A stretch of 64,000 bases of DNA from Spirochaetia bacterium (lineage in GTDB: Bacteria > Spirochaetota > Spirochaetia > UBA9216), in contig CAXXYH010000004.1 of assembly GCA_963677925.2 (NCBI GenBank), forward strand, positions 1,760,001-1,824,000, written 5' to 3'. The number at the start of each line of letters is the position of its first letter. The stretch's first letter is position 1. The notes below the pieces were generated by a model. That model had not been told where the DNA came from, ran no database searches, and saw only the letters and a list, made by a program, of their open reading frames with translations. This document shows positions 1 through 64,000 of this stretch, one piece after another. Both the position numbers and the translations under genes were made by a program.

Positions 1-752
1 CCGAAATGGTATTTCAGCTCCTCATAAAGAACTCCTCGGAATATTGATTCTTCACCGACAGCTGTTGTTACTGCATTCCATAGATTGAATGCACCGTTAT
101 ACATTATGAAGTATGGAATTGTCGAGCTTATTTCTTTGACATACCACGCGTTGGTGTCCCAGACAGCAGTACCATAATTTGTTTCATCTGCAAACATCAA
201 ATCCAATGCTGAAGCAAAGGCAATCTCGCCAAGTATTCCTCCCCACACAATAGGATCTTTTAGTACTTCAATGTCAAAGGGAGCCTTATATAGTTCCCCT
301 AGTTTATAAACTTTAAAATTTGAATTGTTATATTCCTCCGACTCAAGTCTTGTAAGTCCATAACTTCGGTACGATTTGTACATATTATGATCTATGCGGG
401 TCCAGTATGCTGATGAAACAATATCTGTATCACTGCCGAACTCATTAGCGCAGACGGTTTCAAGGCCGAAGAGTCCAAGGCTGCCGAGCGTAAAATCCAA
501 TGCATTGTCCGGGTCTGATAGAAACAGCCCTATGTTTCCCAGTTCCAATGTACTTGAAGCTATCCTACGCTCGGTTTCTGTTATTTCGCCGTCAAGGCTG
601 TAGAGGCCCTGTATTCCAAATTGCAGGCCGATGCTAGCCCAGGGAATAAGAGCCATTCCATCAGCTTTTAGCCAGTCCGTATTCTCTTCTGCATGCAGGG
701 GCATAATATTTAAAACTAAAACTGATATCAGGATTAAGAATCGATGCTTCAT
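1..752 (-). CDS. CPBP (CAAX protease/Abi) family intramembrane metalloprotease with N-terminal signal peptide, 3'-truncated by window edge
   Basis: Not in ORF track. Manual translation from ATG at 752 (SD GGAGGA upstream): MKHRFLILISVLVLNIMPLHAEE...TAVGEESIFRGVLYEELKYHF. EExxFRG is CPBP motif 1; frame is open to position 1. Confidence 0.75.
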   Translation of the reverse strand, partial: MKHRFLILISVLVLNIMPLHAEENTDWLKADGMALIPWASIGLQFGIQGLYSLDGEITETERRIASSTLELGNIGLFLSDPDNALDFTLGSLGLFGLETVCANEFGSDTDIVSSAYWTRIDHNMYKSYRSYGLTRLESEEYNNSNFKVYKLGELYKAPFDIEVLKDPIVWGGILGEIAFASALDLMFADETNYGTAVWDTNAWYVKEISSTIPYFIMYNGAFNLWNAVTTAVGEESIFRGVLYEELKYHF

Positions 753-811
753 TATTTATCCTCCAGATGATATATTCAGACTATAGTCTCCGGCATAGAT
801 AAAAATGAATC

Positions 812-824
812 ATACTTTTGGTAT
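812..824. promoter_or_regulatory. Candidate operator ATAC-N5-GTAT between the divergent CPBP and LuxR genes
   Basis: Short dyad CATACTTTTGGTATAT, centred ~33 nt upstream of a minus-strand TATAGT -10 (785-780). Confidence 0.35.
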
Positions 825-946
825 ATTTTTGATAGTTCGACTCAGATAACCGGAGGAAATTTAAATGAATAAACTGAGGTCCGGTTATTCTGGTTCTTAT
901 TCACATATCTTATATAATTTGTCTTCTCGTTTCGCTCTCTGCTATA

Positions 947-1768
947 TTGCTTAGTGTCATACGCGGAATACAGTTTCCCGGGGCTATTGAGCGGGCACAT
1001 ACTCTTCTGCTAAGCGCTATCCTTCTGATTATTTTTTCTATGACTGTAAGCAGTCTTTACGTCGATGAGCGCAGTAGACTTGTTTTTTTGATATCCAATA
1101 TCATTGAGTTGCTCTGTACCGCGGCTCTCTCTTTTCTGATTCCTGAGTTTACACTTCAGTTTTTTTCATTCGTTCAGAAGAAGCTTTTATTCCGGATTTT
1201 TCGTATTCTTTCCTGCGTTCAGGCCGCCGGAGTTGTACTTTTTTTCTCTGCCTTTCCCTTTGAATGGATACTTAATACGGTGGTAATTATTTTTACGGCT
1301 GTCACAGCCGCAAGTGTTATTTTACTGATAGCAGTTCCAGTCAGTATGAAAGATGTTTCTTGGCTGAAATTCAGGCGGCTTCTGGTCCTGGGCTCAGTTA
1401 TATTTTTTCCTCCCATCATAATATCTGATCTTCTTCTTATCCCCGGCCGTTTTGACAGCCGCCTTTATAACTTAAAGGCTACTCCGTTTTTTCTGTTATA
1501 CTGGTCATCAGTTTATTTCAAAATCATGCTTCCCGGGTTTCTTTCGGGGCTCAGGGCGGAAAATAAAGAACCTGACTGGTCACGCTTCCATCTTTCAGTC
1601 AGGGAGAGGGAGGTTGCCGAACTTCTGATACAGGGGCTGTCGTACAGGACAATAGGGGATAGGCTTTTTATATCTCCCGGCACTGTGAAAACACATGTAC
1701 TTGTAATTTACCGGAAAACAGGAACTAACAGTAAAATTCAGTTATCAAACGCTGTGTACAATAATTAA
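947..1768 (+). CDS. Membrane-anchored LuxR-family transcriptional regulator (multi-TM N-terminus + LuxR HTH); start uncertain
   Basis: Several hydrophobic helices, then LSVREREVAELLIQGLSYRTIGDRLFISPGTVKTHV..IYRK (GerE/LuxR HTH). Confidence 0.85.
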   Translation: MLSVIRGIQFPGAIERAHTLLLSAILLIIFSMTVSSLYVDERSRLVFLISNIIELLCTAALSFLIPEFTLQFFSFVQKKLLFRIFRILSCVQAAGVVLFFSAFPFEWILNTVVIIFTAVTAASVILLIAVPVSMKDVSWLKFRRLLVLGSVIFFPPIIISDLLLIPGRFDSRLYNLKATPFFLLYWSSVYFKIMLPGFLSGLRAENKEPDWSRFHLSVREREVAELLIQGLSYRTIGDRLFISPGTVKTHVLVIYRKTGTNSKIQLSNAVYNN

Positions 1769-1788
1769 ATCAATAATAATTTTCTTGA

Positions 1789-1914
1789 CTTCATGTAACC
1801 AGGCAGACAATAATTTCCCTTGAAAAGAACCGTTATGTACCGTCGCTGGAAATGGGATTCAAGGTTGCCGGACTTTTTGGAAAAACAGTTGAAGAAGTTT
1901 TTAAATATTCGTAA
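1789..1914 (+). pseudogene. 5'-truncated XRE/Cro-family HTH regulator remnant
   Basis: Frame reads LHVTRQTIISLEKNRYVPSLEMGFKVAGLFGKTVEEVFKYS* (C-terminal two-thirds of a ~65-aa XRE regulator). It is preceded by an in-frame TGA at 1786-1788 and has no start or helix 1. Confidence 0.75.
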
Positions 1915-1964
1915 TATTGAACATATGTTTATAATTAACGCCCGAATGTAAAAGGAGTATTGAA

Positions 1965-2351
1965 ATGATAAAACTTTCAGCAGAAGTTCTGACTGCTATT
2001 GAAAAAACAAAACCAACCTGTATTGCAACCGCAGACAAAAACGGTGTCCCGAATCTTGTATATGTTACATATATCAAGGCTGTTGATGAAAAGACACTCG
2101 TGGTTGCAGATAATAAATTTGTAAAAACCCGTGCAAATCTCGACAGCAATCCGGTGATGAGTGTAGTTGTACTCGATTCTGATACAAAAAAGGCCTATCA
2201 GATTAAATGCACGGCTGAATGTATCACAGAAGGTATTGGATATGAGGAAGTTGCAGACTGGGTACATGAGAACCGTCCGGAGATGACGCCAAACGCAGCC
2301 TTCTATCTTAAACCATTTGAAATCTACTGCGGCGCTGAAAGACTGGCTTAG
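1965..2351 (+). CDS. Pyridoxamine 5'-phosphate oxidase-like FMN-binding protein
   Basis: IATADKNGVPN and ADNKFVKTRANLDSNP...YQIK motifs; SD AAGGAG. Confidence 0.85.
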   Translation: MIKLSAEVLTAIEKTKPTCIATADKNGVPNLVYVTYIKAVDEKTLVVADNKFVKTRANLDSNPVMSVVVLDSDTKKAYQIKCTAECITEGIGYEEVADWVHENRPEMTPNAAFYLKPFEIYCGAERLA

Positions 2352-2361
2352 TTTTCAGTTA

Positions 2362-3318
2362 TCAGTCTATCCTGTAAGTCAGGGACAAAATCGGAATCGG
2401 GATGAAGGTGAAGTTCTCATCGGTTAATCCGTGAGCCACGTACCTTCCTGATTCCTGTTCAATTATTACCGGCACCACGGCACCAATATCCCAGCTCAGC
2501 TTCTCGCCTGCTATCCTGAACGTAACTGCCGGCGTAATCAGCATCGGTACAGGATCCCAGGCTGTTGTCTCTTCGGTGAATTCCCCTGATGAACTGATCA
2601 TTTCTCCCCAGATTATCCAGGTCTCGGTTACAAGGGCGGTGGTGTCTGAAAAAATCCATTTACCTCCCAGAGCCAGAACTGCTGCGTCAAAGGAAAAATC
2701 AGATTCATCAAAGGTAAAAGCGCCTCCGCCGCCTATAGTGAAATTATTCTCCGGAGTCCCATATGAGAAAATAGTGTAGGGTAGAAGTATTCCGGTGAAT
2801 TCGAGCCAGGAAACCCCTCCGAAGGTACCGACAGACAGTGCAGCTTCCTCATTGAGTTTCTGAATATATCTTGCACTTACTATTGCGCCCGGTACGCTTA
2901 TTCCTCCCCACAGTGTGAAGTGTTCACTTAATCCGTAGCTCATTGTAACAGCTGCAATTTCCTGGTCGGCAACGTGGAATTCTCCGGGTTCCATTGCAAA
3001 ACCTGTAGGCATTACGATAAGACGGTTTGATGCTGAATCACGGAACAGACTCTTTTTATCTGTTCCCGGGGCAACTTTCAGGACTTCGGAAATAGATTTC
3101 TTGTAAATCCGGATTACCTCACCGCTGAACGCTATTATTGTTACAAAATCATCATCGACCCCGTAAACAATCCCCTGAAATGCAGTATCGTCTACTGTGA
3201 TGATTCTTACCTGCGAATCAACCGCCGAAGACAGCTCAGCAACTGTAATCTCTTCAAACTGAGCAAAGGCTGGAATGATTGTGAATAAAAGCAGAAATGG
3301 TAACACGATTTTTTTCAT
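2362..3318 (-). CDS. Exported hypothetical protein, possibly outer-membrane beta-strand-rich
   Basis: Likely start MKKIVLPFLLLFTIIPAFA (signal peptide, SD AGGAG) rather than 3423; Gly/aromatic amphipathic strands in the C-terminal half. Confidence 0.65.
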   Translation of the reverse strand: MKKIVLPFLLLFTIIPAFAQFEEITVAELSSAVDSQVRIITVDDTAFQGIVYGVDDDFVTIIAFSGEVIRIYKKSISEVLKVAPGTDKKSLFRDSASNRLIVMPTGFAMEPGEFHVADQEIAAVTMSYGLSEHFTLWGGISVPGAIVSARYIQKLNEEAALSVGTFGGVSWLEFTGILLPYTIFSYGTPENNFTIGGGGAFTFDESDFSFDAAVLALGGKWIFSDTTALVTETWIIWGEMISSSGEFTEETTAWDPVPMLITPAVTFRIAGEKLSWDIGAVVPVIIEQESGRYVAHGLTDENFTFIPIPILSLTYRID

Positions 3319-3492
3319 AAGTCTCTCCTTTCGCATATGCAGTAAAGGAATGAAATTGCTTAGATACCTAAAATTTAACCCATAAACCAGCTTGAAGCAA
3401 TTAAAACCGAAAGGATTCTTCAAGTTAACGAATTTTAACTTGTTTTCAGATTATTCATCCCTTATCCTATTAGTAGAAAACGGAGGGATGCT

Positions 3493-3855
3493 ATGGAAGA
3501 GAGAAGAAAAGACAAACGCACACACATTGAATGGCCTATCTACCTGAGGTCCAGAAGCAATCATCGTCAGATTGGCGGAGTTGACGATATTTCACTCTCC
3601 GGATTAAAAATTCACTTCAGCGAAGATGCAATACCCATTGAGGATACCGGGCATTTTGATCTTTATCTCTGCCGTATGGATAATCCGATGGATCTGCTTA
3701 ATATCACGGGAAAACCTGTATGGATACGAAAAAATAAGCCGTCTCTTTTAATGGGGCTTGAAGTCAATAACATGACTGAAAGAGCCAAAGCTATGCTCCG
3801 CGATTTTATAAGTCATCAGGAAAAACTGTCGCTTGAGATGGATCTTGAGATTTAG
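3493..3855 (+). CDS. PilZ domain protein (c-di-GMP receptor)
   Basis: RxxxR (RRKDKR) and DxSxxG (DISLSG) motifs. Confidence 0.85.
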   Translation: MEERRKDKRTHIEWPIYLRSRSNHRQIGGVDDISLSGLKIHFSEDAIPIEDTGHFDLYLCRMDNPMDLLNITGKPVWIRKNKPSLLMGLEVNNMTERAKAMLRDFISHQEKLSLEMDLEI

Positions 3856-3939
3856 AGTGATGTCATAATTCTGTTGTTCATATTATTTTTTTTAGTCGGT
3901 TTGCGCTGAAAAGTGTTATTATGCTGAAACGGGGAAGAT

Positions 3940-4293
3940 ATGAGCGTGCTGTTTGTTGATGATGAAATTATTAATCTGAAGGGATATGAAATAAATTTCA
4001 GAAAAAACTCCGATATCATAATTGCAAAAAACGGAATTGAAGCTCTCAAAATTGTCGAGGAGACTGAGAATATAAAATTAGTTTTTACTGACATGAAGAT
4101 GCCAGGAATGGACGGACTGGAGTTTATACGGGAGGCCAGGAAGGTTAAACCGGACATCAGCTATTATATTCTTACGGGGTACAGTATATCCGGGCCTATC
4201 GCGGAAGCTCTTAATGAAGGTCTTGTTAAAAAATGTTTTTCAAAGCCGGTGAATATTCAAAAGATCAGGGATGAAATTGATTCCTTATCCTGA
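3940..4293 (+). CDS. Single-domain response regulator receiver
   Basis: VDDE, phosphoacceptor D (FTDMKMPGMDG), TG, KP. Confidence 0.9.
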   Translation: MSVLFVDDEIINLKGYEINFRKNSDIIIAKNGIEALKIVEETENIKLVFTDMKMPGMDGLEFIREARKVKPDISYYILTGYSISGPIAEALNEGLVKKCFSKPVNIQKIRDEIDSLS

Positions 4294-4307
4294 AACAGGG
4301 GATTTAA

Positions 4308-7300
4308 ATGGCTGCTGAAAACATTTCAGAATCAGATTTTAATCTGTTTTACCGACATTCCTGTGATCTGTTATGCGTATTAAACCCTGAAGGGCTGTTC
4401 GTAAAATTTAATGACGCCTGGAGAGAAATCCTTGGTTATGAACCGGCAGAACTTGAAGATACAAGCATTATTGAATTGATTCATCCCTCCGGGCGTGCCG
4501 ATGCCGCGGATCTCTTTCATAGAAGGACTCTAAAAGAAGAAATCAAAGACTATTTAATATGCTGCAGCCATAAGGACGGCTCCTATCGGTGGCTTCAGTG
4601 GAATATCTTTTCTGAGGGTTCTTATCTCTATGCCTCGGGAAGGGATGTTTCGGATGAAAAGAGAAAAGAAGAAACCCTTCAGCAGTTTAAGACCTCAACC
4701 GATCATGCAAACGATGCAATATACTGGCTTAATAAGGCCGGTGGTTTTGAATATATAAATGAAACAGCCTGTAAAAAACTTGGTTATACCAGGGAAGAAC
4801 TGATGAAACTTTCAATAATGGACATAGTTCCTGAAACTACAGCGGAGATATTTGCAGGAATATGGGAAAGTTATCAGCCTTATAAGGATAAAGCATATTT
4901 AAGCAGAACACTGGAGACCGTACACAGGCGGAAGGACGGGACAATATATCCAGTGGAAGTTTCAGTAAATCATTTCTGGGAACATGACAAAGAATACCAC
5001 ATTGCACATATTCACGATTTGACTGATAGAAAAAGAGAAGAAGAAGCGTTAAGGCGAAGCGAAGAAAAATACAGGAAACTGTTTGAGAATATGTCCAATT
5101 CATACAGTATTTACAGACCCGTATATGATGAGGAAGGAACAGCAGTTGATTTCCAATTCATAGAAGTAAATCCTGCAAGCGCAAGAGATATTGGCCTGCC
5201 TGCCGATGAAATAATCGGTAAAACTATGAAGAGCCTGTTTCCTGCAACAGAAGATTACTGGATTAAGCTTGTAGGAGAAACGGTAAAAACAGGAGTTTCA
5301 CAAAGCTTTACAAACCATTCATCTGTTCTGGATCGTTATTTTGAGGCTCTGGCATATTCACCGGAAAAAGATCTTTGTGCCGTAATCTATACCGATGTAA
5401 CTGAAAGGGTAAAAAAAGAGGAAGAACTTAAACGGCTTACCGGTCTTAACCAGGCAATTATTGATGCCACAAGCAATGGCCTCATTTTTATAAAAGAACG
5501 GAAGGTTGAATGGGTAAACGAAACTCTTTTAAATATGTTCGGATACTGTTTTGAAGAACTCATAGGGCAGAGTGCGGAAATATTCTACGGTGATAAAAAA
5601 CAGTTTGATTACATAGGTAAAGAAGCCTATCAGAAACTTTTAAAAGGTGAAATTTTCAGAATTGAATTAAGAGGGAAGAAGAAAGACGGAACCCTGTTCT
5701 GGTGTATGCTGTCCAGCAAAGCCACCGATCCTGAAGATTTGTCGAAGGGTTCACTGTGGACAGTTGAGGATATAGATGAACGGAAACAGAACGAAAAAAA
5801 GCTTTATAAATTCAAAGCCTCTATTGATTATACCGCTGATTCTGTTTTCTGGATTAATAGCCAAGCAGGATTTGACTATGTAAATGAGCAGGCCTGTAAG
5901 TCTTTAGGATACACCCATGATGAATTAATGCAGTTAAAGGTATCTGATCTTGATCCGAATTTTAAAATTGAAGATTTTAAAAAAAACTGGAAAAGATTAT
6001 CCGAAGAAAGAAAATTTGAAAATTCTATTTTCGAAAGTATTTATATCAGAAAAGACGGCACCACCTTTCCAATAGAATTAACCGCTATATTTATATGGTA
6101 CCAGAATAACGGGTTACAGATAATTTACGTCAGAGATATCACTGAACGCAAACGGAGCGAGGAAGCGCTGCTGTCAAGAGAAAGAGAATTGCAGCGTATA
6201 TACGATATTGCACCTGTAGGAATAGGTCTTATACGGGATCGAAAGATCATAAACCTTAATAAGGCGGTAAGCAGAATAATCGGTTATGAAGAAAAGGAAT
6301 TAAAGGGAAGAAGCTCCGACTTTCTATACAGTTCACAGGCTGAGTATGAAAGGGTAGGCGGTGATCTTTATCAGGACATGATAATAAAAGGTGTCGGTGA
6401 GATAGAAACCGAACTGTTGAGAAAGGACGGAACAAAGATCGCCGCTCTAATTGCAGTAACCCTTCTTGATCCATCGGAACCTTCAAAAGGAAACATTTTT
6501 ACAGTAATAGATATTACTGAACGTAAAAAACATGAAAATCAGTTAAAGGCTGAAGAAGAGAGATTCCGGGCCCTTGCGGATAATGTTCCAGGGGCGATTT
6601 ACATGTGCAGATATAATGCATATTATTCAATGCTTTATCTCAATGATAGAGTTCAGGAGATCACCGGTTATCCGAAAGAATATTTTTTGTCGGGCAGGCT
6701 TAATTTTACTGAAATTTATCATCCTGATGATATTGGAAAGATCGGGGCGGCTGTGGATGAGGCTGTTAAAAATAAAGGGCAGTTCGAAGTCTTTTACCGG
6801 ATAAAGCATAAAAGTGGTGAGTGGCGATGGGTTCATGAGCTGGGTGTCGGAATCTATGAAGATGGAAAAATAAACTACCTTATCGGCTTTTTTCTTGATG
6901 TAACGGAAGAAAAGAATGCTAAAGAAAGAGCCGAGGAGAGTGAACAGCGTTATAAAGCACTTCACAACGCCTCATTCGGAGGCATCACAATCCATGATAA
7001 GGGTCTTATCCTCGATTGTAATCGCGGTCTATCTGATATTACCGGGTTTTCTTATGAAGAGCTTATTGGTATGAATGGCCTGCTGTTAATTGCGGAAGAA
7101 TACAGAGATACTGTCATGTCGAATATTAAAAAAGGTTATGAAAAACCATACGATGTCTTCGGCGTGCGTAAAAACGGAGAATACTATCCTCTCAGGCTGG
7201 AAGCACGGGAAATCCCATACAAAGGGAGGCAGGTTCGATCTGTAGAGTTCAGGGATATTACGGAACAGAAAGAGATTGAAAAACAAATTATTCTTGAAAA

Positions 7301-8504
7301 AGAACGGGCAGAAGAGAGTTCGTATTTCTTACGGGAGTCACAGCGTTCCGGAAGGATCGGTTCTTATAAAATGGTATACAGTGAAAGGTACTGGATAACA
7401 ACCGAGACCCTTGACAGTATCTTCGGGGTAGAACATTCGGATGGGAAAAAATCAATAAATGACTGGTTTGAAATTATTTATGCCGAAGACTTCGAAATGA
7501 TGAGTAACTATTTTCGTGAAGATGTTATCGGTAAAAGGCAGGACTTCAACAAGGAATACCGTATTATCAGAAAGAATGACCAGGAGGTAAGATGGGTACA
7601 GGGAATCGGTAAATTATATTTTGATGATAATGGTGAAATTAACAGCATGCTGGGCACTATTCAGGATATTACCGAACGGAAACTTATTGAAGAAGAACGC
7701 AGAACCATAAATATCTCACTTGAGAAAATGGTGAAAGAGAAAACGCATGACCTTGAAACGGCAAATGAGGCTCTTAAAGCAACGCTTAAAAACCTTAATG
7801 AGACTCAGGCTCAGCTGCTGCAGTCTGAAAAAATGGCTTCCCTCGGAATTTTGACCGCCGGGGTATCGCATGAAATCAACAATCCTCTGAATTTTATCAC
7901 GACCGCTTATCATGGATTTTTGGATATGGGGCTTGAGGATCAAAATGAAGACGCTGCTTTTTTTCTTGAAGCATTGAAAACAGGTGTGGAGAGAGCCGGC
8001 GATATTGTAAAAAGTCTGAACCAGTTCAGTAGAAGCAATAAATCTACCGACGAGGATTGCGATATTCATGAGATTATAGACAACTGTCTTGTAATGATGA
8101 GAAACCAGCTTAAAGACAGGATCGAAGTTACTAAAAATTATTTATCAGAACCCCAGATAATTTCAGGAAATGTAGGTGCAATGCATCAGGTTTTCATCAA
8201 CCTTCTGTCAAATGCCGAGCATGCGATTGAAGAAGATGGCCGTATCGATATAGAAACCCGGCTTAGCGGTGATGAATTGATTGTTGAAATAATAGATACA
8301 GGCTGCGGTATATCAAAAGATAATATGAAAAACATTACAGATCCTTTCTTTACAACCAAAAAACCGGGCAAGGGTACCGGCCTGGGACTTTCAATCACCT
8401 ATAATATTGTAAATGAACATGGTGGTAGGCTGGAATTCGAATCTGAAGAAAACGCCGGGACGACAGCCCGCGTCTCCCTGCCATTGAAAAGGAATGTTAA
8501 ATAA
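4308..8504 (+). CDS. Cytoplasmic multi-PAS (~9 PAS/PAC) sensor histidine kinase
   Basis: Repeated PAS/PAC units ending DITERK-like; H-box SHEINNPL, N-box [28 protein letters not shown]; no TM segment seen. Confidence 0.92.
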
Positions 8505-8545
8505 ACAGCGCGTCACTCCGGATCTCATCCTGTTCCTCCCAATGC

Positions 8546-8585
8546 AAAAAAAATACCGTCCAGGCAAAAGCCTTAACGGTATTTT
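8546..8585. terminator. Intrinsic terminator downstream of tRNA-fMet (possibly bidirectional)
   Basis: AAAATACCGT...ACGGTATTTT stem; the A8 run gives a U tract on the minus strand. Confidence 0.7.
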
Positions 8586-8589
8586 ACGT

Positions 8590-8662
8590 TAGCAGGGACA
8601 GGATTCGAACCTGCGACCTCCGGGTTATGAGCCCGACGAGCTGCCAGCTGCTCTACCCTGCG
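8590..8662 (-). tRNA. tRNA-Met(CAT), initiator type
   Basis: Cloverleaf CGCAGGG...CTCATAA...TTCGAAT...CCCTGCTA; C1:U72 mismatch and three G:C pairs in the anticodon stem; CCA not encoded. Confidence 0.95.
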
Positions 8663-8762
8663 TCGTAGTGTATGAGGAATATAATGGTATTACGGGATTC
8701 TGTCAACCATTTCCTGTAAAAAGAATAAATTAGTTTTTAGAGCTTCTTTAGGCAGTCGAAAA

Positions 8763-9428
8763 TCAGCTGCGGCCGTTTAACAGGTCGGACTGAATCGCCC
8801 GGTTAAGCAGTTTTTTAAGGATTATTCCGCAGATCAGAAGCAGTGGTATAACCAGAAAACTGAGCACCGTTCCTGTGAAAAGGAAGAAATCATACAGCCC
8901 GTGAATTATAACCGCATAAATCAGGCCCGCATACATATCCTTCTTCTGCCTGAACTTACTGAGTCCAATGTAATAACCCATTATTCCCGAAGCAACTGCA
9001 TGCAGCGGAACGGCAGTGAATGCACGAACAAGAACCACTGCAGTTCCTCCGGAGCTGTAGAGTATGTTTTCAAAACAGGCAAAACCCATACTTGCAGTTA
9101 TTGCATATACGACCCCGTCGGTAATCTCATCAAACTGGGGTTTGTTGTAAACAAAGGTTTTAACAACAAGAAGCTTTGTCGTCTCTTCAACAAGAGCCGC
9201 CATTATGAAGGCTCTGGCAAAAATAGCTGTCAGAGGGTCGCTGATATAGGTAAATGGTTCGATGAAATGTTCGATCAGACCGGCGGGAATAACAGAGAAA
9301 AATCCGATGACAAAAACCTTCCAGATCAGTACTGCCGGTTCCGGTTTTTTATCCTTCCGGTAGAAGTAAATCATCAGGAAAACCGCGGGAATAACTGCCA
9401 GAAGTATGTTTACAATTAGAATTGTCAC
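8763..9428 (-). CDS. prsW: PrsW-family intramembrane glutamic protease
   Basis: EExxK (VEETTK), GFAxxEN, PLH and HGLYD motifs; polytopic. Confidence 0.88.
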   Translation of the reverse strand: MTILIVNILLAVIPAVFLMIYFYRKDKKPEPAVLIWKVFVIGFFSVIPAGLIEHFIEPFTYISDPLTAIFARAFIMAALVEETTKLLVVKTFVYNKPQFDEITDGVVYAITASMGFACFENILYSSGGTAVVLVRAFTAVPLHAVASGIMGYYIGLSKFRQKKDMYAGLIYAVIIHGLYDFFLFTGTVLSFLVIPLLLICGIILKKLLNRAIQSDLLNGRS

Positions 9429-9493
9429 CTAAGAAACATATTATGCCGTACATGCTTTGTAAAGAACTTTATTAATTATCAAAATAAAATTAT

Positions 9494-9522
9494 TTGACGC
9501 TTTCTGATCTTCTAATTATTTT
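9494..9522 (+). promoter_or_regulatory. sigma70-like promoter of clpB
   Basis: TTGACG-N17-TATTTT, 6 nt before the ATG. Confidence 0.55.
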
Positions 9523-9528
9523 ATCAAT

Positions 9529-12099
9529 ATGAGATACGATAAATTAACTCTTAAAGTACAGGAAGCGCTCCAGGAAGCGGATTCAATTGCAAGAGACTAT
9601 AACCATACCGGGATAGATATACCTCATTTCTTCAAGGCTCTGTTAGAGCAGGAAGGAGGTGTAATCCCGCCCCTCCTTGACCGGATCGGGGCAGACAAGG
9701 CGATAATTCTTTCTGAAATTGAACAGATTCTGGAAAAAACTCCCAAGGTTTACGGCGACAGCGCCCAGGTAGGGCTTGTCCCGGCTTTGAGCAATGTTAT
9801 TGCCCAGGCGGAAAAGGAATCGCATAAACTGAAGGATGAGTTTACCAGCTCCGAACATATCCTGCTGAGCATTCTTGGTACAGACAGTCAGACGGCTGCC
9901 GTTCTTAAAAGAGCTGGCGTAAGCCGTGATGCAGTGCTGGGTTCACTGAAGGCTCTGCGGGGAAACCAGCGCGTAACAGACCAGAACCCGGAAGAAAGAT
10001 ACCAGGTTCTGCAGAAATACTGCAAAGACCTCACAGAATTGGCCAAAAAGGGCAAACTTGATCCGGTAATCGGGCGCGATGAAGAAATTCGCCGCGTAAT
10101 GCAGGTTCTTTCCAGAAGGACAAAGAACAACCCTGTTCTCATCGGAGAACCGGGAGTAGGAAAGACAGCAATAGCTGAGGGCCTTGCAGGCCGGATTATA
10201 TCCGGGGATGTCCCGGACTCTCTCAAGAACAAGAAGCTGCTTGCACTGGATCTTGGTGCCCTCATCGCAGGCGCTAAATTCCGCGGCGAGTTCGAGGAGA
10301 GACTGAAGGCTGTAATTGCAGAGATAGCCGAGGCCGAGGGTGAGATTATCCTCTTTATTGATGAGCTCCATACCCTCGTGGGCGCCGGAGCGGCCGAAGG
10401 ATCTACCGACGCGTCAAACCTTCTGAAGCCCGCACTCGCACGCGGAGAACTTCATGCCGTGGGTGCTACAACCCTCGATGAATACCGCAAGCACATTGAA
10501 AAGGACCCTGCCCTCGAAAGGCGTTTCCAGCCGGTATTCACTAAGGAACCCTCGGTCGAGGACTCAATTTCAATTCTCCGCGGCCTGCAGGAACGCTATG
10601 AAGTACATCACGGTGTAAGAATCAAGGATGAGGCGCTTATTGCCGCCGCCGTTCTTTCCGACCGCTATGTAACATCCAGGTTTCTTCCGGACAAGGCCAT
10701 AGACCTGGTAGATGAGGCTGCAAGCCGGCTTAAGATGGAAATTGAAAGCCAGCCTACCGAACTCGACCAGATTGAGCGCAAGATTCTGCAGCTGAATATT
10801 GAGAAGCAGGCTCTTTCCCGCGAAGATGACGAGGCTTCGGCTGAAAGACTGAAAAATATCGAGAAGGACCTTTCTGAACTCAAAACAAAGCGTGATGTAA
10901 TGTTTCTGCAGTGGCAGAATGAGAAGAATATTATTGACGAGATCCGGGCTCTTAAAGCCGAACTTGAAGAGCTTAAAATCGATGAAGTACGTTACGAGCG
11001 AGAGGGCAACCTCAGCAGGGCTGCTGAAATAAAACATGGTCTCATACCGGGAAAACAGGCCCTTATAAAGGAAAAAAGCGAAGCTCTTGAGGGTCTTCAG
11101 AAGGGGAACAGTCTCCTGCGTGAGGAAGTAGAGGAAGAGGATATCGCTCGTGTTGTTTCAACATGGACCGGCATCCCCGTTTCAAAGATGCTTGCCTCTG
11201 AAATGGAGAAGTATCTTAAGCTTGAAGAGATACTCGAGCAGAGGGTTGTCGGGCAGGATACTGCGATAGAAGCAGTGGCTGATGCTATCCGCCGTAACAA
11301 GACCGGACTGTCGGATGACTCCAGACCCCTTGGTTCATTCATCTTTATAGGTCCGACCGGCGTGGGCAAGACAGAGCTTGCAAAAACCCTGGCCGAGTTC
11401 CTGTTCAGCGATGAGAAGGCTCTTACAAGGATTGATATGAGCGAATACATGGAGAAGTTCTCGGTCTCAAGGCTGATTGGAGCTCCTCCGGGATATGTCG
11501 GTTATGATGAGGGCGGACAGCTGACTGAAGCAGTCAGGAGAAGACCCTATTCTGTTGTCCTTTTCGATGAAATTGAGAAGGCACATCCCGATGTTTTCAA
11601 CATACTCCTTCAGATGCTTGATGACGGACGTCTGACCGACAGTCAGGGCAGGGTAGTGGACTTCCGCAATGCGATCATTATCATGACAAGCAACCTCGGA
11701 AGCGAACTGCTGCTTCAGGCCGATAATCCTGAAGATGTCCGCGGCGATATCGACAGGCTGCTTAAGTCGACTTTCAAGCCTGAGTTCCTCAACCGTATTG
11801 ATGAAATAATATCATTCAAACGGCTTGGTCAGGATCAGATCCATAAGATAGTAAGCATCCAGCTGAAGATTCTGATAAAGAGACTTGAAGATAAGAAGAT
11901 TAGCCTGCAGATAAGTGATGAAGCGGTAGATCTCCTTTCGAAGGAAGGCTTTGACCCGGCTTTCGGTGCAAGACCTCTTAAGCGGACCATTCAGAACCTT
12001 CTACAGAACCCGATGGCAAAGAAAATGCTTGCCGGGGAAATAAAGGAAGGAGACACAGTTAATGTGTCTGTTGCTGACGGAGTTCTTTCGTTCAGCTGA
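9529..12099 (+). CDS. clpB: ATP-dependent chaperone ClpB
   Basis: Two AAA+ modules ([16 protein letters not shown]), long coiled-coil middle domain, 856 aa. Confidence 0.97.
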
Positions 12100-12118
12100 A
12101 CCATATAATTTAAACTTC

Positions 12119-12150
12119 GAGGCATCGTTTTTACACGGTGCCTTTTTTTT
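12119..12150 (+). terminator. Rho-independent terminator after clpB
   Basis: AGGCATCGT-loop-ACGGTGCCT followed by a T8 run. Confidence 0.85.
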
Positions 12151-12234
12151 ATCTTTATCGATAATTACATATGTGATATCGTTCAGGCATTCAAAATATA
12201 GTCATTGTAATCGTTGAACCGGGGAGGGCTGTTT

Positions 12235-13479
12235 ATGGTCGAAGAAACAAAAGAACTCTGTTCTCTTCTGTGTAAGGGTACGCAGATTTCTTCACTGCAG
12301 GGTATTGCCGACCTTGCTTATGAAGTTCTTGGAAACCCGGTTTTTATAGAGGACAGGGCTCAGGTCAAGCTTGCATATTCTAAAAATGTACAGATAGAAG
12401 ACCCTTCATGGAGGCAGACTATCATCGATGAGGGAGGGCAGCAGCCTCTAAGGCAGGCGCAGCTTAAAGAGGTTGAATCAGCCCATATGGGTTCAATAAA
12501 AAGCCATCTTCCGGTGATAGTTGAAGACAGCCATCTGCCTATACCCAGGCTTATAAAGACCCTCACTGTGGGCGGTGTTCATGTAGGCACAATGATTTCG
12601 CCGGCCTACTGCAGACCTTTCAAGGAGGAGGATATTGAACTGATGGAGATCCTCTCCTATTATGCCATCGTTCAGCTTCAGCGCCGAAATTATAATATCT
12701 CTTCAAACAAAAAATCCGTTGAAAACTTTCTGATTCGTCTGCTTAATAACGAAAAAGTTCCAGGCGAGGCTATGCAGGAATATATTAAAATTCTTGACTG
12801 GAACAGCAGGCCCTATAATTACGTGATAGTTATCTGTTCGCGCGATGATAAGGAAACTGCGCCTATAAAAGATATTATTCACGCCTTCCATTATACAAAC
12901 TGCTGCCGAACCATGATTTACAATAACCTGATCGTCAGGGTTTATAACTCCGAGAACTGGATAAGCGACTGGGAGAATGAGGATCCGGGGATGACTGATG
13001 TATTGAAAAAGCATAACCTTATTGCCGGAATAAGCAGGAGTTTTCCTGATCTAAGCGAGCTATACGACCATTTTCAGCAGGCTCGATGTATGCTTGATGT
13101 TGCATCTACCCTTAAGAACGGCAGCCTGTATTTTGCCTATAACGAGAATTCCATTTACCATATGTTCGATACAGCCTCAGGGCTCTACGATTTAAAGCAG
13201 TTCTGCCACCGGAAAATACTCGCTCTTGAAGACTATGATATCAAACATAAGACTGATCTTGTTCCGACTCTGCATATGTATCTCGAGTCTTTGCGGAGTA
13301 TTTCAAAAACCGCGGAAATAATGAAGATTCACCGGAATACCGTATCCTACCGCATAAACAGGTGCCTTGAACTGCTTGATACCAGGATTGATGAAGGAAA
13401 TGAAATGTTTTCGTTTATTTTCTCATTAAGGATACTGGAATACAGCAATAAAAAAAGGGGCCAGGCGGCCCCGTTTTAG
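12235..13479 (+). CDS. PucR/CdaR-family transcriptional activator
   Basis: N-terminal GAF-like sensor, GISRSF..L..L linker and C-terminal HTH (TLHMYL..SISKTAEIMKIHRNTVSYRI); likely ATG at 12235 after GGGGAGG. Confidence 0.9.
   Translation: MVEETKELCSLLCKGTQISSLQGIADLAYEVLGNPVFIEDRAQVKLAYSKNVQIEDPSWRQTIIDEGGQQPLRQAQLKEVESAHMGSIKSHLPVIVEDSHLPIPRLIKTLTVGGVHVGTMISPAYCRPFKEEDIELMEILSYYAIVQLQRRNYNISSNKKSVENFLIRLLNNEKVPGEAMQEYIKILDWNSRPYNYVIVICSRDDKETAPIKDIIHAFHYTNCCRTMIYNNLIVRVYNSENWISDWENEDPGMTDVLKKHNLIAGISRSFPDLSELYDHFQQARCMLDVASTLKNGSLYFAYNENSIYHMFDTASGLYDLKQFCHRKILALEDYDIKHKTDLVPTLHMYLESLRSISKTAEIMKIHRNTVSYRINRCLELLDTRIDEGNEMFSFIFSLRILEYSNKKRGQAAPF
13450..13477 (-). terminator. Terminator for the minus-strand oxidoreductase operon, embedded in the regulator's last codons
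   Basis: A7-GGGGCC-AGGC-GGCCCC reads as hairpin + U7 on the minus strand. Confidence 0.6.
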
Positions 13480-13525
13480 GGTGGAAGCTGTGCCGATTAA
13501 TCGATACAGCAAATTGATAATTTAA

Positions 13526-14938
13526 TTATTCAGCTGATATCAGGAAGCTGTCGATTGAAGCCGCTGCTTCTTTTCCTTCCGCAACTCCCCATATAACCAT
13601 GCTCTGGCCGCGTCTTGCATCGCCGCAGGCAAACACCTTCTCAACACCTGTGCTGTAGGTTTCTTCATCAGCAGAGATATTTCCCCGGTCATCAGTTTTT
13701 ATACCAAGCTCTTTCAGGATTCCGGTATCAGGACCGGTGAACCCCATGGCTGTAATGACCATATCAGCCTTCCAGGTTTTTTCTGTACCTTCGGAATCCT
13801 TTGTTTTTACAGCCTCAACAGTTCCGTCCGGTGTCTTAATAATTTCCTCAGTGAAAATGCTGTAAATTCTCGGGTCTTCATGGAATTTGCTGACGGCTTC
13901 CTCCTGACTGTATTCTGTCTTGAAGATCTTAGGCCATTCCTTCCATGGAAGCTTTTCTGTTCCGGGAGCCGCATCCGGCTTCGGGCTTATTTCAAACTGG
14001 TAAACTGAGGCGGCTCCCTGACGGACAGCAGTCCCCAGACAGTCTGTCCCTGTGTCGCCGGCACCTATTATTATTACATTCTTACCTTCAGCATTCAGCA
14101 CAGGATCAATCACATACCCGTCTTCAAGAGCATTCTTTGTGCCGGCTTTTAGGTATTCAACTGCAGGAATAATCCCCTCAGCATCGCTGCCGGGAACCTG
14201 AAGCTTTCTGTTTTCTGCAGTTCCAATTGCAACAAGTACAGCATCAAAATCCTTAAGTACATCCGCTGCTGAAACATCCTTTGAGACTTCAGTCCCGCAA
14301 CTAAATTTAACGCCGAACTTTTTCATAAGGTCAAAACGTTTTGTAAGAAGTTGCTTATCAAGCTTCATGTTCGGAATTCCGTACATCATCAGCCCGCCGG
14401 GTTCTTCCTGCTTTTCAAATACAGTTACTGAATGGCCCTTCCTCATAAGATCCCATGCTGCTGATATTCCTGCAGGACCGGCTCCTATGACGGCGACCTT
14501 TTTCCCTGTTGAGAGGGCAATTTTTATTCCGTTATTCTTACCTGCATATTTGTCAGCCAGAAAGCGTTCAAGCCCTCCAATGCTGACAGGTTCATGCTTT
14601 ATACCCCTGGAGCATTCGCTCTCGCACTGTTTTGACTGATCGCAGACCCTGCTGCAGACCTCAGGCAGTGGACTGTTTGAATTAAGCAGTTCCCATGCTC
14701 CGTCGAAGTCTTTTTCGCCTATTTTCTTATTTATTTCCGGAATCGGATTATGTATTGGACAGTTCGCAGCGCAGTACTGTCCCGGACAGTTCATGCACCT
14801 TAGAGCTTCCGTCACTGCCAGCTCTGCAGTATATCCGGTTTTAATCTCATTATAATTATCAATTCTGGCAGACGGTGCCTGAGCCGGCATTGCAGTTTTC
14901 TGCGGTGTCATGTCAGGTTTTCTTATGTTTGTACTCAT
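13526..14938 (-). CDS. GltD/NfnB(SudA)-like NAD(P)H-dependent Fe-S flavoprotein (glutamate synthase small-subunit family), no large subunit nearby
   Basis: RCMNC..C...CP, CSRVCDQSKQCESEC, GAGPAG, GAGDTGTDC, GDARRGQS..WGVAEG. Confidence 0.88.
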   Translation of the reverse strand: MSTNIRKPDMTPQKTAMPAQAPSARIDNYNEIKTGYTAELAVTEALRCMNCPGQYCAANCPIHNPIPEINKKIGEKDFDGAWELLNSNSPLPEVCSRVCDQSKQCESECSRGIKHEPVSIGGLERFLADKYAGKNNGIKIALSTGKKVAVIGAGPAGISAAWDLMRKGHSVTVFEKQEEPGGLMMYGIPNMKLDKQLLTKRFDLMKKFGVKFSCGTEVSKDVSAADVLKDFDAVLVAIGTAENRKLQVPGSDAEGIIPAVEYLKAGTKNALEDGYVIDPVLNAEGKNVIIIGAGDTGTDCLGTAVRQGAASVYQFEISPKPDAAPGTEKLPWKEWPKIFKTEYSQEEAVSKFHEDPRIYSIFTEEIIKTPDGTVEAVKTKDSEGTEKTWKADMVITAMGFTGPDTGILKELGIKTDDRGNISADEETYSTGVEKVFACGDARRGQSMVIWGVAEGKEAAASIDSFLISAE

Positions 14939-14949
14939 TGCTTTCCTCT

Positions 14950-16656
14950 TTATTTATTCAGCTTATCTATGTATTCAGACGCATTTCCGCCGGACAGATA
15001 TGATGAGGCTGTAGCCCATGTCAGTTCAGAAATCGGAGCAAGCTCACCCTGCATATGCATAGCTGATGTGGCATCGCCTACACCGTAGAGTCCGGGAATA
15101 ACAGAGCCGTCCTCCCTTGTCACTTCACACTTCGTGTTTACCCTCAGACCGCCGAAGGCTCCTTCAGAAAAGCGCTGTCCGTAAATAGCGTAGTAGGGTC
15201 CTGAGCTTTCAAGTTCAATGAGATTTTTTTCAGTCTTTCCAAAATCCTCATCCTTGCCGGCTTTGCAGAATCCGTTATATTTTTCTATGGTTTCCGTCAG
15301 TTTTGAAGGTTCCACTCCAAGCTTTTCCGCCAGTTCTTCTATAGTATCTGCCTTGTATACCGGCGGTTTCGGTAAGGCAATTTCTTCATCAAGATCCTGC
15401 TGATAGCACTCATAAACAAATTTTTCCTTAGCCAGAGCCGGATCGTTCAGATACTGATTAGCAATCCTGTCTATTCCTGCCTGACTGTAGATCCCCCAGG
15501 TGATTTCCTTTGGCTGATCCTTAATTGTGAATCTTCCTGTCATCAGTCCGCCGGTTTCATCCTGCCAGCGTTCCCCGTTAAGATTAATCCAGACGCTTGT
15601 CGGGTGTTCAAGAATTCTGTAAAGACAGTAGCTGAACGGATGGTGGGCCGGTCCGAAGGTGGATACGAACATGCGCTGCGGATCAGGCTCTACGCCGAGT
15701 TCCTGCAGCATATCAATTGCATCTCCGGTGTCTGAAGGCACTGAAAAGCGGTGTATCGGTGTCTCACAGTCGAAGAAGTTGAAATACTTCTGCAGCTTTT
15801 CGTCGCTTCTTCCCATTCCGCCGGTGGCAAGAACAACGGCTTTAGCCTTGATATTGATAATTCCGCCGGCATCTTCGGCTGTTACGCCGGTTACTGTTCC
15901 GCTCTCATCAACAGTCAGATGTTTTGCAGCGGTTTCGGTCATTATCTCAACATCGAGCTTCTGCTCCCGTATTGTCTTAAACATCTGGTACTTTATGAAT
16001 GTTCCTGCCCAGCCGGGGCCTATAGCTGGATCCCTGCAGAGCAGGTTGTGATACATTCTGTCCGGAAAAACGATCATTGCCGATGTGTACATCGGGCCGA
16101 CATTTCTCTGTGAACCCAGAGATACTATATCAAAATGCTTTTCTGTATCAGGAAACTGTAGAAGCCAGTCAAAGAACTCTCCGGATGTATATACTGCAGT
16201 TTCTATCAGTTCTTTTTCAATCTTTTTGCCTGATCTGTTCCAGAATTCTTCAACTGCATCAACCCTGACATCTTCAAAGTTGTTTCTTTTATGAAGTTCG
16301 GTGTATACAGGAAAGAACATATGGGCGTAGTCAGTGTTTCCGCCTGTCTTTTTTGATTTTTCCAGAACTATAACCTTTTTGCCTGTCTGAGCGGCTCTAA
16401 CTGCTGCGATCATTCCGGTACCGGATCCGCAGACAACAAGGTCGCATTCCATATCAATGGGTTCGTGTTTCTCTATTATAATCTCTGCATCAACATCTTT
16501 TATGCTTGCTGTATGACAGAGCTTTTCGCATAACCCGCATTCAACGCATATGTCCTGATCTATTTCATACTTAAGACCTGCATAGTTTATGGCCTGCATG
16601 GGGCATTCCATCGCACAGTTGTGGCAGCCGACACAGGTATCCGCAATTTTGTACAT
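14950..16656 (-). CDS. FAD-dependent oxidoreductase (FAD_binding_2/flavocytochrome c-like) with N-terminal 2[4Fe-4S] ferredoxin domain
   Basis: Likely start MYKIADT (SD AGGAG); CVGCHNCAMECP and CVECGLCEKLC; VVCGSGTG, EK...GGNT, LATGG, GGLRVN, IPGLYGVGD. Confidence 0.88.
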   Translation of the reverse strand: MYKIADTCVGCHNCAMECPMQAINYAGLKYEIDQDICVECGLCEKLCHTASIKDVDAEIIIEKHEPIDMECDLVVCGSGTGMIAAVRAAQTGKKVIVLEKSKKTGGNTDYAHMFFPVYTELHKRNNFEDVRVDAVEEFWNRSGKKIEKELIETAVYTSGEFFDWLLQFPDTEKHFDIVSLGSQRNVGPMYTSAMIVFPDRMYHNLLCRDPAIGPGWAGTFIKYQMFKTIREQKLDVEIMTETAAKHLTVDESGTVTGVTAEDAGGIINIKAKAVVLATGGMGRSDEKLQKYFNFFDCETPIHRFSVPSDTGDAIDMLQELGVEPDPQRMFVSTFGPAHHPFSYCLYRILEHPTSVWINLNGERWQDETGGLMTGRFTIKDQPKEITWGIYSQAGIDRIANQYLNDPALAKEKFVYECYQQDLDEEIALPKPPVYKADTIEELAEKLGVEPSKLTETIEKYNGFCKAGKDEDFGKTEKNLIELESSGPYYAIYGQRFSEGAFGGLRVNTKCEVTREDGSVIPGLYGVGDATSAMHMQGELAPISELTWATASSYLSGGNASEYIDKLNK

Positions 16657-16686
16657 TGTATAAAGTCTCCTATTCAGTGTACTGCC

Positions 16687-16751
16687 ATTATAGTGGACAC
16701 TTGAAAGGCAGACATCATGCCCCGAGCACAAATTCCGGGAGCTTTTTGTGC
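16687..16751 (-). promoter_or_regulatory. Activator-type promoter of the oxidoreductase operon with operator GCACAAA-N12-TTTGTGC
   Basis: Box at 16726-16751; TATAAT on minus strand at 16692-16687, 33 nt away; poor -35 (ATGTCT). Confidence 0.7.
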
Positions 16752-16819
16752 TGAGATGTGATATAAAGGCAGGGCCGCAATCTGTTTAATGCTTCCGGAT
16801 ACTCCGATTTGGTCTTGGC

Positions 16820-16884
16820 GCACAAATCATCAGGTTTTTTTGTTCTTCCGTCATGTAGATAAGTAAATATCGGGATTTTATAAT
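16820..16884 (+). promoter_or_regulatory. Activator-type promoter of the permease operon with operator GCACAAA-N12-TTTGTTC
   Basis: Box at 16820-16845; TATAAT at 16879-16884, 33 nt away; weak -35 (TAGATA). Confidence 0.7.
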
Positions 16885-16986
16885 GGGCATCAATATCAAT
16901 AAAAGCATTAATGCCTAGTTAGTATCTGGTTAAATAGTATACGGATTACCGGGGCGGATGTCTTTTAAAAAGAATAGGAGGGCTAT

Positions 16987-18342
16987 ATGTCTATAGCACT
17001 ATCAGTATTTGGAGTCCTGTTAGGGTTTGTTATGCTCATTCTCCTGACATACAAGGGACTGCATCTTTCCTGGGTATCAATAATCGTCGCCCTGATTTTG
17101 ATGATCACCAGCGGACTTGCAATCGGCAAATCCTGGGATGAAACAATCAACAAGGGTATCGGAATGATGGCAGGAACGCTTATACCGCTGTTCCTGGCGG
17201 GCGCAACGTTCGGAAAAATCGTATCAGTCAGCGGTGCGGCGGATTCTTTCGCCAAAACAGTACTCCGTGCACTTACCGGAAACCTTTCAGCACCTAAAAA
17301 AAGACTGGTAGGCGCTTTCCTCATTATCCTTATGGGTGTCCTTATGGCCTATGCGGGTATTGATAACTTTGCAATTCTTTTCACACAGATAGCAATTGCG
17401 GCAAGTATCATGCATGAGGTAAACATCCCCCGTCGTTTTATTGCGGTTCTTATCATCCTCGGTTCAACCGTAGGCGGTGCGCTTCCTGGTACTCCGTCAA
17501 TCATCAATATATTTGCTGTTCAGTTCCTTGTAGATACAAGCGCTATGGCTGCTCCGGCAATTGCAATCACAGGCGGTCTGTTCATTCTGGTTGCATCCCT
17601 CTGGGGAATGTCAAGAATGTGGGAAAAAGATGTTGCTGCAGGTCAGAATTTTGAGTTCGGCCCTCTTTCCCAGGCAAGGTTTGAAGAAAAGAACCTTCCC
17701 CCCTGGTTCTTTATCCTTATTCCTACAGCCGCAATCTTCGTATGTTTTAATATTCTTCACCTCAGCCCCTTCTTCTCACTTCTTGTAGGTGTCGGTATTT
17801 CAGTTCTCCTGTTCTACCCGTACATGCCTTATAATGAGGAATCAGGAAAGAGCAAACCTATTGCAAAACTCAACAAGCTTGTTGAACAGTTCAACAGCGG
17901 TGCTGAAATTGCAGGTATTCCGGTTATCATCCTTATCAACATGGCTCTTGGACAGCTTATCTCATCAACTCCGGCTTTCGGTTGGATGGTACAGGGAATC
18001 GGCGGAATGCAGGGCTCGATCAGTCCCTATATTCTCTTTGCAGTTCTTTCAATCCTGATAATCGGTATTTCAGCCTCAATGTCCGGGCTTATCGTTATGT
18101 TCAACCTTGCTCATGACCTTTTTATTCCGGTTATGGGAATCAGCGCTATTGCTGCGCACAGAATTGTTGCATTCTCAGGCTTTGTTCTTGATACCCTTCC
18201 GTTTGGAACAATGGTTGTTGCAATAATGCTTCTTACCGGTATCAAGCAGAAAGAAGGTTATCCGCCAATCCTCTTTTCAACAGTCGGTGTTACAGCAGTA
18301 GCCACAGTGATAGTTACTATCATGGCTATGATAATGTACTAG
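16987..18342 (+). CDS. GntP/IT-superfamily organic-acid permease
   Basis: About 12-13 TM; FLAGATFGKIVSVSGAADSFA, LPGTPSIINI and HRIVAFSGFVLDTLP, typical of GntP-like symporters. Confidence 0.8.
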   Translation: MSIALSVFGVLLGFVMLILLTYKGLHLSWVSIIVALILMITSGLAIGKSWDETINKGIGMMAGTLIPLFLAGATFGKIVSVSGAADSFAKTVLRALTGNLSAPKKRLVGAFLIILMGVLMAYAGIDNFAILFTQIAIAASIMHEVNIPRRFIAVLIILGSTVGGALPGTPSIINIFAVQFLVDTSAMAAPAIAITGGLFILVASLWGMSRMWEKDVAAGQNFEFGPLSQARFEEKNLPPWFFILIPTAAIFVCFNILHLSPFFSLLVGVGISVLLFYPYMPYNEESGKSKPIAKLNKLVEQFNSGAEIAGIPVIILINMALGQLISSTPAFGWMVQGIGGMQGSISPYILFAVLSILIIGISASMSGLIVMFNLAHDLFIPVMGISAIAAHRIVAFSGFVLDTLPFGTMVVAIMLLTGIKQKEGYPPILFSTVGVTAVATVIVTIMAMIMY

Positions 18343-18359
18343 ACCGGAGATAATAAAAT

Positions 18360-19265
18360 ATGAGAAGTTTTGCGGATATATTATTTCAGTCGATGATCAA
18401 ACAGAACCCTGACCTCCTTCCGCTTGCGGATACATACGCTGCAACCGAGAATGGAAAACCCGGAGCTCTTGTAATGATGAGCTGCTGGAGCAGTGTTACA
18501 GGGCTGAATTATATAGCGCAATTCTTCTCAGATTCTGAAACCGGACAGCTGTTTGTCACAGCAAACCTTGATGAATCTGGAAAACAGGCAATCTTTTTCG
18601 GAAGGCTGAAGATAGAGGACGGGCTTATCGGCGAACTGGAGCTTTATATAGTCCGTTCACGGGTTGAGGCCGGATTTGTTTTCCTGCCAGAAGAAATGAA
18701 AAAAATTCCGCAGCAGTGGACAGCTGATGTCCCGGCAGGTCAGAAAGCCTCACGCGAAGAACTTCTTGCTGTAGGGAATGCTGTTTTTGACGGAAGTTCC
18801 GGTGAGCAGTTCGAAGCTTCTGAACAAAGTGTTCTTATGGAAATGGGCGGGATAGTCTATGAAGATCCGGACTACCTGGAAGCAATTATGGATGAAAAGG
18901 CGGCCTCTGAAGCCCCTGTCACCATTCCTGCGTCATTTATTCCGGGACGTCCTTCTGATCCCGATGCACGTGTTCTAATTGCTGATGTAGAGCAGGGGGT
19001 TGTAATCAGTTTCGGTGTAGTTTCAGGTTTTGTTTCAGCCTATATCGTGCCGGGAGCAACAGCTTCCTGTTTTGTCCCTGCCTGTATGATTGATATGCAT
19101 CGGAAAACAGTTGAAGCTGCCGATAAAACCGGCAGGAAAATCCTGAAGGAAATGCCGGCAGCCGGTCTTACAGCTGAGATCGTATGTTTTCATTCCGGCC
19201 AGATTCAGGGAATCCACCGGTACGTCAGTGTTCAGGCTCCGGGTGTTGTTTCCTCCTGGGTTTGA
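18360..19265 (+). CDS. Hypothetical cytoplasmic protein with an internal duplication (tandem NTF2/SnoaL-like domains, inferred)
   Basis: SD GGAG; two similar halves (ATENG/LMEMG; DSETGQL/DVEQGVV; LKIEDGLI/VCFHSGQI). Confidence 0.7.
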   Translation: MRSFADILFQSMIKQNPDLLPLADTYAATENGKPGALVMMSCWSSVTGLNYIAQFFSDSETGQLFVTANLDESGKQAIFFGRLKIEDGLIGELELYIVRSRVEAGFVFLPEEMKKIPQQWTADVPAGQKASREELLAVGNAVFDGSSGEQFEASEQSVLMEMGGIVYEDPDYLEAIMDEKAASEAPVTIPASFIPGRPSDPDARVLIADVEQGVVISFGVVSGFVSAYIVPGATASCFVPACMIDMHRKTVEAADKTGRKILKEMPAAGLTAEIVCFHSGQIQGIHRYVSVQAPGVVSSWV

Positions 19266-19290
19266 AAAATAAATAGAATTATTCAGTATC

Positions 19291-19322
19291 AAGGAGGAAC
19301 CTTTCAGATTCCTCCTTTTTTT
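19291..19322 (+). terminator. Rho-independent terminator closing the permease operon
   Basis: AAGGAGGAA-loop-TTCCTCCTT plus T run. Confidence 0.85.
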
Positions 19323-19395
19323 ATATAAAGTTGATTACCATCACGGAATCGTTTTGTGAAAATGCTGCTGCATCGCTTGGATAAATTCAGGGAAG

Positions 19396-19424
19396 TTGAA
19401 ATAATAACTGAATTTATATACTAT
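19396..19424 (+). promoter_or_regulatory. argH promoter with overlapping ARG-box-like site
   Basis: TTGAAA-N17-TACTAT; ACTGAATTTATATACTAT (19407-19424) resembles WNTGAATWWWWATTCANW. Confidence 0.5.
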
Positions 19425-19447
19425 GTGACAAAATTCGGGAGAGTAAA

Positions 19448-20812
19448 ATGGCAAAACTTTGGCAGAAAAATTATGAACTCAATGAACTTGTTGAAAAATT
19501 TACGGTAGGTCTGGACTACCAGCTTGATATTGCGCTGGTTCCATCTGACTGCGTCGCAAGTATTGCCCAGGCCCGGATGCTTCATTCGATAGATATTCTC
19601 ACAGCAGATGATCTTGAAAAGCTGGAAAAAGGTCTGAATGAGATAATCGGTCTCCAGAAGGGCGGTAAGTTCCATATTCAGCGTTCTGATGAGGACTGTC
19701 ATACGGCGATAGAAAATCATCTGATCAGCAGCATAGGAGAGGCCGGTAAAAAGATTCATACCGGACGTTCCCGGAACGACCAGGTTCAGACCGCTCTTCG
19801 AATGTTCTCAAGGGCTGCTGTTCTTGACCTGATTGAACGCGGAACCTCTCTTGTCGAAACAATCCTTGATTTTGCAAAAGCCAACAGTTCTGTCCCCATG
19901 CCCGGACGTACCCATATGCAGATAGCAATGCCGTCTTCGGTAGGGCTCTGGGCTGCGGCCTGGGCTGAAGAGCTTGTAGACAGCCTGAAAAACCTTGCAT
20001 CCATATATACCCTTGTAAATCAGTGTCCTCTCGGTGCTGCAGCAGGTTACGGAACTCCGCTTCCGCTTAACCGTGAAATGACAGCAGAACTTATGGGCTT
20101 TGCCAAAGTGCAGAATAATGTCATATATGTCAATAATTCACGCGGAAGGCTTGAATCGCTTGTTCTGAATGCCCTTGAGCATTCCGTACTTGTGCTAAGC
20201 AGCGCTGCACAGGATCTTATTCTATTTTCACTGCCCGAGTTCGGCTATTTCAGCCTTCCTGCAGAGCTCTGTACAGGTTCCAGTATTATGCCGCAGAAGA
20301 AGAATCCAGACGGGCTTGAGCTGATGCGTGCCAAATCAGCAGCCCTGTCTTCATATTCGATGAATGTTAAGCAGATTGTCCGCTCACTGCCTTCAGGTTA
20401 TAACCGTGATTTTCAGGAAACAAAGGAACCATACCTCAGGGGGATTGATCTTGCCGGTCAGTGCTTTGATATAATGAATCTTACTTTCTCAAAACTGATT
20501 GTTAATGAAGAGAATCTTCTTAAAGGTTTTTCACCTGATATTTTTGCTACAGATGCAGCATATGAGCTCGTTGACAGCGGAATGAGTTTCCGTGATGCCT
20601 ATAGAGAGGTCGGTCTGAATCTTGAAAAGTATGGTGATATGGATGCCTCGGATGTGAACAAATCGCGGATAAGCACCGGCACTGCCGGAAACCTCAATCT
20701 TGAGGCGGCTGTAAAAGAAAACAGCCTGCTTAAAGAACAGGCTGCTGCTGAGAAATCAGTACTTGATGCTGCAGTTGCAGCTCTCTGCGGAACTGCAGTC
20801 AGTTTATTGTAA
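19448..20812 (+). CDS. argH: Argininosuccinate lyase
   Basis: HTGRSRNDQ, PGRTHMQ and the GSSIMPQKKNPD signature. Confidence 0.95.
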   Translation: MAKLWQKNYELNELVEKFTVGLDYQLDIALVPSDCVASIAQARMLHSIDILTADDLEKLEKGLNEIIGLQKGGKFHIQRSDEDCHTAIENHLISSIGEAGKKIHTGRSRNDQVQTALRMFSRAAVLDLIERGTSLVETILDFAKANSSVPMPGRTHMQIAMPSSVGLWAAAWAEELVDSLKNLASIYTLVNQCPLGAAAGYGTPLPLNREMTAELMGFAKVQNNVIYVNNSRGRLESLVLNALEHSVLVLSSAAQDLILFSLPEFGYFSLPAELCTGSSIMPQKKNPDGLELMRAKSAALSSYSMNVKQIVRSLPSGYNRDFQETKEPYLRGIDLAGQCFDIMNLTFSKLIVNEENLLKGFSPDIFATDAAYELVDSGMSFRDAYREVGLNLEKYGDMDASDVNKSRISTGTAGNLNLEAAVKENSLLKEQAAAEKSVLDAAVAALCGTAVSLL

Positions 20813-20855
20813 TAAAATAGACAGTAAGAGCGGGTGCTTTTACTGTCTTTTCATT

Positions 20856-22526
20856 TTAATCTTCGTAATTCTGCTTCATCGACTCCGCTATATTAAGCGA
20901 ATAATCTCCGATATGCTCCATATGCTTGACTATATCAAGGTAGAGAAGCTCGGCCTTTACGTCTGAGCCGCCCTGTATTCTTTTTCTGGCTTCCTTGTTG
21001 AGCGCTTTTCGCTGTTTATCGACTTTTTCTTCAAATTTCACTGCAGCTTCCATGTTTTCTGCTGTGAACTCGTGATCCATGCTGTTCTTGATTAGCGTCA
21101 GAAAGTCTTCAACTGTTTTAGATATAGGTTTTAGTGCTGTAACAGCCTTTTCTTCTAACTGAATATCCTTGTTATAGCGTTTTTCTGATAGAAGGAGCAG
21201 GTTGAAGCAGCTGTCTCCGATACTCTCAAGCTCGTTGACAATCCTCATCATGCAGGTTGCAGATTTCATACCCGACTCATTAAGGCCTTCGCTTATACAG
21301 TCCACCAGATATGCTGAAATCTGTTCCTGCATCTGGTCTGTCAAATCTTCCATATCTTTCAGCTTCTTTATCTCTTTTCCCAGCTTTTTATCCGGTTTGT
21401 TAAAGATATCAAGAAAGCGCAGATACATTTCTTCGACAATCTCAGTCATCTTCTTAATTTCAACTCTTACCTTGATAAGGTTAATCTCTGCAGTATCCTG
21501 CAGGCTCGTTGAGATATACTTCAGAGAGTAGTTCTGCGGAACTTCGTTTTTATCCTCAGGAACCAGTTTTCGTATGACTGCTGCATACTGCGGAACAAAC
21601 CATACAAATACCAGAGTGTTGAGTATGTTGAAAAGAGTATGAAACATGGCAAGATGCTCAGGAACGCTTACTCCGGCAGAAGGATCGCCGGGAACTATAA
21701 GGTCGACAATGTGCAGGAAGGGCTTGAATACGATAATTACTACAAGCGCACCAAACAGGTTAAACAGAATATGCGCCCTTGAGGCCCGTTTTGCATTAGT
21801 GTTTGTTCCAATGGCTGCAAGATATGCAGTAACGGTTGTTCCGATGTTTGAACCGATAATAAGAGATGCTGCTGATGAATAATCAATCCAGCCTGAGTAG
21901 GCCATTGTAAGAGTTATTGCCATCGATGCCGATGAAGACTGGATTACGACAGTAAGAATTGTACCAACCGCAATGAAAAGCAGGTTTGAAAGGACTCCGA
22001 GATCAGTAAAATGCCTCAGGAATTCAAGGTATTCGGGATGATGCTTAATATCGGGTACTGAATCTTTCAGAAAGTCCAGTCCGAGAAATAGTACACCGAA
22101 ACCAATCAGTACTTCTCCAAGGTCCTGCTTGCCGAGTTTTTTCGCAAAAACCAGCGGCAGTCCGATGCCGATTGCAGGAAGGGCAATTGTCGTAATGCTG
22201 AATTTAAAACCGATAAGGGCTACAATCCAGCCTGTTACTGTAGTACCGATATTGGCACCCATGATAACGCCGATTGACTGTTCAAGTGTAAGCAGTCCCG
22301 CATTAACAAAGGAAACAACCATTACAGTTGTAGCCGATGATGACTGAACAATTGAAGTTACCGCAAAACCGGTAATTACGGCAGCAAAACGATTTATGGT
22401 CATATAATTCAGAACTTTCTGCAGTCCGTCGCCTGCAGTTCTCTGAATTCCGTCACTCATTACCTTCATGCCGTATAAAAACAGGCCGAGGCTTCCCAGA
22501 ATTTTCAATAGTGAATATATAAACAT
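20856..22526 (-). CDS. Na/Pi cotransporter (NptA/YjbB family) with C-terminal PhoU-like domains
   Basis: Two QSSS motifs and GANIGTT/GSNIGTT; C-terminal ELESIGD/HMEHIGD. Confidence 0.92.
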   Translation of the reverse strand: MFIYSLLKILGSLGLFLYGMKVMSDGIQRTAGDGLQKVLNYMTINRFAAVITGFAVTSIVQSSSATTVMVVSFVNAGLLTLEQSIGVIMGANIGTTVTGWIVALIGFKFSITTIALPAIGIGLPLVFAKKLGKQDLGEVLIGFGVLFLGLDFLKDSVPDIKHHPEYLEFLRHFTDLGVLSNLLFIAVGTILTVVIQSSSASMAITLTMAYSGWIDYSSAASLIIGSNIGTTVTAYLAAIGTNTNAKRASRAHILFNLFGALVVIIVFKPFLHIVDLIVPGDPSAGVSVPEHLAMFHTLFNILNTLVFVWFVPQYAAVIRKLVPEDKNEVPQNYSLKYISTSLQDTAEINLIKVRVEIKKMTEIVEEMYLRFLDIFNKPDKKLGKEIKKLKDMEDLTDQMQEQISAYLVDCISEGLNESGMKSATCMMRIVNELESIGDSCFNLLLLSEKRYNKDIQLEEKAVTALKPISKTVEDFLTLIKNSMDHEFTAENMEAAVKFEEKVDKQRKALNKEARKRIQGGSDVKAELLYLDIVKHMEHIGDYSLNIAESMKQNYED

Positions 22527-22569
22527 AGCTTTATTAGTTTTCTAACAGTATTCTAGCAAAAAGTACAGG

Positions 22570-22637
22570 GAGAAAAGTCTAAAAACCGGGGTTTTTAGAC
22601 TTTTCTCGGAAGTTTAGAAACTGTGTTTCTAAACTTC
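22570..22637. repeat. Pair of adjacent related perfect palindromes (REP-like)
   Basis: 17-bp stem GAGAAAAGTCTAAAAAC/GTTTTTAGACTTTTCTC (22570-22607) and 13-bp stem GAAGTTTAGAAAC/GTTTCTAAACTTC (22609-22637). Confidence 0.75.
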
Positions 22638-22704
22638 ATGATCCTGCTCTGTATGCTGTGAATATATATAGAATTATCCCGATAAAAATACCGGCTGCTA
22701 TTGA

Positions 22705-23997
22705 ATGCCATTCAACAAAAATGTTAGAGTCAGGTATCAAATTCTGGTGGTTTCTATGGTATTCACAAGGTCGTCTCTGCTAGGGGTCATTGCATGTCCC
22801 GGTGCGGAAAAGATTTCGAGCGAGATCATATCAAATCTTAAATCAATATATCTGAAGTATTATAAGAAGACTACAGACTCACTTGTATCTAGATATGATT
22901 ATTCACGTGATGATGTCGTGAGAAATATTAACTTTATAAATGAACTGACTTCGGCAAAGGGTTCCAGAAACCGTGATGTTACGAAGTATAAAGCCCCGTC
23001 CTATCAGATTCCAGTGAAGTTTACACGCTTCGCAAACGGTGAAGTTAAGTCTGAGATTCAGACTTCTATCCGTGATATGGATATTTATATCGTTCAGGAT
23101 TTAGCTAACCAGTATCCGCTTGATATAAATGGATGCAGTGAGAAGTGCGCTCTTTCTGTAAACGATCATCTGATGATTCTCTTTACTACTATTGATGCTG
23201 TCATCGGTGCCGGAGCAAAGAGCGTAACTCTTGTTATTCCAACCTATCCCTACAGCCGTCAGCACAAAAAGAAGGGAAGGGAAGCGCTTACAGCAGCCTG
23301 GTTCGGCAGGACCTGTGAGCTTATGGGTGTTTCAAGGATAATTACACTTGATATTCACTCAAAAGCTATTGAAAACTGCTTTCAGTCTCTTCATCTTGAA
23401 AATCTTCATGCTTCATATCAGATTATCCGGGCTTTGAGTGAACTCGTTGATTTTTCCAGGGATGATCTTGTTGTGGTATCTCCGGATACAGGAGCTGTTG
23501 ACCGGAATAAATACTTTGCAGGAACCCTTAAAAAACCGCTTGCTATGATTTACAAGGAGCGCGATTATTCCCAGGTCTCTGCAAATGCCAGTGAATCCAA
23601 TATTACTACAACCAAACTTCTTGGTGATGTAAGAGGGAAGATAGTCTTCATGGCCGATGACATGCTCGGAACCGGCGGAACCCTTATAAAAGCAATGGAA
23701 ATGCTGAAAGAGATGGGTGCTGAGAAGATTATCTGTGCGATAAGCCTTCCCCTGTTTACCGGTGATGCTGCTGAAGACTTTGAGAAAGCTTATAAAGAAG
23801 GGCTTTTTTACAGGATAATCGGTACGAATTCTGTATATCATACCTCTAATCTGATGGACAGGGAGTGGTATGTTTCGGCATCTATCAGCGAACTTTTTGC
23901 AAGAACCATCTCAAGGGTTCATCATGGTAATTCTCTCAGTTCGCTTCTTGATAATTCAAAAATAATCAGCAGACACCTTACTCATGAGCATGAGTAA
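22705..23997 (+). CDS. prs: Ribose-phosphate pyrophosphokinase (long spirochaete-type); true start may be ATG at 22756
   Basis: FANGE, YPYSRQ, LDIHS, VSPDTG, DDMLGTGGT. Confidence 0.92.
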   Translation: MPFNKNVRVRYQILVVSMVFTRSSLLGVIACPGAEKISSEIISNLKSIYLKYYKKTTDSLVSRYDYSRDDVVRNINFINELTSAKGSRNRDVTKYKAPSYQIPVKFTRFANGEVKSEIQTSIRDMDIYIVQDLANQYPLDINGCSEKCALSVNDHLMILFTTIDAVIGAGAKSVTLVIPTYPYSRQHKKKGREALTAAWFGRTCELMGVSRIITLDIHSKAIENCFQSLHLENLHASYQIIRALSELVDFSRDDLVVVSPDTGAVDRNKYFAGTLKKPLAMIYKERDYSQVSANASESNITTTKLLGDVRGKIVFMADDMLGTGGTLIKAMEMLKEMGAEKIICAISLPLFTGDAAEDFEKAYKEGLFYRIIGTNSVYHTSNLMDREWYVSASISELFARTISRVHHGNSLSSLLDNSKIISRHLTHEHE

Positions 23998-24000
23998 GGC

Positions 24001-24801
24001 TTAAAGATATTTCTTGGGCTCCTCATCCTTTACTGAAGCCACAAGCTCTATGTAGGGTTTGAGGGGGCTTGAATTGATTTTTCTGAAAAGAACTTCCTCT
24101 ATCTGATAGAATCCGACAGATTCAGTCATCTCAACATCGATTCTAATGGGTCTTTCATCACCTTCGGTGATTTTAACCTTTTCAATGGCAGCTGCAGAAT
24201 ATTTGTGTATATCGCCGACCTTCGATTCAGTTTCTATCATCATCGGGATTCTTGCCCGGCCCTTTTCCATATCCAGACCGTCAGCTATCAGAAGAAGTCC
24301 GGCTTCAAGCGAGTGGATCCTCTGGTTGCCCATGTGTCCGGCAATGCATTCAATAGTAACAGAACGGATAATGATCTTTTTTTCTATATTATCTCCATAA
24401 ACATGGTTCAGGATTCTGTCTATAACCGGCATAGATAGAAATACCGAAGAATGCTCATGGTCCTGCCGTCCGACGGTCATTCCTGTGTCATGCAGAAAAG
24501 AGGCAAGCATTAATGCAGTAAGGCTGTCTTCATACTCGCCGGCTTCCTCATCCTCAAGGTTGAACTTTATACCCTTCTTTTTGAGTATTTCGGCCATTGT
24601 TACAGCATTAAGAGCTACCTTTCTCATGTGAACGGGCCCGTGGTCATTGAAGTTCAGTCGTTTAATTGAAACAGTATTTGCATATTCCTGCAGCGTTTTT
24701 ATTTCAGAATCATTAATCATATATTCAACTGCCGCAAGCGGTTTTCCGCTCAGGTTTTTTATAATTTTTTTATCAAGTGCACTTTCTTTAGGTGATTTCA
24801 T
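24001..24801 (-). CDS. HD-domain phosphohydrolase
   Basis: NDHGPVH...LHDTG...H...ADGLD HD-superfamily motif. Confidence 0.85.
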   Translation of the reverse strand: MKSPKESALDKKIIKNLSGKPLAAVEYMINDSEIKTLQEYANTVSIKRLNFNDHGPVHMRKVALNAVTMAEILKKKGIKFNLEDEEAGEYEDSLTALMLASFLHDTGMTVGRQDHEHSSVFLSMPVIDRILNHVYGDNIEKKIIIRSVTIECIAGHMGNQRIHSLEAGLLLIADGLDMEKGRARIPMMIETESKVGDIHKYSAAAIEKVKITEGDERPIRIDVEMTESVGFYQIEEVLFRKINSSPLKPYIELVASVKDEEPKKYL

Positions 24802-24872
24802 AGTTGCTCCTTTGTTGTAAATATACTAAGATTTAAGCTCATCGGATAGCGACAGAATTGGCATAAATCCTA

Positions 24873-24901
24873 TTGACAAAAAAAAATATCTTTGTTACCT
24901 T
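24873..24901 (+). promoter_or_regulatory. sigma70 promoter of the tRNA-Thr/rpmG operon
   Basis: TTGACA-N17-TACCTT with extended -10 TG. Confidence 0.65.
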
Positions 24902-24917
24902 TCTGCCACTGCTTAAT

Positions 24918-24990
24918 GCCTCTGTAGCTCAGTCGGTAGAGCACCACCATGGTAAGGTGGGGGTCCCCGGTTCAAGTCCGGGCGGAGGCT
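24918..24990 (+). tRNA. tRNA-Thr(GGT)
   Basis: Cloverleaf GCCTCTG...ATGGTAA...TTCAAGT...CGGAGGCT. Confidence 0.95.
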
Positions 24991-25018
24991 ATACTAGTGA
25001 AAATAGGAGATGCTTTAA

Positions 25019-25195
25019 ATGGCTAAAAAAAATAAAGGTGCTGTAGAGCTTATAGCGCTGAAATGTGAAGAATGCAATCGCCGTAATTATACTACAAAAA
25101 AGAACAGGCGAAATATGCAGGGAAAACTCGAGCTTATGAAGTACTGTAAGTGGGATAATAAGCATACTCTTCATAAGGAATCAAAAATTAAGTAA
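25019..25195 (+). CDS. rpmG: 50S ribosomal protein L33
   Basis: Not in ORF track; [32 protein letters not shown]...[14 protein letters not shown]. Confidence 0.95.
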
Positions 25196-25204
25196 ATTAT
25201 ATAC

Positions 25205-25278
25205 AGGCCAGTAGCTCCAACGGCTAGAGCGCCGGTCTCCAAAACCGGATGTTGTAGGTTCGAATCCTACCTGGCCTG
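25205..25278 (+). tRNA. tRNA-Trp(CCA)
   Basis: Cloverleaf AGGCCAG...CTCCAAA...TTCGAAT...CTGGCCTG; conserved rpmG-tRNA-Trp-secE position. Confidence 0.95.
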
Positions 25279-25309
25279 TATTTTTTTTTATATTAAGCGG
25301 GAGCCCTAA

Positions 25310-25492
25310 GTGAAAAAGATTGTCCAGTTTTTTAAAGAAAGTGTCTCTGAACTCAAAAAAGTATCATGGCCCAGCAGGGAAGATGTACTCGCTTCAACCA
25401 AGGTTGTCGTTGTGTCGGTTGTAATCTTTGCAGTTGTTCTGGGACTTGTGGATTTTCTGCTTGTTTCAGGGATCGATAAGCTTTTCAGTTAG
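25310..25492 (+). CDS. secE: Preprotein translocase subunit SecE
   Basis: ELKKVSWP plus a single TM; lies before nusG. Confidence 0.95.
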   Translation: MKKIVQFFKESVSELKKVSWPSREDVLASTKVVVVSVVIFAVVLGLVDFLLVSGIDKLFS

Positions 25493-25623
25493 GGTTTGCG
25501 GGGTACGCTCCGCTGCTTCGTACAAAGTTAAATATTCTTAAGAATCAGGCTGTGTTCAGAAAAAAGATCTGCAACGCAGTCTTTTCTGGTTTTCCGGAAT
25601 GTTTGCTGCAGGAAGGGTAAGTT

Positions 25624-26178
25624 ATGGCTAAAGGCTGGTATGTTGTTCACACGTACTCCGGTTACGAAAATAAGGTAGAGAAATACATCAGGCTTCTAAT
25701 GGAGGAAGAAGAGCTCAAGGATAAAATTCTTGATATCAAAGTTCCTGCTGAAGATGTTGTTGAGATAAAAGACGGTAAGAAGAGAATTTCTTCAAAGAAA
25801 TTTCTTCCCGGTTATATTCTGGTGGAGATGGATCTTCCTGATGTCAGATGGGAAGCTGTCTGTTCAAAGATTAGGGTTATTCAGGGTGTTACCGGCTTTG
25901 TCGGTGCTCAGAAAGGTTTTAAACCTCAGCCGATCAGTCAGGATGAAGCAAGAGCTATCCTGCAGAAGACTGGTGAGATTAAATCCGACAGGGTTCTGAA
26001 GCCTAAGCAGTCTTACGCTGTGGGCGAAACAATCAGGATTATTGACGGTCCTTTTGATACTTTTACCGGTTCAATAGAAGAAATTAATCTGGAAAAAGGA
26101 AAGCTTAAGGTTATGGTCGGCATTTTCGGCCGTGCTACACCTGTAGAGCTTGATTTTCTTCAGGTTGAAAAATTATAG
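25624..26178 (+). CDS. nusG: Transcription termination/antitermination factor NusG
   Basis: [20 protein letters not shown] domain. Confidence 0.97.
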
Positions 26179-26199
26179 ATAATTCCCGTTAGGGAAGAG

Positions 26200-26243
26200 G
26201 ATGGGAGTGGTGTCCGGGAGACGGACATCGCGTTAATACCACG
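26200..26243 (+). promoter_or_regulatory. Putative L1-binding autoregulatory leader of rplK-rplA
   Basis: TGGGAG-[stem GTGTCCG/CGGACAT]-TAATACCAC just upstream of the rplK SD, resembling known L1 mRNA targets. Confidence 0.55.
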
Positions 26244-26257
26244 AAGGAGTTTTTTAA

Positions 26258-26689
26258 ATGGCAAAGAAAAAGGTTACGGGCTACATCAAGCTCCAGGTGC
26301 CTGCCGGAAAGGCTACTCCGGCTCCGCCAGTTGGGCCCGCATTAGGTCCTCATGGTGTTTCAGCACCTACTTTTGTTCAGCAGTTTAATGATAAGACCAA
26401 GAATCTTGAACCGGGTCTTACTGTTCCTGTTGTTATTACGGTATATGCTGATAAGTCTTTTACTTTTATCACAAAGACACCGCCGGCAGCTGTTCTTATT
26501 AAGAAAGCCTGCGGTATCGCAAGCGGTTCAGCTGAACCTCACAAGGTTAAAGTTGCAAAAATCAAACGTGCTCAGGTTAAAGAAATTGCAGAGCTGAAAA
26601 TGCCTGACCTGAACGCAAACGATATTGATGCAGCTATGAGCATTATTGCCGGTACAGCAAGAAGCATGGGTATAGAGGTGGAGGACTGA
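26258..26689 (+). CDS. rplK: 50S ribosomal protein L11
   Basis: [12 protein letters not shown]; synteny. Confidence 0.97.
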
Positions 26690-26690
26690 G

Positions 26691-27371
26691 ATGAAACGCG
26701 GAAAAAAATATACCGAAGCTGCTAAAAAGTACGAAAAGCAGACATTATACAGTTATCCGGATGCAATCGGGCTTGTTAAAGATATGGCCTTTGCTAAATT
26801 TGACGAGACTGTAGAGCTTTCAGTTAAACTTAACCTTAAAAAGAGTCAGACTGTAAGAGATACTCTTGTTCTTCCTTTTCAGTTCAGCGGCGACAAGAAG
26901 ATTCTTGTTTTTGCTAAAGGCGATAAAGTAGAAGAGGCAAAGGAAGCTGGCGCTGCATATGTAGGTGATGATGATCTTATTGAAAAGATTAAGGGCGGAT
27001 GGCTTGATTTCGATGTTGCCGTTGCGACACCTGATATGATGAAAGATGTTGGACGTCTTGGTCCAATTCTTGGTCGAAGAGGTCTTATGCCTAACCCTAA
27101 GACTCAGACTGTTACTTTCGATATTAAAGGCGCTCTTGCTGAGCTTCAGAAGGGCCGTGTTGAATACAGGTCTGATAAGACCGGCGTTGTTCATCTTGCC
27201 ATTGGTAAGGTTTCAATGGAGCCGGCTAATATTGAAGAAAATGCAGTTCATGTAGTTTCTGAAATTGTTAAAAAGAAGCCCGCTGATACAAAGGGTGACT
27301 TTGTAAGAACTATTGCGCTTTCTTCCACTATGGGGCCCGGCGTCAAGGTTGATTTTAAGGACAAGCTTTAG
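26691..27371 (+). CDS. rplA: 50S ribosomal protein L1
   Basis: KFDETVE, GLMPNPK, STMGPG. Confidence 0.97.
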
Positions 27372-27388
27372 GCTGAAGGAGATTTGAA

Positions 27389-27931
27389 ATGACAGATGAA
27401 TTAGTTAAAATCCAGCCGGAGAAAGTCGAAGCTGTCAACGCGCTTAAAAGCGATTTCGAAGGTATAGATAATTTTATATTTACCGATTACCGTGGTCTTA
27501 CTGTTGAGCAGATCACAGAGCTCAGGACAAAGCTCAGAGCTTCAGGATCGGTTTATAAGGTAGTTAAGAACAGATTTGCCAAGATTGCACTTAAAGAACT
27601 TGGAAAGCCTGAGGTTGGTGAGCTTCTTGTTGGCCCAACAGCAGTCGTTCTTTCAGGTGAAGATGCCGGTGCTGCAGCAAAAGAGCTTTTTGCTTTTGCA
27701 AAAGACGCTCCGGTTGATGTGAAGGGCGGTCTTATAGGTACTGATGTTTTTGGTGCCAGTGAAATGGAGGCTTATTCCAAGCTTCCGACAAAACCGGAAC
27801 TTATTGCCAAACTTATGGGTACAATGAATGCTCCGGTTCAGAATTTTGTATACATTCTCAATGCTGTTCCGACAAAGTTTGTTCGCACACTGCAGGCAGT
27901 TGCAGACAAAAAGCAGGAACAGGGAGAATAG
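27389..27931 (+). CDS. rplJ: 50S ribosomal protein L10
   Basis: DYRGLTV, VVKN, GPTA. Confidence 0.96.
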   Translation: MTDELVKIQPEKVEAVNALKSDFEGIDNFIFTDYRGLTVEQITELRTKLRASGSVYKVVKNRFAKIALKELGKPEVGELLVGPTAVVLSGEDAGAAAKELFAFAKDAPVDVKGGLIGTDVFGASEMEAYSKLPTKPELIAKLMGTMNAPVQNFVYILNAVPTKFVRTLQAVADKKQEQGE

Positions 27932-28010
27932 TAATATTAAACGCGGCATTAGTCTTCATGGTAGCTCATGCTATTGCCGCATAAAAAATCTATTTTAAGG
28001 AGAAGGTAAT

Positions 28011-28391
28011 ATGGCTACAAAAGATGAAATTTTAGAAGCAATTGCTGGTATGACAGTACTTGAGCTCTCTGAGCTTATTACTGCCATGGAAGACAAATTC
28101 GGTGTTACTGCTGCTGCTCCTGTTGCAGTTGCCGCTGGTCCTGCTGCAGGTCCTGCTGCTGAAGCTGCTGAAGAGAAGACAGAGTTTGACGTAGTTCTTA
28201 AGGGTTTTGCTGACGGTCAGAAGATTGCAGTAATCAAAGAAGTACGCGGAATCACCGGCCTCGGTCTTAAAGAAGCAAAAGAGCTTGTTGAAGGCGGAGA
28301 GAAGGTACTTAAAGAAGGTGTTTCTAAAGAAGAAGCAGCTTCAATTAAGGAAAAACTTGAAGCAGCTGGCGCAACTATTGAAGTTAAATAG
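28011..28391 (+). CDS. rplL: 50S ribosomal protein L7/L12
   Basis: Ala-rich hinge, [16 protein letters not shown]. Confidence 0.97.
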
Positions 28392-28427
28392 TCTGCCCAA
28401 GCAGAGTAACGGTAAAATATACTCGTT

Positions 28428-28459
28428 TAATCCACCGAAGGAATTCTTTCGGTGGATTA
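28428..28459 (+). terminator. Strong hairpin (terminator/attenuator) between rplL and rpoB
   Basis: TAATCCACCGAAG/TTTCGGTGGATTA stem with a weak U tract. Confidence 0.6.
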
Positions 28460-28551
28460 TCTGTATCTAAAAAGTTTTTCAGGCTGAAGCGTTCTTTTGA
28501 AGCTTTTTGTCTGAATATTGATTAACAGCTTCTTAAACCAGGGGGGTGGTG

Positions 28552-31500
28552 ATGCTGAGTAATGGCAAAGCCATAAACAGAACATATATAGGAATGGAGT
28601 ACTATGAGGTACTGGATCTTCCGAACCTTATAGATATTCAACTTTCATCGTATGAAAAGTTTCTTCAGAGAGATCTTCTAACAGCCGGCGACGGTCCGGA
28701 ACCTGCAGGCCTTGAAGAGGTTTTTCAGACGATTTTCCCGATAGAAAGTCCAAACGGCGACATGATTCTAGAGTATGATCGGTACTTTCTCGATGAAGAA
28801 AACATGAAGTTTTCAGAATCTGAGTGCAAGCAGAAGGGGATTAGTTATGCTGTGCCCATCAAGGCCAGGATAAATCTTCTTTTTACCGAATCCGGTGAAA
28901 TCAGGCAGAAGGATATCTATATCGGTGACATACCCCTGATGACTGAGAGAGGAACCTTTATAATTAATGGTGCTGAACGTGTCGTTGTCAGCCAGATTCA
29001 CCGTTCTCCCGGTGTAATCTTTTCCCATGAAAAGGGTGTTTATTCCTCAAGGATTATTCCGTACAGGGGTTCCTGGCTTGAGTTTGAAATCGATCAGAAA
29101 AAAGAGCTCGTATATGCCAAAATCGACAGAAAGAAGAGAATACTTGGAAGTCTTTTTCTCCGAGCGCTTGGATATTCCAGCCGTGAAGAGATTATTGACC
29201 TTTTTTATAAATCTGAAACTGTAACTTTCTCTGACAATAAAGAAGAGAAAGAGAAGCTTGTTGGTAAGGTTCTTTCGAGAGCAGTATATTCTGAAGCAGA
29301 TGGTGAAACCAAGAAGATTTATCGTGCAGGCGAGAAACTTCATCCGCATGATATAGATGAACTCCTGCATTCAGGAATCTCTGAAGTTGTTGTTATTGAT
29401 GAAAAAGATCCGGAATCGCTGCATTCCCAGATAATTCTCAACTGCTTTGAAAGGGAAGATTCAAAATTTACCCGTGATGAACCTGGTATCGATGAGCCGA
29501 CCCGTGATGATGCAATTGTTGCTGTTTATTCGGTTCTTATGCCCGGCGAACCTATTACTATTGAAAGTGCCCAGAAAGACCTTGAGACCATGTTCTTCTC
29601 TACAAGAAGATATGATCTTGGGCGGGTTGGACGTTATAAACTCAACAAAAAGTTTGATTACGCTGAACCTCTGGAAGAATCAATCCTTACAAGAGAAGAT
29701 GTTGTAAATACAATGGGCTTCCTTATTAAGGTTTTTATCGGTGAAGCAAATGTTGATGATATTGACCATCTTGGAAACAGAAGAATCAGGTCGGTAGGTG
29801 AGCTTCTGGCTAATCAGCTTAAAACTGCATTCACCAGGATGGAGAGAATAGCTAAAGAGCGAATGTCTCTTAAGGAAACCGATACTGTTAAACCGCAGGA
29901 TCTTATTTCCATTAAGCCGATAGTTGCTGCAGTAAAAGAGTTTTTCGGTTCCAGTCAGCTTTCACAGTTCATGGATCAGGTTAACCCGCTTGCAGAGCTG
30001 ACGCATAAAAGACGTTTGAATGCTCTGGGTCCGGGAGGTCTTTCAAGAGACAGAGCCGGATTTGAGGTTCGAGACGTACATTACACTCATTATGGTAGAA
30101 TGTGTCCTATTGAAACTCCTGAAGGTCCGAATATTGGTCTTATTGTTTCGCTGGCTAATTATACTAGAGTTAATGATTACGGATTTCTTGAAACTCCTTA
30201 CAGAAAAGTTATTGATGGAAAAGCTACCGCTGAAGTTGAATATCTTTCCGCGATGGATGAAGAGAAATACTTTATTGCTCAGGGTAACGCCCGTATAGAC
30301 AGCAAGGGTAACTTTAAAGATGAAATAATTTCAGTAAGAAAGGCCGGTGACTATGTTGCAAAGCCTGCTGAAGATATTAAATACATGGACGTTTCTCCTA
30401 AGCAGGTAATTTCTGTAGCTACCTCGCTGATTCCATTCCTTGAGCATGACGATGCTAACCGAGCCTTGATGGGTTCAAACATGCAGCGTCAGGCAGTTCC
30501 GCTTGTGTTCCCTGAACCGCCGATTGTAGGTACAGGAATGGAAGCCAAAACTGCATACGACTCCGGTGTTCTTGCTAAGGCAAAGAGGGCTGGTGAAGTA
30601 GTGTATGTAACCTCAAAATCAGTGATGATCAGACCGGAAGGCGCTGCTGAGCATGAAGTTGATGAGTATGAACTCGTCAAATATCAGCGGACCAACCAGG
30701 ATACATGTTTTAACCAGAGACCGCTTGTTGAAGTAGGCCAGAAGGTTGAAAAAGGTACTGTTCTTGCAGACGGTCCTGCTACTTATAAGGGTGAACTTGC
30801 ACTCGGACGAAACGTGCTTGTCGGATTTGTTCCGTGGAACGGTTACAACTATGAGGACGCCATTCTTATTTCCGAGAATGTTGTAAAAGAAGATGTTTTT
30901 ACATCCATCCATATAAAAGAATTCAGCATCGATGTCAGGGAGACTAAGCTCGGGCCCGAAAAACTGACCCGTGATATACCGAACGTGAATGAAAAAGCTC
31001 TTGATCAGCTTGATGAAGAAGGTATCATTCGTGTAGGTGCAAAGGTTGACTCCGGTTATATACTTGTTGGTAAGGTTACTCCGAAATCTGAAACTGAAAC
31101 TACTCCTGAGTTTAAGCTTCTTAACTCAATTTTCGGTGAAAAAGCCAAAGAAGTGCGTGATACTTCGCTCCGGCTGCCGCATGGTGTTACCGGAACTGTT
31201 ATTGATGTACAGCGTCTGAAGCGCTCTGAAGGTGATGACCTTTCGCCGGGTGTTGATGAGGTTGTAAAAGTTCTCATCGCAACCAAGCGAAAGCTTCGCG
31301 AGGGCGATAAGATGGCTGGTAGGCATGGAAACAAGGGTGTTGTCGCCAGGGTTCTTCCTGAAGAGGATATGCCTTATATGGAAGACGGTACTCCGCTTGA
31401 TATCTGTCTTAACCCGCTTGGTGTTCCGTCCCGAATGAACCTCGGTCAGATTCTTGAGACTGAACTCGGCTGGGCCGGATGGAAGCTTAATGAGTGGTAT

Positions 31501-32049
31501 TCAACTCCGGTATTCCAGTCTGCTTCTAATGAGCAGATTGAATCCAAGCTTAAAGAAGCTGGTCTTCCAACAAGTTCGAAGACAGCTCTGCGTGATGGAA
31601 GAACCGGAAGGCTGTTTGAGAATGAAGTTTTTGTAGGCCGTGTTTATATGCTTAAACTGCACCATCTTGTCGATGATAAGATGCATGCTCGTTCAACCGG
31701 ACCATATTCGCTTGTTACTCAGCAGCCGCTCGGCGGTAAAGCTCAGTTCGGTGGACAGCGTCTGGGAGAAATGGAAGTCTGGGCTCTCGAGGCCTATGGT
31801 GCTGCTAATACGCTGCAGGAACTTCTTACAATTAAATCAGATGATATGGCCGGAAGGGCTAAGATATATGAAAGTATCGTAAAGGGAGAACCTGCTTCAA
31901 GCGCCGGAGTTCCAGAGTCATTCAACGTTCTTGTGCAGGAACTTAGAGGTCTTGCTCTTGATTTGACCATTTACGATTCAAAGGGTAAACGTGTACCTCT
32001 CACAGAACGTGATGAAGAACTGATTACCCGTCAGGGAAGCCAGTTCTAA
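28552..32049 (+). CDS. rpoB: RNA polymerase beta subunit (start 28546 or 28552)
   Basis: [30 protein letters not shown]. Confidence 0.98.
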
Positions 32050-32063
32050 GGGGGGAATGAAGA

Positions 32064-35000
32064 ATGAGAGAAATTCAGGATTTTGATCATATACAGATAA
32101 TGCTTGCCTCACCCGAGCAGATCAGGGCATGGTCTTACGGTGAAGTAAAAAAGCCGGAAACCATTAACTATAGAACTCTCAGGCCTGAAAAAGACGGTCT
32201 GTTCTGTGAAAGAATTTTCGGAACAACCAAGGAATGGGAATGTTACTGCGGAAAGTTTAAGTCTATCCGTTATAAGGGTGTTATATGTGACCGTTGTGGA
32301 GTAGAGGTTACTCACTTTAAGGTTCGCCGTGAAAGAATGGGTCATATTGAACTCGCATCACCGGTATCACATATATGGTACTACCGTTCTGTTCCATCAA
32401 GAATGGGACTTCTGCTTGATTTAACAGTAGCTGCACTGAGATCTATTCTGTATTACGAAAAATATATAGTTATTGATCCGGGTGATACGGATCTTAAGAA
32501 GATGGAACTCCTTACGGAGGAAGAATTTAACAGTGCCAGAGAGCGTTACGGAATGAGTTTTTCCGCCGGTATCGGTGCTGAAGCTATAAGAACGCTTCTT
32601 GAGAGAATAGACCTTGACCTGCTCAGCTCGGAACTCAGAGTCAAGATGATCGAGAAGGGTGCAAAGGCTGATAAAAGACTTCTTAAAAGAATTGAGATTG
32701 TAGAAAACTTCAGGGATTCAAAGAATAAGCCTGAATGGATGATTCTCGATGTTATTCCTGTTATACCGCCTGAGTTGAGGCCGATGGTTCAGCTTGACGG
32801 AGGACGTTTTGCCACATCTGACCTTAATGATCTTTACAGAAGAGTAATTAACCGAAATAACCGTCTAAAGAGACTTATGGCGCTTAATGCTCCTGATATC
32901 ATCATCAGGAATGAAAAAAGAATGCTTCAGGAAGCTGTGGATGCCCTTTTTGATAACTCAAAGAAGAAGAGAGTTGTTAAGGGTGCTTCAAACAGGCCTC
33001 TTAAGTCGCTTTCTGACTTCCTTAAGGGTAAGCAGGGTCGTTTCAGGCAGAACCTTCTTGGTAAGCGAGTTGACTATTCAGGCCGTTCGGTTATCGTTGT
33101 TGGTCCGGATCTTAGAATGCATCAGTGCGGTCTCCCTACAAAGATGGCTCTTGAGCTTTATAAGCCGTTTATAATGAAAAAACTCGTCGAAAAAGACGTT
33201 GTTTATAATATTAAGAAAGCAAAAAATCTTGTTGAGCAGGAGACTCCGGAAGTCTGGGCTGTTCTCGATGAGGTTGTAAAAGAGCATCCTGTTTTACTTA
33301 ACCGAGCACCGACTCTTCACAGGCTTGGTATTCAGGCTTTCGAGCCGGTACTGGTTGAAGGTAAGGCAATAAAGCTGCATCCGCTTGTCTGTCATGCATA
33401 TAATGCAGACTTTGACGGTGACCAGATGGCTGTTCACGTGCCTCTTACCCAGGCTGCACAGATAGAGTGCTGGACGCTCATGCTTTCAGTAAATAACCTT
33501 CTTAACCCTGCAAGCGGTACGCCTGTAGTATTTCCTTCACAGGATATGGTTCTTGGAATCAACTATCTTACCAGGGCCAGGGCCGGTGCTCATGGAGAAG
33601 GCAGATGGTACGGTTCGCCTGAGGATATCATACTTGCTCAGGAAGCCGGTGCTGTTGATTTTCAGGCACTTTGTAAAGTTAAAATAGACGGCGAGTATAT
33701 TGAAACAACAGCCGGACGTATAATTTTCAACCAGGCAATGCCTGAAGAGGTTGATTATGTAAACCATTCTCTTGGCGATAAGGAGCTTAAGGTTCTTATT
33801 GCTGAGAGCATAAAGAAAAAGGGTCCTGCAGTTACTGTACGTATGCTTGACGCCATAAAGGATACCGGCTTCAAGTATGCGACTGTTTTCGGGGCAACTA
33901 TCAGTATGGAAGATATTGTTATTCCAACTGAGAAAAAGGATATGATTGAAACTGCAAATAATGAAGTTCTGACTATTCAGGAGCAGTATCTGCAGGGGCA
34001 TATTACCTCAGAAGAGCGTTATAACAGGGTTGTCGAAGTATGGAGTAAGACGAATGAAGAGCTTACGAACGTACTGATGAAGACTCTGAAGGATGATCGG
34101 GCCGGGTTTAACCCTGTGTATATGATGGCTGATTCGGGAGCCCGAGGTAGCCGTACGCAGATTAGACAGTTGGCCGGTATGCGTGGTCTTATGGCTAAGC
34201 CTTCGGGTGATATTATCGAACTTCCTATCCGTTCTAACTTTAAAGAAGGACTTTCGATTATTGAGTTCTTTATTTCAACCAACGGTGCCCGAAAGGGTCT
34301 TGCTGATACGGCTCTTAAAACAGCCGACGCCGGTTATCTGACTCGTCGTCTTGTTGATATTGCTCAGGATGTTGTTGTTAATGAAGATGACTGCGGAACT
34401 ATTAATGGTATTGAAATCAGGGCTATTAAAGAGGGTGAGGAAGTAATCGAATCACTCAGTGACCGAATTGTAGGCCGTTTTACGCTTGAGCGGGTTAAAC
34501 ACCCGATTACCGGCGATATAATGGTCGACGTTAATGAAGAAATTACAGATGAGATTGCAATTGCAATAGAGGAATCCGGAGTTGAGACTGTAAGAATCAG
34601 AACAGTTCTTACCTGTGAAGCTGAGCATGGAGTCTGTCGTAAATGTTACGGTAGAAACCTTGCAAAGAATATGACTGTTGAAATTGGTGAGGCGGTAGGT
34701 ATTATTGCTGCTCAGTCGATTGGTCAGCCCGGAACCCAGCTTACCATGAGAACCTTCCATATCGGTGGTGCTGCTACAAAAGTTTCTGAAGAAAACAGAA
34801 CCTATCTGCACTATCCTGTTGTTATAAAGGAAGTTAACGGAACAACTGTAACTCTTGAAAACGGAGATGTGCTCTATACAAGAAAGGGTAATGTTATTGT
34901 TGCCCGTGTTCTTCAGAGGCTTCCGCTTGGAAAAGACGGGAAAGTTGTGGCTGAAAACGGTACAAAAGTAGTTCCCGGAGATGTTGTAGTTAAAACAAAA

Positions 35001-36392
35001 TCGGGTGAACTGGCTGCTGAGGAGATCGGGTTTGTGCATGTTCTTGAATCCGAGGTTGTTCTTATAGCACAGGATCAGAAAATAGATATCAGGACCGGTG
35101 CAAAGCTGATGATTGGTGTCGGTTCTGTTGTTGCTGCGGAAGATTCAATCGCGATATTCGACCCCTTCTCTGAGCCGATTATAGCTGAGGTAGAAGGTAC
35201 TGTAAAATATCAGGATATTATTCTCGGAACAACACTCAAGGAAGAGGTTAACGAGGATACCGGAAATATTGACAAGAAGATCACTGAGCATATGCTTGAA
35301 ACACTGCAGCCGATGCTGGTTATTGTTGATAGCGAAGGCGAGGAAATTGCAAATTATTACCTGCCGGGTAATGCATATCTTAATATTGAAGACGGTGAAA
35401 AAGTACGTGTAGGTAAAACTCTTGCAAAGCTGCTCAAAGAAAGTGTTAAAACAAGGGATATTACCGGTGGTCTTCCTAGAGTTGGTGAACTTTTTGAAGC
35501 CAGACGTCCTAAGAGTCCGGCAGTTCTTGCAAAGATTAGTGGAATTATCCATCTTAAGGGAATTGTAAAGGGTAAGCGTGTTATTGAGATAGAAGACAGT
35601 TTTGCAAAAGAAGACGGAGCGAACAGTAAGGTCTTCAAGCACCTTGTTCCTATGGGTAAACACCTTCTTGTAAGAGATGGAGACCTTGTTGAAGCTGGCG
35701 AACAGCTTTGTGACGGAAGCATTGATCCGCATGATATTCTTGATATCCTGGGTGAGAATGAACTCCAGTCCTTCCTTGTTAATGAGGTGCAGGAAGTTTA
35801 CCGAATGCAGGGTGTAGTTATTAACGATAAGCATATCGGTGTTATTGTCCGTCAGATGATGCGAAAGGTTGAAATTTGGCAGGTTGGCGATACTAACTTT
35901 ATCTATGGCCAGCAGGTTGACAAATATAAATTTCACGAAGAGAACCGTAAGGTTATGAGAGAGGGCGGGCAGCCTGCAGTGGCCAGGCCGCTTCTTCTTG
36001 GTATAACCAGGGCTTCGCTGAATATTGATTCCTTCCTTTCGGCAGCTTCCTTTCAGGAGACAACAAAGGTTCTTACCAATGCTGCAATTGCCGGAAGCAC
36101 TGATAAGCTCAGAGGTCTTAAGGAGAATGTTGTTATCGGACATCCGATACCTGCAGGAACAGGTATGAGAGCTTACAGGAATGTTCGTCTTTATGATGAG
36201 AACTCTGAAAACCTTGATGCTTCAATCGCTATGATTCTTGAACAGCGTAAGGCTGAAAAAGCGGCTATGGAAGCTATTGATAATGATGATGATGACGGCG
36301 ATGACAGTACACAGCTTAAACCGAAATTCGGTTTTGAGCAGACATTATCTGAAGCAGGGATTATTGATTCCAGAATGGATGATGACGAATAG
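32064..36392 (+). CDS. rpoC: RNA polymerase beta' subunit
   Basis: [10 protein letters not shown] catalytic motif, Zn-binding cysteines. Confidence 0.98.
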
Positions 36393-36444
36393 ATAATTAT
36401 TTGTATTTATTACATTTGTCTCTGAGTATGAAGGGACAGTGGGC

Positions 36445-36473
36445 TTGACTTTTTTTCAGCTGGCTGTTAGAGT
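36445..36473 (+). promoter_or_regulatory. sigma70-like promoter of rpsL
   Basis: TTGACT-N17-TAGAGT with extended TG. Confidence 0.5.
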
Positions 36474-36521
36474 CAAGCTCACGAAAAACCAATATAAGGT
36501 ATTAGGGAGTAATACACGTAA

Positions 36522-36896
36522 ATGCCTACAATAAATCAACTTGTAAGAAAAGGCAGAAAGCAGGTAACTAAGAAAACTACAGCACCTGCTCTTGATGCCT
36601 GTCCACAGAAGAGAGGGGTATGTACCCGTGTGATGACTGTGACTCCTAAAAAGCCTAATTCTGCTTTGCGTAAAGTGGCAAGGGTAAGATTGACTAATGG
36701 AATAGAGGTTACTGCATATATTCCCGGTGTAGGTCACAATCTTCAGGAACACTCAGTTGTTCTACTGCGCGGGGGCAGGGTTAAGGATCTTCCAGGAGTT
36801 CGTTACCACATTGTCAGAGGAGCCAAGGATACCCTTGGTGTAGATGATCGAAAGCAGGGCCGTTCCAAGTACGGTACCAAGAAGCCAAAGGCATAG
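36522..36896 (+). CDS. rpsL: 30S ribosomal protein S12
   Basis: [20 protein letters not shown]. Confidence 0.98.
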
Positions 36897-36904
36897 GAGT
36901 CTGA

Positions 36905-37381
<477 letters not shown>

Positions 37382-37434
37382 TCTTAAAAATCTGTTTAAA
37401 AACAGGTTTACAGCCTCTTCGGCTATAGTAGAGG

Positions 37435-37463
37435 TTGACTTTAATGCCTATAGCTATTATAGT
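37435..37463 (+). promoter_or_regulatory. sigma70 promoter ~340 nt upstream of tuf
   Basis: TTGACT-N17-TATAGT. Confidence 0.65.
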
Positions 37464-37469
37464 GCATGA

Positions 37470-37795
37470 ACTTGCTTGGAACTATTTTAGTTCTGCAATC
37501 GAACCGGTTGGTTCGATATAGGTTACCAAACCAATCGTCCTTTTGAGCTGTCGAATGGGTGATAAGGTGGTACTGTCTTAGATTTTTTCGCATTAAATGT
37601 GGCTTATTCTAAACATTACCATCTAATCTTACAGTTATACAGGCGAAGTTCGGTAATCTCCAGATCAGATCTGGACCAAAATAATGTTTGTTGATGACAG
37701 TGTTGTGAACAATCTTTTCTGCGGCAGTTTGTCGTCTGGATTGTACAGTATAGTCATACTATTTTTTATTGAGCCATTAATATAATCGTGGTAAG
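37470..37795 (+). ncRNA. Candidate structured tuf/S10-operon leader RNA (unassigned)
   Basis: Non-coding, with hairpins at 37478-37494, 37498-37517, 37566-37623 and 37659-37675. Confidence 0.4.
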
Positions 37796-37804
37796 GAGGA
37801 ATAA

Positions 37805-38989
37805 ATGGCTAAAGAAAAGTTTAACAGAACTAAAGACCATGTAAACGTTGGTACTATCGGACACGTTGACCATGGAAAAACTACTCTTACTGCTGCTATC
37901 TCTATGTATTGTTCAAAGAAGGCAGGCGGTAAGATCATGAATTATGATGATATCGACAATGCTCCGGAAGAAAAAGCCAGAGGTATAACCATTAATACAC
38001 GTCACATTGAGTATGAAACAGAAAAAAGACATTATGCTCATGTTGACTGTCCGGGCCATGCTGACTACATCAAAAACATGATCACCGGTGCTGCTCAGAT
38101 GGACGGTGCAATTATTCTTGTTGCTGCTGATTCAGGACCTGAACCGCAGACAAGAGAGCACATCCTTCTTGCAAGGCAGGTTGGCGTTCCTAAACTTATT
38201 GTTTTCCTCAACAAGATGGACCTTGCGGATCCTGAGCTTGTTGAGCTTGTTGAAGTTGAGGTTCAGGAACTTCTTGAATCTTATGAGTTCCCTTCAGATT
38301 GTCCTATTATCAAGGGTTCAGCTTTTGAAGCTATGAGTAATCCTGATGATCCTGAGAAGACAGCATGTATTCAGGAACTTCTTGATGCTATGGATACTTA
38401 TTTTCCTGTTCCTGAAAGAGCAGTTGATAAGCCTTTCCTTATGCCTATTGAAGATATTTTCTCAATTCAGGGTCGAGGTACTGTAGTTACAGGACGTATT
38501 GAACGCGGTATTGTTCACGTTGGTGATGAGATTGAAATTGTCGGTATCAAAGATACTGCAAAGACTACATGTACCGGTGTTGAAATGTTTAATAAGCTTC
38601 TTGATGAAGGTCAGGCTGGTGATAACATCGGTGCTCTTCTTAGAGGTACTGACAAGAAAGAAGTTGAGAGAGGGCAGGTTCTTGCTAAGCCGGGAACAAT
38701 TACTCCTCATAAGAAGTTTAAAGGGGCTATCTACGTACTCAGTAAAGAAGAGGGTGGTAGACATTCTCCATTCTTTTCAGGATACAGACCTCAGTTTTAC
38801 TTCAGAACTACTGACATTACTGGTTCAGTAACTCTTGCTGAAGATAAGCAGATGGTTATGCCTGGCGATCATGTTGAGCTTACAGTTGAGCTTATTCACC
38901 CGATTGCTATGGATCCGGGTCTTAGATTTGCTATCCGCGAGGGTGGTAGAACAGTTGCCAGTGGTCAGGTAACTGAAATAATCGAATAA
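37805..38989 (+). CDS. tuf: Elongation factor Tu
   Basis: [29 protein letters not shown]. Confidence 0.98.
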
Positions 38990-39043
38990 TTTTAGACAGG
39001 GGTCCCGGCCTGAGGGTTGGGACTCTATTTGTCAGGAGGAATA

Positions 39044-39355
39044 ATGGCCAGTAATGATAGAATCCGCGTTAGGTTAAGAGGATTTGATGTTGAGTTAGTT
39101 GATCAGAGTGCCAAGTCTATAGTTCAGACTGTTGGTAAGGCAGGTGCCAAGGTGGCCGGGCCTATACCTCTTCCTACAAGGATTAACAAATATACTGTTC
39201 TTCGGTCTCCTCATGTTAACAAGAAGTCCAGAGAGCAGTTTGAGATGAGAACACATAAAAGACTGATTGACATTTTAGACCCTACTTCAAAAGTTATGGA
39301 CGCTTTAATGACTTTAGAGCTTCCCGCTGGCGTTGATGTAGAGATTAAGCAGTAA
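39044..39355 (+). CDS. rpsJ: 30S ribosomal protein S10
   Basis: [21 protein letters not shown]; ATG after GGAGGA. Confidence 0.97.
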
Positions 39356-39383
39356 CTGCAATTTTATTGATTTGAGGTATACG

Positions 39384-40004
39384 ATGTTAGGGCTAATCGG
39401 CAAGAAAGTCGGAATGACACAGGTCTATGATGAGATGGGAGTAATGACTCCTGTAACCGTTATTAAGTTTGAAGAAAATGTTGTAGTCGGTAAAAAAAGC
39501 ATAGATAAAGACGGTTACGAAGCCTGTGTGCTGGGGACTGTAGATAAAAAGAAGAATAGAGTAAGCAAACCTTACGCAGGACAGTTTCCTGAAGGCGTTG
39601 AGCCAAAGCAGTTTCTTTATGAAATGAGAGATTTTGAGCTCGAAGCAGAGGTTGGACAGAAATACGGTGTTGAGCTTTTTGATGAGCTTCGTTTTGTAGA
39701 TGTTATTGGAACAACCAAGGGTAAAGGTTACCAGGGTGTAATGAAGCGTCACGGTTTCGGCGGTGGACGCAAGACTCATGGTTCTAAGTTTCACAGAGCT
39801 AACGGTTCAACCGGTATGGCGGCTTATCCATCACGAGTTATGAAGGGTACAAAAATGCCCGGTAGGATGGGAGCTGATAGAAAGACGGTGCAGAACCTGA
39901 AAGTAGTCAGGGTTGATGCAGGTAAGCAGATTATTCTTGTGAAAGGTGCCGTACCTGGAACCAGAAACAGTGTTGTGCTGGTCAGGAAGGCCAAGAAGAA
40001 ATAG
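39384..40004 (+). CDS. rplC: 50S ribosomal protein L3
   Basis: GKKVGMTQ, GKGYQGVMKRHG. Confidence 0.97.
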   Translation: MLGLIGKKVGMTQVYDEMGVMTPVTVIKFEENVVVGKKSIDKDGYEACVLGTVDKKKNRVSKPYAGQFPEGVEPKQFLYEMRDFELEAEVGQKYGVELFDELRFVDVIGTTKGKGYQGVMKRHGFGGGRKTHGSKFHRANGSTGMAAYPSRVMKGTKMPGRMGADRKTVQNLKVVRVDAGKQIILVKGAVPGTRNSVVLVRKAKKK

Positions 40005-40018
40005 TAAAGGATAAGAAT

Positions 40019-40654
40019 ATGAAAGCAAAGGTCTTTTCGGTAAAAGGCGAAGAGATAAAAGATATAACTCTTAATGATGATGTTTTTGGTCGAGAGGTCA
40101 GCGAGGGTGCAATCTATTATGCTATCAGAAATGAGCTTGCTAATAGAAGAGTCGGAACTGCCTGCACAAAAACACGCGCCGAAGTTAATTATAGTAATGC
40201 TAAGCCATGGAGTCAGAAGGGTACTGGTCATGCCAGATCCGGTGATAAAAAATCACCTGTTTGGGTTGGCGGAGGTACAATCTTTGGGCCAAGGCCGAGA
40301 GATTATTCTTACAGCATTCCTAAGAAAATGAAGAGAGCAGCGATGAAATCAATTCTGAGCCTTAAGGTGAAGGAAGAATCGCTTCGAATAGTTGAGGACT
40401 TTAATGTAGAGTCCGGCAAAACTAAAGATCTTGTTAGTATTCTTAAAAACCATGTTGGCGGTGAAAAGACAATAATGGTTCTTAAAGATGATGATCAGAT
40501 GATAAAAAGAGCAGGAAAGAATATACCCTGGCTTAGAATACTTTCCTTTGATCGTCTTAATGCACATGATCTTTTCTACGGAAAAAAGGTTATTGTCCTG
40601 GAAGCTGCTGCGGGAAGCCTTAATGATTTTTACGGAAAGAAAGAGGGGAAATAA
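40019..40654 (+). CDS. rplD: 50S ribosomal protein L4
   Basis: KPWSQKGTGHAR. Confidence 0.97.
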   Translation: MKAKVFSVKGEEIKDITLNDDVFGREVSEGAIYYAIRNELANRRVGTACTKTRAEVNYSNAKPWSQKGTGHARSGDKKSPVWVGGGTIFGPRPRDYSYSIPKKMKRAAMKSILSLKVKEESLRIVEDFNVESGKTKDLVSILKNHVGGEKTIMVLKDDDQMIKRAGKNIPWLRILSFDRLNAHDLFYGKKVIVLEAAAGSLNDFYGKKEGK

Positions 40655-40957
40655 ATGGATTCAATGCAGGTATTGATTTCTCCGGTTTTAACCGAAAAAA
40701 CAAATCTCATGAGAGAAGGTGAAACCCGGAAGTATGTTTTTAAGGTTGATAGACGTGCTAACAAGGTACAGATTATGACTGCTGTTAAAGAAGTCTTTAA
40801 TGTGCAGCCTGTTGCATGTAATATCATAAATGTTAAGTCTAAACCAAGAATGTCACGTACCAAATCAGGTATGAGGTATGGTCAGACTGCAACATGGAAG
40901 AAAGCAATTGTTACCCTTAAAGCGGGTGATAAAATTGAGTCGGTTGACGGCGTATAG
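40655..40957 (+). CDS. rplW: 50S ribosomal protein L23
   Basis: PVLTEK, WKKAIVTL. Confidence 0.96.
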   Translation: MDSMQVLISPVLTEKTNLMREGETRKYVFKVDRRANKVQIMTAVKEVFNVQPVACNIINVKSKPRMSRTKSGMRYGQTATWKKAIVTLKAGDKIESVDGV

Positions 40958-40981
40958 ATGGTAAGGATTTAGGGGGCTAAT

Positions 40982-41806
40982 GTGGGAATCAAGAAATACA
41001 ATCCTAGAACTCCAAGCCTGAGGTATAAGACCACTCTGACCTTTGATGAAATTACAACAAGGGTACCGGAAAAGTCGTTAACCAAAGGGCTTAGTTATAA
41101 AGCTGGTCGTGGTGCCGGTGGAAGAATCAGTGTTAGAAGACGTGGCGGCGGTCACAAGAAAAAATATAGAGTAATTGACTTCAAAAGAGACAAATACGGA
41201 GTACCCGGCAAGGTTATTTCTGTTGAGTACGATCCCAACAGAACTGCAAATATTGCACTCGTAAGCTATGCTGACGGGGAAAAGAGGTACATCCTTGCTC
41301 CAAAGGGTCTTCAGGTAGGTGCTACCGTCATGAGCGGTCCTGAAGCTCCGCTTGAGTCAGGAAACAGTCTTCCTCTTGAAGCTATTCCGCTCGGTATGAC
41401 GGTTCACAATGTCGAACTTCAGCTGGGCAGGGGCGGTCAGATGGTACGCTCTGCAGGAATGAGTGCTTCAGTTGTTGCAAAGGAAGGCGATTACGTGACG
41501 CTTAAACTGCCTTCTGGTGAAATGAGAATGGTTTTCAAAAAATGTTCAGCAACACTTGGTATTGTTGGAAACGAAGACCATATGAACGTAAATCTCGGTA
41601 AAGCCGGTAGATCAAGATGGCTTGGCAAGAGACCTAAGGTTCGTGGTGTTGTTATGAATCCGCACGACCATCCGCATGGTGGTGGTGAGGGTAAAACATC
41701 CGGTGGTCGTCATCCGGTTACTCCATGGGGTATTCCTACTAAGGGATATAAGACCAGGAAGAAGAGTAAGTCTTCCAGCAGATTTATAGTCAAGAAGCGG
41801 AAGTAG
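40982..41806 (+). CDS. rplB: 50S ribosomal protein L2
   Basis: [21 protein letters not shown]. Confidence 0.98.
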
Positions 41807-41817
41807 GAGTTTAACTA

Positions 41818-42099
41818 GTGGCAAGGTCAATAAAGAAAGGTCCTTTTATTGAAAGGAAACTGTATAAAAGAGTAGTTGAAATGGCTAAAGCCGGTGATAA
41901 GAAAATGCTCAAGACTTTTTCAAGAGCATCAACTATTATACCGGAAATGGTTGGGTTTACAGTATCCGTGTATAACGGAAAAACATGGGTTCCCGTGTAT
42001 GTAACTGAAAACCTTGTAGGTCACAAGCTCGGTGAGTTCGCACCTACAAGATTCTATAGAGGCCATACAGCTTCTGATAAGAAATCTTCTAAGAGATAG
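41818..42099 (+). CDS. rpsS: 30S ribosomal protein S19
   Basis: [19 protein letters not shown]. Confidence 0.97.
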
Positions 42100-42105
42100 G
42101 GTGAG

Positions 42106-42471
42106 ATGATGGACGCGAAAAAAGGTTATAAAGCAAAATCAACACATCTGATGATATCTCCTACCAAATTAAGAAGGGTAGCTAATGTTGTAAGGATGAA
42201 ACCTTATACAGAGGCTGTTGCGATACTGGAAAGTCTTCCTCATAAAGGCGCTGTATATCTTAAAAAAACAATACAGTCTGCTGCAGCAAATGCTCTTGTT
42301 CAGAATAAAAATCTTGATGAAGAAATGCTCTACATTAAGACTCTGATGGTGGATGAAGGCCCTAGAATGAAAAGAGTATGGGCACGTGGTAGAGGAAGAA
42401 GAGACCTTCTTCTTAAGAGAATGAGTCATATAACTGTTGTTGTTGATGAAATAGGTAGTTTGGGGGAATAA
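42106..42471 (+). CDS. rplV: 50S ribosomal protein L22
   Basis: VDEGP..KR...RGRGR..KRMSHITV. Confidence 0.96.
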   Translation: MMDAKKGYKAKSTHLMISPTKLRRVANVVRMKPYTEAVAILESLPHKGAVYLKKTIQSAAANALVQNKNLDEEMLYIKTLMVDEGPRMKRVWARGRGRRDLLLKRMSHITVVVDEIGSLGE

Positions 42472-43173
42472 ATGGGTCAGAAAGTTAATCCTATTGGTCT
42501 GCGGTTAGGTATAAATAAAACCTGGAAATCTAAGTGGTACGTAGACCCAAGAGAATATGCGGATACACTGCATGAAGATCTTGTTATTAGAAAAACCCTG
42601 CTCAATTGTCCTGAGACAAACGGAGCAGATATTTCGGATATTGAGATTATCAGACACCCGCAGAGAATAACTGTTGTGATTCATACTTCCAGACCGGGAA
42701 TCATTATCGGTGCTAAGGGTGCCAATATTGAGAAAATCGGCAACAGACTTCAGACTATTTCAGGAAAGAAAATCCAGATTAAAATTAAAGAGATAAAGCA
42801 GCCTGAAAATGATGCTCAGATTATTGCACTTAATGTAGCAAGACAGCTTAAATCAAGAAGTTCTTTCAGAAGAACTTTGAAGATGGCCGTTAACAACGCT
42901 ATGAAAACAGGTGTTCAGGGAATTAAAATTAAAGTTTCCGGAAGACTTGGCGGTGCTGAAATGTCAAGAACTGAACAGTATAAAGCTGGGCGTGTTCCTC
43001 TGCATACTCTTAGAGCTAATATCGATTATGGTTTCGCTGAAGCTGATACAACTTTCGGTTTAATCGGAGTTAAGGTCTGGGTTTTCACCGGCGAGGTATA
43101 CAAGAGAGACAGGAAGGAAGATGCCGGACTGCTTGTTAAAAAGCAGAGGGAAAAATCCTCCTCAAGGAGTTAG
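42472..43173 (+). CDS. rpsC: 30S ribosomal protein S3
   Basis: [23 protein letters not shown]. Confidence 0.97.
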
Positions 43174-43179
43174 TGCAAG

Positions 43180-43593
43180 ATGCTTAGTCCTAAGAGAACG
43201 AAATTTAGAAAAAAACAGAGAGGCAGGCTTGTAGGTGAAGCTACCAGAGGCAATACGGTTGCTTTCGGTGACTTCGGACTTGTGTCTCTCGAAAATAAAT
43301 GGATAACAAACCGACAGATAGAAGCAGCACGTATTGCGATGACAAGGCATATCAAGAGGGGCGGTAAAGTCTGGATTAGAATTTTCCCGGATTTTCCATA
43401 TACCAAAAAACCTGCTGAAACCCGAATGGGTAAAGGTAAGGGTAACCCTGAATACTGGGTAGCTGAGGTAAAACCCGGCACAGTTATGTTTGAAATGGCC
43501 GGAGTTAGCTCTGAGCTTGCTGCAGAAGCTATGAGACTTGCGGGTAATAAACTGCCTATAAAAGTTAAGTTTGTCGAAAGAAGGAGTCTTTAA
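43180..43593 (+). CDS. rplP: 50S ribosomal protein L16
   Basis: [12 protein letters not shown]. Confidence 0.97.
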
Positions 43594-43595
43594 GA

Positions 43596-43796
43596 ATGAA
43601 GAATTCATTTTCTGATTTAACTTATGAAGAACTTCTCAATAAAAGAGAAGAGCTTAAAAAGAAGCTTCTTGATGGCAGATTCAACAAGGTTCTTGGTCAT
43701 GTGGAAAGTCCGATTGAAATCAGGACTATGAGAAGACAGATCGCTAGATTGAATACTATTATTCATGAATATGCACTCGGAATTCGCAAGGCATAG
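43596..43796 (+). CDS. rpmC: 50S ribosomal protein L29
   Basis: [14 protein letters not shown]; synteny. Confidence 0.93.
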
Positions 43797-43810
43797 TGCA
43801 GGAGATAGTT

Positions 43811-44086
43811 GTGGATACTAAAGCAGTAGAAAAGACAAAAGGCTATAATAAGACATTTCAGGGTGTAGTTGTCAGCGATAAAATGGATAAGACCATTGTT
43901 GTCGAAGTAAGGACAAAGAAACTTCACAGACTGTACAAGAAATATCTTTCTAGAACAAAGAAGCTTAAGGCACATGATGAGAAGAATGATGCTCATATCG
44001 GAGACACAGTCCGTGTAATTGAAACCAGACCTATCAGTAAAGATAAGTGCTGGCGCCTTCTCGAAATTGTTGAGAGAGCAAAATAA
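43811..44086 (+). CDS. rpsQ: 30S ribosomal protein S17
   Basis: [22 protein letters not shown]; GTG after AGGAG. Confidence 0.96.
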
Positions 44087-44118
44087 TTTAAAATTATTTT
44101 GTCTGAAGGAGTGATAAT

Positions 44119-44487
44119 ATGATCCAGATGCAAACGTATCTGAATGTTGCAGATAACAGCGGAGCCAAAAGGGTACAGTGTATCAAGGTTCTGGGCGGAA
44201 GCCACAAAAATATTGCCGGAGTAGGTGACGTAATTGTTGTAGCTGTTAAGGATGCACTTCCTAACGCAGCAATCAAGAAGGGCGATGTCCATAAAGCCGT
44301 TATTGTCAGAACAAGTAAGGAATACCGCCGTATTGACGGTACATATATCAGGTTTGATGATAATGCTTGCGTCATTTTGGATGCTAGTTTAAATCCTAGA
44401 GGAAAGCGTATCTTCGGCCCGGTAGCTCGAGAGCTGAGAGAGGGAGGCTTCATGAAGATTGTTTCCCTTGCACCGGAGGTCCTTTAA
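44119..44487 (+). CDS. rplN: 50S ribosomal protein L14
   Basis: [17 protein letters not shown]. Confidence 0.98.
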
Positions 44488-44499
44488 AGGGGTTTGGAA

Positions 44500-44811
44500 A
44501 TGGTTAAATATAAGATTAAGAAGAACGATACAGTAAAGGTTGTCTGCGGTAAGGACAAAGGTAAGACCGGTAAGGTCGTTAAGGTTAACCGTGAGAAAGG
44601 CCGTGTAGTTGTTCAGGGTATTAACATTGTAAAAAAAGCAATGAAACCTAAAAGCCAGAACGAAAAAGGCGGTATCGTCAGTATTGAAGCTTCAATGGAT
44701 ATATCCAATGTTAGAGTAATATGCAAGAAATGCGGACCTACAAGACTTGGGTACAAAATTGAAGGTGACGATAAGGTTAGAATTTGTAAGAAATGCGGAG
44801 AAGCAATCTGA
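44500..44811 (+). CDS. rplX: 50S ribosomal protein L24
   Basis: [10 protein letters not shown]; CKKC pairs. Confidence 0.96.
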
Positions 44812-45368
44812 TGGCAGTGAAAGAATATGTACCAACACTAAAGAAGTTTTATAAAGATTCAGTTGCGAAAGAACTTCGTGAAGAATTTGGATACAGCTCT
44901 GTTATGCAGATTCCCGCACTTGAGAAGGTTATAGTTAGCGTAGGCTGTGGTGATGCAATTCAGAACAAAAAGTTTCTTGAATCCGCAGTTTCCGAACTTG
45001 AACTGATTACCGGCCAGAAAGCTGTAAAGACAAAGGCCAGAAAGTCAATTTCTAACTTTAAGCTTCGTGAAGGTATGGAAATCGGCGCAAAGGTAACACT
45101 CAGAGGTGCATACATGTGGGAGTTTCTTGAAAGATTTATTTCAATAGCACTTCCCCGTGTTAAGGACTTCAGAGGTATTAATCCGAATGCTTTCGATGGA
45201 AACGGTAATTACTCACTTGGTATTACCGAACAGATCATTTTCCCTGAAATCGATTTTGATAAGATTGAACGGGTAAGTGGTATGAATATAGCAATTGTAA
45301 CAACCGCTAAAACAGACCAGGAAGCCAGAAGCCTTCTGCAGAAGCTCGGCATGCCTTTCAGGAAATAG
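44811..45368 (+). CDS. rplE: 50S ribosomal protein L5
   Basis: [15 protein letters not shown]; TGATG overlap with rplX. Confidence 0.97.
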
Positions 45369-45379
45369 GAGTGTAGATA

Positions 45380-45565
45380 ATGGCTAAAAAATCAATGATT
45401 GTAAAAGCTAACAGAACTCCGAAATATAGTACAAGAAAAGTAAACAGATGTAGAGTCTGTGGAAGACCGAGAGGCTATATGCGGAAGTTTCAGATGTGTA
45501 GGGTTTGTTTCAGAAAATACGCCAGTGAGGGACTTATCCCGGGTGTAACAAAATCGAGCTGGTAG
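45380..45565 (+). CDS. rpsN: 30S ribosomal protein S14 (type Z, zinc-binding)
   Basis: 61 aa, CRVCGR...CRVCFR. Confidence 0.96.
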
Positions 45566-45575
45566 GGAGAGTAAT

Positions 45576-45974
45576 ATGGCAGTTTCAGATCCTGTAGCTG
45601 ATATGTTAACTAAAATTCGAAATGCAAACAACGCAAGATTTGACAGAGTTGATATACCTACTTCAAAGTTGAAGCTTGAAATAGTTAAGATACTTAAGAA
45701 TGAAGGCTACGTTAAAAACTTTAAGAAAACGACAATAGATGGAATTAACTTCATCAGAATTTTTCTGAAATATGTAAATGATGATGAACCAATAATTCAT
45801 GGTATTACAAAGATTTCAAAGCCTGGTAGAAGAATCTATACAGGTTACAAAAAAATGCCCAGAGTGTATAACGGATACGGAACTCTGATTGTATCTACTT
45901 CAACCGGTGTAACTACCGGCAGGAAGGCTGCTGAAAAGAAAGTCGGCGGTGAAGTTATTTGCTCAGTTTGGTAG
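45576..45974 (+). CDS. rpsH: 30S ribosomal protein S8
   Basis: [27 protein letters not shown]. Confidence 0.97.
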
Positions 45975-45989
45975 GATAGGGGTAGCGAG

Positions 45990-46526
45990 ATGTCTCGAAT
46001 TGGAAAATTACCGGTAGCAATTCCGCAGGGAGTTAAGGTTTCTGTTTCAGAAGAGCTTATCACTGTAGAAGGACCGAAGGGAAAACTTGAACAGGATTAT
46101 AAACCTGAAGTTGAGATTAAGGTTGAAGATAATTCCGTAGTTGTTACGGCCAAATCCGACACAAAAAGCGCTCATTCTTACCATGGTTTATATCGTTCAC
46201 TTATAAATAATATGGTTACCGGAGTTTCAACCGGTTTTTCTAAAACACTTATTATTAACGGTGTAGGTTACCGTGCTGAAGTTAACAAGGATATCCTTAC
46301 ACTCAGCCTTGGTTACTCACAGCCGATTGATTTCTACATTGAAGAAGGAATCAATATCAGTGTTGAAGGCACAAAGGTAACTGTATCAGGTATCGATAAA
46401 CAGCGCGTTGGTCAGATTAGCTCTGAGATCAGAGGACTTAGACCGCCTGAGCCGTATAAGGGTAAGGGTATAAGATACGATAACGAGAATATCAGAAGAA
46501 AAGTCGGAAAATCTGGTATTAAATAG
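45990..46526 (+). CDS. rplF: 50S ribosomal protein L6
   Basis: [17 protein letters not shown]. Confidence 0.97.
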
Positions 46527-46535
46527 GGTACTTAA

Positions 46536-46895
46536 ATGAAGAAACTAATACAAAAGGCTAACCGAAGAGTTCGGAGAAAGAAACACGTTAGAAAAACTGT
46601 TAGTGGTACTCCTGAAAGACCTCGTTTGAGTGTTTTTAAGAGTAACAGGCACTTATATGCACAGGTAATTGATGATGCCACTGGTGTTACAATTGCTTAC
46701 GCAAATAACATGGAAAAAGATAACAAGGCGATTCCTTCTACGGTAGAAGGCGCAGAGAAGCTCGGTACGCTTCTTGGAGAACGTCTAAAAGAAAAAAATA
46801 TATCTACGGTTGTTTTTGACAGAAATGGATTTTTATATCACGGCAAGGTTAAGGCTATTGCTGAGGGTGTCAGAAAAGCCGGAGTTACTATCTAG
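46536..46895 (+). CDS. rplR: 50S ribosomal protein L18
   Basis: RPRLSVFKSN, FDRNGFLYHG. Confidence 0.97.
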   Translation: MKKLIQKANRRVRRKKHVRKTVSGTPERPRLSVFKSNRHLYAQVIDDATGVTIAYANNMEKDNKAIPSTVEGAEKLGTLLGERLKEKNISTVVFDRNGFLYHGKVKAIAEGVRKAGVTI

Positions 46896-46904
46896 GAGGA
46901 GAAC

Positions 46905-47399
46905 TTGGACGCTGTAAACGAAAAAGAATACGTTGAAAAGCTGATTAAGCTCAACAGGGTAGCCAAAGTAGTAAAAGGTGGTAGACGATTTTCATTCTCC
47001 GCACTGGTAGTTGTCGGTGATCAGAATGGAAGAGTCGGATACGGATTTGGAAAAGCTAATGACGTTTCTGAAGCTATCAGGAAAAGCGTTGAAAAAGCTA
47101 AAGGCAACCTTATTACTGTACCCATTAAAAATGACACACTTCCGCATGAATACATCGGTGAATTTAAAAGCGCCAGAGTTATTCTGAAGCCTGCTGCACC
47201 CGGTACCGGTATTATAGCCGGTGGACCCGTTCGTGCTGTAATGGAAGTAAGCGGAATAAACAATATTCTCAGCAAATCTCTTGGTTCAAAGAATGTTATG
47301 AATATTACAAAGGCTGTTTTTAACGGACTTGAAAATATGATGAACGCCAAGAGCATAGCCAAGGGCAGAGGTAAAACTCTTGCTGATATGTGGGGTTAG
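46905..47399 (+). CDS. rpsE: 30S ribosomal protein S5
   Basis: [22 protein letters not shown]. Confidence 0.97.
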
Positions 47400-47401
47400 A
47401 A

Positions 47402-47590
47402 ATGGCTGACAAGAAGATAAAGATTGAACTGGTTAGAAGCTATATCGGCCGAAAACCAAATCAGGTTAAGACACTTAAAGCTCTCGGGCTTAGAAAGATC
47501 AGCCAGTCGGTTGTTAAAGAAGCAAATCCGGCTATCTTAGGCATGGTCAATACTGTCTCACATCTCGTTAAGGTCGAGGAGATTAACTGA
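47402..47590 (+). CDS. rpmD: 50S ribosomal protein L30
   Basis: [15 protein letters not shown]; synteny. Confidence 0.95.
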
Positions 47591-47592
47591 TT

Positions 47593-48039
47593 ATGAGTGA
47601 TATTAGATTACCTGCTGGTGCAACCAGTAAGAAAAGAATAAAGGGTCGCGGTAACGGTTCAAGAAGAGGCGGTACAAGCGGTCGAGGCAGCAATGGTCAG
47701 AACGCAAGATCAGGCGGTGGTGTAAGACCGGGATTTGAAGGCGGTCAGATGCCACTCTACAGAAGAATAGCAAGCAGAGGTTTCTCTAACTATCCTTTCA
47801 AAGTGGAATATAAGACCATTAATCTCAAAGAACTCAGCGAAAAGTATGCTGATGGAGAGACCGTTAACATGGAAACTCTTCGTGAAAAGGGCATACTGAA
47901 AGGTAAGAATAAGCTTGTTAAAATACTCGGTGAGGGTGATATCGACAAGAAGCTTACAGTTGAAATTGAAAAAATCTCAGCCGGTGCAAAAGAGAAAATT
48001 GAAAAAGCCGGCGGAAATATTGTAGTTAAAGAAGGTTAG
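47593..48039 (+). CDS. rplO: 50S ribosomal protein L15
   Basis: GFEGGQMPLYRR. Confidence 0.97.
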   Translation: MSDIRLPAGATSKKRIKGRGNGSRRGGTSGRGSNGQNARSGGGVRPGFEGGQMPLYRRIASRGFSNYPFKVEYKTINLKELSEKYADGETVNMETLREKGILKGKNKLVKILGEGDIDKKLTVEIEKISAGAKEKIEKAGGNIVVKEG

Positions 48040-48040
48040 G

Positions 48041-49363
48041 ATGGCCGGAAATAAACTTGCAGACATGATGCGTGTAAAGGATTTAAGAGATAGAATCCTT
48101 TTTACTATTCTGATGCTGGTAGTATACAGACTGGGTGTAGCTATTCCTATTCCTGGTATTAACCTGAATGCACTGAAGTTATACTTCATGTCTCAGGATG
48201 CCGCAGGAGGAATAGGAGTTACTGAGTATATTGATTTCTTTTCAGGTGGAGGATTTAAAAACTTCTCCATATTTATGCTTGGTATTATGCCCTATATATC
48301 AATGTCTATTATCATGCAGCTCCTTCTAATGGTATTTCCTTTTTTAAAGAAAATATCAGAGGAAGACGGCGGAAGAAAGAAGATACAGAAATATGTAAGG
48401 TACGGTACAGTAGTTGTTTGTCTCGTGCAGTCATACGCGGTTACAATATATGCAAATCAGATTCCTGATGCTATTACAATGAGCAGACTTGCTTATTCAA
48501 TAATAGCGATGCTGACGGTAACAACAGGAACCCTGTTCCTGATGTGGATGGGAGAACAGATAACTCAGAGGGGCGTTGGAAACGGAATATCGCTTATAAT
48601 TTTTGCAGGTATCGTAGCCAGAATGCCTAATGCGTTTGTATCAATAATCAGAGCAGTAAGAGAAGATTCTCTTAATCCGGTTTTCGTAATCATTGTTCTT
48701 GCAATGTTTGTAGTTGTTGTTGCGCTCGTTATTTATGAGCAGCAGGGACAGCGAAAAATTCCGGTTCATTATGCTAAAAGGGTAGTCGGAAGAAAAATGT
48801 ACGGTGCTCAGAGTACCTACATTCCCTTTAAGATTAACCCGTCAGGTGTTATCCCTGTAATCTTTGCGTCATCAATTCTGACGTTCCTTTTACAGATTGC
48901 TAACAGTCTAGGCGGAGATGTCAAATGGCTTTCCAGTTTTGCTTACTGGTTAAGACCCAGAGGTCCGGCTTATCTTATTATATATACGCTGTTAATCATC
49001 TTTTTTGCTTACTTCTATACTCAGGCAACTTTAAACCCCATGGAGATAGCAAAACAGATTAGAGAAAACGGCGGTTCGATTCCTGGTGTCAGATCAGATA
49101 AACTTGAAGAGCACCTGAACAAGATACTTGCCAGGATAATTTTACCGGGCGCTCTCTTCCTGGCGTTTATAGCGATTATACCTACTATTGTTCAATCAGT
49201 ATTTAATTTTCCCGCCTCTGCGGCAATGTTATTGGGCGGAACTTCACTGCTGATTATGGTAGGTGTTGACCTGGATACGATGTCACAAATCGAAGGTCAT
49301 CTTAGGATGCATCATCAGGATGGATTTGTGAAGAAAGGAAAAATAAGATCAAGGAATCTTTAG
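48041..49363 (+). CDS. secY: Preprotein translocase subunit SecY
   Basis: LGIMPYI, GVGNGISL, GVIPVIFA; 10 TM. Confidence 0.97.
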   Translation: MAGNKLADMMRVKDLRDRILFTILMLVVYRLGVAIPIPGINLNALKLYFMSQDAAGGIGVTEYIDFFSGGGFKNFSIFMLGIMPYISMSIIMQLLLMVFPFLKKISEEDGGRKKIQKYVRYGTVVVCLVQSYAVTIYANQIPDAITMSRLAYSIIAMLTVTTGTLFLMWMGEQITQRGVGNGISLIIFAGIVARMPNAFVSIIRAVREDSLNPVFVIIVLAMFVVVVALVIYEQQGQRKIPVHYAKRVVGRKMYGAQSTYIPFKINPSGVIPVIFASSILTFLLQIANSLGGDVKWLSSFAYWLRPRGPAYLIIYTLLIIFFAYFYTQATLNPMEIAKQIRENGGSIPGVRSDKLEEHLNKILARIILPGALFLAFIAIIPTIVQSVFNFPASAAMLLGGTSLLIMVGVDLDTMSQIEGHLRMHHQDGFVKKGKIRSRNL

Positions 49364-49375
49364 AAGAGGTAGATG

Positions 49376-49489
49376 ATGAAAGTCAGAGCAAGTGTTAAAC
49401 CAATGTGTGATAAATGCAAGGTTATAAGAAGACGGGGTGTGCTCCGCATACTGTGTGAGAATCCAAAACACAAACAGAGACAGAGGTAG
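49376..49489 (+). CDS. rpmJ: 50S ribosomal protein L36
   Basis: Not in ORF track; [37 protein letters not shown]. Confidence 0.96.
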
Positions 49490-49498
49490 GAGTATTTT

Positions 49499-49873
49499 AT
49501 GGCACGAATTTCGGGTGTTGACCTCCCAAATAAACAGATTAAAATAGCTTTAACATACATCTATGGAGTAGGCAGAACAACAGCTTTGGAAATCTGTAAA
49601 AAGCTTGATGTCAGTCCAGAAAGTAATATAAATGATCTTTCAAGTGATGATATAGCCAAGCTTCGCCAGATACTTGATAATGAGTACAAAGTTGAAGGAA
49701 GACTTCGAACAGAAACCGCGCTGAATATTAAGAGACTTATGGACATCGGCTGTTACAGAGGTCTTAGACATAGAAGAGGCTTACCGGTAAGAGGTCAGAG
49801 AACAAAGACCAATGCTAGAACCAGAAAGGGTAAGAAAAAGACCGTTGCTGGAAAGAAGAAAGCTGGTAAATAA
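49499..49873 (+). CDS. rpsM: 30S ribosomal protein S13
   Basis: [15 protein letters not shown]. Confidence 0.97.
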
Positions 49874-49890
49874 GTCGGAGGGAATTGAGA

Positions 49891-50271
49891 TTGGCTAAGG
49901 TAAAGAAAAAGAAAGATAAAAAGACGGTACAGGAAGGTAACGTCTATATTCAGGCTACTTTTAACAATACTATTGTTACAATTACCGATTTGAACGGAAA
50001 TGCTGTATCATGGGCAAGTGCCGGTGGACTTGGTTTCAGGGGTGCGAAAAAATCTACTCCCTACGCAGCACAGACAACTGCAGAGACTGCGGCTAAGAAA
50101 GCTATGGATTACGGTCTCAGAGAAGTCTACGTATATGTAAAAGGTCCCGGTGTAGGTAGAGAGTCTGCTATCAGATCTCTCGGTAATCTTGGACTGTGGG
50201 TTAAGGGTATCATTGATGTTACTCCTATACCTCATAACGGCTGCAGACCCAGAAAGAGCAGAAGAGTATAG
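49891..50271 (+). CDS. rpsK: 30S ribosomal protein S11
   Basis: [20 protein letters not shown]. Confidence 0.97.
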
Positions 50272-50288
50272 GTAGAGGGAGACAGGAA

Positions 50289-50924
50289 ATGGCAAGAAAT
50301 ACAGGTCCACAGTGCAGATTGTGCAGAGCTGAGAAGAAAAGACTTTATCTTAAAGGCGAAAGGTGCAGAAGCACTAAATGTCCTATTACAAAGAAAAGAA
50401 ATCCTCCTGGAAAAGGCCCGAAGACAAGAGCAGGTAAGCTCTCTGACTACGGTGTTCAGCTCAGGGAAAAGCAGAAACTTAAAAGAACTTACGGTATGCT
50501 TGAGAAACAGTTTAAGCTTACTTTTGACAAAGCTGAAAAAATGAAGGGTAAGACCGGTGAAAACCTGATCGTCCTTCTTGAAAGAAGACTCGATAATATC
50601 GTTTTCAGAATGAGGTTTGCTTCATCAAGGAATCAGGCAAGACAGCTTGTTTCTCATGGACATATCTTTGTTAACGGAAAAAGAGTTACTATCGCCTCCT
50701 ATATAGTTAAGGAAAACGACGTAATCGAAGTTGGTGAGAACAGCAAAAAACTTACTGTTATTAAAGACAGTTTGAAAGAATACACCAAGTCCGGTGTTTA
50801 TCCTTGGCTTCAGGTAGATCCTGATGCAATGAAAGGAAGCATAAAAGCGTTACCATTAAGAAGTGATGTCGCCGACCTTGCTGAGATCAATGAGCAGCTG
50901 GTCGTTGAGCTCTATTCAAGATAA
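50289..50924 (+). CDS. rpsD: 30S ribosomal protein S4 (Cys-containing form)
   Basis: CRLCR...C...[15 protein letters not shown]. Confidence 0.97.
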
Positions 50925-50941
50925 AAAAACAGGGAGTGCAC

Positions 50942-51997
50942 ATGGCGAGGAAAAATCTTTTAAAGGGATTTAAGAAGCCTAAAGGTATATCCTTTGAGCA
51001 CAGTGAATTAAGCAATAATATCGGAAGATTTACAGCTTATCCGTTCGAAAGGGGATTTGGAACTACCATCGGAAATACACTGAGAAGGATTCTGCTTTCT
51101 TCTATACAGGGTTATTCTGTGACAGCAGTTAAGATAACCAGTTATGACAAAGAAGGCACTCCTCATATGATTTCCAGTGAGTTTGAGGCAATACCTGAGG
51201 TAGTAGAAGATACTCCGGAGGTTATTAATAACCTTAAGAAACTGAAAATCAAGCTTCCTGAAGAAGTTGAACAGAAGATCCTTAACCTTGAATTCAAGGG
51301 CGGCGGAAAAATCACTGGTGCTGATTTTAAAGTTGATGAGGACATTGAAATTTTCAATGAAGATCTTGTAATTGCAACTTTGATGGATAAAGCTAATCTT
51401 GATGTAGAAGTTCAGATTGATCTGGGAAGGGGCTATGTCCCGGCCGAGGTCAACGAGCAGTACATTGAGGTAATTGGAACTATTGCAATTGATTCAGTAT
51501 TTTCACCGATAGTGAAAGTCAGTTACGATATAGAGAATACAAGAGTTGGTCAGAGAAACGACTATGACAAACTGGTACTTGATGTAGAAACAGACGGTAC
51601 AATTTCTCCTGAAGATGCCGTTGCTGAGGCTGCGAAAATTGCTAAGGATCATTTCACCATATTCATTAATTTTGATGAAGATGCAATTGGCGGTGATGAA
51701 GAAGTTGACGAGGAAGAAGAGCGAATCAAAACTATCCTCGACACACCTGTTGAAGAGCTTGAATTATCAGTAAGATCAAGTAACTGTCTTAAGAACGCTA
51801 ATATTAAGACAATTGGGGATCTTACAAGAAGAAGTGAAGACGAAATTGCTAAAACAAGGAATTTCGGAAAGAAATCGCTTCTCGAAATTAAAGAAAAGCT
51901 CAGTGAATGGGGTCTTAGTCTTGGTATGACTGATTACAGCGTGCTTAAGACTTCAAGAAAATTACAGTCGAAGAAGGAAGAAGCAAATGAAGCATAG
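50942..51997 (+). CDS. rpoA: RNA polymerase alpha subunit
   Basis: [35 protein letters not shown]. Confidence 0.98.
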
Positions 51998-52592
51998 AGT
52001 TGGTTTTAACAAGCTCAGCAGGAAATCAAGCCACAGAAAGGCTTTACATAGAAATATGGTAACCTCTCTATTCAAACATGAAAGAATTACAACTACCAAG
52101 GCAAAAGCTCTAGAGATCAGAAGAACTGCTGAGAAAATGATCACCAGAGCAAAAAGTGATTCTGTTCATAATAGAAGGATTATTAACAAAGATATTAAGG
52201 ACGGTGAAGTTCTTAATAAGCTTTTTACTGAAATCGGACCTAGAAATGCTACAAGACCAGGTGGTTACACCAGAATCTACAAGCTTGGTTTCAGGAAAGG
52301 TGATGCAGCCGAGATGGTTATTCTTGAATTGGTTTCTGAAGAAGAATCAGAGACAAAAAAGAAGAAGCCTTCAAAAGCAAAAAAAGCAGCTGAACCAAAA
52401 GCAGCAGTAAAAACTGAAGTTAAAAAGGATACTCCTGTCAAGGAAGAAGTCCCTGTTGAAGCTCCAGTAACTGAAGAACCTGCAGTTGAAGAAGCAGCGG
52501 TTGAAGAAACTGAAGCAGAAGTTGTAGAAGACAAAGCTGCTGAAGTTGAAGATAAGGCTGAAGAAGCTGAAACAGTTGAAGAAGACAAATAA
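51987..52592 (+). CDS. rplQ: 50S ribosomal protein L17 with long K/A/E-rich C-terminal tail
   Basis: [17 protein letters not shown]; ~85-aa low-complexity extension. Confidence 0.96.
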
Positions 52593-52610
52593 AGAATCAA
52601 CATATCTGAA

Positions 52611-52641
52611 AAGGAGGTGCTGAAAGGCACCTCTTTTTTTT
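52611..52641 (+). terminator. Rho-independent terminator ending the ribosomal supercluster
   Basis: GAGGTGC-TGAAAG-GCACCTC plus T8. Confidence 0.88.
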
Positions 52642-52751
52642 CCTCAAAGCATTCTTATAACGGTTACACTCGCAAAATTGCGCTATAATATTTGCTGTTA
52701 AGTGCCGATATTAAAAGGAATAAATGTTTTTAGCTGGAGACCAGTGATTTA

Positions 52752-55700
52752 ATGAGATCCGGACTGAAATTTGCAGTCAGTTTATTAATAAGTGTTATCC
52801 TCTTTGCCGGTTTTATCGTGATCTCCTATTCAGGACTTTTCGACTATATTGAAACCACATTCTATCATTCCAGAGTGAAGGATTTTAAGCAGCAGGAATC
52901 TGAAGTATTAAAAAACAACATTGAAAGATATCATACTCTAAAGCTTGAATCCTTTTCTGTAATTAATGAGAATAATTCTATTGCAAGAAATTATCTTCCA
53001 AATATCAGTGAGGAAGATATTTTTTCAACATCTAATCTCGTATCTGTATTAAAAAAAGAAAATCCCGGTTTGCTCTTCATGCGTCTTATTGATCAAAATA
53101 GAAATATTCATTACAGCTCGCTTTCTCAGGACCTTAAAGAAGATAGTAGATATAAGAAAATATATAATAATTTTGATGAAGAGAGTGAGGGGATTTTATT
53201 AACTGAGATATTCGATAGGGTAAGTGATGGTCCCTTTGTTAGGTCAAACCCAGACAAGGCTTTGTTTGAATACTTTTTCCCGGTATATGATAATATAAGT
53301 ACTTTAAAAGGTGCTGCTGCATTTTATGTAGCAGAAAAAGATTTATACCAGTATTTGATAAAAGTAAATGCGGTTGAACTGGGTAGAGATTTTAACGTCT
53401 TAACGAATGGATATCTATCAGGGCTAAATATTACTGGGAAAAATGAAATTAAGGCTGAAATTGAAGATAAATTTCAACACGAAACTGATGATTTTGTAAT
53501 TATTCCGGTTACAGATGTAAACACAGAACTATTCATTTTCAGCACGCGATTGGAAAATGGATGGTATAGTGGTCTTGCTGTTGATTCAGTTGATTTTATT
53601 CTGACAAGAAATCTAAAGTTTTTACTAGTTGCTGCATTTGGCATAACCATTTTTTTAATAGTATTTCTAATTTTTAATATAAATCAGGATTCGGACATTG
53701 TTATTAATGACAGAATAAAAAAACTTCAAATGAGTTTTCTGCAGCAGTTCGTCGATCGGAAAGAGGAAATAGACTGGGCCGGTGTCCAAAATAATATTAT
53801 TGAAAAAAAAGAAATAATAAACAAACAAATAAAAAAGGGACTGGGTAGAAAAGCTTCTAAAAAAGATGCAGATGAAATAATAGAGAAAAATTGGGAAGAA
53901 ATTATCAGTTTAATTTCTGAAAAAAGTATTCAGCAGCCGGTTGCCCGTCCGCAATTGGAAAATATTGAAGAGATAATCAAGGAAGCGCTATCGAAAAGTA
54001 ATATTGTGATATCAGGCGACAATGTTAAATTGTCTTCTGCTGCATCAGCAAATACTGCAGATAGAGCGATATTGCCAACTCCCGCTTCAGATAATTCAAA
54101 ATCTGTAAAACAAATTGAAGAAGTTGAAGAGCTTGATTTTGGTGAAGAATTCCCGTCATTAGATGATGCTGAATCGGAAGATAAGTCTCAACCTGTCGAA
54201 ATTGAAGAAATACAGGATGCTGAAGAGATAGAAGATGCAGAGCCTGTTTTTGATGCTGAATCCGAAGAGTCAGCTGAAACAGTCGATGTTGAAGATGCCG
54301 AAGAACTAGATGATCTCGAAGAGCTGGAAGAACTCGAAGAGCTTGATGAAACCGATGAAGCATTGACTGATGAAACTGTAGAGGCTCAGCAGGAATCTCA
54401 ATCAGTTGAAGAAGCAGAAGATGCAGAGCCTGATTTTGATGCTGAATTCGAAGAATCAGCTGAAACAGTCGATGTTGAAGATGCCGAAGAACTAGATGAT
54501 CTCGAAGAGCTGGAAGAACTCGAAGAGCTGGAAGAACTCGAAGAGCTTGATGAAACCGATGAAGCATTGACAGATGAAGCTTTAGAGGCTCAGCAGGAAT
54601 CTCAATCAGTTGAAGAAGCAGAAGATGCAGAGCCTGTTTTTGATGCTGAACCCGAAGAGTCAGCTGAAACAGTCGATGTTGAAGATTCCGAGGAACTAGA
54701 TGATCTCGAAGAGCTGGAAGAACTCGAAGAGCTTGATGAAACCGATGAAGCATTGACAGATGAAGCTTTAGAGGCTCAGCAGGAATCTCAATCAGTTGAA
54801 GAAGCAGAAGATGCAGAGCCGGTTTTTGATGCTGAACCCGAAGAATCAGCTGAAACAGTCAATATTGAAGACGCCGAAGAGCTTGGTGATCTCGAAGAGC
54901 TGGAAGAACTCGAAGAGCTTGATGAAACCGATGAAGCATTGACAGATGAAGCTTTAGAGGCTCAGCAGGAATCTCAATCAGTTGTAGAAGCAGAACATGC
55001 AGAGCCGGTTTTTGATGCTGAACCCGAAGAATCAGCTGAAACAGTCGATATTGAAGACGCCGAAGAGCTTGGTGATATTCAGCCGGAAATCTTAATAACC
55101 GGCCCGGAACAGGTTTTGGTTTTTAATAATAGAGATAGTATTTTTGTTGAAGAACTTGATAATAGAACAGAATTAGAGATTGATAATGGTTCGGAATCTA
55201 TAGGTGATAGCCTTCAGGAAAAACTTCAGGTGCTTTATCCTGATATGAATTTATTAAAAACTGAACCGCTTGATTTGGAAATTCTTTTTCAGGAAGAGAA
55301 TATTGAAGGTGATATCGGTGTTTTCGATGATGAAGAATTAGAAGCTGAGAATGATTATGATGATCTTTCGGAAGAGCTTGCAGATGATCTTGAACCTGAG
55401 GAACTTGAGGAAATATCTGAATTAAATGATTTGGAAGTGCTTGAAGAGGAATTTTCTGAACTCGAAACGACCGAAATACGAAATGTGCCGGAAGAAGTTT
55501 CATATTCTGATGATGCACAATTAGAAGAACTTGAAGAATTGGATGCACTTGAAGAAATCGTGGACACGGATTCTGTGGATTATGTGCATGAAGAGTATGT
55601 TTCTGAAGAACTGGAATCCCTGGATGTAGAGGATGTTACCGAAGAAGAGCTGGAAGTGGAACTTGCTGAGGTAGAGGAACAACTTGAAGATCTTCCTGCT

Positions 55701-56720
55701 TTTGAGAATACGGATGAGGAAGTCTCAAATATAATTGAAATTGAGCATACTGTTTCTGGAAGCAGGACGGACAATTTCTATACTGCTTATAATTATAATA
55801 TTGATTTCCGTTCCCTTAAGGGGGAAAGTTCCAGAGTAATAGTCGATAAGGTTCCCGGGCATATGCAACCGGCAGCTTCAATTGCAGCAAAAGAATCAGA
55901 GGTAGTCCCTGTCCGGGAAGAAGTTTCAATTTCTCCTGCTGAACGTGATTTCCTAAAAGATTTGGAATCTGTTATAAAGAAAAATCTCATAGAAGTGGAG
56001 TCTGCGGAGTCTGTTTATTTTAAATCAGGCAGTCCTTCTGATAATAGTATTCAGGAAGAAGACGGTGTTTTCAGGATAAATGAAAGAACTATAGCCAATT
56101 CGGTAGCTAAAGATAACGCATTTAAAGAATTGGTTGATTCCATCATCGGCGGTGAGGAAGCTGTGGAAGAAGAATCTTTATCGATATTTAAAGATAGGGA
56201 AGTGGACCTGTTTGATCTCGGAGTCCCTGCTGAAGAGACGGAAAAAGAAATAGATCAACCTTCCGATTCGCAGCTTTTTAACCCTGAAGGTTTTGATTAC
56301 GATTTTTATCTAAGTAATTTCAGTGCTAATATAACGGGAATATCCAAATCACTATTAAGAATAACTCAGAAAATGGATGCTTTATGTGCAGCAGTTTTTA
56401 CATCCCAGGGTAATAAAATAAAAGTTGAATATTCTGTAGGTATGGATGCAAAGAGCAGAACTCTGATGTTTTTCAAGGACACAGAGCCGTTTTATCTGCA
56501 GATCATTAAAAGGAAGCAGTACGTATTTATTAAAAAGAACACAACCGGAATAGAAGCAATAGATTCCAGGATTAAGAAAGAAGACAGAGTGCATTTTAGC
56601 GGATATCTGTATATACCTGTAAAATTCAGAGAAACTGAAGCATACCTTTTTGTGGGATTAAAAAAGGATAAGGGCAGTATGGAGGAGTATATAAAAATAT
56701 TAAAAGAACAACTTGCTTGA
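52752..56720 (+). CDS. Large two-TM membrane protein with extracytoplasmic domain and very acidic cytoplasmic tandem-repeat region
   Basis: TM at ~aa 7-27 and ~288-308; E/D-rich region from ~aa 450-1000; globular C-terminal domain; SD GGAG. Confidence 0.8.
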   Translation: MRSGLKFAVSLLISVILFAGFIVISYSGLFDYIETTFYHSRVKDFKQQESEVLKNNIERYHTLKLESFSVINENNSIARNYLPNISEEDIFSTSNLVSVLKKENPGLLFMRLIDQNRNIHYSSLSQDLKEDSRYKKIYNNFDEESEGILLTEIFDRVSDGPFVRSNPDKALFEYFFPVYDNISTLKGAAAFYVAEKDLYQYLIKVNAVELGRDFNVLTNGYLSGLNITGKNEIKAEIEDKFQHETDDFVIIPVTDVNTELFIFSTRLENGWYSGLAVDSVDFILTRNLKFLLVAAFGITIFLIVFLIFNINQDSDIVINDRIKKLQMSFLQQFVDRKEEIDWAGVQNNIIEKKEIINKQIKKGLGRKASKKDADEIIEKNWEEIISLISEKSIQQPVARPQLENIEEIIKEALSKSNIVISGDNVKLSSAASANTADRAILPTPASDNSKSVKQIEEVEELDFGEEFPSLDDAESEDKSQPVEIEEIQDAEEIEDAEPVFDAESEESAETVDVEDAEELDDLEELEELEELDETDEALTDETVEAQQESQSVEEAEDAEPDFDAEFEESAETVDVEDAEELDDLEELEELEELEELEELDETDEALTDEALEAQQESQSVEEAEDAEPVFDAEPEESAETVDVEDSEELDDLEELEELEELDETDEALTDEALEAQQESQSVEEAEDAEPVFDAEPEESAETVNIEDAEELGDLEELEELEELDETDEALTDEALEAQQESQSVVEAEHAEPVFDAEPEESAETVDIEDAEELGDIQPEILITGPEQVLVFNNRDSIFVEELDNRTELEIDNGSESIGDSLQEKLQVLYPDMNLLKTEPLDLEILFQEENIEGDIGVFDDEELEAENDYDDLSEELADDLEPEELEEISELNDLEVLEEEFSELETTEIRNVPEEVSYSDDAQLEELEELDALEEIVDTDSVDYVHEEYVSEELESLDVEDVTEEELEVELAEVEEQLEDLPAFENTDEEVSNIIEIEHTVSGSRTDNFYTAYNYNIDFRSLKGESSRVIVDKVPGHMQPAASIAAKESEVVPVREEVSISPAERDFLKDLESVIKKNLIEVESAESVYFKSGSPSDNSIQEEDGVFRINERTIANSVAKDNAFKELVDSIIGGEEAVEEESLSIFKDREVDLFDLGVPAEETEKEIDQPSDSQLFNPEGFDYDFYLSNFSANITGISKSLLRITQKMDALCAAVFTSQGNKIKVEYSVGMDAKSRTLMFFKDTEPFYLQIIKRKQYVFIKKNTTGIEAIDSRIKKEDRVHFSGYLYIPVKFRETEAYLFVGLKKDKGSMEEYIKILKEQLA
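54231..55076 (+). repeat. Coding tandem repeat: 186-bp (62-aa) unit, 4 full copies + 1 partial, with nested 9/18-bp (LEE) repeat
   Basis: Units start at 54231, 54417, 54621, 54807 and 54993 (spacings 186, 204, 186, 186); copy 2 has an extra 18-bp unit. Confidence 0.92.
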
Positions 56721-56745
56721 CCAATGGAAATTCTTCAAATATAAT
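56717..56745 (+). promoter_or_regulatory. sigma70 promoter of the rny operon
   Basis: TTGACC-N17-TATAAT. Confidence 0.75.
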
Positions 56746-56783
56746 TGGTTCAGGTAAGTTTCACTTTAAAATGGAGGAAGATT

Positions 56784-58313
56784 ATGCTTGATATTAAGTT
56801 GATAATCCTTCCTCTCGTTGGAACAGTTCTAGGTTGGACGATTAGATGGCTTTATGCCAGATTTCAGCTGTCCTCCTCAGAGCAGAAGGCTGCGCGGTTA
56901 AACCAGGATGCTTTGAAAGAAGCGGAAGCAAAAAAGCGCGAGCTGCTGCTTGAGACTAAGGATCAGCTTCTTAAAGAAAGAGCTCAGCAGGAAAAAGAGC
57001 TCAGAGAAAGAAGAAATGAAATACAAAGACTTGAGAGAAGGTCGTTACAGAAAGAAGAAAATCTAGACAAAAAATCCGCGTCCCTGGAAAATCAGGAACG
57101 TGCGATTAGTGTACGAGAGGATAAGTTAAAAGAAAAAGAAAGAGTTTTATCAGAAGAAGAAATACGATGGAAGGCTGAACTTGAGAAAATAGCCGGAATC
57201 TCTACCGAGGAAGCCAAGGATTTAATTATAAAATCCATGGAAGATGAAGCACGCAAAGATGCTGTAGTTCTAATCAATAAGGTTGAACAGGAAGCACAGA
57301 AAAATGCAGAGAAAAAGGCCAGAGATATTGTTGTCAGTACTATTCAGCGTATTGCTACTGAAGTCAGCTCTGATGTAACTATTACATCTGTAAGTCTGCC
57401 GAATGATGAGATGAAAGGCCGAATTATTGGTCGTGAAGGTCGGAATATCAGATCACTTGAAACTCTTACCGGCGTAGATATCATTATTGATGATACACCC
57501 GAGGCTGTAGTTATATCATGTTTTGATCCGGTAAGAAAGGAGATAGCCAGAACAGCACTTGAGAGACTCATCTCTGATGGGCGAATCCACCCAGCCAGAA
57601 TAGAAGAAGTTGTTCACAAGGTTACAAAAGAGATTAACCAGACCATTATTGAAGAAGGTGAGAAGGTTGTTTTTGATTTAGGTCTTCACAATATTCACCA
57701 GGAAGGGATCCGGGCTCTAGGAAGATTGAAATACAGAACAAGTTATACACAGAATGTTCTTGATCATTCCAAAGAGGTTGCAGTTATAGCCGGGATGATT
57801 GCTTCAGAAGTCGGAGCGGATGTAGAAATCGCTAAAAGAGGTGCACTTCTCCATGATATTGGAAAGGGGATTGAGAGTGAAGGTGATGAAAATCATGCAG
57901 AACTCGGTGCAAGTCTTGCCAAGAAAATGGGTGAAGATCCGCGCGTAATAAATGCAATTATATCTCATCATAACGATGTTGAACCGACTACTATTGAGGC
58001 TATTATTGTTCAGGTAGCAGATGCGATTTCGGCATCAAGACCTGGAGCAAGAAGAGAAACTCTTAATAATTATATTAAGAGACTTGAAAACCTTGAGAAT
58101 ATTGCTGAGGGATTCGGCGGTGTAACTAAAGCTTTTGCCATTCAGGCAGGAAGAGAACTAAGAATCATGGTTAACAATGAATCTGTGACTGATGATGATT
58201 CTAAACTATTGGCAAAGGATATTGCCAAAAAGATTGAAGATGAATTGCGTTATCCGGGCAGAATTAAGGTAACTATTATCAGGGAGACAAGAGTTACTGA
58301 ATATGCCAGATAG
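56784..58313 (+). CDS. rny: Ribonuclease Y
   Basis: N-terminal TM, coiled coil, KH (GRIIGREGRNI), HD (LLHDIGK); ATG after GGAGG. Confidence 0.97.
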   Translation: MLDIKLIILPLVGTVLGWTIRWLYARFQLSSSEQKAARLNQDALKEAEAKKRELLLETKDQLLKERAQQEKELRERRNEIQRLERRSLQKEENLDKKSASLENQERAISVREDKLKEKERVLSEEEIRWKAELEKIAGISTEEAKDLIIKSMEDEARKDAVVLINKVEQEAQKNAEKKARDIVVSTIQRIATEVSSDVTITSVSLPNDEMKGRIIGREGRNIRSLETLTGVDIIIDDTPEAVVISCFDPVRKEIARTALERLISDGRIHPARIEEVVHKVTKEINQTIIEEGEKVVFDLGLHNIHQEGIRALGRLKYRTSYTQNVLDHSKEVAVIAGMIASEVGADVEIAKRGALLHDIGKGIESEGDENHAELGASLAKKMGEDPRVINAIISHHNDVEPTTIEAIIVQVADAISASRPGARRETLNNYIKRLENLENIAEGFGGVTKAFAIQAGRELRIMVNNESVTDDDSKLLAKDIAKKIEDELRYPGRIKVTIIRETRVTEYAR

Positions 58314-58334
58314 GCAACCAGGGAATTTTAATTA

Positions 58335-59126
58335 ATGTCTGATACAGTAAATGCTCTGCTGCTTGGTGATGTCATAGGACAACCGGGCTGCAGAGCAGTT
58401 TTTATAGGTCTTAAAACTCTAATTGGAAAAACCAGAGCTGATGTTGTCATAGCGAACGGTGAGAATGCGGCCGATGGATTTGGTATTACTCCTGAAAATA
58501 CAGAAATGCTCTTTTCTGCCGGAGTTGATGTGATCACGACTGGTAATCATGTGTGGCAGAAAAAAGAAATCCTTCCTCTTCTTGACAGGAGGGATGAACT
58601 TTTAAGGCCTGCAAACTACCCTTCAGGGACACCAGGGCATGGTTCATGTGTTATTTCAAAAAAGGGTGTAAAAATCGGTGTGATTAACCTTCAGGGCCGG
58701 GTGGATATGGGGAATCTTGATTGTCCGTTCCGAACAGCGAAGGAGCTCGTAAGAAAAGTCTCTCAGGAGACAAAGATTATTATTGTAGATTTTCATGCTG
58801 AAAATGTTGAAGAGAAAGAGGCCTTAGGGCTGTATCTTGATGGTTCTGTTAGCTCTGTAACCGGGACTCATACACATATTCAGACTGCTGATGAACGAAT
58901 ACTGGTCGGCGGTACAGCCTATATGTCTGATATAGGTATGACAGGTCCGGGACACAGCGTTATAGGTTCAAATATTGAAACAGCTGTTAAAAGACAGCTT
59001 ACTCAAATGCCTTTCAAAATGGAAATAGAGGATGTTCCTGCAGCAATAAATGGAGTGCTCATTACGATCGACAGCAGTACCGGAAAGGCCACAGCTGTAC
59101 GGCGGATCAATGAAAAATCCTTCTAA
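58335..59126 (+). CDS. ymdB: YmdB-family (TIGR00282) metallophosphoesterase
   Basis: GDVIG, NGEN, GNH, DFHAE, GTHTH; follows rny. Confidence 0.92.
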   Translation: MSDTVNALLLGDVIGQPGCRAVFIGLKTLIGKTRADVVIANGENAADGFGITPENTEMLFSAGVDVITTGNHVWQKKEILPLLDRRDELLRPANYPSGTPGHGSCVISKKGVKIGVINLQGRVDMGNLDCPFRTAKELVRKVSQETKIIIVDFHAENVEEKEALGLYLDGSVSSVTGTHTHIQTADERILVGGTAYMSDIGMTGPGHSVIGSNIETAVKRQLTQMPFKMEIEDVPAAINGVLITIDSSTGKATAVRRINEKSF

Positions 59127-59895
59127 ACCGCTTATATCTATTCTTCAGTTAAAATATCCTGAAATCTCTGAAAAGGAGTTGTATTCAATGGTTCTGTGCG
59201 GAGAAGTCTCTGTTAACGGTGAAACTGTCAGAGAACACAGGAGATTGATACGTTCCGATTCTGAAATTAAACTTAAAATGAAGAAATGGGTGTCCAGGGC
59301 TGGTGAAAAGCTGGATTTTGCCTTAACGAAATGGGGTATTGCTGTGGGGGAAAAGACTGTTCTGGATGCAGGCTCTTCAACCGGCGGATTTACTGATTGT
59401 CTGCTTCAGCATGGGGCTTCGCTTGTTTATGCTGTTGATGTTGGTTACAATCAGCTTGCATACACCCTTAGACAGGATAAACGGGTCGTGGTTATGGAAA
59501 AAACCAATATCATGTCTGTTGAAAATCTTTCGCCCGCTGCAGATTTTGCTGTTGCAGATTTATCTTTCAGATCTATTTCCGGCGCAGCAGGGCATATTCT
59601 TTCAAATACTCGTGAAGATTTACTCATTGCACTTATTAAACCGCAATTTGAATATAAAGGTAGTATTGATTTCAACGGTATAATTACAGACAGAAAAGTC
59701 CTGAAAGAAATAATCATTGAAACCGCCGAAGTTTTGACAGCAGAGAAAGTTTATATTTCAGAAATGCTTGAATCCCCAGTCAGGGGGACTAAAGGAAATA
59801 CAGAATTTCTATTCCGGCTGGGTAAAAAAAAGCCGGAATCAAAATCAGCTTATGACTCCGGTCTTTTTCATATGATTGAAAAACTATTTAAATAA
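59110..59895 (+). CDS. tlyA: TlyA-family rRNA (cytidine-2'-O)-methyltransferase
   Basis: S4-like N-terminus, VSRAGEKL, DAGSSTGGFT, DVG, LIKPQFE, GNTEF. Confidence 0.92.
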   Translation: MKNPSKPLISILQLKYPEISEKELYSMVLCGEVSVNGETVREHRRLIRSDSEIKLKMKKWVSRAGEKLDFALTKWGIAVGEKTVLDAGSSTGGFTDCLLQHGASLVYAVDVGYNQLAYTLRQDKRVVVMEKTNIMSVENLSPAADFAVADLSFRSISGAAGHILSNTREDLLIALIKPQFEYKGSIDFNGIITDRKVLKEIIIETAEVLTAEKVYISEMLESPVRGTKGNTEFLFRLGKKKPESKSAYDSGLFHMIEKLFK

Positions 59896-59901
59896 TTCTA
59901 A

Positions 59902-60687
59902 TTATTCAAAATCATCTCTGTTCAGAGGAGCACCTATATATACCCCTTCAGGACCCATGTAGTCTGCTTTCTTTCCTTCAATCAGAAACTGTACAGAATC
60001 AACATTTGAAAATTCAGTAGTTGTGAAAACTATCTGTTTCAGCTGTGCATTATAGCCTTCAACTCCAAAAGCATTGAAGCGGAAACTCTCAGAAAAATTA
60101 AGGAATGCAGTTCCATTACTAATGCTGATAGAAAGCAGCTGTGTCTGTTCAGGGATAAGGGATATAAGGCCCATATTGAGCTCTGAAGTGGATAAGCCCT
60201 GAAGAAGTGTTTTGATAGTTTCGGTAAGGGGCGAATCTATGTAATATACGGGCCTGACAATTTTTTTCATCTGAATACCGCCGTCATCGGCTATTTCAAT
60301 AAAATACAGATTAGAACGTCTAATTTTCTTTGGTATTTCAGGAGCCTGTGTTTGCGGTGCTGTGATTTCAGGAATTGTTTCAGGTTCACTGATTTCAATT
60401 TCTACGGTCTTTTCCGGTAAATTTTCAGGCTTAGTGTCTGAGATTTCAGTTTCAGGAACGGTCTTAACCACTTCCGGGGTGGGGGTGGTTGATTCAGATT
60501 CCTGCGTTTTATTTATTGTGACTTCCGGTTCACCTTTTTCCTGCTTGATGAAGTCAATGAAGTCAGTATCTTCAAGAACATTTTGGATTGTTGCCCTGTT
60601 GAAAAGGAAAATGACCAGAATGAGAAGAATTAAAGCTATCCAGAAAAGACAGCCGATTGATGATTTATTTTTATTAGTTCGAGCCAT
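59902..60687 (-). CDS. Membrane-anchored GerMN-domain protein
   Basis: N-terminal TM, P/T/E-rich linker, LKQIVFTTTEFSNVDSVQFLIEG (GerMN signature). Confidence 0.85.
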   Translation of the reverse strand: MARTNKNKSSIGCLFWIALILLILVIFLFNRATIQNVLEDTDFIDFIKQEKGEPEVTINKTQESESTTPTPEVVKTVPETEISDTKPENLPEKTVEIEISEPETIPEITAPQTQAPEIPKKIRRSNLYFIEIADDGGIQMKKIVRPVYYIDSPLTETIKTLLQGLSTSELNMGLISLIPEQTQLLSISISNGTAFLNFSESFRFNAFGVEGYNAQLKQIVFTTTEFSNVDSVQFLIEGKKADYMGPEGVYIGAPLNRDDFE

Positions 60688-60797
60688 ACTATGCTGATTA
60701 TCGGCATGTGATTGGGCTTTATAAGTGAATTCACTTTATGATTAATTTAAGTATGTTGTTTGACGGGGCGATCAAAATGATTTATATTTATTTTATA

Positions 60798-62543
60798 ATG
60801 AAAATTTTGAAGGGTATTCCCGCATCACAAGGAATTGTAATCGGAAGAGTTTTTTTCTACCTTGATGAAAACTTAAGGGTTCCTGAATATACCATCAGCA
60901 AAAAAGATATTGCAACTGAAGAAAAACGCTATTTGGATGCTGTTGCTAGAACTAAGTCAGATCTTCTTCAATTAAAAAGTGAAGTCGATTCCGGCACCGC
61001 CACCAGTGAAATCCAGTTTATAGATGCACATATCCTGATGTTAGAGGATCCAGAGCTAACCGGACAGATAAAGAAAAAAATTAATGATAAGCTCCACAAT
61101 GCTGAATGGGCATTGTATGAAACATTTAAGGATTATATAGAAATTTTAAAAAGTTCTTCGGATGAATACCTCAGAGAGCGTACTTTTGATATTCGGGATG
61201 TAGCAAAGAGAATTCTCGACAATCTGCTCTATAAGGAAAGAATTAATCTTAAAAATCTTAATGAAGAAGTAATTGTTGTCGCTCATGAACTCCTTCCTTC
61301 AGACACTCTTTCCATGAATAAAAGAATGGTTAGGGGTATTGCTACTGATACAGGCGGTAAAACATCGCATACTGCTATTCTGTCAAGAGCCTTTGAAATT
61401 CCTGCAGTTCTTGGTCTTTCAAATATTACAGCTGAAGTCAGAAACGGAGAGCAGATTATACTGGACGGAACCACCGGTGATGTTATTGTCAGACCTGATG
61501 ATGACATGCTGAAGCTTTACAGAATGAAACTTCAGCAATGGCAGCGCAAGGAAGTTGAACTGCTCAACCTAAACCGGCTTCCAGCTGAAACTAAGGATGG
61601 AAAACGGATAATGCTGACTGCCAACATCGAAATACCTGAGGAAACTGAGTCTGTAAAGGCTCACGGTGCAGATGGTATCGGCCTGTACCGTTCAGAGTTT
61701 TTCTTTATGCAGCCGGGAATTATACCATCCGAGGATGAACAGTATCAGGCTTATAAACGTGTCCTGACTTCCATGGGAAATTTACCGGTAACTATCCGTA
61801 CAATCGATCTTGGCGGAGATAAGCTTCTTCCTGGAATTTCTACCTCGGATGAGGCCAATCCAATTCTCGGCTGGAGATCTATACGATTCTGTATGTCCAG
61901 AAAGGATATATTCCGGACTCAGCTGAGGGCTCTTCTGCGTGCTTCTGTACATGGGAATCTAAGGATAATGTTTCCGATGATTTCAGGTGCTGAAGAGCTT
62001 GACCGGGTGCTTGAATTTTTTTCCGAAGTTCAGGCCGAATGCTCAGCAGATAAAATTAAATACAATAAAGATATTCAGCTTGGTATAATGATAGAAGTCC
62101 CGTCAGCCGCGCTTACTGCTGATATTCTTGCACGAAAAGTACAATTCTTCTCTATTGGAACAAATGACCTTCTGCAGTATACTATCGCAGTTGACAGGGG
62201 GAATGAAAAGATTGCGTATCTGTACGAACCGTTTCATCCCGGCGTGCTCAGACTGCTGAGGATGATTATTGAAGGTGCTCATTCACAGAGCATCCCTGTT
62301 GCAATGTGCGGAGAAATGGCAGGAGATCCCTATGCTGCTGTCATTCTTCTGGGGTTAGGTCTGGATGTTTTCAGTATGAGTTCATTCAGTATTCCCGAAA
62401 TTAAAAGCATAATCCGTACTGTATCAATGTCCCAGGCGGAAGAGCTTGTAGGAACCATTTTTGAAATGAAATCCTACAGGGAAATTGACAGATTTGTAAG
62501 AGGGTGGATGGATGACAGGTTTAAATTCCTTAAACAGCAATAA
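60798..62543 (+). CDS. ptsI: PTS enzyme I (phosphoenolpyruvate-protein phosphotransferase)
   Basis: GIPASQG, TSHTAI (phospho-His), GLYRSE, IGTNDL, MCGEMAG; likely start MKILKG. Confidence 0.95.
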   Translation: MKILKGIPASQGIVIGRVFFYLDENLRVPEYTISKKDIATEEKRYLDAVARTKSDLLQLKSEVDSGTATSEIQFIDAHILMLEDPELTGQIKKKINDKLHNAEWALYETFKDYIEILKSSSDEYLRERTFDIRDVAKRILDNLLYKERINLKNLNEEVIVVAHELLPSDTLSMNKRMVRGIATDTGGKTSHTAILSRAFEIPAVLGLSNITAEVRNGEQIILDGTTGDVIVRPDDDMLKLYRMKLQQWQRKEVELLNLNRLPAETKDGKRIMLTANIEIPEETESVKAHGADGIGLYRSEFFFMQPGIIPSEDEQYQAYKRVLTSMGNLPVTIRTIDLGGDKLLPGISTSDEANPILGWRSIRFCMSRKDIFRTQLRALLRASVHGNLRIMFPMISGAEELDRVLEFFSEVQAECSADKIKYNKDIQLGIMIEVPSAALTADILARKVQFFSIGTNDLLQYTIAVDRGNEKIAYLYEPFHPGVLRLLRMIIEGAHSQSIPVAMCGEMAGDPYAAVILLGLGLDVFSMSSFSIPEIKSIIRTVSMSQAEELVGTIFEMKSYREIDRFVRGWMDDRFKFLKQQ

Positions 62544-63849
62544 TATACCGCTGGTAGCTATTGCCGGCAGGCCGAATGTAGGCAAATCAACTTTATTTAA
62601 TAGAATTATCGGAAAGAGGAAGGCTATAACAGATCCGGTTCCGGGTGTTACACGTGATCCTGTTGAAGAAATTTGTGTAATCGGCGACACTAAAATAAGA
62701 CTTACAGATACCGGCGGGTATAAACTCGATCAGGAGGCTCTCGATGATCTTGTTGTTTCAAGAGCTCTTGAAGTAATTGATGCGGCAGATCTTGTTCTTC
62801 TGGTTCTCGATATAAAGGAAACAACGCCGGAGGATGAGATCCTGATTGAAGCACTGCGTCCATATACTGAAAAAATTCTTCTTGTTGTCAACAAGGTTGA
62901 CGGCCCCGAGAAAATGAATGAAATATGGAATTTTTATTCATATGGTTTTGAAAATATCTATCCAATCTCCGCTACTCACGGAATTGGTATTGGAGACCTG
63001 CTCGAAGTGGCCGAAGCCCGTGTAAAGGGAATTGCAGGCAGTTCCGAGTTTATCGAAGAAGATGCGGATATTCGGATTTCAATTCTTGGAAAACCGAATA
63101 CCGGAAAATCAACCCTTATCAACAGCCTTACAGGCAAGAAACATTCAATAGTTTCCGACATTCCAGGTACCACAAGAGATATTGTCGAAGGTCAGTTCGT
63201 CTATAAAGATAATAGGTTCAGAATACTTGATACAGCCGGCATCAGAAGAAAGAAGAAGGTTACTGAAGACGTTGAATATTATTCCGTTAACCGTGCAATC
63301 AAAAGCATTGATTTATCAGATATAATTCTATTGATGATGGATGCTGAAGAAGGCCTGACTGATCAGGATAAAAAGATTGCAGGTCTGGCTGTTCGCAAGG
63401 GTAAGGGTATCATTCTTGTTCTTAATAAGTGGGATCTAATGAAAGACGTCCCCAATGCCTTTGAGGCGGTTGCTGACAGGGTTAGGTTCCTTTTCCCGGT
63501 GCTATCCTTTGCTCCGATAGTTCCACTGTCTGCATTAAAATCGGAAGGAGTTAACGTTCTTCTGGATAATGTGCTTAAAGTCTGGTGGCAGCTTAACCGC
63601 AGAGTTGAAACATCGGCACTGAATGCTCATCTTAAAGACTGGGTTGAGGAAAATGAGCCTCCAAGAACCAAGACCGGCCGGTTCAAGATTAAATACATTA
63701 CCCAGGTCAGTGCAAATCCGCATCACTTTATTGCCTTTGTAAACAGAAATAAGAATTTTCCGGAATTCTATGCCAGATATCTTATGAGAATGATAAGGCA
63801 GGATTTTGGACTTAATTTAATACCTCTGACCCTAGATTTCAGGGAGTAG
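62512..63849 (+). CDS. der: Ribosome biogenesis GTPase Der (EngA)
   Basis: Two G domains (GRPNVGKS, GKPNTGKS) plus a KH-like C-terminus. Confidence 0.96.
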   Translation: MTGLNSLNSNNIPLVAIAGRPNVGKSTLFNRIIGKRKAITDPVPGVTRDPVEEICVIGDTKIRLTDTGGYKLDQEALDDLVVSRALEVIDAADLVLLVLDIKETTPEDEILIEALRPYTEKILLVVNKVDGPEKMNEIWNFYSYGFENIYPISATHGIGIGDLLEVAEARVKGIAGSSEFIEEDADIRISILGKPNTGKSTLINSLTGKKHSIVSDIPGTTRDIVEGQFVYKDNRFRILDTAGIRRKKKVTEDVEYYSVNRAIKSIDLSDIILLMMDAEEGLTDQDKKIAGLAVRKGKGIILVLNKWDLMKDVPNAFEAVADRVRFLFPVLSFAPIVPLSALKSEGVNVLLDNVLKVWWQLNRRVETSALNAHLKDWVEENEPPRTKTGRFKIKYITQVSANPHHFIAFVNRNKNFPEFYARYLMRMIRQDFGLNLIPLTLDFRE

Positions 63850-63861
63850 GACCTTAAGTGC

Positions 63862-64000
63862 ATGGAATCGTATTCAATCGGGGAAGTCTGCCGGCTGCTT
63901 AATGTTAAACCGCATGTGCTCAGATACTGGGAGCAGGAATTTTCCCTGCTCTCCCCGAGAAAAGATTTTAACGGTCAGAGGAAATATACTTCCAATGATC
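63862..64000 (+). CDS. MerR-family HTH protein, truncated by window edge
   Basis: MESYSIGEVCRLLNVKPHVLRYWEQEFSLLSPRKDFNGQRKYT. Confidence 0.85.
   Translation, partial: MESYSIGEVCRLLNVKPHVLRYWEQEFSLLSPRKDFNGQRKYTSND

What the first reader, a model, noticed from the sequence alone, without database searches (positions are those of the whole stretch)
12151..19322. Self-contained five-gene redox cassette: candidate undescribed anaerobic organic-acid uptake and reduction/oxidation system
Seen: bounded by terminators and placed between clpB and argH are a PucR/CdaR activator, a minus-strand pair (ferredoxin-fused FAD_binding_2 enzyme and GltD/NfnB-like flavoprotein, 11 nt apart) and a divergent pair (GntP-like permease and unknown duplicated-domain protein). 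Established: GltD-like subunits act as NAD(P)H electron-input modules for many partners (GltB, PreA, NfnA); FAD_binding_2 enzymes catalyse C=C reduction or dehydrogenation (fumarate, urocanate, tricarballylate, ketosteroids); PucR/CdaR proteins are ligand-activated activators. Inference: the two flavoproteins form a soluble NAD(P)H-FAD-FeS-FeS-FAD wire acting on an imported carboxylate, and the unknown protein performs an accessory step. I do not recognise this combination as a named pathway.
Basis: partly seen in the sequence, partly recalled or inferred. Interest (0 to 1): 0.82.

Follow-up and report, generated by a model that had tools for sequence, protein, structure and literature searches.

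The report
Unnamed two-flavoprotein iron-sulfur reductase cassette
The window carries a regulated gene cluster for an uncharacterised soluble reductase, in which a glutamate-synthase-like NAD(P)H module most likely feeds electrons through iron-sulfur clusters to a fumarate-reductase-like flavoenzyme acting on an imported organic acid; the enzyme pair is common in gut and rumen bacteria but has no known substrate.

Summary
In detail: five genes at 12214-19265 lie between clpB and argH, flanked by terminator-like hairpins.

The core is a two-gene unit. A 2x[4Fe-4S]-ferredoxin-fused FAD_binding_2 enzyme is followed, 11 nt on, by a GltD-like flavoprotein.
- In 51 related loci, a GltD-like gene sits directly downstream in 45. 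Three of the six misses end at a contig edge.
- The partner comes from two different GltD-like subfamilies, and it was exchanged at least once while staying adjacent.

The other genes are less widely linked.
- A GntP-like permease accompanies the pair in 17 of 51 loci, and a PucR-type regulator in 13 of 51.
- The unknown protein is a genuine internal duplication of the DUF8021 type. It occurs in only 2 of 51 loci, both Spirochaetia.

Two copies of GCACAAA-N12-TTTGTKC in the divergent promoter are a candidate operator.

The fumarate and urocanate substrate-binding residues are not kept, so the substrate is unknown. Neighbouring genes weakly suggest plant phenolic acids.

Ten paper searches found no description of this pairing.

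Verdict: a new variant of the DPD/GltS/Nfn design, of moderate interest.

The parts
12119..12144 (+). terminator-like hairpin with a U run after clpB; left boundary of the cassette
   Evidence: -14.5 kcal/mol, z -5.4, 0 of 200 shuffles fold as well
12214..13479 (+). PucR-family transcription regulator (421 aa as the longest ORF, TTG start)
   Evidence: HTH_30 52.7 bits at residues 349-407. AdeR model 69 bits against a cut-off of 700, so family only. Homologues lie beside the flavoprotein pair in 13 of 51 loci.
13457..13472 (-). terminator-like GC hairpin with a U run after the GltD-like gene; overlaps the last codons of the convergent regulator gene
13526..14938 (-). GltD-like NAD(P)H-binding FAD / 2x[4Fe-4S] flavoprotein (470 aa)
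   Evidence: Fer4_20 and Pyr_redox_2. TIGR01317 444.3 bits, cut-off 447.7; closest solved chain is the 7mfm glutamate synthase small chain, 328 bits. Cys 48/51/56/60 and 99/105/109, G152/G154/G157 and G292/G294 are invariant in 36 partners.
14950..16659 (-). catalytic subunit: N-terminal 2x[4Fe-4S] ferredoxin domain fused to a FAD_binding_2 flavoenzyme (569 aa from ATG 16659; the ORF is open to TTG 16731)
   Evidence: C38/C41/C44/C48 invariant and C9/C12/C15/C19 nearly invariant in 45 sequences. Start-codon argument.
16726..16751 (.). operator-like palindrome GCACAAA-N12-TTTGTGC, 67-92 nt upstream of the flavoenzyme ATG
   Evidence: 4 strand matches in the window against 0.09 expected; 0 of 100 shuffles reach 4. 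Conserved in L001 and L046.
16820..16845 (.). second copy, GCACAAA-N12-TTTGTTC, 11 nt upstream of the -35-like hexamer of the permease promoter
   Evidence: promoter-like site
16856..16884 (+). sigma-70-like promoter match (TAGATA-17-TATAAT, 10 of 12) ahead of the permease gene
   Evidence: This is a consensus match only: the region held 19 promoter-like sites against 13.3 expected.
16987..18342 (+). divergent GntP-family-like permease (451 aa, about 11-14 hydrophobic segments)
   Evidence: GntP_permease 27.6 bits, cut-off 22.5; hhalign 98.6% to the permeases of the Oscillospiraceae loci; present in 17 of 51 loci; hydropathy.
18360..19265 (+). cytoplasmic two-domain protein of the DUF8021 type (301 aa), 17 nt after the permease stop
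   Evidence: 81 homologue clusters, some flagged PF26061. Atlas look-alikes of homologues are DUF8021; 1933 representatives at E<=1e-3; internal duplication; no hydrophobic N-terminus.
19291..19317 (+). hairpin with a U run after the unknown gene; right boundary of the cassette
   Evidence: -12.5 kcal/mol, z -1.3, which is weak. Missed because the scan allows loops of only 3-8 bases.

Best explanation
The cassette most likely encodes a substrate-induced, cytoplasmic NAD(P)H-dependent reductase together with its uptake system.

Proposed steps:
1. The GltD-like subunit oxidises NAD(P)H at its FAD.
2. Electrons pass through its two [4Fe-4S] clusters to the two [4Fe-4S] clusters of the ferredoxin domain fused to the catalytic subunit.
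3. They then reach the FAD of the FAD_binding_2 domain. There an activated double bond of an imported organic acid is reduced, giving the anaerobe an electron sink or a detoxification route.

The design is that of dihydropyrimidine dehydrogenase (PreT/PreA in its split bacterial form), with the FMN catalytic barrel replaced by a fumarate-reductase-fold flavoenzyme.

Other parts:
- The GntP-like permease imports the substrate.
- The PucR-type regulator is proposed to bind the two GCACAAA-N12-TTTGTKC sites between the divergent operons. The second site abuts the -35 of the permease promoter, a position typical of an activator.
- The two-domain DUF8021 protein is a lineage-specific accessory, either an enzyme or a binding protein, for the same substrate.

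Shown: gene content, cofactor motifs, conserved pairing, exchange of the partner subfamily, the repeated operator-like motif, and the internal duplication.
Inferred: physical complex, direction of electron flow, regulator-site assignment, and substrate. My leading guess for the substrate is a plant phenolic acid of the hydroxycinnamate or vinyl-phenolic type, at about 25%.
For: Pairing
- Of 51 loci fetched with the flavoenzyme alignment, 45 have a GltD-like ORF directly downstream on the same strand. L032, L038 and L044 end at the contig edge. Only L019, L025 and L029 truly lack it.
- In 44 loci where my ORF calls could be read, the gaps are mostly -70 to +22 nt.

The pairing is not just inherited gene order
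- Twelve of the 36 aligned partners form an NfnB/TIGR01316-type clade (100/100 support). The other 24, including the window, are GltD/TIGR01317-type.
- On the flavoenzyme tree the NfnB-type partners sit in two separate clades. The input module was therefore swapped at least once while adjacency was kept.

Cofactor sites
- The Cys motifs for the four clusters and both dinucleotide motifs are invariant or nearly so.

Established role of the module
- The review PMC8097209 (passages read) describes GltD-like modules as passing NAD(P)H electrons through low-potential [4Fe-4S] clusters to a second protein or domain in GltS, DPD, Nfn and AegA.

Linkage of the other genes
- Permease homologues (hhalign 98.6%) occur in 17 of 51 loci. 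PucR homologues occur in 13 of 51, and all 13 also have the permease.

Operator
- two sites each in the window, L001 and L046, and none in the other 49 loci. Shuffles give a mean of 0.35 sites over all loci.

Substrate hints, all weak
- The best NCBIfam match of the catalytic domain is vinylphenol reductase VprA, 181.9 bits.
- Ferredoxin-less VprA-like paralogues (292-297 bits) lie inside the L001 and L046 cassettes.
- An acidic residue replaces the Fcc3 His504 position in 52 of 53 long copies and in 11 of 16 VprA-like paralogues.
- Neighbours in Oscillospiraceae loci include a membrane-anchored alpha/beta hydrolase, OYE-type ene-reductases, and a SnoaL_4 protein weakly like the lignin-dimer lyase LdpA (E 3.5e-6).
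Against: - No test of physical interaction could be run.
- No fused flavoenzyme-GltD protein was found among the 6 long relatives. The tool itself calls this weak evidence. P0202 is a tandem of two ferredoxin-flavoenzyme units.
- Three loci with downstream sequence lack the partner.
- The window's GltD-like protein scores 444.3 bits against the glutamate-synthase small-subunit model, cut-off 447.7. The L002 partner passes that cut-off at 501 bits. Sequence alone therefore cannot separate it from a true GltD.
- By HMM alignment, none of the residues that bind and protonate substrate in flavocytochrome c3 is kept (Fcc3 His365, Thr377, Glu378, Arg381, Arg402, His504, Arg545). The chemistry could differ from C=C reduction.
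- That alignment was not checked on a structure. Nearby His339/His340 and Arg376 could be shifted equivalents.
- The DUF8021 protein is absent from 49 of 51 loci, and the permease from 34 of 51.
- Loci whose flavoenzyme shares the window's active-site signature often carry an Opp-type ABC transporter and an HxlR regulator instead.
Confidence: 0.6

Rival explanations
1. The pair is a flavin-based electron-bifurcating enzyme. NAD(P)H is oxidised at the FAD of the GltD/NfnB-like subunit. One electron runs downhill to the high-potential organic acceptor, and the other is pushed onto free ferredoxin, conserving energy.
For: - Twelve of 36 partners are of the NfnB type.
- NfnB carries the bifurcating FAD of NfnAB (PMC8097209, passages).
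- The gap between NAD(P)H and an enoate-type acceptor is large. Anaerobes often exploit such gaps; this point is from general knowledge, not from a call.
Against: - No third subunit or extra ferredoxin gene is conserved beside the pair.
- GltD-like modules in GltS and DPD do not bifurcate.
- The window's partner is of the GltD type.
- The fused ferredoxin domain looks like an in-line wire rather than a branch.
Confidence: 0.15
2. The enzyme works oxidatively, as a dehydrogenase like tricarballylate dehydrogenase, ketosteroid dehydrogenase or L-aspartate oxidase. It would pass electrons from the imported acid through the clusters to NAD(P)+ during catabolism.
For: - FAD_binding_2 includes dehydrogenases. 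TcuA (111.8 bits, one full-length stretch) and ketosteroid dehydrogenase models (149 bits) are among the matches.
- PucR regulators and permeases are typical of catabolic clusters (general knowledge).
- The catalytic Arg of the reductases is not kept.
Against: - Desaturating a C-C bond with NAD(P)+ as acceptor is strongly uphill (general knowledge).
- No further catabolic genes lie in the cassette.
- All those matches are far below the family cut-offs.
Confidence: 0.1
3. The GltD-like gene is an ordinary glutamate synthase small subunit serving a GltB encoded elsewhere, and its place beside the flavoenzyme is incidental.
For: - TIGR01317 scores 444.3 bits, 3.4 bits under the cut-off.
- The closest solved chain is a glutamate synthase small chain.
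- Only 64 kb of this genome is visible.
Against: - Adjacency holds in 45 of 51 loci, across flavoenzymes of 48-95% identity and across two partner subfamilies.
- No GltB is in the window. All four ORFs of 1000 aa or more were scanned. They are a PAS histidine kinase, RpoB, RpoC and one with no family.
- In each of the 45 loci the gene upstream of the GltD-like ORF is the flavoenzyme, so gltB is not next to it.
Confidence: 0.03
4. The region holds two unrelated units. The reductase pair with its regulator is one, and the permease-DUF8021 operon is a separate transport or binding system that merely lies beside it.
For: - The DUF8021 protein is in 2 of 51 loci and the permease in 17 of 51.
- Many DUF8021 relatives have a 30-50 aa N-terminal extension that looks like a signal peptide by eye, and they occur in unrelated taxa.
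- In L046 the permease-DUF operon continues into a molybdopterin oxidoreductase and an FeS subunit.
Against: - The permease recurs with the pair in both active-site groups of the flavoenzyme, and in Oscillospiraceae as well as Spirochaetia.
- The two operator-like sites sit between the two operons, one near each start.
- By equal 'longest contig' lengths in the two hit tables, four DUF8021 homologues may share a contig with a flavoenzyme homologue. Two of them are not among the fetched loci: P0130/P0015 and P0141/P0011. This is indirect.
Confidence: 0.12

Closest known systems
Dihydropyrimidine dehydrogenase (mammalian DPD; split PreT/PreA form in bacteria)
   Same: A GltD-like NAD(P)H/FAD/2x[4Fe-4S] module passes electrons to a catalytic flavoprotein that carries its own 8-iron-ferredoxin-like 2x[4Fe-4S] domain. 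The reaction reduces a C=C bond (DPD architecture from PMC8097209, passages). The window's GltD-like protein matches DPD chains at 135.8 bits.
   Different: The catalytic domain here is FAD_binding_2 (fumarate-reductase fold, FAD), not a DHODH-like FMN barrel. The ferredoxin domain is N-terminal rather than C-terminal. The PreT/PreA split form is recalled and was not read in any paper here.
Glutamate synthase GltBD and NfnAB (other users of the GltD-like module)
   Same: Same electron-input subunit family. The closest solved chains are a glutamate synthase small chain (7mfm, 328 bits) and an Nfn-type chain (4ylf, 259 bits). Partners of both subtypes occur beside the flavoenzyme.
   Different: There is no GltB and no NfnA. 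The acceptor protein is a ferredoxin-fused FAD_binding_2 enzyme, which is absent from the partner list of the 2021 review (GltS, DPD, Nfn, AegA).
Soluble FAD_binding_2 reductases: flavocytochrome c3 fumarate reductase, urocanate reductase UrdA, NADH:acrylate and NADH:cinnamate reductases
   Same: The same catalytic fold. The best solved matches are 1d4c (158.7 bits) and 6t85 (143.5 bits). They are soluble enzymes that reduce unsaturated carboxylates as electron sinks (10.1101/2023.03.04.531086 and 10.1101/2022.01.20.477176; abstracts and passages).
   Different: Those enzymes take electrons from haem c or from FMN_bind/OYE-like NADH modules. Here the input is a fused ferredoxin domain plus a separate GltD-like subunit. 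By alignment, the Fcc3 substrate residues are replaced: His504 by Glu499, Arg545 by Glu539, and Arg402 by Leu372.
Vinylphenol reductase VprA of Lactiplantibacillus plantarum
   Same: It is the best-scoring curated family for the catalytic domain (181.9 bits) and for the ferredoxin-less paralogues in L001 and L046 (292-297 bits). The acidic residue at the Fcc3-His504 position is shared between the long copies and those paralogues.
   Different: All scores are far below the 600-bit cut-off. The VprA model is 481 positions long, and the window protein matches it only from profile position 140, downstream of its ferredoxin domain. VprA is LysR-regulated and characterised only in L. plantarum (PMC10295242, passages).
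Tricarballylate utilisation TcuABC (recalled from memory; no paper read)
   Same: A FAD_binding_2 flavoenzyme working with an iron-sulfur partner and a dedicated carboxylate transporter. The TcuA model matches full-length at 111.8 bits.
   Different: The score is far below the cut-off of 369. As recalled, TcuB is a membrane FeS protein feeding the quinone pool in the oxidative direction, not a soluble NAD(P)H module.

Membership tests
GltD-like NAD(P)H oxidoreductase module (GltS beta / DPD N-terminal / NfnB) | N-terminal domain with two [4Fe-4S] Cys motifs | tested here: met
   Fer4_20 114.6 bits. Cys 48/51/56/60 and 99/105/109 are invariant in 36 partners.
GltD-like NAD(P)H oxidoreductase module (GltS beta / DPD N-terminal / NfnB) | adrenodoxin-reductase-like FAD and NAD(P)H binding domains | tested here: met
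   Pyr_redox_2 96.5 bits. G152/G154/G157 and G292/G294 are invariant. Full-length matches to solved GltD, Nfn and DPD chains.
GltD-like NAD(P)H oxidoreductase module (GltS beta / DPD N-terminal / NfnB) | delivers electrons to a bound second protein or domain | not testable with these tools
Glutamate synthase small subunit proper (GltD) | reaches the curated TIGR01317 score | tested here: not met
   444.3 bits against a cut-off of 447.7, a narrow miss. The L002 partner does pass, at 501 bits.
Glutamate synthase small subunit proper (GltD) | pairs with a GltB large subunit | tested here: inconclusive
   No GltB in the 64-kb window. In the 45 loci with the pair, the gene beside the GltD-like ORF is the flavoenzyme, not gltB. 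The rest of the genome is not visible.
Flavocytochrome c3 / urocanate-reductase type enoate reductases | FAD_binding_2 catalytic fold | tested here: met
   PF00890 154.8 bits; PDB matches 1d4c and 6t85.
Flavocytochrome c3 / urocanate-reductase type enoate reductases | substrate-carboxylate clamp and acid catalyst (Fcc3 His365, Arg402, His504, Arg545) | tested here: not met
   The HMM alignment to 1d4c puts Gly336, Leu372, Glu499 and Glu539 at these positions. The alignment was not verified on a structure, and His339/His340 and Arg376 lie 3-4 residues away.
Flavocytochrome c3 / urocanate-reductase type enoate reductases | curated family score (TIGR01813 flavocytochrome c) | tested here: not met
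   146.1 bits against a cut-off of 285.45.
Vinylphenol reductase VprA (NF053717) | curated equivalog score | tested here: not met
   181.9 bits against a cut-off of 600, in two stretches.
3-ketosteroid delta-1-dehydrogenase (NF009478) and TcuA (NF006130) | curated equivalog scores | tested here: not met
   149.1 bits against 789, and 111.8 bits against 369.
DPD / PreTA design | GltD-like module plus a catalytic flavoprotein carrying a 2x[4Fe-4S] ferredoxin domain | tested here: met
DPD / PreTA design | DHODH-like FMN catalytic barrel | tested here: not met
   The catalytic domain is FAD_binding_2. No DHO_dh-type family appears among the 16 Pfam matches.
PucR/CdaR regulators | C-terminal PucR-type HTH (HTH_30) | tested here: met
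   52.7 bits, cut-off 27. The nearest named equivalog, AdeR, scores only 69 against 700.
GntP permease family | Pfam gathering score and NCBIfam gntP model | tested here: inconclusive
   Pfam 27.6 bits against 22.5, covering residues 7-246 only. No NCBIfam hit for the window protein. The related L009 permease scores 40.9 against 292.75 on TIGR00791.
DUF8021 (PF26061) | match to the family model | tested here: inconclusive
   The local Pfam copy gave no match for the window protein or for 4 homologues. The database's precomputed labels put PF26061 on some homologues, among them P0123, P0138 and P0185. Atlas look-alikes of P0123 and P0129 are DUF8021 clusters at 0.95-0.97.
NTF2-like / SnoaL-like fold (for the DUF8021 protein) | cone-shaped alpha+beta fold | not testable with these tools
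The PDB profile search found nothing significant (best hit 9qzd_A, E 0.12). hhalign to the SnoaL_4 neighbours was negative. The resemblance is by eye only.

The most novel reading that the evidence does not exclude
The ferredoxin-fused FAD_binding_2 enzymes with GltD/NfnB-like partners would form a large, uncharacterised class of cytoplasmic iron-sulfur flavoenzyme complexes of anaerobes, currently mislabelled as 'fumarate reductase' plus 'glutamate synthase small subunit'. They would reduce plant-derived phenolic acids or vinyl-phenolics in gut, rumen and sediment communities. Those with NfnB-type partners would do so with electron bifurcation to ferredoxin. The two-domain DUF8021 protein would be a new enzyme that prepares or further converts the substrate.
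Probability: 0.15. Interest if true: 0.8.

Novelty: new variant of a known kind. Interest (0 to 1): 0.55.

Why it matters
The pair is common.
- The protein search found 1246 homologue clusters.
- Most come from Oscillospiraceae of human gut, rumen and soil, where reductive metabolism of dietary and host compounds shapes the metabolite pool.

Annotation would mislead. The few source names seen for homologues are generic: 'fumarate reductase/succinate dehydrogenase flavoprotein', 'FAD-binding protein' and 'FAD-dependent oxidoreductase'. One partner passes the curated glutamate-synthase small-subunit cut-off, and the window's misses it by 3.4 bits. A distinct enzyme class may therefore be hidden under two housekeeping labels.

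Finding its substrate would have two consequences:
- It would add a fifth kind of acceptor to the GltD-like module family.
- It might assign a gut or rumen biotransformation, for example the hydrogenation of phenolic acids, to genes.

The window's version is a compact place to start, with its own regulator, candidate operator and permease.

Tried and rejected
Tools that were not available
Each retry followed at least twenty other calls, as the tool instructed. There is therefore no fold for the DUF8021 protein and no model of the active site.

Searches that found nothing
- A fused flavoenzyme-GltD protein: none among the 6 long relatives. P0202 is a tandem of two ferredoxin-flavoenzyme units.
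- Riboswitch or other Rfam family in 11900-19600: none at E<=1.
- Plasmid-borne homologues: none at 1e-30.

Homology tests that were negative
- The Oscillospiraceae neighbours c4 and c8 are not homologous to the DUF8021 protein (hhalign). They are a PpiC-type rotamase and an alpha/beta hydrolase.
- The SnoaL_4 neighbours show no detectable similarity to either DUF8021 half.
- PDB profile searches for the DUF8021 family gave only non-significant hits.

Pathways considered and rejected
- The steroid reductases OsrA and OsrB are OYE-type Fe-S flavoenzymes (PMC11482826, passages).
- The cholestenone reductase SpiE is an SDR (PMC13692258, abstract and outline).
- The putative isoprene reductase IsrA is a fused GltD-like protein; no FAD_binding_2 domain is mentioned in the passages read (PMC10134865).
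- 6-hydroxynicotinate reductase of Eubacterium barkeri, recalled as a possible ferredoxin-fused relative, could not be checked. The paper is not held.

Other
- Base composition gives no clear sign of recent horizontal transfer.
- An error of my own, corrected: I first took invariant Arg364 for the catalytic arginine. Recounting the 1d4c alignment shows that it belongs to the general G-x-R-F-x-x-E motif, and that Fcc3 Arg402 aligns with Leu372.

Full report
WHAT IS THERE

- A PucR-type regulator at 12214-13479 +, recognised only by its C-terminal HTH_30 domain.
- A GltD-like flavoprotein at 13526-14938 -, with Fer4_20 and Pyr_redox_2 domains.
- 11 nt upstream of it on the same strand, a protein with an N-terminal two-cluster ferredoxin domain fused to a FAD_binding_2 domain, at 14950-16731 - as the longest ORF.
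- Divergently, a weak GntP-family permease at 16987-18342 +.
- 17 nt after the permease stop, a 301-aa protein with no Pfam or NCBIfam family, at 18360-19265 +.

ClpB lies on the left and ArgH on the right, both above their curated cut-offs. Hairpins followed by U runs fold after clpB, after the GltD-like gene and after the unknown gene. The last of the three is weak.

The flavoenzyme probably starts at ATG 16659 (569 aa). The 72 nt up to the TTG at 16731 align with relatives like non-coding DNA, with a 32-nt indel in L046, and they carry a conserved palindrome.

The window is core chromosome (rpoBC, tuf, secY, rny). Its nearest relative, L001, is a Spirochaetia genome about 89-90% identical in DNA over this region.

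THE TWO FLAVOPROTEINS ARE ONE UNIT

It returned 51 loci with flavoenzymes 48-95% identical to the query, nearly all labelled Oscillospiraceae or Clostridiales from gut, rumen or soil. Two are Spirochaetia.

An HMM census on six-frame translations gave these counts:
- A GltD-like ORF lies directly downstream, on the same strand, in 45 of 51 loci.
- L032, L038 and L044 stop at the contig end.
- L019, L025 and L029 have downstream sequence but no partner.

The partners are not all orthologues.
- NCBIfam scans of six of them split into a TIGR01317 (GltD) type and a TIGR01316/NfnB type.
- Among 36 aligned partners, 12 form an NfnB-type clade with 100/100 support.
- On a FastTree of the matching flavoenzymes, those 12 fall into two separate clades. 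One is sister to the window, L001 and L002 group. The other is nested beside L008 and L010, which have GltD-type partners.

So the flavoenzyme has kept a GltD-like neighbour while the neighbour's subfamily changed. That argues for a functional need rather than inherited gene order.

The Cys ligands of all four predicted [4Fe-4S] clusters and both dinucleotide-binding motifs are invariant or nearly so.

The review PMC8097209 (passages read) defines GltD-like modules as devices that hand NAD(P)H electrons through low-potential [4Fe-4S] clusters to a second protein. It lists GltS, DPD, Nfn and AegA as the known cases. DPD is the closest in design: its catalytic flavin domain also carries an 8-iron-ferredoxin-like extension. 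The present pair looks like that design with a fumarate-reductase-fold catalytic domain.

A search among long proteins found no flavoenzyme-GltD fusion, only a tandem of two ferredoxin-flavoenzyme units.

HOW FAR THE CASSETTE IS CONSERVED

- Permease homologues (hhalign probability 98.6% between the Spirochaetia and Oscillospiraceae forms) are in 17 of 51 loci. Two of these are cut by contig ends.
- PucR homologues are in 13 of 51 loci, and each of the 13 also has the permease.
- The unknown protein is in 2 of 51 loci, L001 and L046, both Spirochaetia.

In 13 Oscillospiraceae loci, a membrane-anchored PpiC-type rotamase lies between regulator and permease. In 9 of them an alpha/beta hydrolase lies there as well.

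Other loci carry an HxlR regulator with an Opp-type ABC transporter instead.

Extra ferredoxin-less FAD_binding_2 paralogues and OYE-type Fe-S flavoenzymes are frequent neighbours.

Both close relatives of the window carry such a paralogue inside the cassette. It is VprA-like, at 292-297 bits. In L001 it occupies 1458 bp where the window has 55 bp (19336-19391).

The 'self-contained five-gene cassette' is therefore a local assembly around a widespread two-gene core. A four-gene version (regulator, permease, pair) is moderately conserved.

REGULATION

The 327-bp divergent region holds two copies of GCACAAA-N12-TTTGTKC, at 16726-16751 and 16820-16845.
- In the window there are four strand matches against 0.09 expected, and no shuffle of 100 reaches four.
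- Both copies are conserved in L001 and L046, although L046 coding DNA is only about 74% identical.
- Across all 51 loci the motif occurs only there, two sites each. Shuffles give a mean of 0.35 sites.
- The second copy ends 11 nt before the -35-like hexamer of the best promoter match ahead of the permease.

I propose these as the sites of the adjacent PucR-type regulator. This is inference. No Rfam family matches the region.

THE UNKNOWN PROTEIN

It has 81 close homologue clusters and 1933 representatives at E<=1e-3 in the 1.84-billion-protein library. Some homologues carry the label PF26061 (DUF8021). Atlas look-alikes of two homologues are DUF8021 clusters from Pseudomonadota and fungi. No paper mentions DUF8021.

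In five of the six relatives fetched the match starts after a 25-55 aa N-terminal stretch. By eye this stretch looks like a signal peptide, and it ends at a conserved C-D-R-x-C-L motif. Forms of about 600 aa are tandem copies. The window protein has no such extension and no hydrophobic N-terminus, so it is cytoplasmic.

With 177 sequences, its N-terminal half (1-104) aligns to its C-terminal half (135-296) at 96.8% probability, E 2.5e-10.

The pattern in each half is helices, then x-E-N-G, then a strand pair of the '...K(V/I)..G.I.E.E' kind. It reminds me of NTF2/SnoaL-like domains, but this is recall, not a test:
- profile searches of the PDB were not significant;
- hhalign to SnoaL_4 neighbours was negative;
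- no structure could be predicted.

SUBSTRATE

The catalytic domain is nearest to flavocytochrome c3 and urocanate reductase among solved structures. Among curated families it is nearest to vinylphenol reductase VprA. Every curated score is far below its cut-off.

Mapping the 1d4c alignment onto the window protein places these residues at the Fcc3 functional positions:
- His365 -> Gly336
- Thr377 -> Tyr347
- Glu378 -> Arg348
- Arg381 -> Glu351
- Arg402 -> Leu372
- His504 -> Glu499
- Arg545 -> Glu539

Across the 53 long copies in the loci, the His504 position is Glu or Asp in 52. It is Asp in 11 of 16 ferredoxin-less VprA-like paralogues.

The GltD-coupled enzymes split into two signature groups:
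- one with Tyr-Arg-Glu at positions 347, 348 and 351, mostly Arg376 and mostly Glu539; this is the window's group;
- one with Ala-Asp-Leu at the same positions and mostly Thr376 and Lys or Arg at 539.

So this is not a fumarate or urocanate reductase, and more than one substrate is likely across the family. The alignment has not been checked on a structure.

Weak, mutually consistent hints point to plant phenolics:
- the VprA likeness;
- the esterase-like hydrolase and the ene-reductase neighbours;
- a SnoaL_4 neighbour weakly similar to the lignin-dimer lyase LdpA (E 3.5e-6);
- the plant-fibre habitats named in the record titles.

I give this about one chance in four.

WHAT IS KNOWN

Ten paper searches and the papers I opened did not turn up a ferredoxin-FAD_binding_2 plus GltD-like enzyme.
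- In the passages read, the gut reductase survey (10.1101/2022.12.26.521950) centres on secreted PF00890 enzymes. The words 'ferredoxin' and 'glutamate synthase' do not occur in its main text.
- The library lacks most subscription journals, so absence there is not proof.

VERDICT

The five-gene unit is only locally valid. The substrate and the role of the DUF8021 protein remain open. I rate it a new variant of the GltD-module iron-sulfur flavoenzymes, of moderate interest.

Noticed in passing
window 19336-19391 versus L001 5868-7326: The closest relative has a 1458-bp insert here that encodes a ferredoxin-less, VprA-like FAD_binding_2 protein (483 aa). It lies between the unknown gene and argH, and the window has only 55 bp at this spot. 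L046 has a similar paralogue between the GltD-like gene and the regulator.
   Followed up: partly
L003, L005, L006, L035 versus L008, L010 (and 8 further loci): Closely related flavoenzymes in otherwise matching neighbourhoods have partners from different GltD-like subfamilies (NfnB-type versus GltD-type). This implies replacement of the electron-input subunit in place.
   Followed up: yes
P0202 (1161 aa, metagenome protein): A single polypeptide made of two tandem ferredoxin-FAD_binding_2 units, each about 33% identical to the window enzyme.
   Followed up: partly
L046 4524-7275 (- strand): In this relative, the permease and unknown gene are followed on the same strand by a molybdopterin oxidoreductase and a DmsB-like FeS subunit. 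The oxidoreductase is 750 aa; its best model is PhsA at 341 bits, against a cut-off of 694. An OYE/BaiCD-like enzyme and a LysR regulator lie on the other side.
   Followed up: partly
DUF8021 relatives P0209, P0213, P0236, P0272, P0289: Many family members carry an N-terminal extension that looks like a signal peptide, followed by a conserved C-D-R-x-C-L motif. Others are tandem forms of about 600 aa. The family is large (1933 representatives at E<=1e-3), and no paper mentions it.
   Followed up: partly
L015, L018 (directly after the GltD-like gene); L021, L033 (nearby): A 244-aa SnoaL_4 protein recurs next to the pair. Its only PDB matches are chains of the diarylpropane lyase LdpA (E 3.5e-6).
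   Followed up: partly
window 52752-56720 +: A 1322-aa ORF with no Pfam family at 1e-8 and unusually low GC3 (0.27), lying between ribosomal-region genes and RNase Y.
   Followed up: no
window 4308-8504 +: A 1398-aa histidine kinase with multiple PAS domains, just upstream of prsW and clpB.
   Followed up: no
window 22705-23997 +: A long-form ribose-phosphate pyrophosphokinase (430 aa; NF005299 477.9 bits, above its cut-off), not the usual form of about 315 aa.
   Followed up: no
L011, L012, L027, L029, L045, L047: Loci titled Bacteroidaceae, Bacteroides or Barnesiella carry flavoenzyme and partner genes that nest among Oscillospiraceae sequences in both trees. This could mean gene transfer or mis-binned contigs.
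   Followed up: no
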